Virus record (IMG/VR): IMGVR_UViG_3300037493_001343 | Span: 1-61,581 of that record | Reading direction: 5' to 3' (one strand) | Length of the DNA stretch: 61,581 nucleotides | Source of the DNA: a virus | Lineage: Duplodnaviria > Caudoviricetes | Shown here: positions 1-61,581 of the stretch, piece by piece | Numbering within the stretch: the first letter of the stretch is position 1 | How the letters are laid out: each line of letters starts with the position of its first letter | Translations under genes and position numbers: made by a program | The notes under the pieces: model-generated | Seen by the model: the letters and a program-made list of their open reading frames with translations, nothing else | Databases searched by the model: none | Told to the model about the DNA's origin: nothing

Positions 1-89
1 TGTAGCTGTAAAAAATCCTGATGCTAAAATTCTACCCCCTGTAAACGAAGAACCTGTTAAGTTATATTCTACAGAAGAGTTTGTTCCTG
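1..89. repeat. Terminal direct repeat, left copy (identical to 61493-61581); circular assembly overlap
   Basis: Bases 1-89 (tgtagctgtaaaaaatcc...gtttgttcctg) match 61493-61581 exactly, and a minus-strand ORF reads in frame across the junction. Confidence 0.95.
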
Positions 90-1071
90 CACTTACCCAA
101 GAACCACCTGTTGTTGTTCCTGAACTTGCCACTTGCCAATTATAATTAGCTGCTGTATTACCTATTACAGAAATAGCAGTGGCTAGAATTATAGCATCTA
201 ATCTTGTAGACTTAAGTCTTATAGAAACTATAGGATAAAATGTACCTCCTGTTGTTAAGGTTCTAGGAGAAGTTATTGGTGTACCTACAGCTTGTTGTAA
301 ACCACGAAGTTCATAACCTCCTTCAGATAACACTGTAGAGCATATTTGTTTTAATGTACTTGCACCACTTGTTGCACCTGTATTTGTTATCTCATATCTT
401 AATGGTAATGAAGCTGTAGTAATGTATGTAGATGTAATTATGTTAGCGTGCTGAAACTTATGACAAACATAGAAGTTACCATCTATTACAAATCCTATTC
501 TAACTGTACCCACCCCCAACCATTCTAAGTCCATAAACAAGATTTGAGCTTTAGTCAAATCAAGTGTAATACCACTAGGACCTGACCCATTCATAGGGTC
601 AACATTCCAACTTGCTTGGGCAACAGGAGTATTTACTAATGAACCACTAACAGAACTTCTTTCAACAAAACTAACTGTGCTGTCATTTTGTTCTAGATAA
701 TATCCATTTTCCGTTCCATAATATCCCACTCTTTGTCTAAGCCCTGTCTTAGCAGCGCTCATTACAAATGTATTAAGCACAAGAAGACTTTTGCCAGGCT
801 GATAAGAAAATACCTTTGTGGTTTCTCTAATCACCTCGGAACCTGAAGCTGTTGTTATAGTTAAATCAACTAGTCCCTGACTAGAGTTAAATGTAGCAGA
901 ACCACTTACAGCAGTAGCTGTAGACCACAATCCATTATCTGCAAATCTATGACTAGAGTCAAACAATGTAAAAGGATTACTAACTCTTAGCCTTCCAAAT
1001 GCATCTATGTTTGGAGAATTTGAGTATGAAACCTCACTATTAAATATACTATATCCTGAATATCCTTGCAT
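1..1071 (-). CDS. 5' part of an origin-spanning ~412-aa putative virion (fibre/lectin-like) protein; continues at 61492..61325
   Basis: Not in the ORF track. ATG at 1071 gives MQGYSGYSIFNSEVSYSNSPNIDAFGRLRVSNPFTLFDSSHRFADN...; the frame stays open across the circular junction and ends MDWEEISR-TAA at 61325. Lies in the fibre gene cluster. Confidence 0.8.
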   Translation of the reverse strand, partial: MQGYSGYSIFNSEVSYSNSPNIDAFGRLRVSNPFTLFDSSHRFADNGLWSTATAVSGSATFNSSQGLVDLTITTASGSEVIRETTKVFSYQPGKSLLVLNTFVMSAAKTGLRQRVGYYGTENGYYLEQNDSTVSFVERSSVSGSLVNTPVAQASWNVDPMNGSGPSGITLDLTKAQILFMDLEWLGVGTVRIGFVIDGNFYVCHKFQHANIITSTYITTASLPLRYEITNTGATSGASTLKQICSTVLSEGGYELRGLQQAVGTPITSPRTLTTGGTFYPIVSIRLKSTRLDAIILATAISVIGNTAANYNWQVASSGTTTGGSWVSAGTNSSVEYNLTGSSFTGGRILASGFFTAT

Positions 1072-1075
1072 AGTT

Positions 1076-1405
1076 TTAATTTATTTCTGTTCCAAATAAT
1101 TGAAATGAAAGACTAGCATTTCCTGAATATACTCTTACTACATCTGTTGTTGCAAGAGATATACCTATTGTAGCAATGAATGTATCATTACCTGCTAATG
1201 TAACATCATAATAAAGATAGTCTTTATTAGCTGTAGCACCACCGCCTTGGGAGATAGACACCCTAAAAGTGGTTTGCGTACCACCTCTATTACATATAGA
1301 AATGGAACTACACACTGTAGATGTAGCTGCAGGAACAGTGTATAAGACTGTTTCTGTCGTAGCTGATGGACTATTTTGTCCTAATATTTTGTATATGTTT
1401 GCCAT
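1076..1405 (-). CDS. Small beta-rich virion/fibre-associated protein (109 aa)
   Basis: Tightly packed between fibre genes, T/S/V-rich beta-type composition. Confidence 0.6.
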   Translation of the reverse strand: MANIYKILGQNSPSATTETVLYTVPAATSTVCSSISICNRGGTQTTFRVSISQGGGATANKDYLYYDVTLAGNDTFIATIGISLATTDVVRVYSGNASLSFQLFGTEIN

Positions 1406-1407
1406 AA

Positions 1408-2094
1408 TTATGCTCCCATTAATAAAAAGTTCATTTCAAATCCTACAGCTGTAGCACTAAGTGTTCCTCCTGAGAGAGAAAGTCCTGTACCCACCGTTAT
1501 TTCTTCCATTTCACCAGCACCAGCAGTACTTCTACCAATAAGTTTATTGGTACTCATACTTGTTGATATATTAGGGGCTGTACCTCCAGAAGATACTAAA
1601 GGAGAAGAAGCAGTTACATTAGTTACTGTACCGCCTGGCAATGTACCTAAAGTACCATCACCTTTAATGTATTCAGACGCTGTACCATTAGCAGCTATAT
1701 CTATAACACCACTCGTAGTTACAGGGCTATTAGTAACAGTAAATGCAGCAGGCGCTGTAATACCAATACTTGTTACTGTACCATCAGTATCACCTATTGT
1801 TTCTTGAACCCATACACCTCCATCGTTAGCAGGGAATATAGTAGTTCCATTTGGTGTACCAGTAGCACTCCATCTATAAAATGCTTCATCTTGTACATAA
1901 CAAAGGATAGCATTATTAAACCCTTGATTTGCTAAAGCAGCAGTTGTAGGAACAGTAAAGAAAGTTCTTTCTCTTAATGTACTTACAATGTCTTCTTGTA
2001 TTGACTTTAAACCATTAGACCCAGACCAACTTACTGTGTTGTTCTGAGTCTGATTAGCTCTAAAGATTTTATTTATTAACGCTTGTATAGTCAT
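1408..2094 (-). CDS. Tail fibre-like protein (228 aa) with shared N-terminal docking domain
   Basis: N-terminus paralogous to 58646..59185 and 56576..58636; contains GTVTS/GTVTN fibre-type repeats. Confidence 0.65.
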   Translation of the reverse strand: MTIQALINKIFRANQTQNNTVSWSGSNGLKSIQEDIVSTLRERTFFTVPTTAALANQGFNNAILCYVQDEAFYRWSATGTPNGTTIFPANDGGVWVQETIGDTDGTVTSIGITAPAAFTVTNSPVTTSGVIDIAANGTASEYIKGDGTLGTLPGGTVTNVTASSPLVSSGGTAPNISTSMSTNKLIGRSTAGAGEMEEITVGTGLSLSGGTLSATAVGFEMNFLLMGA

Positions 2095-2096
2095 AT

Positions 2097-3020
2097 TTAT
2101 TCTCTTGTTCTACCAAACGCAGCTTGTAGTGAGCGTTTAATATCAGTAGTAGTAAGGTTATTATTTTTAGCTCTTAATAATCTAAACTCTTGATCGTATA
2201 TTTGTTTTCTTAAACCAGCTTCTTGTAAACCATTACGTCTAACAGATGCCATTTTGTAGCTAATATAAGCCTCAATAACAACCTGCGCCTTCTTAGGAAG
2301 CATACTCATAGAGTCTACGTTTCCAACGCCTACATAGCACAAATAAAGCTCTTTGCCAGGGAAGTTTGAAGGACAAGTAATAATACCTTGTTCTACATTT
2401 ATATTTATAGAGTCAACTCTATTTCCATCGCCATAACCAAATGCTCTACCTTTTAACTGGCCCCAATCGTTATAAACGTCAGAATAGAAGAAAGGGACAA
2501 AACCTTGGTAAGGAGTATATGATTGTCCAACTGCAGAAACAGTAGGTGCAAATGTAGCAGGATTATTAATAGGATCTTGAGTAGTAAAGTCATCCATATA
2601 GAAATCAGTTGCCCAAAAGTCAGCTTGGTTACAAGGTTGTCCTACCCAATTAATCCAGTCTCCAGAAGTATTCATTTCTCCTGGAATCTCACTAAATTCG
2701 CTAGGGTTATACTGAGCCAAACCATCTGAGTAAGGGAATGGCATAATACCTTTTCTTATTCCGATCGGTCTCCAATATTGGCCAACTCTAATTCCAGCAC
2801 TAACGTAATCGGTATAGTCGCTTGGTATATCCCACCAGTCTTGGCAGTCTCTAATTAATATTTTATGGTTAACCAATTGGAGAGAAGTAACAGACAACTC
2901 ACGCACAGCCTCAGCTGCAAACGTAAGCACCTTTGCGTAGCTATGAACAGTTTTACCGTTCTTAAATAGCCACGCATTGATTATCTCATCCAATGATACA
3001 AAAGCTCCGTTTGGTGTCAT
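2097..3020 (-). CDS. Putative tail ring / head-tail adaptor protein (307 aa)
   Basis: Third of three co-oriented 215-307 aa genes downstream of the capsid module, as in crAss-like ring-protein clusters; helical N- and C-termini. Confidence 0.5.
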   Translation of the reverse strand: MTPNGAFVSLDEIINAWLFKNGKTVHSYAKVLTFAAEAVRELSVTSLQLVNHKILIRDCQDWWDIPSDYTDYVSAGIRVGQYWRPIGIRKGIMPFPYSDGLAQYNPSEFSEIPGEMNTSGDWINWVGQPCNQADFWATDFYMDDFTTQDPINNPATFAPTVSAVGQSYTPYQGFVPFFYSDVYNDWGQLKGRAFGYGDGNRVDSININVEQGIITCPSNFPGKELYLCYVGVGNVDSMSMLPKKAQVVIEAYISYKMASVRRNGLQEAGLRKQIYDQEFRLLRAKNNNLTTTDIKRSLQAAFGRTRE

Positions 3021-3026
3021 TTGTTA

Positions 3027-3674
3027 TTATTTTATAAAGTTTTCTGGTGATGCCTCTAAGCCCTCATCTCTGATTGTTCTTGGTTCAGCAATGTAGATTG
3101 AAACAACAGCTTGGATAGCTTGTTCTTCTAATTCTGGAGACAATGGCAATGGATCGTTTGGTCCGTACTGAGATAAGTCAGCAATAGCTAATTTCATATC
3201 TACAGTAAACATACCGTCACCAATAATATTTCTATATATAGTTATTTTTTTACCTTCCCAAACGTAAGGAACTCTACCCAATAAAGAGTTAACTTCTTTT
3301 ACTTGTTGAAGGATATAGTATTGGCCAGCAGGAATAGGAATAAATTCCAACTCAGGATAGCTAGATGGATAAACACTAAACACACCCATCTTCTCTGGTA
3401 AATACATTGGCGTAACAGGGAGCGTCACCGTGCACGTGTCATTTAGACCTCCTGTTACTGATACGTTTTCATATGTGCCTAAAACAACTCCATCAGGAAT
3501 TGTAGCACCGTCTATGTTGAATGTTGTATTTAAAACTTCAGTTTTTAATAGTCTATTCATTGCAGACTCAAGATGCTTTTCTATTTCAGCATCACGCACA
3601 CGATCTCTGTTTGATGGGAAACCACCAGACAACATTCTTCTGCAACGCTCAATCATTTGTGATTTGGTAGTCAT
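3027..3674 (-). CDS. Putative tail ring protein (215 aa)
   Basis: Size, position and C-terminal PLPLSPELEEQAIQ motif resemble P22 gp4-like/crAss ring proteins. Confidence 0.5.
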   Translation of the reverse strand: MTTKSQMIERCRRMLSGGFPSNRDRVRDAEIEKHLESAMNRLLKTEVLNTTFNIDGATIPDGVVLGTYENVSVTGGLNDTCTVTLPVTPMYLPEKMGVFSVYPSSYPELEFIPIPAGQYYILQQVKEVNSLLGRVPYVWEGKKITIYRNIIGDGMFTVDMKLAIADLSQYGPNDPLPLSPELEEQAIQAVVSIYIAEPRTIRDEGLEASPENFIK

Positions 3675-4408
3675 TATACAGATTGTATTTGTTGATTAGC
3701 CAATGCTTGTACTTCTTGTGCGGACAAGTTTACGCCTACGTAAGGTAGTGCTCTAGCAACCAACTCAACCCAATAAGTAGAATCAAATTGAGGAGGAACC
3801 GATGCATTAGGACCAGTTGTAAGATCGTTAATTGTAATCGTATTACCTGTAACAGTATAGCTTATAAAAACATCTTCTGGAAGGCCTATGTAGTGAACCT
3901 CAGCTGCATATCCTGCAGGCATTGGAGTTCTTGGGTATAATTGAATTAAATCATTCTCAAATACAAAAACCTGATCATCTACCGTAACTGGATATAATGT
4001 AGATCTTAAAGCCTCTACAATCTCAGAGTTCAAATATTGGTTAATACCACTAATCTCATTAGTTGAGGTATTGATCTTGAATAAACCGATAAAGTGACCA
4101 AAGTCTGGAATCTGATATGCAACACTATTGTTGTATAAGTATATGACACCTCCAGGGCCTGGAGTTACTTGAGTTCTAGTTCTAAATGGACTTAATGCGT
4201 CTATTGTCAATTGGCTTGATCCATAGTCTGGATTAGGCGCACCACCCTTTAATGCTTGGGCAGTTTGTGGTAAACCCCAATAGTAGTTCCAAAGATCTAC
4301 TTGAGCCGAAGATAACGCTTGGGAAATCTCCTCTGGAGACAGATAACCCCTACGATTCTTATCAGCTATGAAGTTTATAAAGTTGTATAAATCAGATACA
4401 TTCTGCAT
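3674..4408 (-). CDS. Putative tail ring protein (244 aa)
   Basis: N-terminal DKNRRGYLSPEEISQALSSAQ resembles crAss-like ring proteins; late motif directly upstream. Confidence 0.55.
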   Translation of the reverse strand: MQNVSDLYNFINFIADKNRRGYLSPEEISQALSSAQVDLWNYYWGLPQTAQALKGGAPNPDYGSSQLTIDALSPFRTRTQVTPGPGGVIYLYNNSVAYQIPDFGHFIGLFKINTSTNEISGINQYLNSEIVEALRSTLYPVTVDDQVFVFENDLIQLYPRTPMPAGYAAEVHYIGLPEDVFISYTVTGNTITINDLTTGPNASVPPQFDSTYWVELVARALPYVGVNLSAQEVQALANQQIQSV

Positions 4409-4423
4409 CTACGTTAAGTTTCC

Positions 4424-4435
4424 TATATAATACGC
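4424..4435 (-). promoter_or_regulatory. Putative late promoter GCGTATTATATA
   Basis: Exact consensus copy 15 nt upstream of the ATG at 4408. Confidence 0.75.
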
Positions 4436-4438
4436 TTC

Positions 4439-4978
4439 TTAGAAGGGCTTAACGAGCCTAAGTAATGGCTTTCTAAATAGGAGGATAGCGAGTATTGCTA
4501 TGATTGCTAACAACTTAAATTTTTGCTTTTTTTGGGTGCTTATTTTGTTATTTAGGGAGTATATTTCTCTAGTTTGATTAGCACAAGAATCTAACAATAT
4601 AGCCTCTTTTGCTCTATCTACAATTACGTGAGTCGTTTTTTTTTGAATGGTCCTTTCAGGTATTTTACCTAACCATTTAACCCACATATTTCCATTTTCT
4701 AAATAAACACTAAAATCATTAACTATGGTATCTAACTTACACTCAGCTGGCATTAAAACCCTAAAGCTATCGTGAACAACAGTATCTTTATAAACTACGT
4801 TGTCTATAATAACTTCTTTAGTAACTGTATCATTGGCACACTCTCCACGCAAGATAACTTGGCGTTTAACTTGGTCGTAATATTTAGGAGTTGAAAGAAC
4901 TGTTTTGACAGGACTACAACTATATGCAATTAAAAGCATTGCGCCTAATATTAATAAACTATATGTCTTTGTGTTCAT
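4439..4978 (-). CDS. Lipoprotein with C-terminal TM helix, putative unimolecular spanin (179 aa)
   Basis: Signal peptide with lipobox-like IAYSC, C-terminal hydrophobic LLAIIAILAILLF followed by basic residues; downstream of endolysin and holin. Confidence 0.6.
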   Translation of the reverse strand: MNTKTYSLLILGAMLLIAYSCSPVKTVLSTPKYYDQVKRQVILRGECANDTVTKEVIIDNVVYKDTVVHDSFRVLMPAECKLDTIVNDFSVYLENGNMWVKWLGKIPERTIQKKTTHVIVDRAKEAILLDSCANQTREIYSLNNKISTQKKQKFKLLAIIAILAILLFRKPLLRLVKPF

Positions 4979-4981
4979 AAG

Positions 4982-5161
4982 TTATTTTCTTTTCTTAAGA
5001 TTTTTCTTAATCTGAATAGCATAGTTTACAATAGCAAGGCAAGACACAATAACACCTAATCCAAACGTGACATTTGTTCTGTCTAAATTTGCTAAAATAT
5101 TAAGCGTTATGCTTGACCAAAGAAGTATGTGGTTATCGTGATTTTCGTTTCCAGTAATCAT
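4982..5161 (-). CDS. Small membrane protein, putative holin (59 aa)
   Basis: Not in track: MITGNENHDNHILLWSSITLNILANLDRTNVTFGLGVIVSCLAIVNYAIQIKKNLKKRK; hydrophobic segments, basic C-terminus, coupled to the endolysin stop (TAATG). Confidence 0.6.
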   Translation of the reverse strand: MITGNENHDNHILLWSSITLNILANLDRTNVTFGLGVIVSCLAIVNYAIQIKKNLKKRK

Positions 5162-5760
5162 TAGAATAAAAGCTTTTTGTAATTGTTAAATCTCTCCACT
5201 CTGTCTGCAAGTCCGTGAGTTCCACCGTTAACCCTTTTGGTTATTTTTTCAACAGTAGCACTATCTCTCAAGTTGTCTGTGTCTGCAATTTTATTTAAAC
5301 CATTTTTATTCCAAAACCAAATAGCACTAAGTCCTGCATATTTATCTTCAGCAACTTGATCTGGATTTGTTAATATAGATGGTTCTTTAGCCCATTCACT
5401 AAACGCTTTATAGTTATCTTTACCAGTTAATTGAATGTAACCACGGCCTTTAAACTTCCATCCGTCTTTACTTGCTTCATCACCATTACCCATACGATTA
5501 GCATATACTTTAGACGCAATCTTCTCTGGGTTTCTATTGTAAGCTTCAGCAGACGCAGGAGTGAAATACTTAGGGAATATCTTAAGCAATCCGTCTTTTC
5601 CGTAATTTAAGTTTTCTGATTTGAATTTAAAGCCGCCAGATTCGTGTGCAGCTTGCGCTAAAAAATGAGCAGCTCTTAACGGAGAATCAATCTCGTGAGC
5701 CATCATATCATCTATAAGAGTCTGAGGAACAAGCCCTTTCAGTTTATCAAACATTTCCAT
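5161..5760 (-). CDS. Glycoside hydrolase family 19 endolysin
   Basis: AHFLAQAAHESGGF...ENLNY, DGWKFKGRGYIQLTGKDNY and ITKRVNGGTHGLADR are GH19 phage endolysin motifs. Confidence 0.93.
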   Translation of the reverse strand: MEMFDKLKGLVPQTLIDDMMAHEIDSPLRAAHFLAQAAHESGGFKFKSENLNYGKDGLLKIFPKYFTPASAEAYNRNPEKIASKVYANRMGNGDEASKDGWKFKGRGYIQLTGKDNYKAFSEWAKEPSILTNPDQVAEDKYAGLSAIWFWNKNGLNKIADTDNLRDSATVEKITKRVNGGTHGLADRVERFNNYKKLLF

Positions 5761-5770
5761 AAAATATACT

Positions 5771-5782
5771 CATATAATACGC
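5771..5782 (-). promoter_or_regulatory. Putative late promoter (GCGTATTATATG)
   Basis: 11/12 match, 10 nt upstream of the endolysin ATG. Confidence 0.7.
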
Positions 5783-5794
5783 ACTTTATAAAAA

Positions 5795-5825
5795 CTCAAA
5801 GCCCCTAAGAATAGGGGCCGTTGAG
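5795..5825 (-). terminator. Intrinsic terminator-like hairpin
   Basis: gcccct/aggggc stem extended by ctcaa/ttgag, followed by TTTT on the minus strand, after the 292-aa gene. Confidence 0.6.
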
Positions 5826-5846
5826 CAACACAAACACACTCTTCAG

Positions 5847-6725
5847 TTATTTTTTAGCTTTCTTTTTAGTCAGCTTTAATTCTACTAATTTATTCATCTG
5901 ATCAAGTACAGCAACTTGTTTTTTCTTGTCAATAAAGTCTGCGAATTGTTCGTAAACCATATCATCTTCAAGATCTGCAAGTTTCATAATATCTCCGTCA
6001 GAATCTGTCCATTTCAATTTAGATTCTTCTACGCTGACATAAGCAACGTCTAAAACAATAGCTTGTGCAACTAATGCTTTTATTCCAACTTGCTTATCGC
6101 TTATGCGTTCCATAAAATCTTCTGGTTCTCCTTCTGCGTAATCCTCAATGTTAAATCTCATTTCCTCTTCAGAAAGTTCTGTATCATAACCAAGTAACAA
6201 TGTTAAATTGAATACTTCTTCTTTAGATAAAGCAGCTGCTTTTATTAAAGCATCTCTCTTTATACGTAAAGCTTGACGGTTTTCCTTAGCCTCCGCTTCA
6301 AAATTAACTCGCTCTAAAATAGTATGAACTTCTTCATCTCTATTTGTATTAGCTGCATTAAAAGAAGCAAGCTCAAGATATTGGAATAATTCATCATCTT
6401 GTGAATTACCAATAGTTAAATGCAACATACCTGCATTCTCTTGTGGCGATGCCCAAACTCTTCTTACTCTGTTAGGAATTGGATTACCAAAGTGATCTAC
6501 ACCAGACACTAAACCAATTTCAACCCATTCGTTTTTACCTGGGTCAAAACATTTAGAAAATGGAGGGATTTTTAATTTAGCTTTATAATATGATTGTCCA
6601 CTCATTGGATCCTCATATATGTCTAAAAATCTGTAGGAAATCTGTGTACCTTTTTTAGGTAAAGCTATAAGCTTTTTTAATTCATCAGAGAAGTCATTGT
6701 AGACTCCTAACTTTTTAAGTGCCAT
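5847..6725 (-). CDS. Conserved capsid-module protein downstream of MCP (crAss 'gene 75'-like position), 292 aa
   Basis: Synteny TerL-portal-scaffold-MCP-this gene; function not identifiable from sequence. Confidence 0.5.
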   Translation of the reverse strand: MALKKLGVYNDFSDELKKLIALPKKGTQISYRFLDIYEDPMSGQSYYKAKLKIPPFSKCFDPGKNEWVEIGLVSGVDHFGNPIPNRVRRVWASPQENAGMLHLTIGNSQDDELFQYLELASFNAANTNRDEEVHTILERVNFEAEAKENRQALRIKRDALIKAAALSKEEVFNLTLLLGYDTELSEEEMRFNIEDYAEGEPEDFMERISDKQVGIKALVAQAIVLDVAYVSVEESKLKWTDSDGDIMKLADLEDDMVYEQFADFIDKKKQVAVLDQMNKLVELKLTKKKAKK

Positions 6726-6777
6726 TGTGTTTTGTGTTTTGTGTTAATAAATGTTTGTGTTTGATAAGTGAAGATTA

Positions 6778-6795
6778 GAGGGGGCGAACCCCCTC
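6778..6795 (-). terminator. Stable hairpin after MCP (GAGGGGG-UUCG-CCCCCUC on mRNA)
   Basis: Perfect 7-bp GC stem with UUCG loop, 16 nt after the MCP stop; U-tract is weak, so it may be a stabiliser or leaky terminator. Confidence 0.6.
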
Positions 6796-6811
6796 CTTTC
6801 CTCAAGTTTTA

Positions 6812-8269
6812 CTATGCTAAGATATTAGTAATTTTAGCAAATTTGTTTGGAGCAAATACTTCAAGACCCATATTTGAAGTCCAAGAAACTGTTAAGCTTT
6901 GTTCTTGGTTTGTAGGGGTTGGAGCAAGAGCACCAGTCATTAATTCTGCAGTCTCTACAGAACCTGTACCAGGAGCTGGTTGAGCCATATACTTGTAACG
7001 GAAGTAATCGTTCATTCCACCACCAACAGTTTTTACTTTACCCATTGGTAAGAAATAGATAGATTTAGCGATTGGTCCACCAGTGTAGTTGATAACGTCA
7101 GTATTAGATAATACTTTGAACGCTTTCAAGTTATAAGTGTAACCACCGTGCATAAACTTCTCAGCTTGTAAATCAATCTCACGACCATTAACGCTTAACA
7201 CACCAGAGTTGATACCTGATTTGTAGAAACCGTTATTAGCTGTTGTTTGAGATGTGTAACCAGCAGGAGGAGTAGCTGTATTTACATTAGAAGTAATAGT
7301 AGTTCCAGCACTTGGTAAGTTTTTCAAGAAATCAGAAATAACTGCTACAGCTGGATTAGAACCTGCGATCATATATTCCATTGGAGCACGGACAGCAGTT
7401 AATTGAGCCTCTAAGTCAGATAAATCAGATAAAGTGAAAGTACCAGCAGTAGTAACTGAATCATTAATACCGTAGTTAGTGATGTAAGAATCCATACCAC
7501 GAGTAGTTTGAACACCATAACCAGTTTCGCCTTGTAAGTAAGGAGGAGTTGCAGTTGCTGTTGGACCATCTACGTCAGCAAATAAAGTGTTTGAAACTTC
7601 ACCTAACCACATAGCTAAAGAAATGTCACCACGGTGTTTTTGTAAACCTTGGATCATTTCATAAGGTAAGATGTATGGTTTGCCATTGAACTCTAACTCA
7701 ATTTTAGAAGCGTTCTGAACGTCTGTAATTTTAATTGCATTACGGAAGATTTGAACACGGTTTTGTAAAGAGTTAACTGACCAACGGCGAGTACCTGGCT
7801 CAACTGAACCCTCTTCTTGTGCATTAGAGAAAGCAGATAATTTAACACCATTCATTGCAGCTAAAGAAGCAGCTAAAGCTGTACCAGAAACTGATTGAAC
7901 TTTAATGATAGCCGCAGATTGTTTTTCTTGAACACGACCTACTGCACCGCTAGGGAATTTTAACAAATCACCAACTAAAACGAAGTTGTAATCAGCAGTA
8001 GATAAAGGAATCAAAGGAATAGTTGTAGTTCCAGTTGGAACGCCAGCTACTGTTAACAATTTGTAAAGATTGTCATTGTAGAATGAAGTATAGAAAGGAA
8101 CCGCAGTTGCGTCTTTTTTTCCTGCCATATACATAAAATCTAACCACTCAGCATCGTCTTGGATGTCGATAAGTTGGTTATAAATCTCTCTTTGGTCTAA
8201 GAGAGCCACCGCTGATGCGGTATACTTGTTGGTAGCACCTGCTACACCATTGCCGTAAGTAAACGCCAT
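6812..8269 (-). CDS. Major capsid protein (485 aa)
   Basis: Position after scaffold and portal, size, strong codon bias, HK97-fold-type NRVQIFRNAIKIT and QTTRGMDSYI segments. Confidence 0.85.
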   Translation of the reverse strand: MAFTYGNGVAGATNKYTASAVALLDQREIYNQLIDIQDDAEWLDFMYMAGKKDATAVPFYTSFYNDNLYKLLTVAGVPTGTTTIPLIPLSTADYNFVLVGDLLKFPSGAVGRVQEKQSAAIIKVQSVSGTALAASLAAMNGVKLSAFSNAQEEGSVEPGTRRWSVNSLQNRVQIFRNAIKITDVQNASKIELEFNGKPYILPYEMIQGLQKHRGDISLAMWLGEVSNTLFADVDGPTATATPPYLQGETGYGVQTTRGMDSYITNYGINDSVTTAGTFTLSDLSDLEAQLTAVRAPMEYMIAGSNPAVAVISDFLKNLPSAGTTITSNVNTATPPAGYTSQTTANNGFYKSGINSGVLSVNGREIDLQAEKFMHGGYTYNLKAFKVLSNTDVINYTGGPIAKSIYFLPMGKVKTVGGGMNDYFRYKYMAQPAPGTGSVETAELMTGALAPTPTNQEQSLTVSWTSNMGLEVFAPNKFAKITNILA

Positions 8270-8310
8270 TTTGTTTTAATTTAAAAGTTTTAAAAAATTG
8301 TTTTTATATT

Positions 8311-9453
8311 TTAACCACCGAATGGTTTACCATCGATAGCTTTTATCACGAATCCAGAACCTCTTGATGGAGTTTGAACAACATCCTCCGCCTTAGTGTT
8401 TTTAAGCTCATTAAATAATCTTTTCTCTCCTAGGGATTTACCATAATTGATTAAAGACTTTTCTACAGCAGTTGGGTTGTTTGCATATGTCCAAGCTTTC
8501 ATCCATTTCTTCATATCCAATTGACCGTCTTGGCCAACGAATTTTTGAAAGAATTTGTTTTGGTCTAATGTTTCACCCAAGAAGTCAGCGTTTTTGTCTA
8601 CTTCAAAATTCATTCTGTTCTCACCGTCTCCAAATTCTACAAGCCTGCTCGTCTCGAATTGCTTGAAGTCTGGTAGTGAAGTTAAATGATTCTTGAAGCT
8701 TTCTACTTGTTGCTGAATTGCCTCCTGTTGAGCTTTCAACTGTGCTTCAAATTTTGACGCTTCGTTTTCAAAAGATTTAGGTTTGTATTGAGCTTGTTCG
8801 GCTTTTAATCCCTCTCGGATTTTGTCTGCCTCTAGCTTCATCATCAAACGTGCAACTTTATCATCGTCTTCGTCACCTGTTATTCCATACTCTTTCTGTA
8901 GAGTCTTCTGTAATATCAGATTCTTTTCTTCCTCACCTAAACTTGGATACTTAGAATCGATCTGAGTTTTAATGATCTCTTCGTCTGTATACAAGTCATA
9001 GTTTGTATTCGTCTTAATTAAGAACTCGTCAAGCTGGTTAGTTTTATAAGCATCGATTAATTGCTTTGCATAATCGTCTTCTTGTAAACCTAATTTTTCC
9101 CAAGGGTCAAAAACAATTGGTTCTTGAGTAGCTTGTTCTTGTGAAGATACTACGCTTTCTGTTGTATCTTCTGCTCTATAAACTGGAACTTCAGGTGTTT
9201 CAGCCATTGCATTTTCTGCAACAGTTGAAGTTTCTTCTACCTTTGTTTCAGTAGGTGCTTCCTCAAATTGATTTATAGGTTGGTTGTATTGAACCCCTGC
9301 ACTTGAGTGCTCACCTTTTATTATCCATTTTCCTTCTCCTGCAAATGGATTCTCTTGTGGAGCTTCCGCTTGTGGAGCTTGTGCTTCTGCAACTGGAGCA
9401 GTTTGTTCAACTACTTGTTCAGCTACTTGTGCTGTTTCTTGTGTGTTTTCCAT
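8311..9453 (-). CDS. Putative capsid scaffolding protein (380 aa)
   Basis: Very acidic E/Q-rich N-terminus and coiled coils, between portal and MCP. Confidence 0.7.
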   Translation of the reverse strand: MENTQETAQVAEQVVEQTAPVAEAQAPQAEAPQENPFAGEGKWIIKGEHSSAGVQYNQPINQFEEAPTETKVEETSTVAENAMAETPEVPVYRAEDTTESVVSSQEQATQEPIVFDPWEKLGLQEDDYAKQLIDAYKTNQLDEFLIKTNTNYDLYTDEEIIKTQIDSKYPSLGEEEKNLILQKTLQKEYGITGDEDDDKVARLMMKLEADKIREGLKAEQAQYKPKSFENEASKFEAQLKAQQEAIQQQVESFKNHLTSLPDFKQFETSRLVEFGDGENRMNFEVDKNADFLGETLDQNKFFQKFVGQDGQLDMKKWMKAWTYANNPTAVEKSLINYGKSLGEKRLFNELKNTKAEDVVQTPSRGSGFVIKAIDGKPFGG

Positions 9454-9475
9454 TTGTGTCTGTGTTTATGTTATG

Positions 9476-9487
9476 AATATATTACGC
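9476..9487 (-). promoter_or_regulatory. Late promoter variant GCGTAATATATT overlapping the portal stop codon
   Basis: 10/12 match upstream of the scaffold/MCP genes. Confidence 0.6.
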
Positions 9488-12115
9488 ACCTTGTTGATTC
9501 TGAAACGCTAACATATCTTGCATTTGCTGTTGTTCCTCACTCATTTGCGCTCCTTGTTCTTCTTGTGCACCTGCCATTTCCTCTTGCATACCTTGTTCTT
9601 CTTGCATTGGATTAGCAGCATTCATTTGCTCGTTCATTCCCTGTTGCATCATATCTGCACCTTGAGCAGCTGGCTGTTGTTTAGAAGCTGAACCCAAGAA
9701 AGAGAAACCGCTTGGCTCTTGAATAGGTAATGGTTGACCACCTGCAGTCTCTGGAGCAACTCTAGATTCTAATTCTGCTGGAACATCAATCTCACCCATC
9801 TCTTCCATCCTGTCGTCTTGCAACAATTTAGTTTTATTATCTCTAATATTAGCAGCATCTCTTTCTTTTGCTTGAACAAATGAAGACTCAACTCTACCAG
9901 TTGCAGAAATTCTTTCTCTTTCTAAATCAAACTGACCACGTAATTCAATTAGTCTACCTTCCATCTCAGCCTTAACCTTTTCAAGTTCTGACTTCATTTG
10001 ATATTCCATTTGCATTGTTTGTTGCTTAGCTTGCTCGGCAACCATAGCAGATTGTTGTTGGATCTGACCATTCATTTGCTGAGCTTCCATAGCCTCTCTC
10101 TGCTTCTTCTCTCCATTCTTCTTAACTTTATAAGCCAAGAATAACTCTGCTTGTTTAATGTTCTGGATGTTATTTAAACGGATAACATCATCAATATTAA
10201 TTTGACCAGATTGTAAAGCAACTTTAACTAATTCATCTAACTTGGCTTTTTCTTCTGCCGTAGGTTTATCTACAATAGAAATGCCATATGTATACTTAGA
10301 AATTTCTTGAGATCGTTTTAATAATTCTACAGTTCCTAAACCTAATGAATTATCGTATGCTTCTCCTCCACCTCTTTTAATAACATCTTGTACACGAATA
10401 ACAACTGCTTCAGATAACGATTGAGCAAGTGATCTATCTGCATAACTAATATCGCTTAACGCATTGTTAGTTCCAGATGCAGCTAATTGAGCAACCGTAG
10501 TTAAGAACTTAGGATTAGGAGTTGATCCATCTGTAAGTTCATTTAAACCTAGAGTCTGACGAATCATATCTAAGTTGTTGTTGATCATATTCCAATACTC
10601 ACCAATAGCATTACCTACACCACCTTCTAATTGGTTAATAGCTGGAGGAACAGGCTTTCCGTCTGCTGCTACTGAACGACTAACCAACACACCTCTTTGT
10701 AAATATAAATCAATAATATCAGATGGACTCATTGCTTTACCGCCACCAGACAAACTGATTTCTTCTAATGCTGCAAGGTTAATATTAAAACCACGTGGAA
10801 CAGCAGTATTTAATTCGTGTTGTAATCTGTAATATGCTAATTGAATAGAGTCAGCATAAGGAATAATTGCTTCCATACGGCTGAACGTCTTCATATCAAA
10901 AAAGTCAACTGGAGCGATATGGAAACTAGATTTAGCACGAGCTATGTTAATAGGATCACGCTTAATGTTCCATTGCTTACCGTAGTCAAAACAAATGTTT
11001 GTACCTACAATCCATTTAACTCTATATACACCTACAACTTGTTTTCTTTTAAACTTTTGTTTCTTATTATTAGTATCTTCAAATCCTGCTCTTCCAAATA
11101 TAGTATTACCTCTTCTGTCAACTCTTTCTTCTCTAACTAAATCGTCAGTAGATAGAATCTCAAGATCTAATACTTGAACCTTTCCTTTATTCCAAAAGTC
11201 ATTATATGTTCCATAGTATGCATTACCTACTGGCATATTACCACGCCATTGATTAGCGTTAGCATATTTGTAAATAAACTCAACATCTTCTTTAGTTAAT
11301 TCGCCATTACTCATTTGAATTAATTGAGCAACAGGAACCTCTAATACTTCACCTGCATATCTTAAATCTCTAAAGTCAGGGTATGTACAGAAGTTAGAAA
11401 GAAAACGTCTAGGGTCTACCCTTCTAAATCCAACCAATCCGTCTTGTTCGTAATCTTTAAATATAGCAACACCATAGTCAAAATGGTCTTGTAATTGTTG
11501 TCTGCGTTGTCCTTCGTAATCATTCTGATCAAACACTAACTCAACTACTAACTCAGCTTCCATAGATGTTTTATGACGCATACCTAATTCGGCAACTTCA
11601 ATTCCATCTAAATCATCTGGCTCTCCAGGGTTTGCCATAAGCGCTGGGCTTTCTGCAAGATCTGGTCTTCCTTGTTTTTTAAATTCTTCTCTTAGGATAG
11701 TTTTAGCTTTCATTTCAGCTACAAGCTTATCCTTTTCAGATTGAGCAAAAGGATCCACAGGATCTATTTGAATATCATAGTTTTGTTTCTCTAATAATCC
11801 TAAAGCAGTTCTTCTGAACTTAGGTATAATAGGCAATACAGACCAGTCAACAACAAGGTTATTGTTATTTGGATCTTGGTCTGGAGTTAATACTCTTTTG
11901 TATCTTTCTATAGATTGACGGCCTTGAGCGTATGTTTTAATCCACTCATATTTATCCCTAGATCTATAACCAATTGAACCGAATGGTGTATCTCCGTAAG
12001 AGTTAAATGCTGCTTGCGCAAATTGCATTAACCATTCTTTGCCTTCTTTTTCCTTTGGCGAAACGTCTTCGTTAGGGAATAAGGATCTTGCATTACTAAT
12101 TATTTCTGCTGACAT
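9482..12115 (-). CDS. Portal protein (877 aa, crAss-like/podoviral)
   Basis: Directly downstream of TerL; DWSVLPIIPKF, MIRQTLGLNELTDGSTP, long Q/E/M-rich coiled-coil barrel. Confidence 0.88.
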   Translation of the reverse strand: MSAEIISNARSLFPNEDVSPKEKEGKEWLMQFAQAAFNSYGDTPFGSIGYRSRDKYEWIKTYAQGRQSIERYKRVLTPDQDPNNNNLVVDWSVLPIIPKFRRTALGLLEKQNYDIQIDPVDPFAQSEKDKLVAEMKAKTILREEFKKQGRPDLAESPALMANPGEPDDLDGIEVAELGMRHKTSMEAELVVELVFDQNDYEGQRRQQLQDHFDYGVAIFKDYEQDGLVGFRRVDPRRFLSNFCTYPDFRDLRYAGEVLEVPVAQLIQMSNGELTKEDVEFIYKYANANQWRGNMPVGNAYYGTYNDFWNKGKVQVLDLEILSTDDLVREERVDRRGNTIFGRAGFEDTNNKKQKFKRKQVVGVYRVKWIVGTNICFDYGKQWNIKRDPINIARAKSSFHIAPVDFFDMKTFSRMEAIIPYADSIQLAYYRLQHELNTAVPRGFNINLAALEEISLSGGGKAMSPSDIIDLYLQRGVLVSRSVAADGKPVPPAINQLEGGVGNAIGEYWNMINNNLDMIRQTLGLNELTDGSTPNPKFLTTVAQLAASGTNNALSDISYADRSLAQSLSEAVVIRVQDVIKRGGGEAYDNSLGLGTVELLKRSQEISKYTYGISIVDKPTAEEKAKLDELVKVALQSGQINIDDVIRLNNIQNIKQAELFLAYKVKKNGEKKQREAMEAQQMNGQIQQQSAMVAEQAKQQTMQMEYQMKSELEKVKAEMEGRLIELRGQFDLERERISATGRVESSFVQAKERDAANIRDNKTKLLQDDRMEEMGEIDVPAELESRVAPETAGGQPLPIQEPSGFSFLGSASKQQPAAQGADMMQQGMNEQMNAANPMQEEQGMQEEMAGAQEEQGAQMSEEQQQMQDMLAFQNQQGA

Positions 12116-12136
12116 CTCGTCTATTTAATAGTTGTT

Positions 12137-12148
12137 TAGATAATACGC
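12137..12148 (-). promoter_or_regulatory. Late promoter variant GCGTATTATCTA
   Basis: 11/12 match in the TerL-portal intergenic gap. Confidence 0.7.
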
Positions 12149-12149
12149 T

Positions 12150-14192
12150 TTAAAAACCGAACTTTTTGCCCAAAATATTGCTAGAACTCTTTCCCCTCAA
12201 GAAAGGTAGAACATTTAAAACGTCTATATCTTCCTTGTTTCCAACCTTTGGATTGTACTTATGGTTATTAATTAACATAAGTGCATAGCCTGCTGCCATA
12301 GCGCTATCCGACTTAGTAGTATCACCTGGGTCAAACTGTAGCCACTCCTCTATAAGTCCTTCATACCAAACATTGTTTATGTGGTCGTTTATGTACTGGT
12401 CCGTCAACTCAGCCATATAAGTTGTTGTCTTAAGCGTAGCTGATAGGCCCCTAGTTGTTTTGTCAGGAGGCATAAAGCAGAAATCTGCACAGCCTTTCTC
12501 CTCTAGGTAATAAATGATACCTGGTTTATTGTTCTCTATAAGCGCATTACAGCCGTAAAAGCACAAAGCCATACGTACATCCTCATAAAAGGTTTCAGGA
12601 GAATCTGGACGATTACAATAGTAAAGAACAGGACTCATATCGTACTCTGTAGGAGACAATGGATTAGACTTTTTAAATATAACCATAGCCCCATTAGAAG
12701 CTCTTGACTCGTGAGACTTACTTACCGTCTGGTGAGAGAATGGATCGACTCCAGCTGCATACATAGAACTATTCGTTGGCTTAATTACGCTTCCTTTCTT
12801 TTCAAATGCATTTGGCTTAGCTGGCATCTCCGCAATCAAGAATCTTCCGTTCACACTTTCTTTAAACTCAATCTCCGTATCTCTAACCCCATCTTTCCAT
12901 TGGAAGTTACCTTTCTTTAATCTTGACCTACTCCACTTTAGTATATCCAATCTGTCATTCAACAAAATGGGATTATACACGCAAACAGAACTATCAGATT
13001 GAAATGCTTCTTTCTCGTCCAATGGTTCCTTTCTTTTTGCAGAAGATAAAGCTCTAGGGTCTTCTTTTAAAGACTCCCTTTCTTCCAATATCTCTGCCCT
13101 TGCTAATTCTTTATTAGCCACACCATAGCGTGGATGGAGGTGTCTTGTTTCGTCTGCCGCAACAAAGAATCTAGCCAATCCACTCGCAGTCCTTTTGCCT
13201 TTCTTTTCGTATTGATTAGAGTTCTTCCATAGGTCTAACATCTGACTACCGCCAGCTTCCATCTCCTCTACAGTTGTAGTATGGAAAGACTTTCCGATTA
13301 TCTTACCTTGGTCATCAAGCAAACAATACTTAACGACATTCCATCTGTCTCTAATGTCTAATAGCGTTACCTTACCGATCTCATCGTGTAGATAATATCC
13401 TAGTTTCTGTCCGTCATAAGCAGTAACACCAGAAGACCTGAAGTCAATTCCTGACATCAATTCTTCCTCATCTAACTCTAGTTTACCAGTAGAGAACTTA
13501 AGTCCTGTAGCTGGAACCTTTCCTGTTAATGGAACATCCGACAATGGCCTAAAAAAAGATGGTAGCTTTCTGTAAGCATTAATAACAGTTTTTCTAAATA
13601 ATATTTTTGCATCCTCATCCGTTTTAGATTGGATACCTGCCCAGAAGTTCTCTGACCTTGATGCGGCCTCTAACGCAATACATCCTGCAGTAAATGACTT
13701 ACCAGATCTACGTTTAGTTACATATACAATACCAAAGCTTTCTGGATCTTCTACATTGTAATCCCAAAAGTAAAACAATTCCCTATCCTTATCTCTATAT
13801 CTAGGAAGACCAACGTCCATATGATAGCAAGACAAATAATACCAATGCACACCTGTAATATATACAGGCTCTCCGTTATTACTAAACCAATGTCCACTTA
13901 GTCTTCTAATCCAACAATATCTTTTAAAGTCCTCTAACTCTGGATGGATATATTCAGGGTCTTTCTTTTGTTTAATCTTTTCTTCTTGTTCCCACTTATG
14001 GTATTCTTGAAATCTAGGATCTGGCTCCCAATAGCATAGCTCCATTTTTGTAGATCTGCGCTCAATACCAAAGTATTCCCACTTAGAAGTGAAAGGATTA
14101 TACAACCATCCCTTTGCAGGAACATTGCATTTTAATCCAGCTACTTCCATTTCTGTAGATACCCAGCTTTGTTGCTTTATTGGTTTAAACAT
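12150..14192 (-). CDS. terL: Terminase large subunit (680 aa)
   Basis: Walker A TKRRSGKS, Walker B YYLHDE, RNase H-like AAGVDP, ALIENN and SDSAMA; YITGVHWYYL N-terminal motif. Confidence 0.93.
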   Translation of the reverse strand: MFKPIKQQSWVSTEMEVAGLKCNVPAKGWLYNPFTSKWEYFGIERRSTKMELCYWEPDPRFQEYHKWEQEEKIKQKKDPEYIHPELEDFKRYCWIRRLSGHWFSNNGEPVYITGVHWYYLSCYHMDVGLPRYRDKDRELFYFWDYNVEDPESFGIVYVTKRRSGKSFTAGCIALEAASRSENFWAGIQSKTDEDAKILFRKTVINAYRKLPSFFRPLSDVPLTGKVPATGLKFSTGKLELDEEELMSGIDFRSSGVTAYDGQKLGYYLHDEIGKVTLLDIRDRWNVVKYCLLDDQGKIIGKSFHTTTVEEMEAGGSQMLDLWKNSNQYEKKGKRTASGLARFFVAADETRHLHPRYGVANKELARAEILEERESLKEDPRALSSAKRKEPLDEKEAFQSDSSVCVYNPILLNDRLDILKWSRSRLKKGNFQWKDGVRDTEIEFKESVNGRFLIAEMPAKPNAFEKKGSVIKPTNSSMYAAGVDPFSHQTVSKSHESRASNGAMVIFKKSNPLSPTEYDMSPVLYYCNRPDSPETFYEDVRMALCFYGCNALIENNKPGIIYYLEEKGCADFCFMPPDKTTRGLSATLKTTTYMAELTDQYINDHINNVWYEGLIEEWLQFDPGDTTKSDSAMAAGYALMLINNHKYNPKVGNKEDIDVLNVLPFLRGKSSSNILGKKFGF

Positions 14193-14760
14193 TTTTCTTT
14201 GTTATTTTAGACATAGCCTCTGGAGTAAACATAGTTTTTCTATTATGTTCCTCAATTAAGTCCTGATCGTTAGAGAATAGCTTACCATATAACTCATCAA
14301 TAGAGTTACTCATATCAGCCATCTGATTAAGCATCTTGTTCTTTATCTCTACGGCTTTTAATATATCAATTTCTTTTCCATTCTCGGCATCCTCAATACG
14401 CTTTGCTACACGCTCTGCATACTCTGTAAATGTAGACTCTAAGCTACATATCAAAGTCCAAGTTCTAGACTTAACTACCTTAGTTAAAAAAGAAACGGCA
14501 AGCTCGTAACTAGGATCTTTTGTTGTCTCAGTTTCAAGTCTTGCCCATTCTTTTCTTTTATTTATGTCTGAGAAGTCTCTTACGGCAGGGGAATTAAAGT
14601 CATAAACCCAAGAGAGAAATGCTATCTGCTGTGTTATGTGTTTGGTGTCTGTGTTTCCAATAACTTCTTTGAGCCTTGGGTATTCAGATAGCACATCTCC
14701 GCAATATGGATTGATAATCATTTTGGCTACCTGTGGTTGTGCGTATTTACTCGTAGCCAT
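14185..14760 (-). CDS. Putative terminase small subunit (191 aa)
   Basis: Overlaps the TerL start, helical with C-terminal coiled coil; call is positional. Confidence 0.45.
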   Translation of the reverse strand: MATSKYAQPQVAKMIINPYCGDVLSEYPRLKEVIGNTDTKHITQQIAFLSWVYDFNSPAVRDFSDINKRKEWARLETETTKDPSYELAVSFLTKVVKSRTWTLICSLESTFTEYAERVAKRIEDAENGKEIDILKAVEIKNKMLNQMADMSNSIDELYGKLFSNDQDLIEEHNRKTMFTPEAMSKITKKNV

Positions 14761-15340
14761 AAATCCTATCTTTCTTTAGTATTACAAATTCTGTGCCATC
14801 TTTAAATGTATACACAGATCGGTACATTTCATCAAATAAAACTGTACTGTTGACAGGAGCATCTATATCTCCTGACAAAAACGTACACTTTCCTTGTTTG
14901 TACTTTGTAGTAATTGTATCTGGTATTATTATTAAACTTGACTTTATTTCATTCTCTGGGATAGCCTTAAGTAAAAGCCAATCGCCCACTGCTTGCCACT
15001 CTCCATCAACTTTACGAGCCATAACAAAGCCCTCGTCACAAAGCCACACAAGCTTGTCATCAATGTTGAAAACACGATTAAATTTACGGTCCCCATTATC
15101 ATCAACAAAGTAATCAGCAGCCATATGGTAGCTAATAGCAATTTCATCATCTTGATTTACATTTAGTTTGCACCTTCCACCTATAGAGTACACTCTTGCG
15201 TTAACTTGGGCGTGCTGCTCAGGTTCAAATGAAGGATCAATAAATAAGGTAACACCGTTATCTGTAGTAACGGTTGATTGCAAAATTTCTGGTATCTCAA
15301 CAAATAGTTGACTACCAGGAGGCATAGATCTTTTATTCAT
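14747..15340 (-). CDS. GroES-like co-chaperonin, apparently two tandem GroES-type domains (197 aa)
   Basis: C-terminal half QAVGDWLLLKAIPENEIKSSLIIIPDT...VLFDE...DGTEFVILKKDRIYG follows the GroES pattern; N-terminal half has a similar TTDNGVTLFI loop. Confidence 0.65.
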   Translation of the reverse strand: MNKRSMPPGSQLFVEIPEILQSTVTTDNGVTLFIDPSFEPEQHAQVNARVYSIGGRCKLNVNQDDEIAISYHMAADYFVDDNGDRKFNRVFNIDDKLVWLCDEGFVMARKVDGEWQAVGDWLLLKAIPENEIKSSLIIIPDTITTKYKQGKCTFLSGDIDAPVNSTVLFDEMYRSVYTFKDGTEFVILKKDRIYGYE

Positions 15341-15366
15341 TGTGTGTTTGTGTTTTGTGTTATACG

Positions 15367-15374
15367 CAAAGATA
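15367..15374 (-). promoter_or_regulatory. Bacteroidota sigmaA-type -7 element TATCTTTG, abutting a partial late motif GCGTAT
   Basis: TAnnTTTG upstream of the GroES-TerS-TerL operon. Confidence 0.5.
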
Positions 15375-15505
15375 CGGAATTATCCGCAACTTATACTATT
15401 TATTTTCTGCCTTGACCTCTATATGCTTTTGGTCTAGGCGTGTGTTTATTGTAAGACTTTTTAGCCTTTCCTTTCTTTCTTGGTCCAAACGTAACCTTGC
15501 TTGGA

Positions 15506-15760
15506 TTAGATACTTGCTTTGCCATTGTTAAATCTTAATGTATTATTTGTAGTAATTTTAATGTCATTTGAATCGTAATGACGAACTCTTCCATCGTCCT
15601 TATTGGCCACAACCCATACCGTATTTTGATGTATCCCATAGTCTATAATTAATATTGCTACACCTTCTCCGTGGGGAGTATCAACCCATATTGTAGATTG
15701 AAACTCGTGGATCGCTGTCATTATCTCACCACTTGATTTTATTGGCCCACCAAGCAGCAC
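15506..15760 (-). CDS. Hypothetical protein (true start probably the ATG near 15721)
   Basis: Co-oriented ORF, WVDTPHGEGVAILIIDYG beta-rich motif. Confidence 0.6.
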   Translation of the reverse strand: MLLGGPIKSSGEIMTAIHEFQSTIWVDTPHGEGVAILIIDYGIHQNTVWVVANKDDGRVRHYDSNDIKITTNNTLRFNNGKASI

Positions 15761-15998
15761 TCATTTTACCCTTAGCAATATTCTTAGCGTGACGAGCTTT
15801 AAATGAAGCCTTTCTTGCTTTTTCAGAAGCAGACTTAGGATTCTTTCCAGCACCCTTAACGCCTTGTTGACCAAAACGAATAAGTTTTACCTTGTCTCCT
15901 TCCTTAGCAAGAACAGCGTGACTCTTCTTTGGATTGCCAGGAGTACGTTTAGGTTTGTTGTAACCAGCAAAAGTTTCTTTACCTTTCTTTATCATCAC
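15726..15998 (-). CDS. Small highly basic phage protein (90 aa)
   Basis: KVKLIRFGQQG...RKASFKARH...SAAWWANKIKW, a motif typical of aquatic phage basic proteins. Confidence 0.75.
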   Translation of the reverse strand: MMIKKGKETFAGYNKPKRTPGNPKKSHAVLAKEGDKVKLIRFGQQGVKGAGKNPKSASEKARKASFKARHAKNIAKGKMSAAWWANKIKW

Positions 15999-16150
15999 AT
16001 ACGTTTTTTCGCAACTTTAGACTGAACTTTTGTCTTTACTTTATTAGGAAGCTTCTTTCCTTTTGGAGTTTCTTTTTCCCAGCGTGCAGCCATCTTAGGA
16101 TCGGTTGCGTACATAAAACCTCTTTGCGATTGGCTCTTAAATGGACTCAT
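15995..16150 (-). CDS. Tiny basic protein (51 aa)
   Basis: Not in track: MSPFKSQSQRGFMYATDPKMAARWEKETPKGKKLPNKVKTKVQSKVAKKRM, translationally coupled on both sides. Confidence 0.7.
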   Translation of the reverse strand: MSPFKSQSQRGFMYATDPKMAARWEKETPKGKKLPNKVKTKVQSKVAKKRM

Positions 16151-16293
16151 TATTTTTTCTTTGTTTTAGCGTTAATCTTTTTAGCTGCAGCTACTGCTTT
16201 CTTATAAGCAGGAGAACCTTTCTTTGCAGGCTTTTCTCCTCTAGCTCTTTTAGCTCTTATGTTTTCCCAAAGACCTGGTAGTTTTGCTTTCAT
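16150..16293 (-). CDS. Tiny basic K/A-rich protein (47 aa)
   Basis: Not in track: MKAKLPGLWENIRAKRARGEKPAKKGSPAYKKAVAAAKKINAKTKKK, TAATG-coupled to the next gene. Confidence 0.7.
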   Translation of the reverse strand: MKAKLPGLWENIRAKRARGEKPAKKGSPAYKKAVAAAKKINAKTKKK

Positions 16294-16294
16294 A

Positions 16295-16693
16295 TTAATA
16301 TCTATCTAAAATGTATTTTCTTCTTATATATTTCGCCCTTCTCATTAAAGCGCTATCGACAGAGCTACTTATATCCTCAAATGCTTTTCTTAAACCTTCG
16401 TTATATCCAAACAATTGGTTATTAGCCGTAATAGCAATTTCCAATCTTTCTTTTAAACTATCAATTACAGCTTTATTCCCAACTTTACTAAGTAAGAAGA
16501 GACTATCGATTTTAGCTTTTTGATTATTAATTGTTTCATTGTAGTTAAAGAATTTAGTGTTAATATCATCTGCCTGACTCTTCAGTAATAATACAACCGT
16601 ATCGTTATTAATTATTTTTGTCTTTGGATACGATTGGCTTAAGCTCGAAAGGCTCACCAGCAACATCGTCACCATCACCGTTAATCTTTTCAT
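16295..16693 (-). CDS. Secreted coiled-coil protein (132 aa), possible spanin-like component
   Basis: Signal peptide ending ...SSLS-Q, coiled coil; start lies inside the upstream TM gene. Confidence 0.5.
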   Translation of the reverse strand: MKRLTVMVTMLLVSLSSLSQSYPKTKIINNDTVVLLLKSQADDINTKFFNYNETINNQKAKIDSLFLLSKVGNKAVIDSLKERLEIAITANNQLFGYNEGLRKAFEDISSSVDSALMRRAKYIRRKYILDRY

Positions 16694-16964
16694 TTAATTT
16701 AGTATTTTCTTGTTTAAGTTCAGTTACTACTTCTTTAAAGCTATCACAAGCTTTCTCTGCCTGCTTGAGCTCACCAACACGCTTCTCAATAAATGCGCTA
16801 TTCTTTTTAACCGTTACAGTAACCATTGAATCTATATTGATAGAATGCCACCCTTTAACTGGGTGAGGCCTAATAGCTTTCTGGGCTGTTATAGAGGTTA
16901 ACATAATTAATATTAACCCAAGTATCGTTAGGATAATTACTACCCCTGCTTTATTTGGTTGCAT
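16608..16964 (-). CDS. N-terminal TM, coiled-coil protein (118 aa), i-spanin-like topology
   Basis: VVIILTILGLILIML TM helix followed by a coiled coil. Confidence 0.5.
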   Translation of the reverse strand: MQPNKAGVVIILTILGLILIMLTSITAQKAIRPHPVKGWHSINIDSMVTVTVKKNSAFIEKRVGELKQAEKACDSFKEVVTELKQENTKLNEKINGDGDDVAGEPFELKPIVSKDKNN

Positions 16965-17582
16965 TTAATTTAATTTTATATATGACCACATAAATCCTCC
17001 AGCTGTTTTATATAATTTTACTTTTCTACAGCATTTAGATATGTGAGAATGATTTATACCAGTTTCTCTTTCTGCCTCCATTGTTGAGCCATATCTTTTA
17101 ATAAAAGTTTTTCCATTTTTTTCATACTGAAAAACTTCTAAAGAACTTGGGTTTTCATCACCAAATTTGCCATAATAAAATGACGATTTGCTTTTACCAT
17201 ACATAGGATTTTTTTCTCCTGAAATTAAATACCCTTTGTTATAGTAATGGTGATTTTTTCCACTTTTTTTTTCTATAAATTCTTTACTTCTTTTTAATCC
17301 CAATATTCCTTCTCCTCCATCAGTTAAATTACTTAATATCCCAGTGCCATTATCTATTCTGCCATACAAACCTATAAATTCTTTTTCTTTTTCACAAGCT
17401 TGTTCCCAAGTTAAACTGTCAAATAATATTTCAACTTCATAACTAGTTTTTTCAACTATTTTATTCCATATGTTATTTCTTGTAGTTTTTCTATTTGCTC
17501 GTTTATAATATTTATCGCTACCAATACCTATATAGAATGGTTCATTTTTATCTAACCTAATATGTCTATAAACGTATGGCAT
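16965..17582 (-). CDS. GIY-YIG-like homing endonuclease with NUMOD repeats
   Basis: YVYRHIRLDKNEPFYIGIG, LSNLTDGGEG, SGEKNPMYGK (NUMOD3-like) and VFQY...STMEAERETG...ISKCC...TAGGFMW (NUMOD1-like); more AT-rich than neighbours. Confidence 0.85.
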   Translation of the reverse strand: MPYVYRHIRLDKNEPFYIGIGSDKYYKRANRKTTRNNIWNKIVEKTSYEVEILFDSLTWEQACEKEKEFIGLYGRIDNGTGILSNLTDGGEGILGLKRSKEFIEKKSGKNHHYYNKGYLISGEKNPMYGKSKSSFYYGKFGDENPSSLEVFQYEKNGKTFIKRYGSTMEAERETGINHSHISKCCRKVKLYKTAGGFMWSYIKLN

Positions 17583-17583
17583 T

Positions 17584-17916
17584 TTATTTTGTAGCTTGGA
17601 TTATGGCTTGTTGTGCAATGATGTTATAAATAATTGAATCCTTCTTGTCTACTGTCTTTTGAAGACTACGGTTATCTTCAATACAGTTGTCTAATCCTTT
17701 AGTTGAACCAGTCTTCATATCTTTGTATACATAGATAATACCAAATACACAAAGGAAAGCTACCGCTGCAATAGGGTACTTTCTGAACTGGTTAAAACTA
17801 ACAGGTAACTTAACAGCACCTGTTGCTGCTTCTGTTACTTTCTTTGTAGCTGTTCTTTTAGTTGCTGGTTTTTTCGCTGTTGTCATTACTATTTTTTTTA
17901 CCAAAATATCCATCAA
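17584..17916 (-). CDS. Single-TM membrane protein (start likely the MTTAKK ATG near 17886)
   Basis: K-rich N-terminus, TM PIAAVAFLCVFGIIYVY, coiled C-terminus. Confidence 0.6.
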   Translation of the reverse strand: MMDILVKKIVMTTAKKPATKRTATKKVTEAATGAVKLPVSFNQFRKYPIAAVAFLCVFGIIYVYKDMKTGSTKGLDNCIEDNRSLQKTVDKKDSIIYNIIAQQAIIQATK

Positions 17917-18136
17917 TAGCTTTCTCTACTACTTTCAACCCAAGCAATGCAGCAATCAATATTGTTACTGAATATACTAAAGCTTCAGAAGGAGCTACGT
18001 GAGCTTCGCTAAATGAGTTATGATATAGGGTTACTCCTAATAAGATACCCAAGAATAAAGCAATTAAACGCTTCATAGAAGGAGCGTCTGGTTTATCTAA
18101 AAAGAAACCTGCAATAAATGATATTAGTTTTTTCAT
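17858..18136 (-). CDS. Two-TM holin-like membrane protein (92 aa)
   Basis: PSMKRLIALF motif followed by two TM helices and a charged tail. Confidence 0.55.
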   Translation of the reverse strand: MKKLISFIAGFFLDKPDAPSMKRLIALFLGILLGVTLYHNSFSEAHVAPSEALVYSVTILIAALLGLKVVEKAIDGYFGKKNSNDNSEKTSN

Positions 18137-18152
18137 AAGTTTAAGTTTTAAA

Positions 18153-18174
18153 AAGGGGGAACTTAATCCCCCTT
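18153..18174 (-). terminator. Intrinsic terminator-like hairpin
   Basis: aaggggga/tcccctt-type stem followed by a T-run on the minus strand. Confidence 0.55.
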
Positions 18175-18178
18175 ATAA

Positions 18179-18331
18179 TTACTCAGCTTCTACTACTTCA
18201 GCTTCTTTTGCTTGAGACTTAATAGCCTCGTTTAAGAAGTTTACGATTGGAGCACCATACTTCATTGGTAGCTCTTGTAAGAAAGCGTCTAAAGCTTTTA
18301 ATTGTTCTTCATTCAATGTTACTTGTTTCAT
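18179..18331 (-). CDS. Small acidic protein (50 aa), fibre-associated
   Basis: Not in track: MKQVTLNEEQLKALDAFLQELPMKYGAPIVNFLNEAIKSQAKEAEVVEAE; AC-rich leader and late motif upstream. Confidence 0.7.
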   Translation of the reverse strand: MKQVTLNEEQLKALDAFLQELPMKYGAPIVNFLNEAIKSQAKEAEVVEAE

Positions 18332-18356
18332 TGTGTTTTGTGTTTTATTGTTATAA

Positions 18357-18368
18357 ATTATACTACGC
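18357..18368 (-). promoter_or_regulatory. Late promoter variant GCGTAGTATAAT overlapping the stop of the 448-aa gene
   Basis: Partial match at a gene boundary in the expected orientation. Confidence 0.5.
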
Positions 18369-19704
18369 TTATTTTATTTAATACTACTTCTGCTTTTACC
18401 CAACAAGGAGCTGAACCACCAACGTGTGGATGAACTTCTATTAAAAATCCATTTGTAGTTGTAGAATAAACAACATTAACTTGAGCTGTATTATCATTTG
18501 TTACGTTTTTTACAGCTGATATTCTCATTACATTGGTTAAATTATCATTTGAAACCATAAATGTATCATATATAAACCAATTACCTCCTGTTCCAAAGTC
18601 ATTCTCTCCAATATAAGAAACTATTTTTACTTCAACTAAGCAGTTAGAACCTTGAGGCACTATTATTGTCGCAGAACCTAAAGTATCATATAATAATTGA
18701 TTTGCATCTGGGTCACTATAATATCTAAATAGTTGTTTTTGTTCTATTTGAACTTGACCTGGAGTTGTTCCATAACTCATATTATAATAACCAAATACAT
18801 TAGAAAAGTTATTTTTTGCTAATGCTTTTTGACCATAAATATTAACAGAGGTTGTTTTTGCAATTGGCAATGAATGTTCTGCTTGAACAAGAGTTCCATT
18901 ATTATCATAAAAATCACCTCCAAAAATATTAATACAACTACATTGGTTTTCAATAAATACACCACTTGCATTTAAAATAAATAGATTATTACTTTCAGTT
19001 CCAATATCCGTATTTGATGTGTTAAAAATAATTACATTTGCTTTTAATACAGTTAAATCTGGTGTATAAAATTTAAATAAATTATCACCAAAAATATTAG
19101 TTGCTCCAAAAACAAAACAATTTGAAATTTCTTGTTTATTACTATAAATAACATTTAAACCAACATCAAATAGTGAACCATTATTTATAAATATAGAATC
19201 AAGTAAAGAAATACTTTGTGTATCTACACCAGAAGTATCATTAATAAAACAATTGTTTGCTAATGGGTAATTCCCAAGACTACTGTTAGTTAAAGTCCAA
19301 TTAAAATTACCTATTATTGTATTATTTAATACAGCTCCACTTAAGTTATCTATAGTATAATTACCATCAAATTCTCCCAATGCTATATTTTGATTAAGCA
19401 TTACCTTCAACTCTCTATTGAAAGTTTGGACCTTAGCAATACTATTATTAACATCAATATATAAATAAGTTGGATTAACAGAACCAGTGTAATCTCCAAA
19501 TTGAAATATACTATTTGCAAAATCCATTTGCAAACCAGCACCAGTTGTTACTATTTTATCTCCAGATAATTGCAAAGGAGTATCATTACCTAACCCATCA
19601 GATATAGTAATAAGGGTTGTAGGGTCTAAGCTACCATTAGTACCAATTTTTAATAGGGCTTGGTACGAGTCTTTAATTTTATTTCCAGTTAATGCACTTG
19701 ACAT
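18358..19704 (-). CDS. Putative head/tail fibre or spike protein (448 aa, N-rich beta-helix-like)
   Basis: Asn/Gly-rich repeats (NNTIIG, NNCFI, SNCFVFG, NNLFI); next to a spike-base-like gene. Confidence 0.55.
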   Translation of the reverse strand: MSSALTGNKIKDSYQALLKIGTNGSLDPTTLITISDGLGNDTPLQLSGDKIVTTGAGLQMDFANSIFQFGDYTGSVNPTYLYIDVNNSIAKVQTFNRELKVMLNQNIALGEFDGNYTIDNLSGAVLNNTIIGNFNWTLTNSSLGNYPLANNCFINDTSGVDTQSISLLDSIFINNGSLFDVGLNVIYSNKQEISNCFVFGATNIFGDNLFKFYTPDLTVLKANVIIFNTSNTDIGTESNNLFILNASGVFIENQCSCINIFGGDFYDNNGTLVQAEHSLPIAKTTSVNIYGQKALAKNNFSNVFGYYNMSYGTTPGQVQIEQKQLFRYYSDPDANQLLYDTLGSATIIVPQGSNCLVEVKIVSYIGENDFGTGGNWFIYDTFMVSNDNLTNVMRISAVKNVTNDNTAQVNVVYSTTTNGFLIEVHPHVGGSAPCWVKAEVVLNKISVV

Positions 19705-19723
19705 CTTATAATATTTTATTTAG

Positions 19724-19846
19724 TTAATCTTCCCAATTATTTGAATCATTCTCCCAATTAAGAGATACTAAGTTCCAAATGTTAGTTGTTAATGTAGCAG
19801 CAGCATCAGCTATGTCTACAATTGTATTCCAGATTATGTTTACCAT
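19724..19846 (-). CDS. Tiny Trp-rich protein (40 aa)
   Basis: Not in track: MVNIIWNTIVDIADAAATLTTNIWNLVSLNWENDSNNWED; fills the gap between two structural genes. Confidence 0.5.
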   Translation of the reverse strand: MVNIIWNTIVDIADAAATLTTNIWNLVSLNWENDSNNWED

Positions 19847-20142
19847 AAACCCATAATGTTTGAAGCTGTTGAAGTAGAACTTACTTGCTTTACTTGGATA
19901 GGTAAGAATGTACCTGCCTTAACACCATTAAAGGTAACCAATGTGTTGGTAGTATCTTGAGCCATAACAACAATTAAGTTACCATCTCCACCTATATAAA
20001 TACCACCACAGTATCCTGCTGGATTTAAAGAAGGATTTATATTTGCATTGAACGCAACCTCTATAGCTGGATTAGTAACCGTAGTTACGAACAACTTAGC
20101 AACACCTGCTTGATAGTTTACGTCTTTTTGAAAAGAAGCCAT
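19840..20142 (-). CDS. Head-spike base-like protein (resembles the RcGTA Rcc01079 family), 100 aa
   Basis: GIYIGGDGNLIVVM...VTFNGVKAGTFLPIQVKQV..TSTASNIMGLW pattern. Confidence 0.65.
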   Translation of the reverse strand: MASFQKDVNYQAGVAKLFVTTVTNPAIEVAFNANINPSLNPAGYCGGIYIGGDGNLIVVMAQDTTNTLVTFNGVKAGTFLPIQVKQVSSTSTASNIMGLW

Positions 20143-20161
20143 TAGTTTTAAATTTTATACC

Positions 20162-20173
20162 TATATAATACGC
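20162..20173 (-). promoter_or_regulatory. Putative late promoter GCGTATTATATA
   Basis: Exact consensus at the first gene of the leftward structural arm. Confidence 0.75.
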
Positions 20174-20175
20174 AC

Positions 20176-20607
20176 TTACTTTTTAATCCTACTACCATTG
20201 AAAACCATATTAGGATTCACATAGTATAAATTGGCTATCTCGGACTTGGCAATCACATTGGCCTCTATTAGCCCCTTTAAGGCCTTATAAAAGGTAGCCC
20301 TACTATTCCATCCTAAATCCTTACAAACCTCAATACAGCGCAAATATACGTAGCTATCCTTATATTCCAGATCATTCATTATGTATAGAGTCAGTTTTAT
20401 GGTAGCCTGACAATTGGTCTTTAACATAAAATTGATCATCTCGTAGTATACCTTAACAAAGGGCAGGGAGTCTATAACCTTCTCCTCCCCTGCCTGGAGT
20501 ACCTCAAATACCTCCCCCGTCTTAGGATCCAATAATTGGTTAACCATCTTCTTGGTTACTACCTTCCTTAAACCATTTAAAGGGATTATGCTTTTTCTCT
20601 TATCCAT
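20176..20607 (-). CDS. RepL-like winged-HTH replication/maintenance protein (143 aa)
   Basis: DPKTGEV, FVKVY, HTH SRATFYKALKGLIE and YYVNPNMVFNG match the RepL family pattern. Confidence 0.7.
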   Translation of the reverse strand: MDKRKSIIPLNGLRKVVTKKMVNQLLDPKTGEVFEVLQAGEEKVIDSLPFVKVYYEMINFMLKTNCQATIKLTLYIMNDLEYKDSYVYLRCIEVCKDLGWNSRATFYKALKGLIEANVIAKSEIANLYYVNPNMVFNGSRIKK

Positions 20608-20623
20608 AAGTATAATTGTTTAT

Positions 20624-20654
20624 CAAAGGTACGTGTATATTCTGAGAATACAAA
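20624..20654 (-). promoter_or_regulatory. Bacteroidota sigmaA promoter for the RepL-like gene
   Basis: TTTG (20654-20651), 19-nt spacer, TACCTTTG (20631-20624). Confidence 0.7.
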
Positions 20655-20676
20655 AAATATTATTCTGATGATACAA
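20638..20676. repeat. Pair of imperfect 16-bp direct repeats (operator/iteron-like)
   Basis: tattctgagaatacaa (20638-20653, with internal palindrome tattct-g-agaata) and tattctgatgatacaa (20661-20676). Confidence 0.6.
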
Positions 20677-21483
20677 CACCTATTGATAATCAATGCACTT
20701 ACAACGCCTTCCTTCTTATATAATAAGAGAGGGGCTATATATATACTATATATTACTGGTGTAAATTAACCAATTAGTAAGCCCCCTCAAGGGGCGAAGT
20801 CAAAGGCCGACCCTGTAAAAACTGGGATATAGTGTATTTTTGGGGTACCATATATATATTGACTTAGGACACAGTGTCTTGATGGGGTTATATACTATAT
20901 ACGAGGACTCACACGCCTAAGGGGAACTCGCTCCTCTCAAGTGGGTAGGTATGACTATATGAATATTTTTTTACTATGGGATTACACGCGCTACTTGAAG
21001 TACTACTTTAGGTACACTATAAAGGTTACTTGAAGCTTTACTTTAAGTCCTTACTTTGCATATGGATATAGTATTACTTTTATGTATGGGGAACTTTTAT
21101 TTTTCTTTGTATATTGTTTTTGTTTTGGGATACATACAAAAAAGGGGATAGCCTCCTGATTCTTTTCTTCTTCTTTTCTTCTTTATTACTTTTACCCACA
21201 TATACCCACTTTGCCCCACTATTACTATATGTATGCTATAGTTTATGTATAGGTAAATTAGCTGTATGTATTGGTATTGCTGTATTCTACCTATTCTATA
21301 TTACTTTTGTTCGCCTTTTGATATGGTATTTTTCTTTAATATATACCCTATATTCAAATTATTTTACCCTATCTGAAAAATATTTTTAATTATTTGCCTG
21401 TATTAAAATAGTTGATTCTATTGGGATTGATTGCCATTATAAATTTTATCTATAATTGCTATAGAAAATAAGTATTGAAAAAA

Positions 21484-21515
21484 TTTGGAAAATGATTTTT
21501 GCCGTTGTATGTTTG
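21484..21515 (+). promoter_or_regulatory. Early Bacteroidota sigmaA promoter
   Basis: TTTG 21484-21487, 20-nt spacer, TATGTTTG 21508-21515, upstream of the first early gene. Confidence 0.75.
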
Positions 21516-21557
21516 CATTATCAAATTAATCATTAACAATTTAAATCTTTAAACACT

Positions 21558-21797
21558 ATGAAAAACAAAAGACAATTATTCGAACATTCACTTCTTAATT
21601 ATCAAAGGATAGCAGATGAAATTCTAGGCATCACTGACAATTTTTGGGACGCTATGCATTACGACATAGAAGGATATTATGGTGCGGCAATTGAAGAAGG
21701 CATAGAATACATTGATATCGAAGTACTAGAAAAACAAGTTAATACTGCCGAATCATTACTTAGCGCATTGAAAAATTTAAATTACATTTACGGATAA
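21558..21797 (+). CDS. Early acidic hypothetical protein (79 aa)
   Basis: Preceded by the recurring TTTAAACACT-ATG leader. Confidence 0.75.
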   Translation: MKNKRQLFEHSLLNYQRIADEILGITDNFWDAMHYDIEGYYGAAIEEGIEYIDIEVLEKQVNTAESLLSALKNLNYIYG

Positions 21798-21813
21798 ACT
21801 AAAACTAAACAAT

Positions 21814-21930
21814 ATGAAAAAAATTCTATTAGCAATTGCAGTAATCATTACAATATACCTTCTAGGTAATGATATCGACAAACAATTAGCATCAGACGGC
21901 AATCAATCACCTGTAACTTTAACTAAATAA
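21814..21930 (+). CDS. Small single-TM early protein (38 aa), paralog of 22680..22895
   Basis: Not in track: MKKILLAIAVIITIYLLGNDIDKQLASDGNQSPVTLTK; shares DKQLASDxNQxPV. Confidence 0.7.
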   Translation: MKKILLAIAVIITIYLLGNDIDKQLASDGNQSPVTLTK

Positions 21931-21955
21931 ATTAACTTTAAAAATCTAAAAAACT

Positions 21956-22312
21956 ATGAAACAATTTACAATTAACATCGGCCTACACAATAATCCTTTT
22001 GCTGTTATCAGGGAAGACGGCAAGTATTCTATGGTGCAAAAAAACATACAGCGCCTGTTGAATCTAGCATTTGAACATTCATCTGATTTTTATCGAATAG
22101 AAACAGGCAAATGGGACGGAGCAGATGAACCAACATTTGTCGGATATGTAGAAGCAGACGAGTACACCATAGACGCTAAGGTGCAATTACTTTGTGATAT
22201 AATGACTCAGCAATGTATACCATACCACTCAGAAGAGCAAAGCAACCTAGTTTATCAAACAGGTTGGAACGAATCTAAATTTGATTTTAACCCTAATTAC
22301 TTTATCAAATAA
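21956..22312 (+). CDS. Putative SAM lyase (T3 SAMase-like anti-restriction protein), 118 aa
   Basis: TGKW..DEPTFV...LCDIMTQQCIPY...LVY spacing recalls T3 SAMase (TGCY..EEKTV...LACNEWEQDCVL...LVY); among the first early genes. Confidence 0.45.
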   Translation: MKQFTINIGLHNNPFAVIREDGKYSMVQKNIQRLLNLAFEHSSDFYRIETGKWDGADEPTFVGYVEADEYTIDAKVQLLCDIMTQQCIPYHSEEQSNLVYQTGWNESKFDFNPNYFIK

Positions 22313-22338
22313 CTTTAACCCTTAAAACTTTAAACACT

Positions 22339-22674
22339 ATGAAACAATTTGCTAGAAAATGTACTAAATGTAACAAAGGTATGAATGATGGATACCTAGT
22401 TAATGATGTTGAATACTATTGCTCAGATGAATGTCTTTACAGCGTATACTCTGAAGATGAATACGAAGATTTATATATTGAAGACTCAGCATATTATACT
22501 GAGTGGAGCGAAGATGATATCGACCACGATGATGAGCCAATATACGAGAGCAATATACCTTCAACAATAAAGATAGATGTATACTACACAAGTGACGAGA
22601 ACGGAGCAATAATATTTGACGAAGAGCAAATGAGACAAATGTTTGAAACTAAATTAAATAACCTTAAAAACTAA
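22339..22674 (+). CDS. Early Zn-binding acidic protein (111 aa)
   Basis: CTKC...YYCSDEC cysteine pairs, very acidic C-terminal half. Confidence 0.7.
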   Translation: MKQFARKCTKCNKGMNDGYLVNDVEYYCSDECLYSVYSEDEYEDLYIEDSAYYTEWSEDDIDHDDEPIYESNIPSTIKIDVYYTSDENGAIIFDEEQMRQMFETKLNNLKN

Positions 22675-22679
22675 AAACT

Positions 22680-22895
22680 ATGAAACCTCAACAAGTAACT
22701 AACTTAATTTTATTAGTAGCCGTAGCTATTACCTTTTATTTCATTGGCTCATCTGAAGATAAACAACTAGCCTCTGATGTCAATCAGAAGCCTGTAGTAT
22801 TATTCAATATGTCGGAAGAAGAGCGTGACTACAACCTAGAGGTTGATGCCGTAAGAAATGACACCATATTCGTTTCACCTAAAGAGATTAAATAA
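22680..22895 (+). CDS. Small single-TM early protein (71 aa)
   Basis: TM helix followed by DKQLASDVNQKPV. Confidence 0.7.
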   Translation: MKPQQVTNLILLVAVAITFYFIGSSEDKQLASDVNQKPVVLFNMSEEERDYNLEVDAVRNDTIFVSPKEIK

Positions 22896-22901
22896 ACCAC
22901 T

Positions 22902-23186
22902 ATGAAAACAAGAATCGAAATTACAAGTCATTACGGCTTCGACCACAATTGGACATTGATATGTGAAACCTCAAAAGTAACTAGAAGTTTCTATCTAGGG
23001 CAAGATGTAAAGTTTTGCCATAGAGTTCTAGGGTTAACGCCTAGAGATGTAGTAGAAGCCATAGGCACTAAAGAGATAACGACTAAAGAGGGCAACCTAA
23101 AGCTAGCTAAGTTTATATGTAAGCAAATAGGCTTAGACGGACGCTCTATGCATAAGCTACAAGATTGGGTATTATGCTCAGAATAA
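22902..23186 (+). CDS. Early hypothetical protein (94 aa)
   Basis: Co-oriented ORF with ACT-ATG start context. Confidence 0.7.
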   Translation: MKTRIEITSHYGFDHNWTLICETSKVTRSFYLGQDVKFCHRVLGLTPRDVVEAIGTKEITTKEGNLKLAKFICKQIGLDGRSMHKLQDWVLCSE

Positions 23187-23217
23187 ATAACCTCTATAAC
23201 CATATAAATAAATTCAA

Positions 23218-23248
23218 TTTGGATATTAATTTTAACTAACTAACTTTG
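23218..23248 (+). promoter_or_regulatory. Early Bacteroidota sigmaA promoter
   Basis: TTTG 23218-23221, 19-nt spacer, TAACTTTG 23241-23248. Confidence 0.75.
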
Positions 23249-23279
23249 CAATATCAAATAACCTTAAAAACTAAAAACT

Positions 23280-23480
23280 ATGAATGACAATGCACTGACT
23301 AAGAAGTCAACAATTAAAATCAAGGAAACCTATTGCGGTCCAATTGTAAACACAGGAGTAAGAAACCTAGACGGCCCAATACAAGACAAAGAAAAATACT
23401 ATAAGAAGCTAGAGAAACAAGGCTTTATTGTAGAGCGTACAAAGTACGGCGTATTTATTACTAACCCTAAAAACTTTTAA
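23280..23480 (+). CDS. Early hypothetical protein (66 aa)
   Basis: Repeat leader TAACCTTAAAAACTAAAAACT-ATG. Confidence 0.7.
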   Translation: MNDNALTKKSTIKIKETYCGPIVNTGVRNLDGPIQDKEKYYKKLEKQGFIVERTKYGVFITNPKNF

Positions 23481-23483
23481 CCA

Positions 23484-23621
23484 ATGAAACAATTAATAAC
23501 ACTAACACTAATCGCAATTCTATTTGCATCTTGCACCACCACCAAGATTGGTTGGGGAACAGGAAACGGAATGAATGCTAACTGCTACAAAGCAAAACAT
23601 AGAATGCCTAACTTAAATTAA
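23484..23621 (+). CDS. Small early lipoprotein (45 aa)
   Basis: Not in track: MKQLITLTLIAILFASC-TTTKIGWGTGNGMNANCYKAKHRMPNLN, clear lipobox. Confidence 0.7.
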   Translation: MKQLITLTLIAILFASCTTTKIGWGTGNGMNANCYKAKHRMPNLN

Positions 23622-23643
23622 TTAACCTTAAAACTTAAACACT

Positions 23644-26379
23644 ATGAAAACAATTTGGATTGATGAAGGTAGTAGCAATGGCACTACCTACTACGAAAAT
23701 AAAAATGATGTCCTAGCGCACATTCGTTCTATTTTAAAAGAAGATAAAGATATGATGGACGCAAGAGGATATGCAAACATAAACAAAGTTTCTGAAGACG
23801 ATTTGTTTGAGATTGCACATTATCATTATTCAATATCAGAAATGTAAAAACAATTAACTAACCTTAAAACTTTAAACACTATGAATTACTCACAATTTTT
23901 ATTCAGCCAATTACTCAGAGACCTTTTAAAAACAAACCACCCTATCGAATACGATACACTATTCGAGGTTTCATCTAGAATATATAAAGATTACGATGAA
24001 TCTAATTATAACGATTCAAATAAAGATGAATATTCTTGTATGGTTTCTTACATAGAAAACAATACCGAAAAACTATTAACTTACTTTAACTAACCTTAAA
24101 ACTTTAAAAACTATGGAACACATATTTAGCATCAACGCAATTGAATTAGCATCTGAATTAGCAGATGAAAAAGTAAGAAACGAATTGTCTAACTACTTAA
24201 ATACCTATACCTACACTGACGAGGCACAAGATTTGTTTAACGAATACTATGACGAATACCTAACCAAGATCGAAGAGACAAAGGCCACAAAGCAATTGAC
24301 TATTCAAGTATACGGAGTACGCCTATCTGAAATGCCAAGAGAAGAAGCATTAAGGTTTCATCTTAACCTATCTGATGATGACTTTATGACCTCAGCAGAA
24401 GAGCAAGGCTATGTGTGGTCGCTAGAAGGATACACTAAGCAATATAATATGGATACCTTACCTAAAATTGACTTCATCAGATTCATTAACCTAACTGAAA
24501 AAATATAACTATGACTTTCTTACAACAAAGAGTATACGCAACACTATGCGCTAACCGATTAGAGCCGTTAGCCTACCACGACTTCCAATATCTAGCAATG
24601 GGATTACTAAGGGAATTGCAAGGCACAAATGACTATAGTAGTGTACATAAAACCATATGCGAAGCTGAGGAGCGAATGTACAAGATGCATAACTTCAAGC
24701 CATATGAAGAAACAGAGGTAAGCAACGATTCAATATTTCATTATCACATAATTAACTTTAACTTTTAACTTATGAAACTACATTTTAATATCGATGTTCA
24801 CCCTTTCTATAGCGAGATTAGGTTTGAAGTTACCAACGGAGTAGACAAATTGGTCCACACTGATAAGTATACTAACGGAATAGAAGATTGGGGAAGCCTT
24901 ATCTTTGATGGCAAGCAATACGATTGGAGTATATGTCACGCATATGGTCAAGATGTACAAGACCTAGTGAAACTATACGAGGTCGATGCTAATGATAACT
25001 TCAAGGTAGACTATACCAAGCCTTTGAAAAACAAATGGGTAAGAATATTTATTTAACTTTAAAAACTTTAAACTATGGGATTCTCAGTATTATATACAAG
25101 ACAAAGAGAAAAAGAATTAGCACAGGGAACACAATTCGATTCAGACGGAAATGAATTAGTACAATGGCACGACATATTCGATTGGTACAACGGAGACGAG
25201 CAGGATAGTTTTGATAAGGCAACCAACAGAGGCGCTAATAGTCAATCAATGCTAGACCTTCAGAGGCAGTCGGATCGGATTGTAAAAGAAAAACAAATAG
25301 GAGGTATGTATTAATGGAAACTAGGCTAACAACAATACTAAGGATAACAACAGGTCTGCCATTCGTTTATGGTATGCACCTATGGAATATCGGATTAGCA
25401 TTCGTACTAGGAATTGTAATGCACTACATAATTAAATTCTTTAAATTATATAACTTTTAATAACTTTAAACTATGAGCAGTAAAACTATTAAAGAGTGGT
25501 TCGAGCAACTACCTAAAGACATCAAAGCAGAGGCTATCTATTTGGCTACTGATTCTGGCACTTACGATTCAAGATTGAAAGAGCCGTCACTATCTGAGGC
25601 GCTATTGGTTGCATTCCCACACGACCACGAAGATGCCAAGACCGATTGGACAGGAGTATACCTTACATTAACCGCACTAAATAAATAAACTATGAGCAAC
25701 GAACTAAACGACCTATACGACCTACCCGACCACCTGCGTCATCTTGCCTATTTTACTACGATTCTAGAGGCTTGTAACAAAGATTGGAGTAATACTATAT
25801 CTAGCAAATTAGAGGAGCTGTATGAGGATACATTAAACCATTGCCTAAACAACGGAATTAAACTATCAATTGTATTCCCTCAGAAAGAATACACTAAACC
25901 AAACACTAATGAACAATAAGATAAATAGAAACAAGCAGTGCAACCATTGTGGTAATTACTTTGTAACTACAAACTACAAGATGAATACCTGCTCTAAGCA
26001 TTGCCAAGATAGAGTAGAAAGCAATCTGCATTTTAAATACTACGAGATAGACCTACCTAGTTTAGACGGAGATATATTCGATAGCGATTCATTCCAATGG
26101 AACGACTACCCTAACCCTAAAAACCACCACAAGATAGGCGATGGCTATCAAATAGAAGAAATTAACCTAAGTAAATTAACCTATAAACGCTAAACTATGG
26201 AAGACAAACACTATGAAACTATGATTGCACCCACCACCTTCAACGAGTGGGACTTAGAAACCTTAAGAGTATTCGACCTAGAGGATAACCCAATGAAGAG
26301 ATACGGAAGAGATTGCGAAACTGATTATTTAAGAACTAACCCATACACCAATGCGAAAAAAGAAAATGATATCAGTTAA
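23644..26379 (+). CDS. Array of about 11 small early hypothetical genes (23644, 23881, 24113, 24511, 24772, 25075, 25473, 25692, ~25909, 26197 and others)
   Basis: Contiguous 60-131 aa, mostly acidic ORFs, nearly all starting ...AACT-ATG or ACACT-ATG. Confidence 0.7.
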
Positions 26380-26743
26380 GAGAGGAACCCACAGGATAAG
26401 CCCACAGGTCATAAAGAAAGTTATGTGTATGGCTAACAACCTAGATGAATCAATCTTTGATAACAAGACAAGGAAGAACGAGGTAATCTTTATTAAGCAT
26501 ACATATGTGTATCTGTGCCGTAAGTATAGTGGCTTGGGAGTAGTACCTTTAGGTAGGCTAATGCAGAAAGACCATACCACCATATCTTACATATTGGATA
26601 AGATAGAATTTCAGAATGGCAAAGATGATTACATAACCGAACTTATTACTAACTTTGAAAAAACAATGTTCCACAATGAGCAATTCAACTTCAGACAAAC
26701 AACCAAAGAAGACAAGAAAGAAGAAAGTATCTTTACCCTCTAA
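26351..26743 (+). CDS. Protein with DnaA C-terminal (domain IV)-like HTH (130 aa)
   Basis: KTRKNEVIFIKHTYVYLCRKY...LGRLMQKDHTTISY matches the DnaA_C pattern (R...YL...IG...RDHTTV). Confidence 0.7.
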   Translation: MRKKKMISVKRGTHRISPQVIKKVMCMANNLDESIFDNKTRKNEVIFIKHTYVYLCRKYSGLGVVPLGRLMQKDHTTISYILDKIEFQNGKDDYITELITNFEKTMFHNEQFNFRQTTKEDKKEESIFTL

Positions 26744-26990
26744 TGAGGAAATGGATAAGGCTAAGGAGATAACCAAAGTACAGAGGCTATCAATACCTAC
26801 AGGCAATAAGCTTTGGGAGGTAGACCTCAAGACGCAGGAGATCCGAGAGGCTGAGGTAACTATAGTCGAGGGCAACAAGTCAGCCTTTAAAAAGGAGAAC
26901 TGCCTGTACATAGTGGCGCTCAACCCTAAGAATGTAATGCGTAAGCTATCTAACAAGCTTTCCGAGTACAAAAAGAGTCGTAATATATAG
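26655..26990 (+). CDS. Hypothetical basic protein (start probably 26676)
   Basis: ORF overlaps the previous gene and abuts the next. Confidence 0.6.
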   Translation: MKKQCSTMSNSTSDKQPKKTRKKKVSLPSNEEMDKAKEITKVQRLSIPTGNKLWEVDLKTQEIREAEVTIVEGNKSAFKKENCLYIVALNPKNVMRKLSNKLSEYKKSRNI

Positions 26991-26992
26991 GT

Positions 26993-27313
26993 ATGAAAAA
27001 GAAAACTAGAGCCGACTACTACAAGGAGAACCCTGAGTCATATGCTAAGAAAAAGAAATACGATTCTAAGCTAGGCAAGAGGGAAGACCTTAAGGACAAA
27101 CGAGTTGAATTAAATACCTATAACCGAAAGAAAGGTGTATACGGCAATGGCGATGGCTTAGATGCAGTGCATAAGGGCAAGAAGATTGTAGGCTACGCTA
27201 AGGCTTCCAAGAACAGAGGCGATACCAACGATTCAGCAGGAGACAAACGAGCAAGAGGAAAGAAAAAGATGATAGTGCAAAAGAAAAGCCCAGTGAAGCT
27301 CAAAAAAAAATAA
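26993..27313 (+). CDS. Basic HNH-like protein (106 aa)
   Basis: GDGLDAVH...ASKNRG resembles minimal phage HNH proteins; late-like TCGTAATATATA at 26978-26989. Confidence 0.5.
   Translation: MKKKTRADYYKENPESYAKKKKYDSKLGKREDLKDKRVELNTYNRKKGVYGNGDGLDAVHKGKKIVGYAKASKNRGDTNDSAGDKRARGKKKMIVQKKSPVKLKKK
27265..27280 (+). repeat. 16-bp element AAAGATGATAGTGCAA, copy 1
   Basis: Exact reverse-complement copies at 39956-39971 and 52153-52168. Confidence 0.85.
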
Positions 27314-27344
27314 AAAAAAAGAGAAAAGTTCATATAACATTGAT

Positions 27345-27352
27345 TATCTTTG
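27345..27352 (+). promoter_or_regulatory. Bacteroidota -7 element TATCTTTG for the tRNA-like gene
   Basis: TAnnTTTG ends 6 nt before the acceptor stem. Confidence 0.6.
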
Positions 27353-27358
27353 TTATAT

Positions 27359-27449
27359 AGTCAAGTGGCTGAATGGTGAGGCAGTTAACTCAATAAAACA
27401 TTAGAAAAGAGGATTAATAATGATGCAGGTTCAAATCCTGTCTTGACTG
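27359..27449 (+). tRNA. tRNA-like gene with an 18-nt insertion in the anticodon loop (nominal anticodon CAA; identity uncertain)
   Basis: Acceptor AGTCAAG/CTTGACT, D-arm GCTG-AATGGTG-AGGC, anticodon stem GTTAA/TTAAT, T-arm GCAGG-TTCAAAT-CCTGT. Confidence 0.75.
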
Positions 27450-27482
27450 CAACCAAGTTCATAGTTGGTTTAAGGTTTAAAA

Positions 27483-27519
27483 GTGAAATGCCCTCTCTGA
27501 AAAGGGAGGGTAATTTTAC
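27483..27519 (+). terminator. Hairpin after the tRNA-like gene
   Basis: ccctctc-tgaaaa-gggaggg stem-loop followed by taatttt. Confidence 0.55.
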
Positions 27520-27527
27520 CAACTAGA

Positions 27528-27539
27528 GCGTATTATATT
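27528..27539 (+). promoter_or_regulatory. Late promoter GCGTATTATATT facing a non-coding region
   Basis: 11/12 match; no ORF of 60 aa or more until 27986. Confidence 0.65.
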
Positions 27540-27543
27540 GATA

Positions 27544-27766
27544 GATTATTGATGGGACATATCAGTAGTTAATATAAAGAAATATTGAATGGCTTTTTGC
27601 TTGAAGGAGATGTCCCCTCCGATAGCGATTAGCCATTCTTGTTTTTAGACCTATCGTCCTATATGGTCTCTAATCTTTGGGATACTCTCAGCACGAGTCG
27701 GCAGATGTTCGGTGTTTTAATAGAGTATTCTGTCCACTACACAAGGTGAGCATCTTGTCTTTTTCT
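27544..27766 (+). ncRNA. Candidate structured non-coding RNA (~220 nt) with kissing loops
   Basis: Five consecutive hairpins with G-U pairs on the + strand; loop 1 GGGACAT (27554-60) is exactly complementary to loop 2 ATGTCCC (27610-16); ends in a hairpin plus T-tract. Confidence 0.65.
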
Positions 27767-27985
27767 AAATTTTTGACTAAAGGGGGGTAGTGATTCGCAG
27801 GTATTCGCCTTTCATAACACACACATCAATAAAATTTATAAGCCCCCTTGTCTCAAGCCACACAAAGACGCCTATCTATAACAACCCAACGAAACCTATC
27901 ATTGAATATGACGGCAATAAATAAATATAAAGATTTAACCAATAATAATATAACATTAATTAACTTTAACTAAAACTAAACAATT

Positions 27986-28363
27986 ATGAAAAAACAATTA
28001 ATTACTTTACTCTTGTTGCTTTCTAGCTATATTTCATATGGTCAGCAAGTAAATAGTTTCTGTTCTGTTGAAATTTGGAAATACAATGACTATACTGGTA
28101 AATTTTACCTTAGTAATACCACTACAAGTTATGGATATATGTTTACTAATGACGATGTAATTAAGATATATGTAGATGGTAAGTTGTATTTTGACTTTAA
28201 TAAAGTTGATTTAGAAATATATTCTGAAAAGGTAATTGAAGGAGTAAGCATTGTAACACTTAGAAGTAAAGTTGATAAAACATTATATATACAAGCTAAT
28301 AAATACTGGGTTGCAATAACAAAAGGAACTGATTATAAAATAATATTTAATACTTGCAAATAA
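27986..28363 (+). CDS. Secreted protein with Bacteroidota-type signal peptide (125 aa)
   Basis: MKKQLITLLLLLSSYISYG-Q signal. Confidence 0.7.
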   Translation: MKKQLITLLLLLSSYISYGQQVNSFCSVEIWKYNDYTGKFYLSNTTTSYGYMFTNDDVIKIYVDGKLYFDFNKVDLEIYSEKVIEGVSIVTLRSKVDKTLYIQANKYWVAITKGTDYKIIFNTCK

Positions 28364-29749
28364 CTATGGAACAAACAACTTACAAAGGGTTCCCAGTAAC
28401 CTTTAAATCTTATTACCAACCAAGTGAAAGAGATCTTGGCATAGAAGAACACTACATTATCGAGGAGATACTTATGTGTGGTATTGACCCTGAGGAACTA
28501 CTCGGTGATGATGGAATGAAAGAACTTATTGATTACATTCACGAAGAACTAATAAACTAAATAACTATGGCCCTACCAAAGAAAGTACGCATATACTATG
28601 ACAACATAGATAGCATCAAAAGAGAAATAAAAAGAGGTTGTAAGTTTGATGTGGTTCAAGAGAAGTACGCACTTGCATATGCTGATGAGAAAATAAAGGA
28701 CGGATCTTGGAAATCTTATTGCATTCCTCAATTAATAAATTGGAAAATTACTAAACACTAATTAACTTTACACTATGAATAACAAAAACTTTTCTACAGC
28801 TGTCACAGCCATTATGATTATTATGGCTTTAATTGGTTATGTATTCACCTTAACATACTTTATGCTATGCCCTCAGTAAAAGACGAAGTACTAATAGCAT
28901 TTATAAACGAATGCGAAAGAACAGACACCCTAGTTAATATGAGTAACTTTATCTATTGGCTATTTGAAAACTACAACCTAACTAAAAAATGAAATACCTA
29001 AAAGAACTTAAAGAACACCTAGAAACATTACAATACCAATGTGACGATACTGGTATGAGGATTGCTATTCATATGACTGAAGCAATGATAGAAAAGAAAG
29101 AATTTAACTCACTTAAAAACAAAATAAAAAGATTATGGAAGAAAAAACAATTGAACTAGACTTGGTTGAAGAATATCAAGCGTCACTTAACTTATTTAAG
29201 AATAATTTAAAAGAAAATGATTTCAAAGAATCAGATATAGAATTATTTGAAATGATATTTGAAATGGGTTACCAATCAGGAACCAAAGATGTTGTTGAAA
29301 AAATAAAAACTATAGCTAATGAATATGAAGCAACAGGTAAAGTTGGAGATAATCCATCTGCTCAAGATAGCTAATGTATCTAACGATGATATAGCTGATC
29401 GTATAGCAGAGCGCATATGCCAGATCGCAAAGGAACACTACGATCCAGAAGAAAGGGTGGTAGTAAAAGGCAGATGGTACGATAAAATAGTCCATAAATG
29501 GTTTGATAACGAATCTAAATTTTAACTATGGAAACATACATACAGATCCACGATGCCGAGATAGTAGACGGCAAGATAGTAGTCAATAAGGTAGTAATAG
29601 TTGACGAGAAAGGAAATATAATCCGAGAAGCTACAATGAACAATAACCTATTGGGTTTACTAAAGAGAATGATGACTAATACTAAATTTGATGGCGTAAT
29701 AAAAATGTTTGAACAAGATAAACCAACACTAAATGATCTACTTAAATAA
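28354..29749 (+). CDS. Cluster of small hypothetical genes (28354, 28567, 29135, 29319, 29528 plus several under 60 aa)
   Basis: Contiguous co-oriented short ORFs. Confidence 0.6.
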
Positions 29750-30257
29750 GCTCAGCTATGTAATCCAACTTCACGGATTAATCTACGACAGCTTCTACAA
29801 AGACAAAGACATAGACGCTAACTTCAGAGACGACCTTTCCACTAAGCAATTTATGAACCATAGAGATAAGGCTATGTACATTACTAACCAAGTAATAGAT
29901 TCCATCTTTGATTTGGCTAAGATCAATAAGAAGATTAATCTATTTGAGGTAAAGAAAGAATCCGATGGTAAACCTATTGGGTTCCTAGTAGTGACGGACC
30001 AGCTACAACTTATCTATAGTTTTGGTATATTCCCAGAGTTCAGAAAGGAATACTCTAAGGCTTTTATGGATCTAATACTAAAGGCTTACCCTAACTACCA
30101 ATTTGCATTATATAACAGAAATGAAAGGGCTATTCAATGGTTACAGAAGAACGGATACCTTATAGTTTTGGAAGACGAAGACCACGAGAGACGCAAATAT
30201 TCAGTGTTTGAACACTTCCAAAGAGTTAACGATTTGTCAAGCGTATTATCATTATGA
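29733..30257 (+). CDS. GNAT-family acetyltransferase-like protein (174 aa)
   Basis: IGFLVV...IYSFGIFPEFRK (motif A) and NERAIQWLQKNGY (motif B). Confidence 0.65.
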   Translation: MIYLNKLSYVIQLHGLIYDSFYKDKDIDANFRDDLSTKQFMNHRDKAMYITNQVIDSIFDLAKINKKINLFEVKKESDGKPIGFLVVTDQLQLIYSFGIFPEFRKEYSKAFMDLILKAYPNYQFALYNRNERAIQWLQKNGYLIVLEDEDHERRKYSVFEHFQRVNDLSSVLSL

Positions 30258-30351
30258 TGGAAAATATACTCGTTCAGATTGCTGAAGTTATAATTAAGGT
30301 TATTAGCGACATTGACTTCGAACAAGGTCAAGGCTAAAATATTTTTAGGTA

Positions 30352-30385
30352 TTTGATTAATTATTCAAATTAACATATACCTTTG
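30352..30385 (+). promoter_or_regulatory. Bacteroidota sigmaA promoter for the sigma-factor operon
   Basis: TTTG 30352-30355 and TACCTTTG 30378-30385 (22-nt spacer). Confidence 0.6.
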
Positions 30386-30399
30386 TCAAAATTCCATCT

Positions 30400-30768
30400 A
30401 TGCAAAATTATTATCGTTCCGAAATGGATCCGAAGAACTACTCAGTTTGTGAAGATCAATTAATCCATTGTGAATGCTTAGTGCAAGACAATGACACACT
30501 TCTTATGGCTGAGCAGTTAGGCATAGATATGGATGGTAAGCTATGGGTAGACATTACATTCGATCCTTCTGAGATCAAGATGTTAATGGTTGGCTCTGTG
30601 TTGACTCCAGACAACCCAAAGAAGAAGGCAGTAGCACTAACCTTGGTTTACTTTAAAGGTGAGTCTATGATGGACTGCATTGAGATTAATATCCCATATT
30701 CAATTATGAACGCACTTTGGCACGATTCCAGATCTAAACCTACCCACGCAATTTACAAATTAAAATAA
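30400..30768 (+). CDS. Hypothetical protein (122 aa) coupled to the sigma factor gene
   Basis: TAATG overlap with 30768. Confidence 0.7.
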   Translation: MQNYYRSEMDPKNYSVCEDQLIHCECLVQDNDTLLMAEQLGIDMDGKLWVDITFDPSEIKMLMVGSVLTPDNPKKKAVALTLVYFKGESMMDCIEINIPYSIMNALWHDSRSKPTHAIYKLK

Positions 30769-31622
30769 TGAGCTTCATTCAAAAACATTGGGAAGGGAAA
30801 CCTAAGTTCTCCTCGTCTATCCTTATTGACGATGAGTCCCTATACCGTATGCTAAACGAGAAAGAGTTCAGCAAGTCTAAGTTGGTTATATCCAACGATG
30901 ACTGCTTAAGAAACCTTTCAGAGTATAGACTTACAGGCGATGTTAAGTTCAGAAATAAAATAATAGATGGTAACCTTAGACTATTGCTATACCTAGCACT
31001 AAGATCATCGCAAGGCCAGTTCCCAGTATCTGACCTATTCCAAGAAGCCATCATTGGTTTCGCTGAAGGTATTGAAAAGTATGATGAGTTAAAAGCAAAT
31101 GGGGCTAAGGTGTCCTCATATGCTTATTACTTCGCAAGAAAGTATGTTCTGGCATATATAGAAAGAAATCAGTCAATTGTTTTCTTTACCAGAAAGCCAC
31201 TACGACTTAGGGCAAAAATCAAGAAGGGCCTCAAAGATGCGGTTAACGACCTCCAGATCGATGAGGCCTACATCCCTATAGAACTTATTGTAAATTCAAA
31301 GATGGAACGATCAGAGATGATAGGAGCCATAGAATTAAGCTATGATATTGTTAGCCTATCGGAAACACCAACCGATGGCGATGTATCCATAGGAGAAACC
31401 ATAGGAGACAGGTCTGAACAAGTAAGTGCACTAGATAATAAAGCCGATTTAATGGCTATCCTAGAAGGTTTAAATACTCAAGCAAAGAGAATGATTCTAG
31501 CTAAGTTTGAGGTCTCTGACGAGGATTACAAGGATGTTTGCGCATACTATAACTTAACTACAAAGCAAGGCGATGCCTACGTTTCAGAATTAATTTCGCA
31601 TTTAAGAAAAAATATTTTTTAA
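30768..31622 (+). CDS. Phage sigma70-family RNA polymerase sigma factor (284 aa)
   Basis: Region 2: RNKIIDGNLRLLLYLA, DLFQEAIIGFAEGIEKYD, GAKVSSYAYYF; region 3.2-like VSLSETPTDGDVSIGETIGD. Confidence 0.85.
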   Translation: MSFIQKHWEGKPKFSSSILIDDESLYRMLNEKEFSKSKLVISNDDCLRNLSEYRLTGDVKFRNKIIDGNLRLLLYLALRSSQGQFPVSDLFQEAIIGFAEGIEKYDELKANGAKVSSYAYYFARKYVLAYIERNQSIVFFTRKPLRLRAKIKKGLKDAVNDLQIDEAYIPIELIVNSKMERSEMIGAIELSYDIVSLSETPTDGDVSIGETIGDRSEQVSALDNKADLMAILEGLNTQAKRMILAKFEVSDEDYKDVCAYYNLTTKQGDAYVSELISHLRKNIF

Positions 31623-31627
31623 AAAAG

Positions 31628-31658
31628 TTTGAAAGTAATATAACAATCATTACTTTTG
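31628..31658 (+). promoter_or_regulatory. Bacteroidota sigmaA promoter for the recombination operon
   Basis: TTTG 31628-31631, 19-nt spacer, TACTTTTG 31651-31658. Confidence 0.75.
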
Positions 31659-31681
31659 TAATATAATAAACATCCAACCTT

Positions 31682-32269
31682 ATGAAAGACACACAAACAA
31701 AAAGCGTTTTCGAAACGCTATCTGCAATCAATTGCAACGATCACACAGAACAAAAGAATGGTTTAACCTATTTATCTTGGGCTTGGGCTTGGGGTATAGT
31801 TAAGTCTTACTATCCATCGGCTAACTACGAAGTGGTTAACTATGATGGAAAACCTTTTCTTAGCGATATGTTCTTAGGGTATTTAGTAACCACTAAAGTT
31901 ACAATAGATGGCGAGACTATACCAATGTCTTTGCCAGTTATGAATGGAGCCAATAAGTCTCAAAAGCACGTTGAGTATACCTATAAAACTAAGTACGATG
32001 AAAAAACAGTAGAAGCTGCTACAATGTTTGACATCAACACAGCTATTATGAGATGCTTAACCAAGAACTTAGCAATGTTTGGATTAGGTCATTACATCTA
32101 TGCAGGCGAAGACTTACCTAAGTCTGTAGAGACCAGATCTATATCTGAAGTTATGAAAGACTTTAAAACTAAGGCTTCATTGAAGCAGTGGTATGCTACA
32201 TTAAATTCTGCTCAGCAGAAAGAAATCAAGGCTTCATTAACAGAGTACGCTGGTACTTTATCTGAATAA
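31682..32269 (+). CDS. Sak-type (DUF1071/Rad52-like) single-strand annealing protein
   Basis: KNGLTYLSWAWAW, LPVMNGANK, FDINTAIMRCLTKNLAMFGLGHYIYAGEDLP. Confidence 0.9.
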   Translation: MKDTQTKSVFETLSAINCNDHTEQKNGLTYLSWAWAWGIVKSYYPSANYEVVNYDGKPFLSDMFLGYLVTTKVTIDGETIPMSLPVMNGANKSQKHVEYTYKTKYDEKTVEAATMFDINTAIMRCLTKNLAMFGLGHYIYAGEDLPKSVETRSISEVMKDFKTKASLKQWYATLNSAQQKEIKASLTEYAGTLSE

Positions 32270-32348
32270 ACTCTCTTTGGTTGGAAAGGCTTGGGGACTT
32301 AGTGCCCCTTGACTTCCGATCTCCTTTTAACCTTTTAAATTCAACCAA

Positions 32349-33170
32349 ATGCAAATCGATCAAAGATTTATTGATTGGCTTAACGGCCCAGACTTCAGAC
32401 TTTCATACTCTACACTTAAGAGTGTATTGAGTTCACCTGCTAACTTCTACTGTACTATTATGGAGAAGTTGACTAGAACCGAACAGGAACCTACACCTGC
32501 ACAAAGATTCGGTACATTGATTCACACATTAGTATTGGAACCAGAAACATTTGAAGGTAAGTATGTTGTCGGTAAGAAGTTCGGTAGAACAAAAGCAGAG
32601 CAAGAAGAGAAAGCTTTGTTTGCTGAACAGAACGCTGGCAAGATTGTACTTACTGACGAAGAGTTTGCAAAGGCTCAAATGATATTATCATCTGGCTCAG
32701 ACGAGTTAAACCAAATGAGAGAGCAACTCAGCTATGCTGAGTTAGTAATCCAAAAAGATATTGAGGACCTAAGATTCAAAACTATTATAGATGGTTTATC
32801 TTTGGATCACGGCACAATCTTTGAAGTTAAAACAACTTCAGATGTAGATGCTGATAAGTTATTGTCCTCGTTCTATAATTACAAGTACACTATGCAAGCT
32901 GCATTGTACAAGCGTATGGTTCGTGAGTTTCACGGAGTAGATCCAGTATTGGAATACGTAGTAGTACAAACGGTTGCGCCTTACAAAGTTTATATGTTAC
33001 CTGCTGCAGACAGATACATTGCATACGGTGAGAAGCAATTAGCAGATGCTATTAGTGAATTTAAAATGGTTAGAGCGATGGGGAATTGGGGAGACGGATG
33101 GAACCTTAAGGCATTAGATTTGCCATCTTGGGCAGTAAAACAACAAGAAAGAAAAGATCTAGAATTTTAA
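32349..33170 (+). CDS. RecE/exonuclease VIII-like PD-(D/E)XK nuclease (DUF3799-like)
   Basis: LSYSTLK, FGTLIHTLVLEP, KTIIDG, EVKTT, YTMQAALY. Confidence 0.85.
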   Translation: MQIDQRFIDWLNGPDFRLSYSTLKSVLSSPANFYCTIMEKLTRTEQEPTPAQRFGTLIHTLVLEPETFEGKYVVGKKFGRTKAEQEEKALFAEQNAGKIVLTDEEFAKAQMILSSGSDELNQMREQLSYAELVIQKDIEDLRFKTIIDGLSLDHGTIFEVKTTSDVDADKLLSSFYNYKYTMQAALYKRMVREFHGVDPVLEYVVVQTVAPYKVYMLPAADRYIAYGEKQLADAISEFKMVRAMGNWGDGWNLKALDLPSWAVKQQERKDLEF

Positions 33171-33171
33171 G

Positions 33172-33594
33172 ATGAATGAAAAGCAATTGATGGGTATATT
33201 GAAACAAACGATATACCCTGATCTTGACAAGGCAGAGGATCTAACATCTACATTTGATTGTATAAGTTTTATAAACTTAGAGATGATTGAACTCAAGTCA
33301 AGACAGACACACTACGATGATCTGGTTATTGAAAAGATGAAGTATGATTCACTGGTTGATAAGTCGAAGAAGATAGGTATGAAGCCAGTATACATATGCT
33401 CAACGCCAAATGGTATATGGAGGTTCAGAGTATGGACACTTGCAGAACCAATATGGGAAATGAAGTCGATGCCTAAGACCTCACAATTCAATAACAGAAA
33501 CTGGGTACAAAAAGAAGTAGGGTTTATTAATATCGAGAAAGGAGAGGATATAACCTACATAATTGAAAAAGCTAACACTAAATCCTTTCGGTAA
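33172..33594 (+). CDS. PD-(D/E)XK restriction-endonuclease-fold protein (140 aa)
   Basis: FDC...IELKSR...LVIEKMKYD motif. Confidence 0.65.
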   Translation: MNEKQLMGILKQTIYPDLDKAEDLTSTFDCISFINLEMIELKSRQTHYDDLVIEKMKYDSLVDKSKKIGMKPVYICSTPNGIWRFRVWTLAEPIWEMKSMPKTSQFNNRNWVQKEVGFINIEKGEDITYIIEKANTKSFR

Positions 33595-33597
33595 TAG

Positions 33598-33879
33598 GTG
33601 AACCGAGGATATATTATGAGTACACAAGCTAAGTACGAACAACGTGAAGGTTCTGGAACCTTATTCGTAAATGACAAAAAAGGAAACGAGAAAGCGCCAG
33701 ACTATTCTGGAACTGTCTTAATCAACGGAAAAGAAATGCGTATCGCTGGTTGGAAAAAACAAGCGAAGTCTGGATCTACCTTTCTTTCTATCCAAGTAAG
33801 TGAACAAATGGCTCCATCTGGAAAACCTGCAACGACCTCAAAATCAGCAGCTCCAGTATCAGATGATTTACCATTCTAA
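33598..33879 (+). CDS. Small ssDNA-binding protein (DUF736-like); start probably 33616
   Basis: GTLFVNDKK...KAPDYSG...IAGWKK...FLSI and C-terminal DDLPF SSB tail. Confidence 0.8.
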   Translation: MNRGYIMSTQAKYEQREGSGTLFVNDKKGNEKAPDYSGTVLINGKEMRIAGWKKQAKSGSTFLSIQVSEQMAPSGKPATTSKSAAPVSDDLPF

Positions 33880-33898
33880 TTGAGAATCAATAGTTTAT

Positions 33899-33919
33899 GG
33901 GGAGTTAACGCTCCCCTTT
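33899..33919 (+). terminator. Intrinsic terminator
   Basis: ggggag-ttaacg-ctcccc followed by ttt. Confidence 0.6.
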
Positions 33920-33947
33920 AACTTTGAAAAGTAAGGCGTAGTATATT
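33919..33947 (+). promoter_or_regulatory. Possible tandem promoters for nrdJ: host-type TAACTTTG (33919-26) and late-type GCGTAGTATATT (33936-47)
   Basis: Both motifs lie in the gap before the ATG at 33976. Confidence 0.5.
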
Positions 33948-33975
33948 AAATCACTAAGAAAAAACAGAACGGCAA

Positions 33976-35832
33976 ATGGATCAAGCATCACAAATTTTAT
34001 CGGAAGTAACAGTCTTCCTTAAGTACGCTAAGTATTTACCAGAATCAAACAGAAGAGAGACGTGGGAAGAATTAGTCTCTAGAAATATGCTAATGCATAT
34101 CAAAAAGTACCCACATCTAACCAACGAAATTATTGAAAACTACAAGTTTGTTTTCGACAAGAAAGTTCTTCCGTCAATGAGATCATTGCAGTTCGGAGGT
34201 AAACCAATCGAGATGTCTCCTAACAGAGTTTATAACTGTGCCTATGCACCTATAGACAATTGGAGAGTATTCTCAGAGATTATGTTCTTATTGCTAGGTG
34301 GAACAGGAGTAGGTTACTCAGTTCAGAAACACCACGTAGAACAACTACCAGAAATTAGAAAACCAAATCAATTAAGAAAGAAAAGATGGTTAGTAGCTGA
34401 CTCAATCGAAGGATGGGCAGACGCTGTTAAGATCCTTATTAAGAGCTATTTCTTTGGAGGATTAAGTATTGACTTTGACTTCAGAGACATCCGCCCTAAA
34501 GGCGCAAGACTAATTACATCTGGCGGTAAAGCACCTGGTCCTCAACCATTAAAAGAATGTTTGGTTAAGATCGAAGGTATGCTATCTGCAAAAGTAGATG
34601 GCGAAAAACTTTCTCCAATTGAAGTACACGATATCGTATGCCATATTGCTGACGCTGTATTGGCTGGAGGTATCAGAAGAGCAGCATTGATTTCTTTATT
34701 CTCTGCTGACGATGACGAGATGATTGCTTGTAAGTCTGGCAACTGGTGGGAACTAAACCCTCAAAGAGGCCGTGCAAATAACTCAGCTGCATTGGTTAGA
34801 AGAAAGCTATCTAAAGATTTATTCTTTGACCTATGGGAAAGAATTAAAAATAGCGGATCTGGTGAGCCAGGTATCTACTTAACCCACGATAAAGATTGGG
34901 GTACTAATCCTTGTTGTGAGATCGCATTAAGACCTAATCAATTCTGTAATTTAACAGAGGTTAACGTATCTAATGTAGAGAATCAAGAAGACTTGAACCA
35001 ACGTATGAAAGCTGCTGCATTCATCGGTACATTACAAGCTGGTTATACAGACTTCCATTACCTAAGAACCATATGGAAAAGAACAACCGAGAAGGATGCT
35101 TTAATTGGTGTATCAATGACAGGTATTGCATCTGGCGCTGTATTGAAATTAAATATGACTGAGGCTGCTGAGGTTGTTAAGTTGGAGAACGAAAGAGTTG
35201 CTAAGTCAATAGGTGTAAACAAAGCTGCTAGAACTACAACAGTTAAGCCTGCAGGTACAACATCTTTGACTTTAGGTACATCATCTGGCATCCACGCTTG
35301 GCACAACGATTACTATATCCGTAGAATACGAGTAGGTAAAAACGAAGCTATCTATTCTTACTTGGTTAACAACCACCCAGAGTTAATCGAAGACGAATAC
35401 TTCAGACCACACGACACTGCTGTAATTAGCGTACCTCAAAAGGCTCCAGAAGGATCTATCGTAAGAACTGAAACTGCTTTAGATTTATTAGAGAGAGTTA
35501 AGTTGGTTACTGAGAAGTGGGTAAACCCTGGCCACAGAGATGGTGCTAATAGCCACAACGTAAGTGCTACGATTTCTTTAAGAGATAATGAATGGGAAGA
35601 AGTAGGTAATTGGATGTGGAAGAACAGAGAGTTCTACAATGGTTTATCAGTATTGCCTTTCGATGGTGGAAGTTACGTCCAAAGTCCTTTTGAGGATTGT
35701 ACAAAAGAAAAGTATGAGGAGTTAATGAAGCACTTAGTAAGCGTAGACTTATCTAACATCATTGAATCAGATGACAACACAACACTAACAGATCAAGCAG
35801 CCTGTGCATCTGGAGCCTGTGAGGTTAAATAA
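33976..35832 (+). CDS. nrdJ: Class II (B12-dependent, monomeric-type) ribonucleotide reductase
   Basis: RRETWEE, PSMRSL, GGIRRAA, GTNPCCEI, TTVKPAGT, C-terminal ACASGACEV; no NrdB gene present. Confidence 0.92.
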   Translation: MDQASQILSEVTVFLKYAKYLPESNRRETWEELVSRNMLMHIKKYPHLTNEIIENYKFVFDKKVLPSMRSLQFGGKPIEMSPNRVYNCAYAPIDNWRVFSEIMFLLLGGTGVGYSVQKHHVEQLPEIRKPNQLRKKRWLVADSIEGWADAVKILIKSYFFGGLSIDFDFRDIRPKGARLITSGGKAPGPQPLKECLVKIEGMLSAKVDGEKLSPIEVHDIVCHIADAVLAGGIRRAALISLFSADDDEMIACKSGNWWELNPQRGRANNSAALVRRKLSKDLFFDLWERIKNSGSGEPGIYLTHDKDWGTNPCCEIALRPNQFCNLTEVNVSNVENQEDLNQRMKAAAFIGTLQAGYTDFHYLRTIWKRTTEKDALIGVSMTGIASGAVLKLNMTEAAEVVKLENERVAKSIGVNKAARTTTVKPAGTTSLTLGTSSGIHAWHNDYYIRRIRVGKNEAIYSYLVNNHPELIEDEYFRPHDTAVISVPQKAPEGSIVRTETALDLLERVKLVTEKWVNPGHRDGANSHNVSATISLRDNEWEEVGNWMWKNREFYNGLSVLPFDGGSYVQSPFEDCTKEKYEELMKHLVSVDLSNIIESDDNTTLTDQAACASGACEVK

Positions 35833-35842
35833 ATAATACAAT

Positions 35843-36409
35843 ATGAAAAGCATAAACGATATAGGAGTTAGATTTGGAATGCTTCTTGTTATTGAAGAGG
35901 TTAAGATTGATAAATCAAGTAGGAAGAGATATATATGCCTTTGTGAGTGTGGAAACACTCACGAGGCTCTTTCTTCTCACTTAAGAGCTGGAAGAATAAC
36001 TCATTGTGGGTGCGAAAAATATAAAGGAGAAAAGCATACGCAATGGGGAGGAGTAGGTGAGATATCTGGTAACTTCTGGTACAACCATATAATAAGAAGT
36101 GCAAATGGATCTAAAAATGGAAATAGAGAAAGGAAATCAAAAGAGCTTACGATAGATATTGAATATGCTTGGAATTTATTTTTAAAACAAAACAGAAAAT
36201 GTGCTCTATCTGGTATTGAATTAAACTTTCCAAAAGTACACAAAGATAAAAACTACAATGCATCTTTAGATAGAATAAATTCAAATATTGGATATGTAGA
36301 AGGAAATGTACAATGGGTTCACAAAGATGTGAATATGATGAAAAACAAGTATGATCAAAATTATTTTATAGAAATTTGTAAACTTATAACCAAACACAAT
36401 GAAAATTAA
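35843..36409 (+). CDS. HNH-family homing endonuclease (188 aa)
   Basis: N-terminal RFGMLLV...CLCECG...HCGC domain and CALSG...ASLDRINSNIGYVEGNVQWVHKDVNMMK nuclease motif. Confidence 0.85.
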   Translation: MKSINDIGVRFGMLLVIEEVKIDKSSRKRYICLCECGNTHEALSSHLRAGRITHCGCEKYKGEKHTQWGGVGEISGNFWYNHIIRSANGSKNGNRERKSKELTIDIEYAWNLFLKQNRKCALSGIELNFPKVHKDKNYNASLDRINSNIGYVEGNVQWVHKDVNMMKNKYDQNYFIEICKLITKHNEN

Positions 36410-36845
36410 ATTTAAAAAACTACACCCAGAAGCTGTGATCCCCTCCTATCAAAAGGAGGGTGATGCTGGCCTTGACCTAACAGCAGTTGACTTTGAAGTT
36501 GACAAATATGGAAACGCAAGTTACGACACAGGACTTGCAATGGAAATTCCAGAAGGCTACGTTGGATTAATATTCCCTCGCTCATCAATCTGTAAGACAG
36601 ACCTTTCTTTGGCTAACGCAGTAGGTGTTATTGATTCTAACTATAGAGGACCAGTAACATTTAAGTTTAAACCAACTGGTGCATTTAAGAAGGCAGAAGG
36701 AAACTACGAAACTGTTGCTTACAAGAAAGGAGACAGAGTAGGGCAATTGATTGTAATGCCTGTGCCTCATATCGAACCAATAGAAGTTAAAGAATTAACT
36801 GAAACATCTAGAGGAGAGCAAGGTTTCGGATCGTCAGGAAATTAA
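36399..36845 (+). CDS. dut: Trimeric dUTPase
   Basis: GDAGLDL, PRSS, GVIDSNYRG, GDRVGQL, RGEQGFGSSG (motifs 1-5). Confidence 0.96.
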   Translation: MKIKFKKLHPEAVIPSYQKEGDAGLDLTAVDFEVDKYGNASYDTGLAMEIPEGYVGLIFPRSSICKTDLSLANAVGVIDSNYRGPVTFKFKPTGAFKKAEGNYETVAYKKGDRVGQLIVMPVPHIEPIEVKELTETSRGEQGFGSSGN

Positions 36846-36847
36846 AT

Positions 36848-36878
36848 TTTGTTTCTTATACAACAATCAGTAACTTTG
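36848..36878 (+). promoter_or_regulatory. Bacteroidota sigmaA promoter for primase-helicase
   Basis: TTTG 36848-36851, 19-nt spacer, TAACTTTG 36871-36878. Confidence 0.75.
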
Positions 36879-36902
36879 TAATAACACAAACACTTATTTA
36901 TT

Positions 36903-36928
36903 AGGGAGGCTTTTGTGGTCTCCCTTTT
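36903..36928 (+). terminator. Terminator-like hairpin in the primase-helicase leader
   Basis: agggaggct-tttgt-ggtctccct followed by ttt. Confidence 0.55.
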
Positions 36929-36953
36929 AAATTACAAACACACCAACCAAAAA

Positions 36954-38798
36954 ATGTATAGAGAGTTCGTCACCCACAGTTTAACTAATCGGAACAACAT
37001 CGTTCCAATAACCGAAATTAAAAATGAGCCAAGAGACTATGAAGCCTATGCGAGTCTTTTTCAGTATTCATCAGATATCTTTGACTACATTTCAGTTCAA
37101 TCTGGTGTGTCAGGATACAATGGGAAATTGTATTCCAACAGCATATCGTTGGACATCGACAATGCCACCAATAAGTCTGAGGCAAGGAATAGCTTAATCA
37201 AATTGATTCGCCATATCAATAGAGAGTATGGCATTCACCCTGATGATCTAAAGATTTATTTCTCTGGATCTAAAGGTTACCACTTAGAGATACCAGAAGT
37301 TTCTGTAGGTGAGATTAAAGGTTCAGATAACTTGCATAACTACTGCAAAGACTTTGCAACTAAATTAAAACAAGACAGCGGAGTAGAAGACATAGACACC
37401 AAGATCTATGACGCTACTCGTATCTTCCGTTTACCCAACTCGTTAAACTCTAAGTCTAACCTATACAAGATTCCAGTTTCTTACCAAGAGATTATGGAAC
37501 TATCTGACGATCAAGTTAGAGACTTAGCTAAGGAGCCAAGAAGTAATTGGAAGCCTCCTACTGGATATAACCCTAAGTATAACCATAAGTTGTCTGACCT
37601 ATGGAATAGCATTACTTCAAGAGAGGTAGTTGTTTCTTTAGGTGTAGAGAACTTAGAAGGATTCTTTGCTCCTGCTATGGAAGGTAATAGAAATACCCAA
37701 TACTACAAGCAGGCGGTTATGCTATTGGAGAAAGGCCTATACCCAGAAGCTGTATACCAAATCATTCAGAATGCAAACGTAGCATCAGGTAATCCAATAG
37801 ACGAAAGAGAGATTAAGACTATGATGCGCTCAGCATCTGACACCATAGCTAAAAAGAAAGTAGCTAGGAAGGCATCATTCAGACCATTGGTTGATTTCAT
37901 TGAGGATTGGGAGAAAGAGCAAGTAGACGAGACGAGTCCTATATGGACAGGCTTTAAGGTTATTGATAACGACTTGAAAGGAAAGCTTAGAGGCAAGCTT
38001 GTCGTTGTTGCTGGTTACGCAGGTTCTAAGAAGTCTTTATTCTGTCAGCAAGTATTGTTGAAGAATATTAAAGAAGGAAAGCAAGTAGGATTGTATAGTT
38101 CTATGGAGATGAGTCCATCGTCTGTAGTAGATAGAACCATTAACCAATCATTCAACGGATCTTACAAAGGTTCAGTAAGTGAAGCGGTAAGAGAGGCTTA
38201 TAAAATGGAGAAGCAAGGTGCTAGGGACTTTATCCAAAAGCATATTGTTGAGATGTATGGTAGCCGCCTTATGGTTTCTTCTGATGGTTCTATGAACTCG
38301 GACCACTATCGTCAAGCGCTATTGGATACAAGAGAAAGACTTGGCCGTGTAGATATCTTAGTTGTAGATGGGTTGTCAATGATGGAAGGTAGCGAGAGCG
38401 AGTTAGCCTCAGCTAATAAACATACTAAGGAATTAAAGGAACTTGCAATTGAGTTTAACATATCTGTATTCTTAATTGTTCACGCATCAAGAGGTGAGGC
38501 TTTGGACACAAGGGACTTGCGTAATAAGATTAGGGGTAGTGAGAAGGTTATTGACAATAGCGATGCCGCTATATACCTTTCTCAGATTGTAGACCCTGAG
38601 AAGTCTTTTGATAACTTGACCGAGTATAGAAAGGATGTTGGATATATCAGATGTTATAACAAGCGTGGATCTGGAAACTATACAAATGTAGTATATGACT
38701 TTGATGACAATACTTTGTTGATGTCTGAATCGTTTGAAGACCCTAGAACTGTAGAAGTAAAGACTAAAAGTTCTAACGGTGGCGATGGTTGGCTATAA
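36954..38798 (+). CDS. AEP primase(-polymerase) fused to DnaB-like SF4 helicase
   Basis: LDIDN, YFSGSKGYHL, DTKIYDATRIFRLPNS (AEP); EGNRN (PriCT-like); WTGFKVID, GYAGSKKS, SMEMS, VVDGL, LKELAIEFN (helicase). The track starts at GTG 36915 inside a hairpin; ATG 36954 is more plausible. Confidence 0.88.
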   Translation: MYREFVTHSLTNRNNIVPITEIKNEPRDYEAYASLFQYSSDIFDYISVQSGVSGYNGKLYSNSISLDIDNATNKSEARNSLIKLIRHINREYGIHPDDLKIYFSGSKGYHLEIPEVSVGEIKGSDNLHNYCKDFATKLKQDSGVEDIDTKIYDATRIFRLPNSLNSKSNLYKIPVSYQEIMELSDDQVRDLAKEPRSNWKPPTGYNPKYNHKLSDLWNSITSREVVVSLGVENLEGFFAPAMEGNRNTQYYKQAVMLLEKGLYPEAVYQIIQNANVASGNPIDEREIKTMMRSASDTIAKKKVARKASFRPLVDFIEDWEKEQVDETSPIWTGFKVIDNDLKGKLRGKLVVVAGYAGSKKSLFCQQVLLKNIKEGKQVGLYSSMEMSPSSVVDRTINQSFNGSYKGSVSEAVREAYKMEKQGARDFIQKHIVEMYGSRLMVSSDGSMNSDHYRQALLDTRERLGRVDILVVDGLSMMEGSESELASANKHTKELKELAIEFNISVFLIVHASRGEALDTRDLRNKIRGSEKVIDNSDAAIYLSQIVDPEKSFDNLTEYRKDVGYIRCYNKRGSGNYTNVVYDFDDNTLLMSESFEDPRTVEVKTKSSNGGDGWL

Positions 38799-39085
38799 CA
38801 GCCGATTAAATGTCCAGTTTTTTTTCTAATTTACTGGACAAACTGAATGAATATTTTGGAAAAATTCAAGCACTTTTGGTATTTATAATGGAAAGAAATC
38901 ACATTAAAGTATGAATAAATAATAACAAATGGAAAATTCTATCATAAATTTGTAGAAAATAATATTATAATATGATTTATTAACAGTTGCAAAAAATGCA
39001 ACAGTTAAATAACTTGTCTTATAAATAACAAAATGCCAATTTTTGTACCCTATAAGGTAAATTATTGAGCGATAAATAAAATAAT

Positions 39086-39334
39086 ATGAGCGATAAAATG
39101 TGGACACAAACAACGACTAACGACACAATAAAGGAGGACTCTATCGTAGAGGCCATTAGAACCCAATTAAAGGATCGGTCAGATGTAGGCATACGAAAGT
39201 ATAACACAACCCTAGATCGTACAGATTTGAGCCTATTAGATTGGTTAGAACACGCAAAACAAGAGGCTTTAGATTTTGCATTGTATTTGGAAAGAATCAA
39301 ACGAGAAGTTAAGGAGAAAGGATTAGATGGCTAA
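39086..39334 (+). CDS. Small helical phage protein, possibly MazG-like nucleotide pyrophosphatase fold (82 aa)
   Basis: RSDVGIRKYNTTLDR...WLEHAKQEALDFALYLE. Confidence 0.55.
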   Translation: MSDKMWTQTTTNDTIKEDSIVEAIRTQLKDRSDVGIRKYNTTLDRTDLSLLDWLEHAKQEALDFALYLERIKREVKEKGLDG

Positions 39335-39725
39335 GACTCACACAATAGACTTCGGCCCAGTACCTACAAAGGTAGCCATAAGTAAACGCAAGTATGCCTA
39401 CGTAAGTTATAATACGATATACGGAGGGGCTCACTACTCGGTTAGAAAAAAAGTGGTTGACACTATGAAGGAATTTATATTTCCTTTATTCAAAGAATTA
39501 CCCATAATAAAAAAACAAATATCTATAACTATAACTTACTATTCCAAGAGAACAACTTGGGATTTGGACAATCGATGTGGCTTGTGGTGTAAAGTAATCC
39601 TTGACACCTTAAAAACTAAATGGATACAAGAAGACAATGTTAAATATGTTCCTAAAATAAACTATGAATATATAAGAACAGACGACACAAATGATTATAT
39701 AATACTTAAAATCAAAGAGTTATAA
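39327..39725 (+). CDS. RusA-like Holliday junction resolvase
   Basis: DLDN...KVILDTL...IQEDN matches the RusA DxDN...K...D...DD pattern. Confidence 0.7.
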   Translation: MAKTHTIDFGPVPTKVAISKRKYAYVSYNTIYGGAHYSVRKKVVDTMKEFIFPLFKELPIIKKQISITITYYSKRTTWDLDNRCGLWCKVILDTLKTKWIQEDNVKYVPKINYEYIRTDDTNDYIILKIKEL

Positions 39726-39949
39726 TGGGAAAAGTTTATGTAGCAGACGTAATAGTGATCACCCCTGACAAACAGTCTAGGGTAATTCCTAGCGTAGTTA
39801 TGGGGGAAGAAAGGCTTAACGATCCGTATACAAGGGGAAGGATAGTTGAAAAGCTATGTGATCGGAAGACCGCCAAGTTCCAAAAGTACAAGGAGGAATG
39901 CAAGATGTCGGTTGTTGAGGAGACTTTTAGGGAGGTGAATGGGCTATAA
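39725..39949 (+). CDS. Hypothetical protein (74 aa)
   Basis: Coupled to the RusA-like gene (TAATG). Confidence 0.6.
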   Translation: MGKVYVADVIVITPDKQSRVIPSVVMGEERLNDPYTRGRIVEKLCDRKTAKFQKYKEECKMSVVEETFREVNGL

Positions 39950-39955
39950 CTTTCT

Positions 39956-39971
39956 TTGCACTATCATCTTT
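39956..39971 (-). repeat. 16-bp element AAAGATGATAGTGCAA, copy 2
   Basis: ttgcactatcatcttt on the + strand. Confidence 0.85.
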
Positions 39972-39984
39972 ATTTCCTTTTAAA

Positions 39985-39996
39985 GCGTATTATATA
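39985..39996 (+). promoter_or_regulatory. Putative late promoter GCGTATTATATA
   Basis: Exact consensus; the 22-bp context aaagcgtattatataaacaata is identical to that at 51251. Confidence 0.78.
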
Positions 39997-40015
39997 AACA
40001 ATATCAATCAAATTT

Positions 40016-41527
40016 ATGGCAGGAGAATTATCACCAGAGCAAATCGCTAAAGGCTATTACACAGACATTTCTGGAATAGGAACCGCTCTAGACAAAGTTC
40101 AAGAGCAAGAGGCTCTAAGAGCTAAAGCTAAGCAGGCGCAACAAGATAAATTATATCAAGGCATTAAGGATGTTTCTAGTGCATTAGACAATAAATTTAC
40201 AGCAACTGGAACAGCGGCTGACCCAATACTTTTATCTCAAATAAATCAGCTAAAGGGTGATCTTACGCAGGGTATTATGAATGGAAAAATTAGCCCAGCT
40301 TCTGCATATATGTTAGCAAGTACAAAGGTTGCAGATGTAAATAACTTAGCTGGAACTGTTTCTCAATTTAGAACAAATGTAGAGAAGAAAATTGCTGAGA
40401 TAAAAAAGGATAGACCTGAGTTAAACCAAGAGTTATTGACTAACGATGTAATAAAACAAGGAATATTTGATCCTCAAACTGGACAAATAGTTACTCCTAA
40501 TTCTAACTATGACTATGTATCTACGATTCTCGATCAAGACAGGACAGGTAGATATTCAGATAAAAACATAATACATAAACTTAGTGCTGAAGACTTTATC
40601 AAAGCTCCAGGATCTACTTTTACTTTAAATCTTGGTAATGGAATTGAATCTCAAGCTACTGTAAGGCCAGGTCAAAGAGTTGTAAGGAATGAACAAGGTG
40701 GTTTGGGTGTTGATTATGACAGACAAAGAGTTGGTGAATCAATACAAGAAACAACCGTTAAGGAGAAAGGAAAGCCAGTTAAAAGATCAGTAAATGTTGG
40801 CTTATTTGATGGTGCTACAGATGAATTAATTAGTTACTTTGAAGGAAACAGATTAGCAAAAAGAGGCGCATTAATTGAAATGGGAGAGATGGATGAGTAT
40901 GCTGATAACAATCCAGAATATGGAAAAAAATGGAACCCCCTCAATGACCAAGAAAAATACAGGGTTGCTGCATTAAATTATGCTGTTAAACATTTTGGAA
41001 CAGCTGGATCCAAAGTGGAAAGGCCAAGTGTTTCTGCACAAACGCAATTAGCAATGGAACAAGCAAGGTTAGCTAAGTCTTCATCTTCTGAATCTGGAGA
41101 TAAGAAAAACGATTACAGCGGCCTTCTTGATGCAATAAAAATAACCACAGGTGTGGCAGACGCTTTTATAAACGCCCAGGCAACTAACATTGAATTTAAA
41201 GATTTGCAAACCAAAAACGGAAAGACGGTAGTAAATAGAAACATACCAGTTTTAGACTTAACTAATATGGTTAGCAAAGGTCTTGATAAGAATTTAGAAG
41301 ATGGACACGGACATTTAATAAAAGTTTATTTTGATAAGATAGGAAACAAAGTCATCCTTAATTATAAAAATAAAACATCTCCAGAAGATACAGAGGGCGG
41401 CACAACTTATGAGACAAAAGAATTTGATGCTAGCAGTGAGAAAAAAATATTAGAAGCATTTGGCACTGTTGGACAATCAGTTGGCGTTTCTCCATCTAAA
41501 CTCAGAAAACTAATTCAAGGAAAATAA
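40016..41527 (+). CDS. Putative internal virion / ejection protein (503 aa)
   Basis: First gene of a late-promoter operon of large helical proteins. Confidence 0.55.
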   Translation: MAGELSPEQIAKGYYTDISGIGTALDKVQEQEALRAKAKQAQQDKLYQGIKDVSSALDNKFTATGTAADPILLSQINQLKGDLTQGIMNGKISPASAYMLASTKVADVNNLAGTVSQFRTNVEKKIAEIKKDRPELNQELLTNDVIKQGIFDPQTGQIVTPNSNYDYVSTILDQDRTGRYSDKNIIHKLSAEDFIKAPGSTFTLNLGNGIESQATVRPGQRVVRNEQGGLGVDYDRQRVGESIQETTVKEKGKPVKRSVNVGLFDGATDELISYFEGNRLAKRGALIEMGEMDEYADNNPEYGKKWNPLNDQEKYRVAALNYAVKHFGTAGSKVERPSVSAQTQLAMEQARLAKSSSSESGDKKNDYSGLLDAIKITTGVADAFINAQATNIEFKDLQTKNGKTVVNRNIPVLDLTNMVSKGLDKNLEDGHGHLIKVYFDKIGNKVILNYKNKTSPEDTEGGTTYETKEFDASSEKKILEAFGTVGQSVGVSPSKLRKLIQGK

Positions 41528-41528
41528 T

Positions 41529-44500
41529 ATGCCTACAGGATTAAAAAAACTTCTTTTAGACAGAGCATCAAATCAAGATAAAAATGCATCTAGTTTAAAA
41601 GATATATATGGTCAAAGCAGCGAAAGCATTGCTCCTATTGCTCTTGGAACAGATAAGCTTTCTAGTGCTATTATATCTCAAAGACAAAAACAAGACGAAG
41701 AAGGAGCCAAAATAGAGTTTGGGTCATTAACATCTTCTGAAAAACAAAACAAAGCTCAATTATCAATAAATGAGTTGAAAAAAGTAATTCAAACTCAAGG
41801 ATTAAAAGAGAAAGAAACAAACACAAGAACTGAAGATGCAATACTAAGAGCAAATGTAATAAATAAAATAAAAAATGCGTATCCTGACTTTACCGAAAGT
41901 GAAGTAAACAAATATGTAAATTCTTATCTTCCAGACGAAAAGAAAAAATATAATGAGTTTTTAAATCAAGAAACTGTAAAAGTAAAAAAGGAATTAGATC
42001 CTTATACCCTTTCTAGGCAATCTGGTGCATTTGGTCAACTAAGTGAAGTAGAGGCTCAAAGAAAAGGCGCTAATGAAAACATAGGAATGTTCCGAGTTGG
42101 CCCTAAAGAAACAAATGTTGGGGCATATTCTATTCCTGACAAGAAATTTGATTATAGCCAAATATATGACGTAGTTAACGGAAAGCCTCAATTCAATGAG
42201 AAGTTTCTTAATGAAGTTGCAAGACAAAGAGTTTTATCAAACTACCAAGTTCCTGCATCTGAAATAGCTAAGAATCTTGTAGAAGGAAAAATAAATAATT
42301 ATAAGTACGGTTTTACAGACGCTCAAGAGCAATACAATAATTTTATTGATGAGGCTAATAAAAACGGAATACTAGGAAAGTCAACAATATTTGTAGACCA
42401 AGTAGGAAAGAAGGCGTTAAGTGCATTTCATACAATAGCAAGGTATGCAGAGGGATTGGCTGGAGAGGCTGGTCTTAGCGTTGACGGAATGCCTAGATCT
42501 ATTATGGATGCGGCAGAGTATTCAAGAAAAGATAGACAAAAGGAAAAACAAATATATAACCCAGAGGTTCAAAAAGGTTTAGCAGCACAGCTAGGTGGTG
42601 CTATTGGTACTCAAATACCTATGATACTTGGAACCATTGCTACTGGCGGTGGATCAGCATTAGTTGAAGGTGAATTAGAAGCGGCTACTGCTTCTTTAGG
42701 AGGAATAAAAAGTGCTGTTGTAGGAACTGCAATGAGATCTGGTCTTGCTGAATCTGGAATAGGAAAATTTGGATTAGATGCAACAGCTAACGTACTAAGA
42801 GGATTAAATGCAGGATTAAAAGGTGCACAAAAAGTAGGACTAGGTGGAGTTGCTGACAACTTTATTACTACGTTCCCAACTTTCTTTCCAACAGTCCATT
42901 CATCTTACTACGAAGAATTATATAATAAAGGATATAGAGGTGAAGAGCTAGAGCAAAAAGCTTGGCAACGATCTTTAATATCTATGGCTACAGAATCACT
43001 GTATAACCCATTTCATAATATTGGCTCAATAGGACAAGGAAATGTAGTTGAGTCGGTGTTGAATGCTTCTAAGAAAAGCTGGCCAGACACTTTGTTAAAA
43101 CTTGGAAAGGCAGCTGTTAAATCAGGCGCTCCAGAAGGTTTTGAAGAAGTTGTAAATAAAGTTGCTGATGACTGGCAAGACTATAATGATTACACATCAA
43201 TAAACGGAAAGGATTCAGCTAAGTTTAATCTATCTCAATCCATTTTAAGCTCTGGAAACGACTTCTTAGTTGGATCGTTAGCTGGTGTTATTATGGGTGG
43301 ACCAGTAGAAGCCCTTAATCTTATCCATAGACCAATGCAAGCAGATGCTTTGGATTTTGCTATGACTAATAAAGAGGAGTACAATAAAGCTTTAGAAGAG
43401 AGTGTAGCTAAAAAGAAAATAACTCCAGAGGTTGCTAAAACTCTTAAATCTTTTACTGAAACCTTATCTCCTTATTATGATAAAGCAAAAAACAAAGGTT
43501 TAACTGGTCCTGCTGCAGCACAATATGCAATTGAAAATGCAAGATTAAACGAAGCTGTAACTAATTTACAAAAGCCTACAACTAGCCCTTTAGAGTCAAA
43601 ATACTTAACCAATGTAATAGGTAAGGCAAATACAAGTATAAAGGCTTTGGAAAACGGAGTGTTTACTGGCAATGCTTTAGTTGGTGCTGAAGAGATTGGA
43701 AGAATGGTTGAGTCTCAAACTCCATATGGAAAGTTAACTAAAGAGCAAGTAGATGCAATAGCATCAAACGGATTATATGAGGTTAAATCAATACCTATTG
43801 TATCTAACCCTAAGACTATTGCCCCTAAAAATGAAGATGGAACATTTGATAACACAATACCTTTCTTGGCTCAACAAATAAGAAACAAAGAGGTTGCCGT
43901 TGAAAATCCAAATGGTTTACTTCCTATACTTGATAGTAACGGAAGAATAATAGATGGAAAGAAAAGAATAGCAGCTGCTTTAGCTTTAGGACAAACAGAA
44001 ATGGATGTTATGGTTCCTGTTGCTCCAGATAAAGTAAACTCAATAGTTGCAGATGCACTTAATACGTCTATAGGTACAACATTAGATCCAAATAAAATAA
44101 GTGATTTATCACCTGAAGATCAAATGATTGTAAAATCAATATCTAAAGAATTTGATAATTACAGAGAAATAGAGAGAGCAAAAGCTGAAGAGCAAGGTGA
44201 TTTTGAATCTAACTTAAAAGGTTCAGCGTTCCCTATAGAGAATGTTGCCCAACAATTAAAGCCTATGTATTGGGCTATAAACCAATTGGTTTCAAATGGT
44301 ATAGCTCCAGAGCAAATACCTAGCATAGTTTCTGCTATGACTGGTTCTGCTGTAACACCTGCAATGGTAGATGCTGTTATTAAGTCTCAAAATATAACAC
44401 CAGCTGAAAGGCCTATTACTTCAACAGTTGCACCTACAGTTCCTGGAGTTGCTCCTGCAGAAGTTGCCACAGCAACAAGCGTAGCGGATCAAATTAGAAA

Positions 44501-44669
44501 TCTAACTGCTCAATTAGATGAGGGCGGATTATCTAAAAGCGAAGCTAGAGAAGTTAAAAAACAAATAACAGAGCTTAAAAAATCCGATAAAATTAGTAAC
44601 TTTACAAAAATAGTCAATGAGCTAGAAAGAAAAGGTATAGCCCAAAGACTTGATAAAAACTGTCCATAA
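41529..44669 (+). CDS. Putative ejection protein (1046 aa) with G/A-rich membrane-active segments and a ParB/Srx-like domain
   Basis: LGGAIGTQIPMILGTIATGGG, EGFEEVVN and FLVGSLAGVIMGG; PILDSNGRIIDGKKRIAAALALG. Confidence 0.6.
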   Translation: MPTGLKKLLLDRASNQDKNASSLKDIYGQSSESIAPIALGTDKLSSAIISQRQKQDEEGAKIEFGSLTSSEKQNKAQLSINELKKVIQTQGLKEKETNTRTEDAILRANVINKIKNAYPDFTESEVNKYVNSYLPDEKKKYNEFLNQETVKVKKELDPYTLSRQSGAFGQLSEVEAQRKGANENIGMFRVGPKETNVGAYSIPDKKFDYSQIYDVVNGKPQFNEKFLNEVARQRVLSNYQVPASEIAKNLVEGKINNYKYGFTDAQEQYNNFIDEANKNGILGKSTIFVDQVGKKALSAFHTIARYAEGLAGEAGLSVDGMPRSIMDAAEYSRKDRQKEKQIYNPEVQKGLAAQLGGAIGTQIPMILGTIATGGGSALVEGELEAATASLGGIKSAVVGTAMRSGLAESGIGKFGLDATANVLRGLNAGLKGAQKVGLGGVADNFITTFPTFFPTVHSSYYEELYNKGYRGEELEQKAWQRSLISMATESLYNPFHNIGSIGQGNVVESVLNASKKSWPDTLLKLGKAAVKSGAPEGFEEVVNKVADDWQDYNDYTSINGKDSAKFNLSQSILSSGNDFLVGSLAGVIMGGPVEALNLIHRPMQADALDFAMTNKEEYNKALEESVAKKKITPEVAKTLKSFTETLSPYYDKAKNKGLTGPAAAQYAIENARLNEAVTNLQKPTTSPLESKYLTNVIGKANTSIKALENGVFTGNALVGAEEIGRMVESQTPYGKLTKEQVDAIASNGLYEVKSIPIVSNPKTIAPKNEDGTFDNTIPFLAQQIRNKEVAVENPNGLLPILDSNGRIIDGKKRIAAALALGQTEMDVMVPVAPDKVNSIVADALNTSIGTTLDPNKISDLSPEDQMIVKSISKEFDNYREIERAKAEEQGDFESNLKGSAFPIENVAQQLKPMYWAINQLVSNGIAPEQIPSIVSAMTGSAVTPAMVDAVIKSQNITPAERPITSTVAPTVPGVAPAEVATATSVADQIRNLTAQLDEGGLSKSEAREVKKQITELKKSDKISNFTKIVNELERKGIAQRLDKNCP

Positions 44670-45169
44670 TGAAACCATTTAAACTAGAGGCTCCAGTAGT
44701 AAGCCTAATTGAAAAAACAATACTTGAAGAGTATAATGCTCAGTATTTTTACCAAGCAGCTGCTAACTGGTGTAATGAAATCGGCTATATGAATGCTGGT
44801 AAATTCTTTCAAGCAGAATCTAACGATGAGCTAACACACTCTCAAGGACTTCAAGAATACTTGGTTAGTTGGAATGTAGTTCCAATGTTGCCTAATATTC
44901 CTAAACCTCAATGTGAGTTTAAAACTCTTCCTGAAATTTTAGAGAATGCTTACAAAATGGAGTATGACTTATATGAAGTGTACGAAGAAATATCTAGCAA
45001 AATATTTAAAATGGAAGATATTTGTACTTTTGACTTCTTAAAAAAATACAGAGAGATCCAAAGACTTGCAGTTGCTGAATATAGCGACTTCTTAAATAAA
45101 CTTGAGTTGATTGATGTAAACAATAAACTTAGTGTTTATCTATTTGAAAAAGAAGAGTTCGAAAACTAA
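44669..45169 (+). CDS. Ferritin (non-haem, FtnA-like), 166 aa
   Basis: EEYNAQYFY, FFQAESNDELTH, AYKMEY, TFDFL...EIQ give the four-helix ferroxidase E/Y/E/H/E/Q ligand pattern. Confidence 0.88.
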   Translation: MKPFKLEAPVVSLIEKTILEEYNAQYFYQAAANWCNEIGYMNAGKFFQAESNDELTHSQGLQEYLVSWNVVPMLPNIPKPQCEFKTLPEILENAYKMEYDLYEVYEEISSKIFKMEDICTFDFLKKYREIQRLAVAEYSDFLNKLELIDVNNKLSVYLFEKEEFEN

Positions 45170-45191
45170 TTAATAATTTTTAACCATAATT

Positions 45192-48100
45192 ATGGCTTGT
45201 AAATATTTTTACGACAACAAGGAGTACACCTTTGATGAATTTGCATCTTTACTTGAAAGCGGACTGGCTGACGAATTAGTAGCTAAGAATGTTCTTTCAA
45301 GTTCTGGTGTATATAATAAAAAAGCACCAGTAGATACTATGCCTGGAGCTATTACTATTAATGCAAGCAATGCGAATGTAAACGTAGGAAAGGGAGACAA
45401 TGTAGTAAATCAAATTGTTAGACAATCTCAAAGAATGGTTAAAGCAATGACTAAGCTTGCTCCAAACCTTTCTTTTACTGTTCACGCAACTGAGGATTCT
45501 TGGAATCAACTTAGGGAGCAAATGCTCGCTAATGGAGTTGACATTACAGGTATGGATGGATTCTACGATCCTAATACAGATCAGATCCATTTAAATATAC
45601 CTATGATGAAAAGATTAGGAAGATTAAATACTGCTTATCACGAAGGTTATCATCCATTGACAAATGCATTGTTCAATTCTAGACCAGATCTAAGAGATGC
45701 TATGCATAATCAAATGGAGATTATGTCTGAAGATAAAACATTGCCACAAGATTTTAGAGACCAAGTTAAGGAATGTTTAGCTTTTGGAAGAAGCTATGAT
45801 ACTGAAAAGTATGGTAAAGAGTCTCCATTAAACGAGGCTATAGTTGAGTTCCTTTCAAGAGTAAGTAACGGTCAAATTCAAATTGACGGTAAGAACAAAA
45901 CAATGATGGATCACATCCGCATATTCTTAAACAACCTTGCTGGTATGTTTAATATAGGTGTGATGATGGGTAATAAAGAATACACACTTGACAACTTATT
46001 AGACTTTGCTAGAGCTATGGACTTTGCTATCAAGCAAGGCGTAGCTATAGAGTTTAATCCAAGAAATGTTCCTGTATTTAACTCTCAAGACAATATAGAG
46101 ATTGAAAATGGAGATGTAATAACTTCTGGTTACTATCCTATGACAAAAGCAATACAGGCTTCTTTTACACCTTTAGATATTAATTGGGATTATGCAGAAC
46201 TTCCTGGTAATATACAAATGGTTGTTCCTAGTAATAGAGAAAGCTTAGCTGATACTTTGAAAAAATCTGGCGGTGCTGCTGTATTTATAAACTCAGATGG
46301 AACAGGTGTTGGTGTTATGTCAGAAGATAAATATATTGATGGTGGTATATCATATACTTTTTTTAAAGATAATGTTGACAATAAAATAGGGTTTGCTGCA
46401 TCTGACGATGCAAAAATACCTGCTTTTTACACAGCTGTTAAACACGCTGCAGAAGTTAGAGATAAAACAAACCCAGAGTTCAAGGGTTTGCCAGTAGCTG
46501 TATATGTTACTATTCAATCTGCCCCATCAACTATAGGTAATTATCACGGAGCTGAATTTGTTTTAGATAATATAAAAGAAGCTATAGACAAAAGAAAAAT
46601 AAATTTAACTGAACTAAAGAAAGCTTTTGATTATTCTGGAAAGTCATCTTTAAATGCAGCTATAAAAGCACTAGAGAAAAAAGGCAGATCAAAAGAAAAT
46701 GAAAAAACTAGATCATACAATAAATTTATTGCTGACTTAAAAAGTACTAAAGCTTCAGACTTGCTTGAAAAACTAGATTCGGATTTAAAGAACGGATCAT
46801 TTAAATTTAGGTTAGATATTTTAGGTAACATTATACCAAATATAAATGTAAAATCAAAAACTGAAATAACTGATTTTCAAAATAAATTAAAAGATTTAAA
46901 TATAGATTTACCTAGTTTTTATAATAAATATTTAGATAAAAATATTTTAAATTCATTAGAAGGTGATACTCCTGGATTAAAATTAATAGACAATGGGTTT
47001 ATTATGACTGGGTTTTATGTTGATCCTTATATGACAGAAGGTGAATATATAAATAAATCTAAAGGTGAAAAGTTTAAACATAAACAATTTAATTCAGGCT
47101 TCCACGGAACTAATCCATTTGTATTAAATGGAAAATATTATGCTGATCCATTTTTTCAAGAAGCTAGATTTACAACTGACAAAGGTAAAGACATTCCTGT
47201 TAATGTATCATCTGCAGGCTCAATGTACCCAAGGACTTTTAGGTCAGGGGATTTTAATGAGATAATTGAGAGAGCTGAAAGATTAACAATTATGCCTTCT
47301 CTTGCTGGAGAGTTTGTAGATAAATTAAACGAAACTAAAGAGTCTGATCCGAAACAATATTGGTCAGTAGATACTGTTTCTTTAGAAGATGCTAAGCAAG
47401 GGACTGTTATTAAAACAGAAGCAGGTTACGGTTTTGTTTCTCAAAGCGGTGATATTAAAGGTGTATTTAAAGCTAATAAAGAAAGCTCTGAGAAAACAGG
47501 TGATGAAGTTTTAAAGAAAGCTGTTAAAGCTGGTGGTATCAAGTTAGATAACTTTGACGGTTACTTAACCAAGATATATGAAAGAAACGGATTTGTTGTA
47601 GCATCTCGTATTCCTTTTAACGAAGAGTATGCGCCAGAAGGTTGGAACAAAGAAGCTCACGGAACTCCAGATGTAGTTGCTATGGTTTACGATCCAGCTA
47701 AACAATTAGATATCGAAGAGAAAAGATTCGAAGACTATATGGAAGGTATAGACTACAGAAATTCATTTGTAGATCTAGCTTATGGCAACGCTGTTACTAA
47801 CGGTGCTATGCCTCCTCGTATTGATGCAAGACCTAATGATTTAGTATCTGCTTCTCCTATCGTTTACGATATGACAGAAGATGGTAATGGAAACTACGTT
47901 TTCTACACAAGCAATGTTTCTGGAAAGAATGCTGACGTTGACGAAGATGGAATGTTGAATCTTTCTACAGAAAAAGGAATACAGCCATCTATGGTTAAGG
48001 TTCCTTATGAATCTACATATCCATTAGACACCAATCCTCTCGGTTTAAAAGGGTCAGAAAAGGAAATATTACAACAAGCTAAGAACTTAGGTTTTGCAGC

Positions 48101-51100
48101 TGTTGTAGATAAAGATATGAAAGGCAATGCTGTTGTAATGAGCGATACTGTTATGCCTGCAGAACCTGTAGGTAATGCTCAACACTTGCCAAACAAACAA
48201 GCTATTCAACCATCTTTTGGATGGGCAGGTAGCAAGGGTGTACAAGAAATAAAAGTTGGACCATCGGGGTTAAAAACTTTATCTCCTGTGTCTCCTGTAA
48301 GAGGAAACGTAAGAGAGTTAAGCAATAGACAGCAAAGTGCGTTCTATAATAACTTCAGAACTTTCTTTTCTGCTACACAAGGAAATAGTCAAGCTGCTAA
48401 GTCTTTGCAAGAAAGATTACTTGGAGAAAAAGATGAAATAGAAGATCAAATAAATAAGAATGCTATTGAGATAGCAAAGCTTGTGAAATCATTTGTTAAG
48501 TCAGAAGCTGCTAAATCTACAGGCCTTTCTGAACAAACTATTTATAGAATAGTAAACGGTGCAATGATAAATGAATCAGATCCAAAAACTGGAGTAAGAT
48601 ACATTGATATGTTGCCACAAGATATTGCAGAGTCTGTAGTTAAAGCAAGACAAAATATAGTTACACTTCAAGAAGCATTAATTCAATCTGGTTTACTTCC
48701 AGCTGAGATAGAGGCTATAATTGCAACTACAATTGGATCTTGGTCTAAGCGTTCTTTCTTTGCATTTGAGTTGAAGAAAAACAAAGGTTTGTTTAGTATG
48801 TTTACTAAGCAAAAGAAATCACCTTGGTTTGAGTCTGTACCACAAGATGTAAGAGACAAAGCTAAAGTAATATTTACTTCAATGGCTATGAATGGAACAT
48901 TAGACAATGGATTCAATATAGCTTTAAATGAATACAAGAAGAACTTTGAAGATCCTTATTTGGCTCTATTAGCAGCTGACCCTACAATGCAATCAAATGC
49001 AACTCAGCAGGCAGCAATGGCTATGCAAAATGCGCTTGCAGATCTACAGGTTAAAGCTAGTGAATTTGCAGATGCAGTAATGAGACAAATAGAAGATGTT
49101 AACCAAACAGGTGATGTTAACTTTACAATAGGTGGATCAATTGTTTCTATGAAAGATTATATAGAAAAGAATCCAGCTCTGCCTAAAGAGATAAGAGATT
49201 ATTTAGGTGAAATAAAAGATCCAGCTATCAACTTTAGACTTAGTGCTATGAAGTTGACTCGTATGTTATATAACCATCAGACTGTTGCCCAGTTTAAAAA
49301 CTTAGGATTGCAAAGTGGAGATGTTGTTACAGCTTCAGAACCAACACCAGCTGGTTGGATTAAATTGGGAGATATTTCAAAAGCTGACGTTAAAGGAAAG
49401 AAAGGAACCGCTACAGATGATATGGATGCATTAAACAGATATGGTGCATTAAAAGGATGTAGTATTAGTCCTGCGTTATATGACTTATTATTTGATAGTC
49501 CAATAGAAGGTACTTTATATTATAAGTATATAACTACAAATGTTAAGAAGTTTAAAACAATATACTCTCCTTCTACTCAAATTAAAAACTTATACGGATA
49601 TGCATTCTTTGGATTAACAAGTGGTGCTATTCCAGAGGGTATTTTCTATAGTGCTAAAATTGCTTCTGGTGCGTACAAAGAAATATCAACGCAAGAAGGG
49701 TTTATGAATTATTGGAACAATATATTTGTTGAGGCTAAAAGAAGAGGTATAAATACATCTTTAGAGATACAAGAAATAAATAGAGTTGGTAAAGAGTTAA
49801 GCGAAAATAAAGAAATGCTTAGAGCTTTAAAAGGATCTAGCAATCCTGCAACCGACATCTATCAGTTCTTTACTGAGATGTATACTAACACTGAAGGTTT
49901 ATTTAAACAAGGTATGATGTTAGGTGATGCTATCCCTAAGACTATAATGTTTGAGATCTTCAGAAATACTAATGCTGCTATATTAAACAATACGTCTTAC
50001 TATGAATTAGACGAAAGACAAAAAGAGATAGCGGATGAAATGGCAGGAAGAAGAGTTAAACTTACAACCGTTACCGATACAAGAACGGTTAAAGGTATAG
50101 ACTTTATACAAAGAAAAATGGGTATCTTCGGAACATTCCCTAGATTCTTGTCTGAAAGTATTAGAAACTTTGTAAATGCACATTTGTTAATTGCAAACCC
50201 TGGTATGTTGCACGAAGGTCTTGTGCTTTCCGACAATAAAGCTAAAGATGCCGAACTTAAAAAACAAATGGATTTAAAAACCAGAGGTTCTGGTATGGTT
50301 GGATTAGCAGGTTACTATGGATTGATGGCATTGCTAAAAGCAGCAATTTCTTTCGGAGATGACGATGACGATAAAGTAAGTGCAGATATTCCATCAAGTG
50401 CATTATTAGAGGCTTCTCAAATTTACAATAAACCAAAAGGTACATTAACACAAAGTGAGGCTTTAAGAATGTTAGTTCCTGAGTATGATAGATTTGCAGA
50501 TCTTTCTTTTGAAGTTAAAAAAGACGGAACAATTGAGTACAAAAACGAATCAAGCGTTGACCCATTCAATGTATTCCCTCAAGCATTTAGATCTTACATA
50601 TATTCAGAGAATGTAGGTACAGGTACAGCGAATGCGGCAAAACAAATAGCAGATCCTGTAATAGGATGGGAGATTTTATTTGGAACTGCATTAGAGGTTA
50701 TAAGAAATGAAAACTCAAAAGGAAATGTTATTTATAAGAACTATGATGACTTTATAGATAAAAGCTCTGATGTTTTAACTTATGCATTTAGGAAGGTAGG
50801 ACCTGGCATTGCAACTTCAGGTATGAGATACTCTGACCTTGTAAAAGGCGGACAAAGAGAAGGTGGAGCGTTTGGATACATTAACTTTATGCTTGTTGAA
50901 GGATCTAAAGGTAGAATATCTACTATGGATGTAGAATCTAAATTAAAATCAAAAGTTTCTGAAATCAACAATTCTTGGATAGATGACCAAAGAAGCTACA
51001 AAGGAGATTTCTACAAAGACAAGTCTGAGCAAGAAAGAGCTAAGCTTAACCAAGAAAGGGATAATAATGCTAAAATGTTTGCATATGAGTTAAACCAACT

Positions 51101-51251
51101 GGTTGAAGCTGGATATACATTAGGATTATCTACTGGTCAAGTTAAGCAAGTTTTCAAAGATGCAAGAGTTTCTAAAAAAGTTAGAAACGCAGCAATGAGA
51201 GGTGGATCGGCTCTTGATAAGCTTAATATTAACGATATCAAAGAGGATTAA
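45192..51251 (+). CDS. Large polyvalent ejection/virion protein (2019 aa) with zincin protease and GNAT-like domains
   Basis: GFYDP...AYHEGYH...NEAIVE (zincin); GDIKGVF...AVKAGGIKLDNFDGYLTKIYERNGF (GNAT-like); helical C-terminus. Confidence 0.7.
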   Translation: MACKYFYDNKEYTFDEFASLLESGLADELVAKNVLSSSGVYNKKAPVDTMPGAITINASNANVNVGKGDNVVNQIVRQSQRMVKAMTKLAPNLSFTVHATEDSWNQLREQMLANGVDITGMDGFYDPNTDQIHLNIPMMKRLGRLNTAYHEGYHPLTNALFNSRPDLRDAMHNQMEIMSEDKTLPQDFRDQVKECLAFGRSYDTEKYGKESPLNEAIVEFLSRVSNGQIQIDGKNKTMMDHIRIFLNNLAGMFNIGVMMGNKEYTLDNLLDFARAMDFAIKQGVAIEFNPRNVPVFNSQDNIEIENGDVITSGYYPMTKAIQASFTPLDINWDYAELPGNIQMVVPSNRESLADTLKKSGGAAVFINSDGTGVGVMSEDKYIDGGISYTFFKDNVDNKIGFAASDDAKIPAFYTAVKHAAEVRDKTNPEFKGLPVAVYVTIQSAPSTIGNYHGAEFVLDNIKEAIDKRKINLTELKKAFDYSGKSSLNAAIKALEKKGRSKENEKTRSYNKFIADLKSTKASDLLEKLDSDLKNGSFKFRLDILGNIIPNINVKSKTEITDFQNKLKDLNIDLPSFYNKYLDKNILNSLEGDTPGLKLIDNGFIMTGFYVDPYMTEGEYINKSKGEKFKHKQFNSGFHGTNPFVLNGKYYADPFFQEARFTTDKGKDIPVNVSSAGSMYPRTFRSGDFNEIIERAERLTIMPSLAGEFVDKLNETKESDPKQYWSVDTVSLEDAKQGTVIKTEAGYGFVSQSGDIKGVFKANKESSEKTGDEVLKKAVKAGGIKLDNFDGYLTKIYERNGFVVASRIPFNEEYAPEGWNKEAHGTPDVVAMVYDPAKQLDIEEKRFEDYMEGIDYRNSFVDLAYGNAVTNGAMPPRIDARPNDLVSASPIVYDMTEDGNGNYVFYTSNVSGKNADVDEDGMLNLSTEKGIQPSMVKVPYESTYPLDTNPLGLKGSEKEILQQAKNLGFAAVVDKDMKGNAVVMSDTVMPAEPVGNAQHLPNKQAIQPSFGWAGSKGVQEIKVGPSGLKTLSPVSPVRGNVRELSNRQQSAFYNNFRTFFSATQGNSQAAKSLQERLLGEKDEIEDQINKNAIEIAKLVKSFVKSEAAKSTGLSEQTIYRIVNGAMINESDPKTGVRYIDMLPQDIAESVVKARQNIVTLQEALIQSGLLPAEIEAIIATTIGSWSKRSFFAFELKKNKGLFSMFTKQKKSPWFESVPQDVRDKAKVIFTSMAMNGTLDNGFNIALNEYKKNFEDPYLALLAADPTMQSNATQQAAMAMQNALADLQVKASEFADAVMRQIEDVNQTGDVNFTIGGSIVSMKDYIEKNPALPKEIRDYLGEIKDPAINFRLSAMKLTRMLYNHQTVAQFKNLGLQSGDVVTASEPTPAGWIKLGDISKADVKGKKGTATDDMDALNRYGALKGCSISPALYDLLFDSPIEGTLYYKYITTNVKKFKTIYSPSTQIKNLYGYAFFGLTSGAIPEGIFYSAKIASGAYKEISTQEGFMNYWNNIFVEAKRRGINTSLEIQEINRVGKELSENKEMLRALKGSSNPATDIYQFFTEMYTNTEGLFKQGMMLGDAIPKTIMFEIFRNTNAAILNNTSYYELDERQKEIADEMAGRRVKLTTVTDTRTVKGIDFIQRKMGIFGTFPRFLSESIRNFVNAHLLIANPGMLHEGLVLSDNKAKDAELKKQMDLKTRGSGMVGLAGYYGLMALLKAAISFGDDDDDKVSADIPSSALLEASQIYNKPKGTLTQSEALRMLVPEYDRFADLSFEVKKDGTIEYKNESSVDPFNVFPQAFRSYIYSENVGTGTANAAKQIADPVIGWEILFGTALEVIRNENSKGNVIYKNYDDFIDKSSDVLTYAFRKVGPGIATSGMRYSDLVKGGQREGGAFGYINFMLVEGSKGRISTMDVESKLKSKVSEINNSWIDDQRSYKGDFYKDKSEQERAKLNQERDNNAKMFAYELNQLVEAGYTLGLSTGQVKQVFKDARVSKKVRNAAMRGGSALDKLNINDIKED

Positions 51252-51253
51252 AA

Positions 51254-51265
51254 GCGTATTATATA
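51254..51265 (+). promoter_or_regulatory. Putative late promoter GCGTATTATATA
   Basis: Exact consensus 19 nt before the ATG at 51285. Confidence 0.78.
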
Positions 51266-51284
51266 AACAATAAATAAAGAAATT

Positions 51285-52115
51285 ATGCCAATAACAGCAG
51301 GTGCAATAATAGGATTAGGATCAGGTTTATACCAAACCATATCTGGCTCTAAGCAACAAAAAAAAGGTCAACAAGCTTTTGAAGAAGCAATGTCCGCTAG
51401 ACCACAATACCAAATTAGCGACACAGTTAAACAACAATTAGCTGAAGCTCAATCTAGATATAATGCTCAAAACCCTGCTATTGCTATGGCTTATCAACAA
51501 GCACAGCAAGGTATGGCTGGACAGATGGCTAATGCTCAAAGAAATGCATCAAGCGGTGCACAAGCTTTAGCAGCAGGTGCAGGGGCACAAGCTCAACTGC
51601 AATCTATTGCTCCTCAATTAGCGGCACAACAAGCTGCATATAGCCAGCAACAACAAGCTAACTTAAATCAAGCAAGAGGCTTGATGACAGAAGAGCAAAG
51701 AACTAAATTTTCTGATATGTTATCCGCTAACCAGGCGAGACAAAACTTTGGATTAGGCTTGGCTCAATCTGGTTCTGCTATGAAAAGTCAAGGTTTAGGT
51801 GCTATTGCGCAAGGTGGTTTAAGCCTAGCAACAGCTGGTTTAAATGCAAATGCAAAAACAAATGCAAAAATACCAACTGGATTTACAAATAGTAATCCTT
51901 TTCCAACACAAACCGTATCTGATGGCACCATATCTGGAGCCTTAGCACCAGCAACTACAGGAGTTCCAATTGCTGCCCCTGCAGGTATGACATCTGCTTT
52001 TAACGCTCCCACATCTCCGTTTCAGGTGGGTTTAAATGCTGGAATGCCAGCTCCTGCTATTCAACAAAATACGTTGCCACCTTGGTACGGATTCGGATGG
52101 AATCCTGGAAGATAA
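51285..52115 (+). CDS. Small ejection/pilot protein (276 aa)
   Basis: Hydrophobic G-rich N-terminus MPITAGAIIGLGSGL and A/Q-rich coiled body, typical of podoviral small ejection proteins. Confidence 0.65.
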   Translation: MPITAGAIIGLGSGLYQTISGSKQQKKGQQAFEEAMSARPQYQISDTVKQQLAEAQSRYNAQNPAIAMAYQQAQQGMAGQMANAQRNASSGAQALAAGAGAQAQLQSIAPQLAAQQAAYSQQQQANLNQARGLMTEEQRTKFSDMLSANQARQNFGLGLAQSGSAMKSQGLGAIAQGGLSLATAGLNANAKTNAKIPTGFTNSNPFPTQTVSDGTISGALAPATTGVPIAAPAGMTSAFNAPTSPFQVGLNAGMPAPAIQQNTLPPWYGFGWNPGR

Positions 52116-52118
52116 AAT

Positions 52119-52151
52119 AAGAAACCCACCTAAATGGTGGGTTTTTCTTTT
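52119..52151. terminator. Bidirectional intrinsic terminator at the convergence point
   Basis: gaaacccacc-taaat-ggtgggtttt stem flanked by A- and T-runs between convergent genes. Confidence 0.8.
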
Positions 52152-52152
52152 C

Positions 52153-52168
52153 TTGCACTATCATCTTT
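52153..52168 (-). repeat. 16-bp element AAAGATGATAGTGCAA, copy 3
   Basis: ttgcactatcatcttt on the + strand, 3 nt from the muzzle stop. Confidence 0.85.
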
Positions 52169-52171
52169 TCT

Positions 52172-55100
52172 TTAGTGTCCGCTTGACGGTTTCACCTCGA
52201 CTCTTACGCCTTGGAAATTTATCTGCTGCTCAGCAGGGAATGTAACCTGAACCCAAGGAGTTTTAGAACGTATTCTGTCTCCTTTTATTCCTTGATAATC
52301 AAAAGTATTAGTTGTTGCTACACCTACCGTTAAAGTGGCTGTAGCAGTCACACCTGTTGGTGGAGGAGCTACGCTTATTGAAGGTACAGATGTATAGCCA
52401 GTCCCTGGATTAGTAATGATATATGACGTAACTGATCCGCCAGTAAGTACAGCGATGGCTGTTGCTTGAGTTCCACCTGCAACTGCAGGAGGACCAATAG
52501 TAACCAATGGTGCTGTTAAATAACCAGATCCAGTAACTAATGGGCTAACGGTTAACACTTGAGATTGGCCAGCATTATTGCTTAATCTGTTTCTTAAAAC
52601 AGGTGCAAACTTTTCGCCCTCTCTTGTGCTATAGTTTGAATCATTCCAAGAGGTAACCTGGGTAAGATTATTGTTTACAGTAGTAGAGCTATCTCTAGCG
52701 TATACAACAGTAGAATCCGTTAGTAATTGACCCATAAGTATTACACTTAATGGTTCGATAGTTGCAGGATAACCTTCTGATACTGGGAAAGAAATATAGC
52801 ATTTAGGATTAATCAATTGATTGAAATGACCAGGTGTTGCGTCAAACTCTTTATATAGGTTTAAACCTACTTGAAGTCCATATTGATATCCAATACTGAA
52901 TACGTCATCACCTACTCTTATCCATTGATCTGGGTTGCTTTCATATGCGCCTACCCATCTGTTCAATTGATAATTATAAGTGTAACTTACATTCTTATTT
53001 GGAATATATTGGTTCAATCTATTTTCTCCGCTATTAGCAGGAAATACAGCAGCTGTCAAGTTAGGATTAGGACAAGTTACAAATATTTCAGAAGTATAAG
53101 GATTGATACCTAGTTTTATATTTTTAGCGCTATTAGTGCTATCATTGAATGGCAAGTTTCTGAACACTTGGTTCCATAAGAATCCTGCTTTCTGTTGGCT
53201 AATAGGTGTTGCACCATCTCCAGCTAATTGGATAATTTCTCTGTTTAATGCATCTGCCCAAAATACCATACCCTTGTAAGATATAACACCTTGTGGGCTT
53301 ATACATCCCCATTGTCCAGTAATTGGCTGAATTGTACCTATAACAGGAGCTGAAGATAAGAATGCCGTAGTTTGGTCTTGGCTATAAATTTGAGCTTGAC
53401 CAATTAAACCAATGAAGCTTCCGCTATTACAAAGAATAACTAATCTTGATGCTAAGTTTGCTTCTTTAGAAGATAGTATAATTGAAGTAATAGGACCTGC
53501 GTTAGAATCAACATCTGCAACATCTAAAGCGTCAAATGAAGCAAGTCCATTTACACTGCTATTAGGTATCTTAACATTTGACCATCTAATCTGATTGGTT
53601 AAACCTTTTTGACCAACAGTATCTGTAGGTGTTATTCTTCCGCCATTTTCTATCCAATATTTATATCTAACTTCATTGTTTGTTTCTGAAACAACATTAA
53701 ATGCACCACCATCTGCATTGCTGCCTTGAATATAAGTATCTCCATATAGTTTTGCTAAAAGGCCATTGTATGGTGCTAATAAGCTACCTGAAGAAACCTC
53801 TCCAAAAAATGCTACCTCAAAAAAAGACTTTTGAACTGTTTTAGGAGTATATAGTGTACAAATAAATACTTGTTGGTTTAAAGCAGCTGGAGCATAAGCA
53901 TAATATATTATAGAAGGAGCCGTTATAAAATTCCAAACACCTGCAACTTGTTGTATATAACCAGGAATTGAAGTGTATTCGCCATAAGAGTAAACAATAT
54001 CAGCTGTATTGTAAGCTGTAAAGTTCCAAACTCCACCAGTTGAATATACAGCAAATGTATAAGGATGCCCTGCCCAAACTCCAGTAGGAGAAGCTTTTGT
54101 TAAAAATACATCACCTACTTTTGGATTCGTAACAATTGAAGGATCATCTGAAAAATCATTAATGTATGCATTAACTGAAGACGCTCCAGTGTTTGCGGTA
54201 TACTGAACTTTCTTTCCTTGATAGGAAATAATGTTGTTAAATGTTGATTTAGGTGAATTAACTATTACATATCCATCTATTGATTCAAGAACTGGAAAAG
54301 TATACGATCCAGATGAAGTTGATGTTTCATAGTCATACACTTCAAACTGACACAAGTCACCTTGCTTATAAGTATATCCTTGATTTCTTTTATATAAAGA
54401 ATTTAAAGGTATCGCAACGCCATAATAATTACCTTCTGGATTTGCTTCGTCTATGTTATATGCAAGTGTTCCATCTGCGCTTTTATACGCATATCTAATT
54501 ATGTCTGGAACAAATTGTAAAAAAGAAGACGCTTTGTTGTTGTTTGTTAAGTTTATGCTATAGTATTTTGCCCAGCTAGGAACTGATCCAGCAGGCTGAA
54601 CACCAGTTACATTTACATCAATTGTTTCAACAAGGGTTTTTGTATCTGGATTGTAAGATCCTATACTTATATCGCCTATATATTTATTACCACTTTTTCT
54701 TAATGCCTCATCATAAAACGTAGCACCATAAGAATACGTAGAGCTAGGAAGAAATGCAGACTTTCTAGATGTTAAGTTATTATCAGAATATGTAGATTCT
54801 GAAAGAACAAGACAAGATGGTAAGGCTATTGATGAACTTTTAGATAAAGGAACACAAATGTTATTTGGCGTGTATCCTAAGCCTATTGATTTTCCTCCCC
54901 AATATGGGTTTAGTTCTTGTATTATAGCTATTCTTCTTCTTAATATAGAGGGAATTGCAGGTCCAGGCCCAGAAGTTGTTTCAACATTCAATGGCTGAAA
55001 GTCTAAGCTCTCATCTAATTCTATTAAGTTATCCTCGCTTATTGTTTGAGGTAATGTTATATATGTATTGTTTGTTGTTTTTAAACCTGTAGGGTAGTAG

Positions 55101-56563
55101 TTACCACCGCCTTGTAGTGCATCAAAAACTATACCTTGCGATGCTAATGGAAATGCATAGTTTTTACCATTTCCATAATTTCTAGTAACAACTGCACCAT
55201 ACCATACGCCAGTTGCATCTTCTCTTATAGCCAATAAGTAAGGAGCTAAAGAATACATACTTTTACTAAACTCTGTAGTTGCAGTGTTTTGAGTAAGTGT
55301 TACATCAATTGCTGTATCAGGAGTATCATACCCTTCTATGTTATTAGCTAAAAATAATCTATTAGATGTAAATTCTAATGACTGCGATGTAATAGGTATA
55401 GAGTCAAAAGCTTTTGCGCAATACGCAGGATCTAAAGTCTCTAATATAACAGACCCATCATAATTTTGAAGAGTTATATATGGAATTAGAAATAAACTAT
55501 TGTTATGTTCGTAAACAAGTTGAGCATCAGTATAGTAAACTGGACCCATACCAAAATCATACTCTCTAGAAGTTGAATCGTTTTTATCAAATGTTCTAAT
55601 TACATCAAACGTATTAGTATCCAAATACCTCATAACAAAGTCAATCTTCTTCCAGTTTTCTGGTATCTTTTGATCTTTACTTAGGCTTATTGTTACAACA
55701 TTGTCAGCAAATGGATCAAGTTCAAAGTCTTCTTGCCTTGCAGGTAAAGACGTTAAACTAAACGGAGAAAGAACTGAAACAAAACCATCTTCATTTATAA
55801 CTCTATATGTAAACTGAACAGCCCTAAATTGTATTGCTGTAGCTTTTGTAGAGTCAGATCCTCTATCTGCAATTAAAGGAACAACGCCAGGTTCTGTAAT
55901 TAAAGATAATTCTTCAAGTGTTGGATTGTTTGCATTGTAGTCTTTATTGACATCAACATATCTTACAGCATTATGACCATCGGTCCAAATCAATTGCGTT
56001 CCACTTGTCCTAGCTGATATAAAATAATCAGGCTCAAAACCTAATGCATTTGTAGCTGAAGGTATAATCCAATTAGAATCTAAAAGAATTGACGAATCAG
56101 CTATAGATATTGTGTTTACTTTATTTGTGCTATCGTATTTAATAGCAACTTTTACTATCCAAGAGTTTTCTTGAACTACATAAGATGGCGTTGGAGGAGG
56201 AGGGTATACTGTGTATGTTGGAGTATAGATAAATAAGTAAAAGAATCTTGTATCGTTAGATATAGACTCTGTATCATCTACCGCATACCCTATACATTTA
56301 GATCCAGTTTGGTTATAACCAGTAACGCCTAGCGTAAAGAATAAAGCGCTCCAATCTGTGTTACCAGCAAATGGCTCCAACACTCCAAGGTCACCTCCAA
56401 TATTATATCCGCTCATATTGGTTCCTGTTCCGTCATTTACGCCCAATAAAGAGCCTAAAGAGAAATGGACATTCATAGCAGAAGAATACGACTCCTTCTC
56501 TTGCAAGTGGGGAGCCGTATCAGTATCTAAACCTTTTGTAAAAAGTTTTGTAATTTGAGCCAT
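52172..56563 (-). CDS. Tail muzzle / stabilisation protein (P22 gp10/crAss muzzle-like), 1463 aa
   Basis: FTKGLDTD...Y.SAMN start, LIWTDGHN, SLEFTSNRLFLANNIEGYD, YSYGATFYDEALR, WGCISPQG, GDRIRS; beta-propeller-type composition. Confidence 0.8.
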   Translation of the reverse strand: MAQITKLFTKGLDTDTAPHLQEKESYSSAMNVHFSLGSLLGVNDGTGTNMSGYNIGGDLGVLEPFAGNTDWSALFFTLGVTGYNQTGSKCIGYAVDDTESISNDTRFFYLFIYTPTYTVYPPPPTPSYVVQENSWIVKVAIKYDSTNKVNTISIADSSILLDSNWIIPSATNALGFEPDYFISARTSGTQLIWTDGHNAVRYVDVNKDYNANNPTLEELSLITEPGVVPLIADRGSDSTKATAIQFRAVQFTYRVINEDGFVSVLSPFSLTSLPARQEDFELDPFADNVVTISLSKDQKIPENWKKIDFVMRYLDTNTFDVIRTFDKNDSTSREYDFGMGPVYYTDAQLVYEHNNSLFLIPYITLQNYDGSVILETLDPAYCAKAFDSIPITSQSLEFTSNRLFLANNIEGYDTPDTAIDVTLTQNTATTEFSKSMYSLAPYLLAIREDATGVWYGAVVTRNYGNGKNYAFPLASQGIVFDALQGGGNYYPTGLKTTNNTYITLPQTISEDNLIELDESLDFQPLNVETTSGPGPAIPSILRRRIAIIQELNPYWGGKSIGLGYTPNNICVPLSKSSSIALPSCLVLSESTYSDNNLTSRKSAFLPSSTYSYGATFYDEALRKSGNKYIGDISIGSYNPDTKTLVETIDVNVTGVQPAGSVPSWAKYYSINLTNNNKASSFLQFVPDIIRYAYKSADGTLAYNIDEANPEGNYYGVAIPLNSLYKRNQGYTYKQGDLCQFEVYDYETSTSSGSYTFPVLESIDGYVIVNSPKSTFNNIISYQGKKVQYTANTGASSVNAYINDFSDDPSIVTNPKVGDVFLTKASPTGVWAGHPYTFAVYSTGGVWNFTAYNTADIVYSYGEYTSIPGYIQQVAGVWNFITAPSIIYYAYAPAALNQQVFICTLYTPKTVQKSFFEVAFFGEVSSGSLLAPYNGLLAKLYGDTYIQGSNADGGAFNVVSETNNEVRYKYWIENGGRITPTDTVGQKGLTNQIRWSNVKIPNSSVNGLASFDALDVADVDSNAGPITSIILSSKEANLASRLVILCNSGSFIGLIGQAQIYSQDQTTAFLSSAPVIGTIQPITGQWGCISPQGVISYKGMVFWADALNREIIQLAGDGATPISQQKAGFLWNQVFRNLPFNDSTNSAKNIKLGINPYTSEIFVTCPNPNLTAAVFPANSGENRLNQYIPNKNVSYTYNYQLNRWVGAYESNPDQWIRVGDDVFSIGYQYGLQVGLNLYKEFDATPGHFNQLINPKCYISFPVSEGYPATIEPLSVILMGQLLTDSTVVYARDSSTTVNNNLTQVTSWNDSNYSTREGEKFAPVLRNRLSNNAGQSQVLTVSPLVTGSGYLTAPLVTIGPPAVAGGTQATAIAVLTGGSVTSYIITNPGTGYTSVPSISVAPPPTGVTATATLTVGVATTNTFDYQGIKGDRIRSKTPWVQVTFPAEQQINFQGVRVEVKPSSGH

Positions 56564-56575
56564 TAAAAAATTTTA

Positions 56576-58636
56576 TTATGACAAGTAAACAGGTATGTAT
56601 CTTACACCAACACCTGGTATAAATACTCTAATTTTTTCTAATTGAGTTCCACCTACAGCTGCAGCTACAACCAAATCAGAACCTACTTGAACTTGAGGTG
56701 TAGCAGTTCTTGAACCTTTAACACCAATTGCAGCAGACTTAGTTGCATACTCACCACCTAACAAGTAAGTGTCACCAGTATAGCTAAAGTTCAATCCGTT
56801 AATATTAGCACCTGTACTACCTGGGTTTAAGAATGTTTGTAATGTTTTACCTGTATTAGAAATATTTAAACCTACAGCATTACCGCCAAGAGAATAATTG
56901 CTACCTAATAAATCTACATACAAACCTTCAACCCCAGAAGCTCCATAAGTATATACTGATTTAATAGTGTCCCACATTTCAAAGCCATACGTACCAGTAC
57001 CATTCAATTGAATTTTACCATTTGGAATATCTGCTTTAAAACCATAAGCTGTAGTACCAGCAGTAACAACACTTGTATTTAAATCTGCTCTTAACCCTAT
57101 AGATGTAGTACCTAGGGTAGCTACATTTGTAGTATCATTAAGAGTCATATTTACAGAGCTATTACCAGCAATCATTGTAGTCGCTGTAAAGTTATATCCA
57201 AATGTAGAACTACCTAAATATCCAGTAGTAGCACCTAAAGACAAACCTGTGTATGTAGATAAATCACCTAATACATATACAGTATTAGTAACGTCTACCA
57301 ATAAACCTTTAGTAGCAATACCTACATTTGCTGTATTAGCAGTATCATTAATTGTTAAATTAATTGAACTGTTACCAGCAACCAATGTAGTTGCAGTATA
57401 ATTATAACCAAGAGTTGAATATCCTAATCTACCAGTTGTAGCAGTTAATGATAAACCATAACCTGCAAAAGTACCTAATATATAAGTTTCTGCTGCTAAA
57501 TTTATAAATAAACCTTTACCAACTGTTTGGTTTGCTAAATTATATATGTCACCAGATGAGCCATTAAATATATAAAGCCCATCTCCTGAAGATAATGAAC
57601 CTAAATTTACAGTAGCAGCCAATGGTATTGAATAGTCAACTTTTAACCCATAGTTTGGTGTTCCTAATGTATAATCATCAGTAGTTGTATTAATAGACAA
57701 TCCATCAGTTCCATTACCTAATGTATATGTACCAGCCGTGTTTATATTTAACCCATTAGTACCATTACCTAAGATATATCCATTATTAGTTACATCAACA
57801 GTAAGACCTTTTGTACCATCACCTAATGTAGCTGTATTAGCAGTATCATTAAGGGTTAAGTTAATTGAAGCATTACCTGCGACTAAAGTAGTTGCATTAT
57901 ATACATAAGACCAAGTAGGATTACCAATGTAACCATTATTTAAATTAATAACAACTCCTTCGCTAGAAGCTGTATTACCTAACTTGTAAACAGTATTTGC
58001 AGTATCAACAGATAAACCTTTATTAGCATCAATGTCTCCAATCTTATGGATATTGTTAGCAAAGTCTAATTTGATACCTTTATTAGCAGTAGATTTTTTA
58101 CTGTTGATTACTTGGTTTTTATCGTCAATAGTAAATATAATATCATTACCTATAGAGTCAGTATCACCTGCTTGGAAATAAGGACCAGTAGTAGTTGAAT
58201 TATTAGCTACAAAACTACCGCCCATCATTTTAATTTCGTTAGTAGTTTGTCTTAAGTAACTAGCAAGGAAATTAGAACCATTACTATATGGGATGTAACC
58301 AGCTGCAATAACAGAAGTAACACCAAATTGAATTAAATTCCAAAAACCATTACTTCCTGCTGGGAAATTAATTGTTGATACAGCAGTTAAATTCCAAAAG
58401 TAAATTCCATTATTAGCTAATGTTGGATCAGAAGTAACAAAAACTAATTGAGAGTTATCGTTAATTGTGCTTTGAAGCGTAGTAGTATTATTTACTACTT
58501 GGATAGCGTTCTGAGAGAACAAATATTCTACTTCTTGCTGTATCCCCTTTAATGAGGTATCTGTCCACTCAATCTTTCCAGATGGTGTACTCTTTGCATT
58601 AGCAATGAGATTTGTTAAATTATTTAAAGTTGCCAT
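56576..58636 (-). CDS. Tail fibre/spike (686 aa) with internal beta repeats
   Basis: Repeated YNATTLVAGN.SINLTLNDTANTA and YTLGNGTNGL units; shared N-terminal domain. Confidence 0.75.
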   Translation of the reverse strand: MATLNNLTNLIANAKSTPSGKIEWTDTSLKGIQQEVEYLFSQNAIQVVNNTTTLQSTINDNSQLVFVTSDPTLANNGIYFWNLTAVSTINFPAGSNGFWNLIQFGVTSVIAAGYIPYSNGSNFLASYLRQTTNEIKMMGGSFVANNSTTTGPYFQAGDTDSIGNDIIFTIDDKNQVINSKKSTANKGIKLDFANNIHKIGDIDANKGLSVDTANTVYKLGNTASSEGVVINLNNGYIGNPTWSYVYNATTLVAGNASINLTLNDTANTATLGDGTKGLTVDVTNNGYILGNGTNGLNINTAGTYTLGNGTDGLSINTTTDDYTLGTPNYGLKVDYSIPLAATVNLGSLSSGDGLYIFNGSSGDIYNLANQTVGKGLFINLAAETYILGTFAGYGLSLTATTGRLGYSTLGYNYTATTLVAGNSSINLTINDTANTANVGIATKGLLVDVTNTVYVLGDLSTYTGLSLGATTGYLGSSTFGYNFTATTMIAGNSSVNMTLNDTTNVATLGTTSIGLRADLNTSVVTAGTTAYGFKADIPNGKIQLNGTGTYGFEMWDTIKSVYTYGASGVEGLYVDLLGSNYSLGGNAVGLNISNTGKTLQTFLNPGSTGANINGLNFSYTGDTYLLGGEYATKSAAIGVKGSRTATPQVQVGSDLVVAAAVGGTQLEKIRVFIPGVGVRYIPVYLS

Positions 58637-58645
58637 ATTTTTATT

Positions 58646-59185
58646 TTATAGTGTATGAACAGTTCCTGCAGGGTCTTTATATTTTAAAACTCCAGCTTGA
58701 GAGTATAAAACAATTCCTCCTGTTGGAGTAGCTGGAACAGTTGTTATGTTTGTTAAGTATATAGGTCCTGATATTTTTAATATATCTACAGTTGATCCGT
58801 CAGTTTTAGAGTATACATTTACACCTGTACCTGCTGTAGGAGCAGTTAAATCAGTAGCTACACTTGGATAAAAATTACCATTAGCTTGAAGAACCCATCT
58901 TCCACCGTCATTTGCAGAAACTATGTTACTGCCATTAGCAGGACCTACAGTTGCAGGAAACCAAGTGTATAAACCAATACCTTGAACAATAGCATTTTGT
59001 GAATTGTTCTTTCCTTGATTGTTTAACTCAACTGTTGTAGGAACTACAATACATCCTCTAGCACGAATCTCTTCAGCTATGTCGTCTTGAATACCCTTTA
59101 ATCCATTAGTGCCAGACCAGCTAACCGTATTGTTAGGAGTTTGATCGGCAGTAAAGATTCTATTAAGTAAGCTTAAAATTGTCAT
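58646..59185 (-). CDS. Short fibre-like protein (179 aa) with shared N-terminal docking domain
   Basis: N-terminal ~100 aa closely paralogous to 1408..2094. Confidence 0.65.
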   Translation of the reverse strand: MTILSLLNRIFTADQTPNNTVSWSGTNGLKGIQDDIAEEIRARGCIVVPTTVELNNQGKNNSQNAIVQGIGLYTWFPATVGPANGSNIVSANDGGRWVLQANGNFYPSVATDLTAPTAGTGVNVYSKTDGSTVDILKISGPIYLTNITTVPATPTGGIVLYSQAGVLKYKDPAGTVHTL

Positions 59186-59207
59186 TATTGTTAGTATTAG
59201 TATTTAG

Positions 59208-59219
59208 TATATAATACGC
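59208..59219 (-). promoter_or_regulatory. Putative late promoter GCGTATTATATA
   Basis: Exact consensus in an intergenic gap. Confidence 0.75.
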
Positions 59220-59224
59220 TTTAG

Positions 59225-59518
59225 TTACACTATCTGAGCCCCTGAAACAAAGGTTAAATTTAACTGAGCAGCAGCCCAATCCATAATCCAAGCGTTACTT
59301 CCGTCCCAAGTAGGATACTCAGTAGGTCCTAATGTAAGGTTACCTTGAGCCAACTGAGTTTCAGTAGCTGGTTCTACAGTAGTGTCACTAGCCAATAATT
59401 GGTAGTAGAATGTTGCTGTATCCAATAGATTATCAGATATAGAAATCATACTGAATAAGTTAGCGTTTTGGCTTGTTCCGTTTGCCCAGATTGATACTGG
59501 TTCAATTGCTCTTTGCAT
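59225..59518 (-). CDS. Tail-fibre-associated small protein (97 aa)
   Basis: IEPVSIWANG...DNLLDTATFYYQL...WAAAQLNLT, directly after the fibre gene. Confidence 0.6.
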   Translation of the reverse strand: MQRAIEPVSIWANGTSQNANLFSMISISDNLLDTATFYYQLLASDTTVEPATETQLAQGNLTLGPTEYPTWDGSNAWIMDWAAAQLNLTFVSGAQIV

Positions 59519-59537
59519 TGTTATTTAAGTTTTAAGT

Positions 59538-61310
59538 TTATATTATAAATGTCCATCCTGTTGATTTGTATATGTATAGACCTTCTGTAGCATCTGTACA
59601 ATATACTATTAATCCTACTGCTGGTGTTGCTATTGCTGTTCTTTGAGCATTAGTCATTCTTGGTGGTAAGAACCCTTTAGTTGTAGAAGATAACTCTACA
59701 AGTGATGATGAATTAGCAAGACCAAATCCTCCAAAATAAGTACTTCCATCTCTATTGATGACAAAATTAACTGTACTTGGTTGACTTTTAAACTGTAACC
59801 CATAATGCAAACCACCTCCACTTGTATGTGTACCAATTGATGATGACCAGTTAGGGCTATTTTGTCTAAAGGTTATAGAACTCGCCATATCAACAGTTCC
59901 AACTGTATCTATCATTAATGATGATGTAGATGCTCCATATATTCTAGTTGTACCAAAAATATCTAATTTATAACCAGCATCTGTTGTAGTTCCAATAAGT
60001 ACGTTACCATTTGTGTTAAATTGTGTACCAGTAGAACCTATTGCATTAACTTTTAATACAGGTGTCCAAGCAACATTACCTTGTTGTACTGTTAATGCTG
60101 GTGAACCATTTGAACCAGTTATAGTTGTGCAAAAATTAGAGGTCATTCCTCCAGCTCCATTCAAATTCAAATTATATCCATTAGCAAATATAACCATTGC
60201 ATTAGATGCATACTGCGTGTAAATACGCATCTGATGACCACTTGTTGTATTAGGGAAAAATAATGTGGCATCAGCAGCCCCACCCATTGTAATGCTTGTT
60301 TGAAACCTACCTGTACCATTAACATCTAACTTATACCCAGCATCTGAAGATGTGCCTATTCCCCAGTTTGCAGTTGGATATATAGACCCAGCAGTTGTCA
60401 TTGCAGTTGTGCCAGTTCCTTTAACTTGAAATCTTATTGGTGGAGCCGTACCAGTTCTTGAATCAAAATAAACTGCTCCTCCTTGATTACCACTAGAAAC
60501 TCCATCATTCAACCCCATTTGTACATATGATGAGCCATATGCGCCACCATTTAAATATATGCTAAAGTTATCCGTAGTTGAACCACCTGATAGCATATAA
60601 AAATCACTTCTTCCGCTAGAAGAAACTCTAAGATTAGCTACAACAGAAGCAGAACCTACTCTTGCTGTTCCATTAACGTCTAGTTTGTACCCAGCATCTG
60701 TTGTAGTACCAATGAGTACGTTTCTTGTAGCAGAAGGTATTCTCATAGCCTCAATATTATTTGAATAAAAAGTCAAATAATATCCACCGTTACCAGCATA
60801 TAATTTTGTTTCACCAGAACCATTATCTACAGATAAAGAAGCAACACCATTATTTAAATAGTAAGCATATGTACCAGCTGCTGAAGCATTTCTAACTAAA
60901 TTAACATATGCATTTGAACTACTTGTTGATATTGCCTCTAAGTAATAATTGTTTGGTGCAGCCCCCCCAGTATATAGTTTAAATCCACCTAACACATCTA
61001 ATTTAGTAGTAGGCGTAGTTGTTCCAATACCTAATCTACTATTAACATTATCCCAAAATAAATTATTACTTCCTGTTTGAGTAGTTGTACCATTCCAAAA
61101 AGCTACTTGCCCTGAAGCTCCTGTACCTGTTAGATATGTGCTATTATCATAACTGATAGTTGTACCACTAGCTTTTACAAAACCTGTTCCATTAAGCTGA
61201 GGTTGAGCATAGCTCTTTACAGCCTTCTGTGAAGGAACAAGTAGATCACTATCTGCTGCTAACAGTGGATCTATATCTATTGGTACTCCTCTTGTTGTTC
61301 CTTGTGCCAT
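59538..61310 (-). CDS. Long tail fibre (590 aa)
   Basis: Three NVLIGTTTDAGYKLDV-type modules plus RLGIGTTTP, and C-terminal STTKGFLPPRMT...GLIVYCTD. Confidence 0.8.
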   Translation of the reverse strand: MAQGTTRGVPIDIDPLLAADSDLLVPSQKAVKSYAQPQLNGTGFVKASGTTISYDNSTYLTGTGASGQVAFWNGTTTQTGSNNLFWDNVNSRLGIGTTTPTTKLDVLGGFKLYTGGAAPNNYYLEAISTSSSNAYVNLVRNASAAGTYAYYLNNGVASLSVDNGSGETKLYAGNGGYYLTFYSNNIEAMRIPSATRNVLIGTTTDAGYKLDVNGTARVGSASVVANLRVSSSGRSDFYMLSGGSTTDNFSIYLNGGAYGSSYVQMGLNDGVSSGNQGGAVYFDSRTGTAPPIRFQVKGTGTTAMTTAGSIYPTANWGIGTSSDAGYKLDVNGTGRFQTSITMGGAADATLFFPNTTSGHQMRIYTQYASNAMVIFANGYNLNLNGAGGMTSNFCTTITGSNGSPALTVQQGNVAWTPVLKVNAIGSTGTQFNTNGNVLIGTTTDAGYKLDIFGTTRIYGASTSSLMIDTVGTVDMASSITFRQNSPNWSSSIGTHTSGGGLHYGLQFKSQPSTVNFVINRDGSTYFGGFGLANSSSLVELSSTTKGFLPPRMTNAQRTAIATPAVGLIVYCTDATEGLYIYKSTGWTFII

Positions 61311-61324
61311 ATTTTTAAATTATT

Positions 61325-61581
61325 TTATCTACTTATTTCTTCCCAATCCATTGATACAAATGCAGTTTCATTATTTGTCCCTGCTGCTAAAATTATTGTA
61401 AACTCATAAGGGGTTCCTGTTAATCCATCTCTTTCTAACTGATTGTTAAACAAAGCTGCTCTTAATATATCAACAGATACACTCGTACTTGCTGTAGCTG
61501 TAAAAAATCCTGATGCTAAAATTCTACCCCCTGTAAACGAAGAACCTGTTAAGTTATATTCTACAGAAGAGTTTGTTCCTG
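61325..61581 (-). CDS. 3' part of the origin-spanning 412-aa protein (see 1..1071)
   Basis: Open frame ...ILASGFFTATASTSVSVDILRAALFNNQLERDGLTG...MDWEEISR-stop. Confidence 0.8.
   Translation of the reverse strand, partial: GTNSSVEYNLTGSSFTGGRILASGFFTATASTSVSVDILRAALFNNQLERDGLTGTPYEFTIILAAGTNNETAFVSMDWEEISR
61493..61581. repeat. Terminal direct repeat, right copy
   Basis: Identical to 1-89. Confidence 0.95.

What the first reader, a model, noticed from the sequence alone, without database searches (positions are those of the whole stretch)
27345..27520. tRNA-like gene with an 18-nt insertion in the anticodon loop
Seen: intact acceptor, D and T arms (27359-27449), a host-type -7 promoter element and a downstream hairpin. 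The anticodon stem GTTAA/TTAAT encloses 25 nt: CT-CAA, then TAAAACATTAGAAAAGAG (27394-27411), then GA. Removing the 18 nt gives a canonical CU-CAA-GA loop, but the variable region is short, unlike bacterial tRNA-Leu, and CCA does not follow position 73 directly. Known: short anticodon-loop introns are archaeal/eukaryotic, bacterial tRNA introns are large self-splicing RNAs, and phages counter anticodon nucleases with tRNAs. Inference: a non-decoding tRNA mimic (decoy for anticodon nucleases or RelA-type sensors, or a processing signal), a tRNA needing cut-and-ligate repair, or a decaying tRNA. Its position next to the kissing-loop RNA suggests a two-RNA locus with early and late promoters.
Basis: partly seen in the sequence, partly recalled or inferred. 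Interest (0 to 1): 0.72.

Follow-up and report, generated by a model that had tools for sequence, protein, structure and literature searches.

The report
Phage tRNA look-alike displaying conserved loop
This phage gene makes a tRNA-shaped RNA that cannot read codons in the form encoded, because a 25-letter open loop sits where the anticodon loop should be, and several phages that look unrelated keep that loop almost letter for letter, so it probably works as a displayed binding site rather than as an intron or a dead gene.

Summary
At 27359-27449 (+) lies a tRNA-shaped gene: Rfam tRNA 45 bits, no ARAGORN call without intron mode. A 5-bp stem encloses 25 nt.

It is neither an assembly error nor a decaying gene. 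Seven alleles from five kinds of phage contig keep 137 of 140 stem cells paired. Seven pairs show changes on both sides, four of them in the anticodon-like stem. Only 4 of 25 loop columns vary, against 32 of 67 elsewhere. One carrier, a complete 124-kb phage, shares 1 detectable protein with this 61.6-kb phage.

The gene belongs to a large phage family with a nearly constant leucine-tRNA-like frame and unrelated centres of about 20-110 nt (at least 120 IMG/VR stretches). This scan's earlier notes describe the family on other DNA as an "anticodon-less tRNA-Leu mimic". I found it in no paper searched and in no Rfam family other than tRNA.

Best reading (0.6): a non-decoding tRNA mimic that host tRNA enzymes process and that displays a conserved single-stranded purine-rich loop to a host partner. 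Splicing to a Leu decoder is unsupported but not excluded (0.12). Ten loop letters are 9/10 complementary to the 16S rRNA tail, which is a weak lead. Function is untested.

The parts
27345..27352 (+). TATCTTTG, a Bacteroidota-type -7 promoter-like element ending 7 nt before the RNA's first base
   Evidence: Sequence. The motif alone is not significant in the genome (105 found, 84.5 expected). It is kept upstream of the RNA cassette in 7 of 7 relatives' loci read. Promoter activity was not tested.
27359..27449 (+). tRNA-shaped RNA gene, 91 nt: a leucine-tRNA-like frame around a 5-bp stem and a 25-nt loop
   Evidence: Rfam tRNA 45 bits. Covariation in 7 alleles. Family membership.
27359..27383 (+). 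5' frame: acceptor 5' strand (27359-65) and D arm with 3 standard pairs plus G.A (27368-82)
   Evidence: alignment; acceptor 49 of 49 cells paired, D stem 19 of 21. The family's version of this stretch hits annotated phage tRNA-Leu genes (H7, H30, H35).
27384..27388 (+). 5' strand of the anticodon-like stem (GTTAA)
   Evidence: Pairs with 27414-18. In 7 alleles, 4 of the 5 pairs show changes on both sides and 34 of 35 cells pair.
27389..27413 (+). 25-nt open purine-rich loop CTCAATAAAACATTAGAAAAGAGGA.
   Evidence: 21 of 25 columns are invariant in 7 alleles, against 35 of 67 outside the loop (Fisher one-sided p=0.004). Complementarity and duplex energy of -9.6 kcal/mol.
27414..27418 (+). 3' strand of the anticodon-like stem (TTAAT)
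   Evidence: The T>C change at 27418 in runs X2 and X22 turns G.U into G-C.
27419..27449 (+). 3' frame: 6-nt variable region, T arm (27425-41), acceptor 3' strand (27442-48), discriminator G (27449)
   Evidence: T stem 35 of 35 cells paired. The G>A change at 27425 in X22 keeps the pair.
27451..27470 (+). Hairpin AACCAA-GTTCATAG-TTGGTT, the first part of a 3' module kept behind every cassette variant
   Evidence: present after types A, A' and C. Fold.
27493..27520 (+). Terminator-like hairpin with a T-rich tail
   Evidence: 6 pairs, 6-nt loop, tail TAATTTTACC. Relatives have a stronger T run.

Best explanation
The gene encodes a non-decoding tRNA mimic. It is one member of a large family of phage RNAs. 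These keep an almost constant leucine-tRNA-like frame (acceptor stem, Leu-type D arm, T arm) and carry unrelated sequences in place of the anticodon and variable arms.

Shown here:
- the cloverleaf frame and the central stem are under selection;
- the 24-25-nt loop is the best-conserved part of the gene;
- the same gene sits in several kinds of phage contig, and one carrier, a complete 124-kb phage, shares 1 detectable protein with this phage;
- the frame recurs around unrelated centres in many phage contigs.

Inferred:
- The frame makes host tRNA enzymes treat the transcript as a tRNA. RNase P would act where there is a leader, and here transcription probably starts at or next to base 1. 3' trimming and CCA addition would follow. 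Most alleles have the A73 that LeuRS needs, but this one has G73.
- That handling would give a stable, correctly ended RNA.
- The stem holds out a single-stranded purine-rich loop, which is the working part and binds a host component in a sequence-specific way.
- The partner is not identified. The first candidate to test is the 3' tail of 16S rRNA. A host RNA-binding protein or a tRNA-directed defence nuclease is also possible.
For: - Shape under selection: 137 of 140 cells pair in 7 alleles. Seven pairs change on both sides. 0 of 500 shuffles reach the observed pairing or covariation.
- Loop conserved more than anything else: 4 of 25 loop columns vary against 32 of 67 elsewhere (p=0.004). In the 4 closest alleles, 0 of the 18 insert columns vary against 24 of 74 elsewhere (p=0.002). 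Nine of the 10 stem columns next to the loop vary.
- The letter after CAA, where a tRNA needs a purine at position 37 if the insert is placed at 37/38, is T, G, G, C, G, G, T in the 7 alleles.
- Spread across phages: alleles lie in the 61.6-kb clade (window, L025, L040-42), in complete 124- and 125-kb phages, and in contigs of 71, 87 and 40 kb. Only 1 of the window's ORFs of 50 aa or more has a tblastn match in the 124-kb genome.
- Sole tRNA-like gene: it is the only Rfam tRNA hit in the window and the best of two in each large phage.
In the 80 loci returned there were 86 matches. Of these, 71 had a recognisable 3' end and 63 had distinct centres, in gene lengths of 73-159 nt. Fifty of 71 share one identical first 25 nt, 64 of 71 have A73 and 69 of 71 have C next.
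- Leu-type frame: the 5' frame matches annotated tRNA-Leu genes of cultured phages.
- Allelic cassette: close relatives carry other family members (types C and D) at the same promoter.
- Literature: E. coli LeuRS needs A73 and the D/T elbow but neither the anticodon arm nor the long arm (PMC9976931, passages read).
Against: - No RNA data show the transcript's ends, its level or its charging. The only RNA-library evidence is one assembled contig that keeps the loop (X22), and it could be DNA carry-over.
- No partner was found. The loop's complement is absent from the phage. It is at control level in five Bacteroidota genomes, but those were chosen because they held an exact match, and the host is unknown. 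The exact 18-mer scanned in 185,579 species' genomes gave 55 scattered hits, none of them tRNA-like.
- This allele has G73, which the review lists as blocking LeuRS in E. coli tRNA-Ser. Leucylation of this copy is therefore doubtful.
- Removing 17-18 nt does leave a textbook 7-nt loop with U33 and a Leu anticodon in all 7 alleles. That fits the Leu-type frame and keeps the splicing idea alive.
- Thermodynamic folding alone does not favour the cloverleaf (z-scores -1.06 and +0.59).
- The 7 alleles were found by searching for the loop itself. That inflates its apparent conservation: variants with a changed loop would have been missed.
Confidence: 0.6

Rival explanations
1. It is a real intron-containing tRNA. 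An unknown cut-and-ligate route, run by host or phage enzymes, removes 17-18 nt from the loop. The product is a class-I-shaped decoder with a Leu anticodon (CAA or CAG).
For: - ARAGORN in intron mode calls tRNA-Leu with an 18-nt intron here and in six other alleles.
- In all 7 alleles, removal leaves CU-CAA-G(A/C) or CU-CAG-G(A/C), with U33 and G37.
- The frame is Leu-type.
Against: - The insert is the most conserved part of the gene, and I found no insert-free allele (not an exhaustive search).
- The register is ambiguous: three registers give three anticodons.
- There is no bulge-helix-bulge and no ribozyme (18 nt; no Rfam intron hit).
- No RNA ligase, kinase or endonuclease family appears among about 48 ORFs.
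- ARAGORN's intron mode calls introns in 56 of 71 family members and spreads its 65 calls over 18 labels (17 named isotypes and one unassigned) on one identical frame. The call therefore carries little weight.
- The RNA-library contig keeps the insert and no joint across it was reported (weak).
- UUG and CUG codons are not especially used (13.1 and 1.3 per 1000).
Confidence: 0.12
2. Only the tRNA shape matters. The element marks a cutting site for RNase P and RNase Z, or acts as a 5' stabiliser. It releases or protects neighbouring RNAs: the conserved 3' module here, and the flanking mRNAs in the large phages. The loop has no function of its own.
For: - A conserved hairpin-plus-terminator module follows every cassette variant.
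- In L153 the gene lies 8 nt after a stop codon and 15 nt before the next ATG on the same strand.
- The frame is far more constant than the centres across the family.
- Known analogues (recalled, not read here): MHV68 tRNA-miRNA units, the MALAT1 mascRNA, plant mitochondrial t-elements.
Against: A cutting mark does not explain why 21 of 25 loop letters are fixed while the stem beside it changes at 9 of 10 columns. It also does not explain why several kinds of phage contig keep this particular centre.
Confidence: 0.15
3. It is a decoy or competitive inhibitor for a host tRNA-cutting defence enzyme or another tRNA-Leu-handling factor. The frame supplies recognition and the open loop acts as a bait or as an uncuttable substitute.
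For: - The locus behaves like an accessory hot spot. The same promoter and the same 3' module surround four different RNA contents in phages whose terminase is 95-97% identical.
- Several variants coexist in one sample (X2).
- Phage tRNAs are known to counter tRNA-cutting defences (PMC10264068, PMC11464382 and PMC11555353; titles and abstracts seen in the listing).
Against: No tRNA-Leu-specific bacterial nuclease is known to me, and none was found in the papers listed. No host is identified. An arms-race bait would be expected to vary, whereas this loop is nearly fixed. This reading overlaps the best explanation and differs only in the partner.
Confidence: 0.1
4. It is a decaying tRNA pseudogene, or the insertion is an assembly artefact.
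For: ARAGORN default finds no tRNA. The loop is incompatible with decoding.
Against: All changed stem pairs but three cells stay paired across 7 alleles. The insert recurs in independent assemblies and runs.
Confidence: 0.02

Closest known systems
Class II tRNA-Leu of bacteria and phages (Rfam RF00005)
   Same: Acceptor, D and T arms. The Leu-type D arm of the family frame matches annotated phage tRNA-Leu genes and resembles Flavobacterium tRNA-Leu D arms. A73 is present in 6 of 7 alleles and in 64 of 71 family members.
   Different: No 7-nt anticodon loop and no long variable arm. The first pair is A1-U72. This copy has G73. It cannot decode in the form encoded.
Minimalist E. coli tRNA-Leu lacking the anticodon and variable arms (Larkin et al. 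2002, as described in PMC9976931; passages read)
   Same: Shows that a Leu frame without a decoding arm can still be leucylated if A73 and the D/T elbow are intact. That is the design of most family members.
   Different: Those are laboratory constructs. Charging of the phage RNAs is untested, and this allele lacks A73.
'Enigmatic' introns in tRNAs of Lak megaphages (Devoto et al. 2019, PMC6784885; passages read)
   Same: Phages of Bacteroidota-type hosts. Inserts in tRNA genes with no self-splicing core. Insert sequence identical across diverged genomes.
   Different: Lak inserts interrupt otherwise assignable tRNAs, and insert-free alleles exist (their Fig. 4 legend). Here I found no insert-free allele. 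Their insert sequences and sizes are in a supplementary table that I could not open.
tmRNA
   Same: A tRNA-like frame in which the anticodon arm is replaced by a functional insert.
   Different: There is no tmRNA call, no G3.U70 (here U3-A70) and no tag reading frame, and the insert is only 25 nt. It is not a member.
Recombinant 'tRNA scaffold' for expressing RNAs in E. coli (PMC3753655 and PMC3401473; titles and abstracts seen in the listing)
   Same: A cargo RNA replaces the anticodon arm, so that the cell processes and stabilises the product like a tRNA. This is the working analogy for the family.
   Different: An engineering method, not a natural system. The analogy is an inference.
tRNA-like processing marks (MHV68 tRNA-miRNA units, mascRNA, t-elements; recalled, not read here)
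   Same: Non-charged tRNA shapes that recruit RNase P or RNase Z next to other RNAs.
   Different: They carry no conserved displayed loop. The loop conservation here asks for more than a cutting mark.

Membership tests
Decoding tRNA (canonical cloverleaf, RF00005) | Acceptor, D and T arms with tRNA geometry | tested here: met
   45 bits, model positions 1-71. 137 of 140 cells paired in 7 alleles.
Decoding tRNA (canonical cloverleaf, RF00005) | 7-nt anticodon loop with U33 and a purine at 37 | tested here: not met
   The loop is 25 nt (24 nt in three alleles). ARAGORN default finds no gene.
Bacterial tRNA-Leu | Discriminator A73 | tested here: not met
   The window has G at 27449. The other 6 alleles have A. 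The review lists G73 as blocking LeuRS in E. coli tRNA-Ser.
Bacterial tRNA-Leu | Long variable arm (class II) | tested here: not met
   6 nt (AATGAT) between the stem and the T arm.
Bacterial tRNA-Leu | Leu-type D arm and elbow (A14, A15 with U48, G18G19) | tested here: inconclusive
   A14, A15, GG and a T before the T stem are present. The family frame hits annotated tRNA-Leu genes. The window's own D arm differs from that frame at 8 of 25 letters, and no charging test was done.
Archaeal/eukaryal-type tRNA intron | Bulge-helix-bulge motif at the splice sites | tested here: not met
   The folds show at most a 3-bp CUC/GAG extension with a 2-nt bulge and a 17-nt loop. There is no second helix.
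Archaeal/eukaryal-type tRNA intron | Splicing endonuclease and RNA ligase available | tested here: inconclusive
   None found among about 48 phage ORFs scanned against Pfam or PHROGs. About 30 short ORFs were not scanned, and the host is unknown.
Group I intron in a tRNA gene | Catalytic core (P3-P9) | tested here: not met
   The insert is 17-18 nt. No Rfam intron family matched, even at E up to 10.
Phage tRNA-Leu-like frame with swappable centre ('anticodon-less tRNA-Leu mimic' of this scan's notes; not a published family as far as I searched) | Shared 5' frame (acceptor strand plus D arm) and 3' frame (T arm plus acceptor strand) | tested here: met
   The window differs from the commonest frame at 8 of 25 letters on the 5' side and 4 of 25 on the 3' side. 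Two of these changes together keep the pair between acceptor position 6 and its partner, and a third turns the third D-stem pair from G-C into U.G. Alleles L189 and L282 carry the same loop on a frame much closer to the standard one.
Phage tRNA-Leu-like frame with swappable centre ('anticodon-less tRNA-Leu mimic' of this scan's notes; not a published family as far as I searched) | Centre is not a decoding arm and differs between members | tested here: met
   63 distinct centres in 71 genes. ARAGORN default of 71, spread over many isotypes.
tmRNA | tmRNA call, G3.U70, tag reading frame | tested here: not met
   ARAGORN's tmRNA search found none. Pair 3:70 is U-A.
Lak-phage 'enigmatic' tRNA introns | Same insert sequence or architecture | not testable with these tools

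The most novel reading that the evidence does not exclude
Many unrelated phages use one constant leucine-tRNA frame as a natural display scaffold for interchangeable small RNA cargos. This particular cargo is aimed at the ribosome. Its fixed 10-mer AGAAAAGAGG would pair with the 3' tail of 16S rRNA. Bacteroidia ribosomes normally hide that tail under bS21 and use it only to autoregulate the bS21 gene rpsU. The phage RNA would then trap bS21-free ribosomes or disturb bS21 replenishment during infection.
Probability: 0.08. Interest if true: 0.9.

Novelty: new variant of a known kind. Interest (0 to 1): 0.66.

Why it matters
tRNA genes in phages are usually read as codon supplements or as replacements for tRNAs cut by host defences. 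Here a tRNA-derived gene has given up decoding but is kept, letter for letter in its loop. One of its carriers is a complete phage that shares almost no detectable protein with this one. It is one of very many phage genes built on the same leucine-tRNA frame around unrelated centres.

If the frame is a natural expression-and-display scaffold, two things follow:
- It points to a large, unannotated class of phage small RNAs that standard tRNA finders either miss or mislabel as intron-containing tRNAs of random isotypes.
- It offers ready-made cargos whose partners can be fished out.

For annotation, the practical lesson is that an ARAGORN intron call on this frame is not evidence of an intron.

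Tried and rejected
Searches that gave nothing useful
- GenBank phages, window 27300-27620 and 20000-40000: no match.
- An exact pattern of both tRNA halves with a free centre in IMG/VR: 0 hits.
- The promoter 20-mer in IMG/VR: only the two known relatives.
- Distant relatives of the upstream 106-aa ORF (45-51% identity, 20 loci): protein genes follow, with no tRNA-like element. The cassette is confined to the close clade in that lineage.

Antisense-target idea
- The loop's complement has no other site in the phage at up to 3 mismatches.
- The repeated early-gene leaders are not complementary to it.
- Five Bacteroidota genomes show control-level counts. They were chosen because they held an exact match, so this is a poor test.
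- The genome-collection scan gave 55 scattered hits, about 14 of which look like ordinary ribosome-binding sites of Firmicutes genes.

Other ideas rejected
- Mini-ORF: the loop's GAGG, a spacer, then ATG ATG ... TGA inside the T arm. The ATG is absent in L189 and L282, and the frame is only 2 codons long in the A' allele.
- Conserved protein neighbour: across 83 loci the commonest neighbour cluster is in 9 loci. Some are terminase subunits. There is no universal partner.
- Shared short motif among family centres: only mild enrichments, for example AGTAAG in 8 of 56 against 1.6 expected. I did not pursue this.

Weak or uninformative results
- Thermodynamic folds do not single out the cloverleaf.
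- Read laying used Logan contigs only, so it gives no transcript ends, strand or level. The small RNA-run shares are not evidence of expression or habitat.
- Papers: searches found no description of this RNA or its family. One search was for the ribosome literature only.
- The second weak tRNA hits in G007 and G008 did not reappear and were not studied.
- Supplement Table 6 of PMC6784885 could not be opened.
This call repeats it with that field added and one coordinate slip in the observation check corrected.
Full report
What is there

The window is a complete 61,581-bp phage genome with direct terminal repeats. It encodes portal, terminase, ribonucleotide reductase and primase-helicase genes, and a sigma-like factor. 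Rfam finds exactly one RNA family hit in it: tRNA (RF00005) at 27359-27449 on the + strand, 45 bits against a threshold of 29, covering model positions 1-71. ARAGORN in its default mode finds nothing.

The sequence shows the following parts:
- acceptor stem: 27359-65 with 27442-48;
- D arm: 27368-82, with three standard pairs plus G.A;
- central stem: a 5-bp AU/GU stem, 27384-88 with 27414-18;
- loop: 25 nt, CTCAATAAAACATTAGAAAAGAGGA (27389-27413);
- variable region: 6 nt;
- T arm: 27425-41;
- discriminator: G, followed by CAACCA.

TATCTTTG at 27345-52 ends 7 nt before the gene. A terminator-like hairpin follows at 27493-27510.

Is it real and under selection?

Close relatives have a terminase 95-97% identical to this phage's. 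They were reached through that gene, through the upstream 106-aa ORF and through whole-record searches. Four assemblies (L025, L040, L041, L042) carry one allele, A', with the same 18-nt insert. A' differs from the window at 17 of 92 columns. Ten of those differences lie in stems and touch 7 pairs, and all 7 stay paired. Three of the pairs changed on both sides.

Contigs of a DNA run (X2) and of an RNA library (X22) give further close alleles that keep the insert. Their changes at 27418 and 27425 turn G.U pairs into G-C and A-U.

Scanning IMG/VR for the 18-mer, and then for a looser loop pattern, found the same gene in other phage contigs:
- two complete phages of 124 and 125 kb (L152, L153);
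- contigs of 71, 87 and 40 kb (L189, L282, L283).

Across the 7 distinct alleles, 137 of 140 stem cells pair. Seven pairs show changes on both sides, and 4 of these are among the 5 pairs of the anticodon-like stem. None of 500 shuffles reaches the observed pairing or covariation, and slid controls give 24-52% pairing. A pseudogene or an assembly error is therefore excluded.

The loop is the most conserved part

In the 7 alleles only 4 of the 25 loop columns vary: the letter after CAA, a one-letter length change plus one substitution in the middle, and the last letter. Outside the loop 32 of 67 columns vary (one-sided Fisher p=0.004). Nine of the 10 stem columns next to the loop vary.

Among the four closest alleles, 0 of the 18 insert columns vary against 24 of 74 elsewhere (p=0.002). 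One caveat applies: five of the alleles were found by searching for the loop, so versions with a changed loop would have been missed.

The 124-kb phage appears unrelated to this one. Of all window ORFs of 50 aa or more, one has a tblastn match in it, at 32% identity. The RNA genes of the two phages differ at only 13 of 91 positions. A phage-encoded partner shared by these two carriers is therefore unlikely. The RNA probably works with host components.

It belongs to a large family

At the same conserved promoter and in front of the same conserved 3' module, close relatives carry other contents:
- L026 has a normal tRNA(UAU) at 66 bits, followed by a 73-nt tRNA-like gene with no anticodon loop (type C).
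- L037 has a 122-nt tRNA-like gene with a 72-nt centre (type D), followed by type C.

Run X2 holds types A and D side by side. Types C and D share the acceptor and T arms with the window's gene, with compensatory changes.

The 80 loci returned held 86 matches:
- 71 had a recognisable T arm and acceptor 3' strand;
- 50 of the 71 share an identical first 25 nt;
- the commonest last 25 nt occurs in 26 of the 71, and most of the rest differ from it by one or two letters;
- 64 have discriminator A, and 69 have C after it;
- the centres are 63 distinct sequences of roughly 20-110 nt.

The 5' frame matches annotated tRNA-Leu genes of cultured phages such as Arthrobacter phage Atuin, Caulobacter phage CcrBL9 and cyanophage S-RIM4. 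It also resembles the D arms of Flavobacterium tRNA-Leu.

ARAGORN's intron mode returns a call for 65 of these 71 genes and adds an 'intron' in 56 of them. The calls spread over 18 labels (17 named isotypes and one unassigned). Default mode accepts 18 of the 71. An ARAGORN intron call on this frame therefore means little.

This scan's earlier notes describe the same kind of RNA on other DNA as an 'anticodon-less tRNA-Leu mimic' (e1-6023255, e1-3294341, e1-3503535, e1-5703150). One note appears to describe this very loop type in another genome (e1-6150567). Those are unchecked AI notes. The family features that I report rest on my own calls.

Intron or displayed loop?

In favour of an intron:
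- Removing 17-18 nt leaves a 7-nt loop with U33, a Leu anticodon (CAA or CAG, depending on register) and G37 in every allele. That fits the Leu-type frame.
- Lak megaphages of Prevotella have tRNAs with unexplained introns that are identical across cohorts (PMC6784885, passages read).

Against an intron:
- The insert is conserved as strongly as the 'exonic' loop letters.
- If the insert is placed at the canonical 37/38 site, position 37 reads T, G, G, C, G, G, T.
- There is no bulge-helix-bulge and no ribozyme.
- I found no RNA ligase, polynucleotide kinase or splicing endonuclease among about 48 ORFs scanned.
- I met no insert-free allele.
- The one RNA-library contig across the gene keeps the insert (weak).
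- The sister genes at the same locus (types C and D) have centres that no splicing would turn into an anticodon arm.

I therefore read the loop as the working part of a mature, non-decoding RNA (confidence 0.6). I keep splicing as a rival at 0.12.

How it probably works

The steps below are inferred, except where a call is cited.
- The tRNA frame recruits the host's tRNA maturation enzymes. In this phage the conserved -7 element puts the start at or next to base 1. In L153 the gene lies 8 nt after a stop codon and 15 nt before the next ATG, so it must be cut out of an mRNA.
- No CCA is encoded, so it would have to be added.
- Leucylation is plausible for the A73 alleles. E. coli LeuRS needs A73 and the elbow, not the anticodon or long arm (PMC9976931). 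It is doubtful for this G73 copy.
- The covarying stem then presents a 24-25-nt single strand.

Its partner is unknown. One lead concerns the ribosome:
- The fixed 10-mer AGAAAAGAGG is 9/10 complementary to the sequence GGAACACCTCCTTTCT, which was found in two Flavobacteriia genomes. I take that sequence to be the 3' end of 16S rRNA, partly from recall.
- Only 13 of 20,000 composition-matched shuffles do as well.
- The predicted duplex energy is -9.6 kcal/mol in all alleles, reached by 40 of 5,000 shuffles.
- All carriers have SD-poor, A-rich leaders: 4 of 40 ORFs with an SD-like core in the window, against a 9% background, and 0-1 per locus elsewhere. That points to Bacteroidia-type hosts.
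- Ribosomes of such hosts hide this tail under bS21 and use it only for rpsU autoregulation (PMC9976891, passages read; PMC7797042 and PMC13000453, abstracts in the listing).

This lead is post hoc, one of several targets I considered, and the pairing is much weaker than that reported for rpsU. I give it about 0.08.

Rivals that keep weight:
- a pure RNase P/Z cutting mark or stabiliser for the conserved 3' module or flanking mRNAs (0.15), which does not explain the fixed loop;
- a decoy for a tRNA-directed host factor (0.10), which is a version of the main reading with a different partner.

Relation to the neighbouring RNA

The link is not obligatory. L041 joins the A' allele to a different downstream region. 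L026 and L037 do the same with type C. The large phages have protein genes on both sides.

Novelty and limits

I found no paper describing this RNA or the family. Rfam 15 sees only a sub-par tRNA. It is a new variant of a known kind (a tRNA mimic), and this scan has seen it before on other DNA.

Limits:
- there are no transcript data;
- the host is unknown;
- allele discovery is biased towards the loop and towards an exact 5' motif;
- paper supplements were closed.

Noticed in passing
L026:1438-1511 (- strand of the locus), relative IMGVR_UViG_3300047557_000960: At the same promoter a sister phage carries a canonical tRNA with anticodon UAU (66 bits). AUA is the commonest Ile codon in the window's genes (467 uses, 28.5 per 1000), so that sister has a plausible codon-supply tRNA where this phage has the mimic.
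   Followed up: partly
window 27450-27535: A 3' module follows every cassette variant in the clade. It consists of hairpin AACCAA/TTGGTT with loop GTTCATAG, a terminator-like hairpin, and a possible long-range pairing of CATAGTTGG with CCAACTAG. It may be an RNA element in its own right.
   Followed up: partly
L025, L026, L040-L042: about 60-100 nt upstream of the RNA (window equivalent 27290-27325): Relatives have a run of 9-13 C followed by long A runs just upstream of the promoter, and the lengths differ between assemblies. The window has no C run there. This could be a slippery tract or an assembly-sensitive spot.
   Followed up: no
L162-L241 (family loci): In 69 of 71 family genes the base after the discriminator is C, and the base before position 1 is usually T. 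This suggests shared processing signals.
   Followed up: no
L166, L236, L168, L178: Some phage contigs carry two or three family genes with different centres within a few kb. One centre (L239) contains a T-arm-like hairpin.
   Followed up: no
L199, L211 and similar loci: In several contigs the family gene lies within about 50-1100 nt of small or large terminase genes. This is not universal.
   Followed up: partly
window 4439-4978 (-): This is the only window ORF with a detectable homologue in the otherwise unrelated 124-kb carrier G007 (32% identity over 136 aa). It was not annotated.
   Followed up: no
window 35843-36409 (+) and 16965-17582 (-): HNH-endonuclease-like and NUMOD1-containing ORFs, that is, homing-endonuclease-type genes, lie in the replication and structural modules.
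   Followed up: no
G008:C1:113142-113199 and G007:C1:111953-112057: Second, weak tRNA-model hits in the two large carrier phages (39 and 25 bits). They were not seen again and may be further tRNA-like elements.
   Followed up: partly
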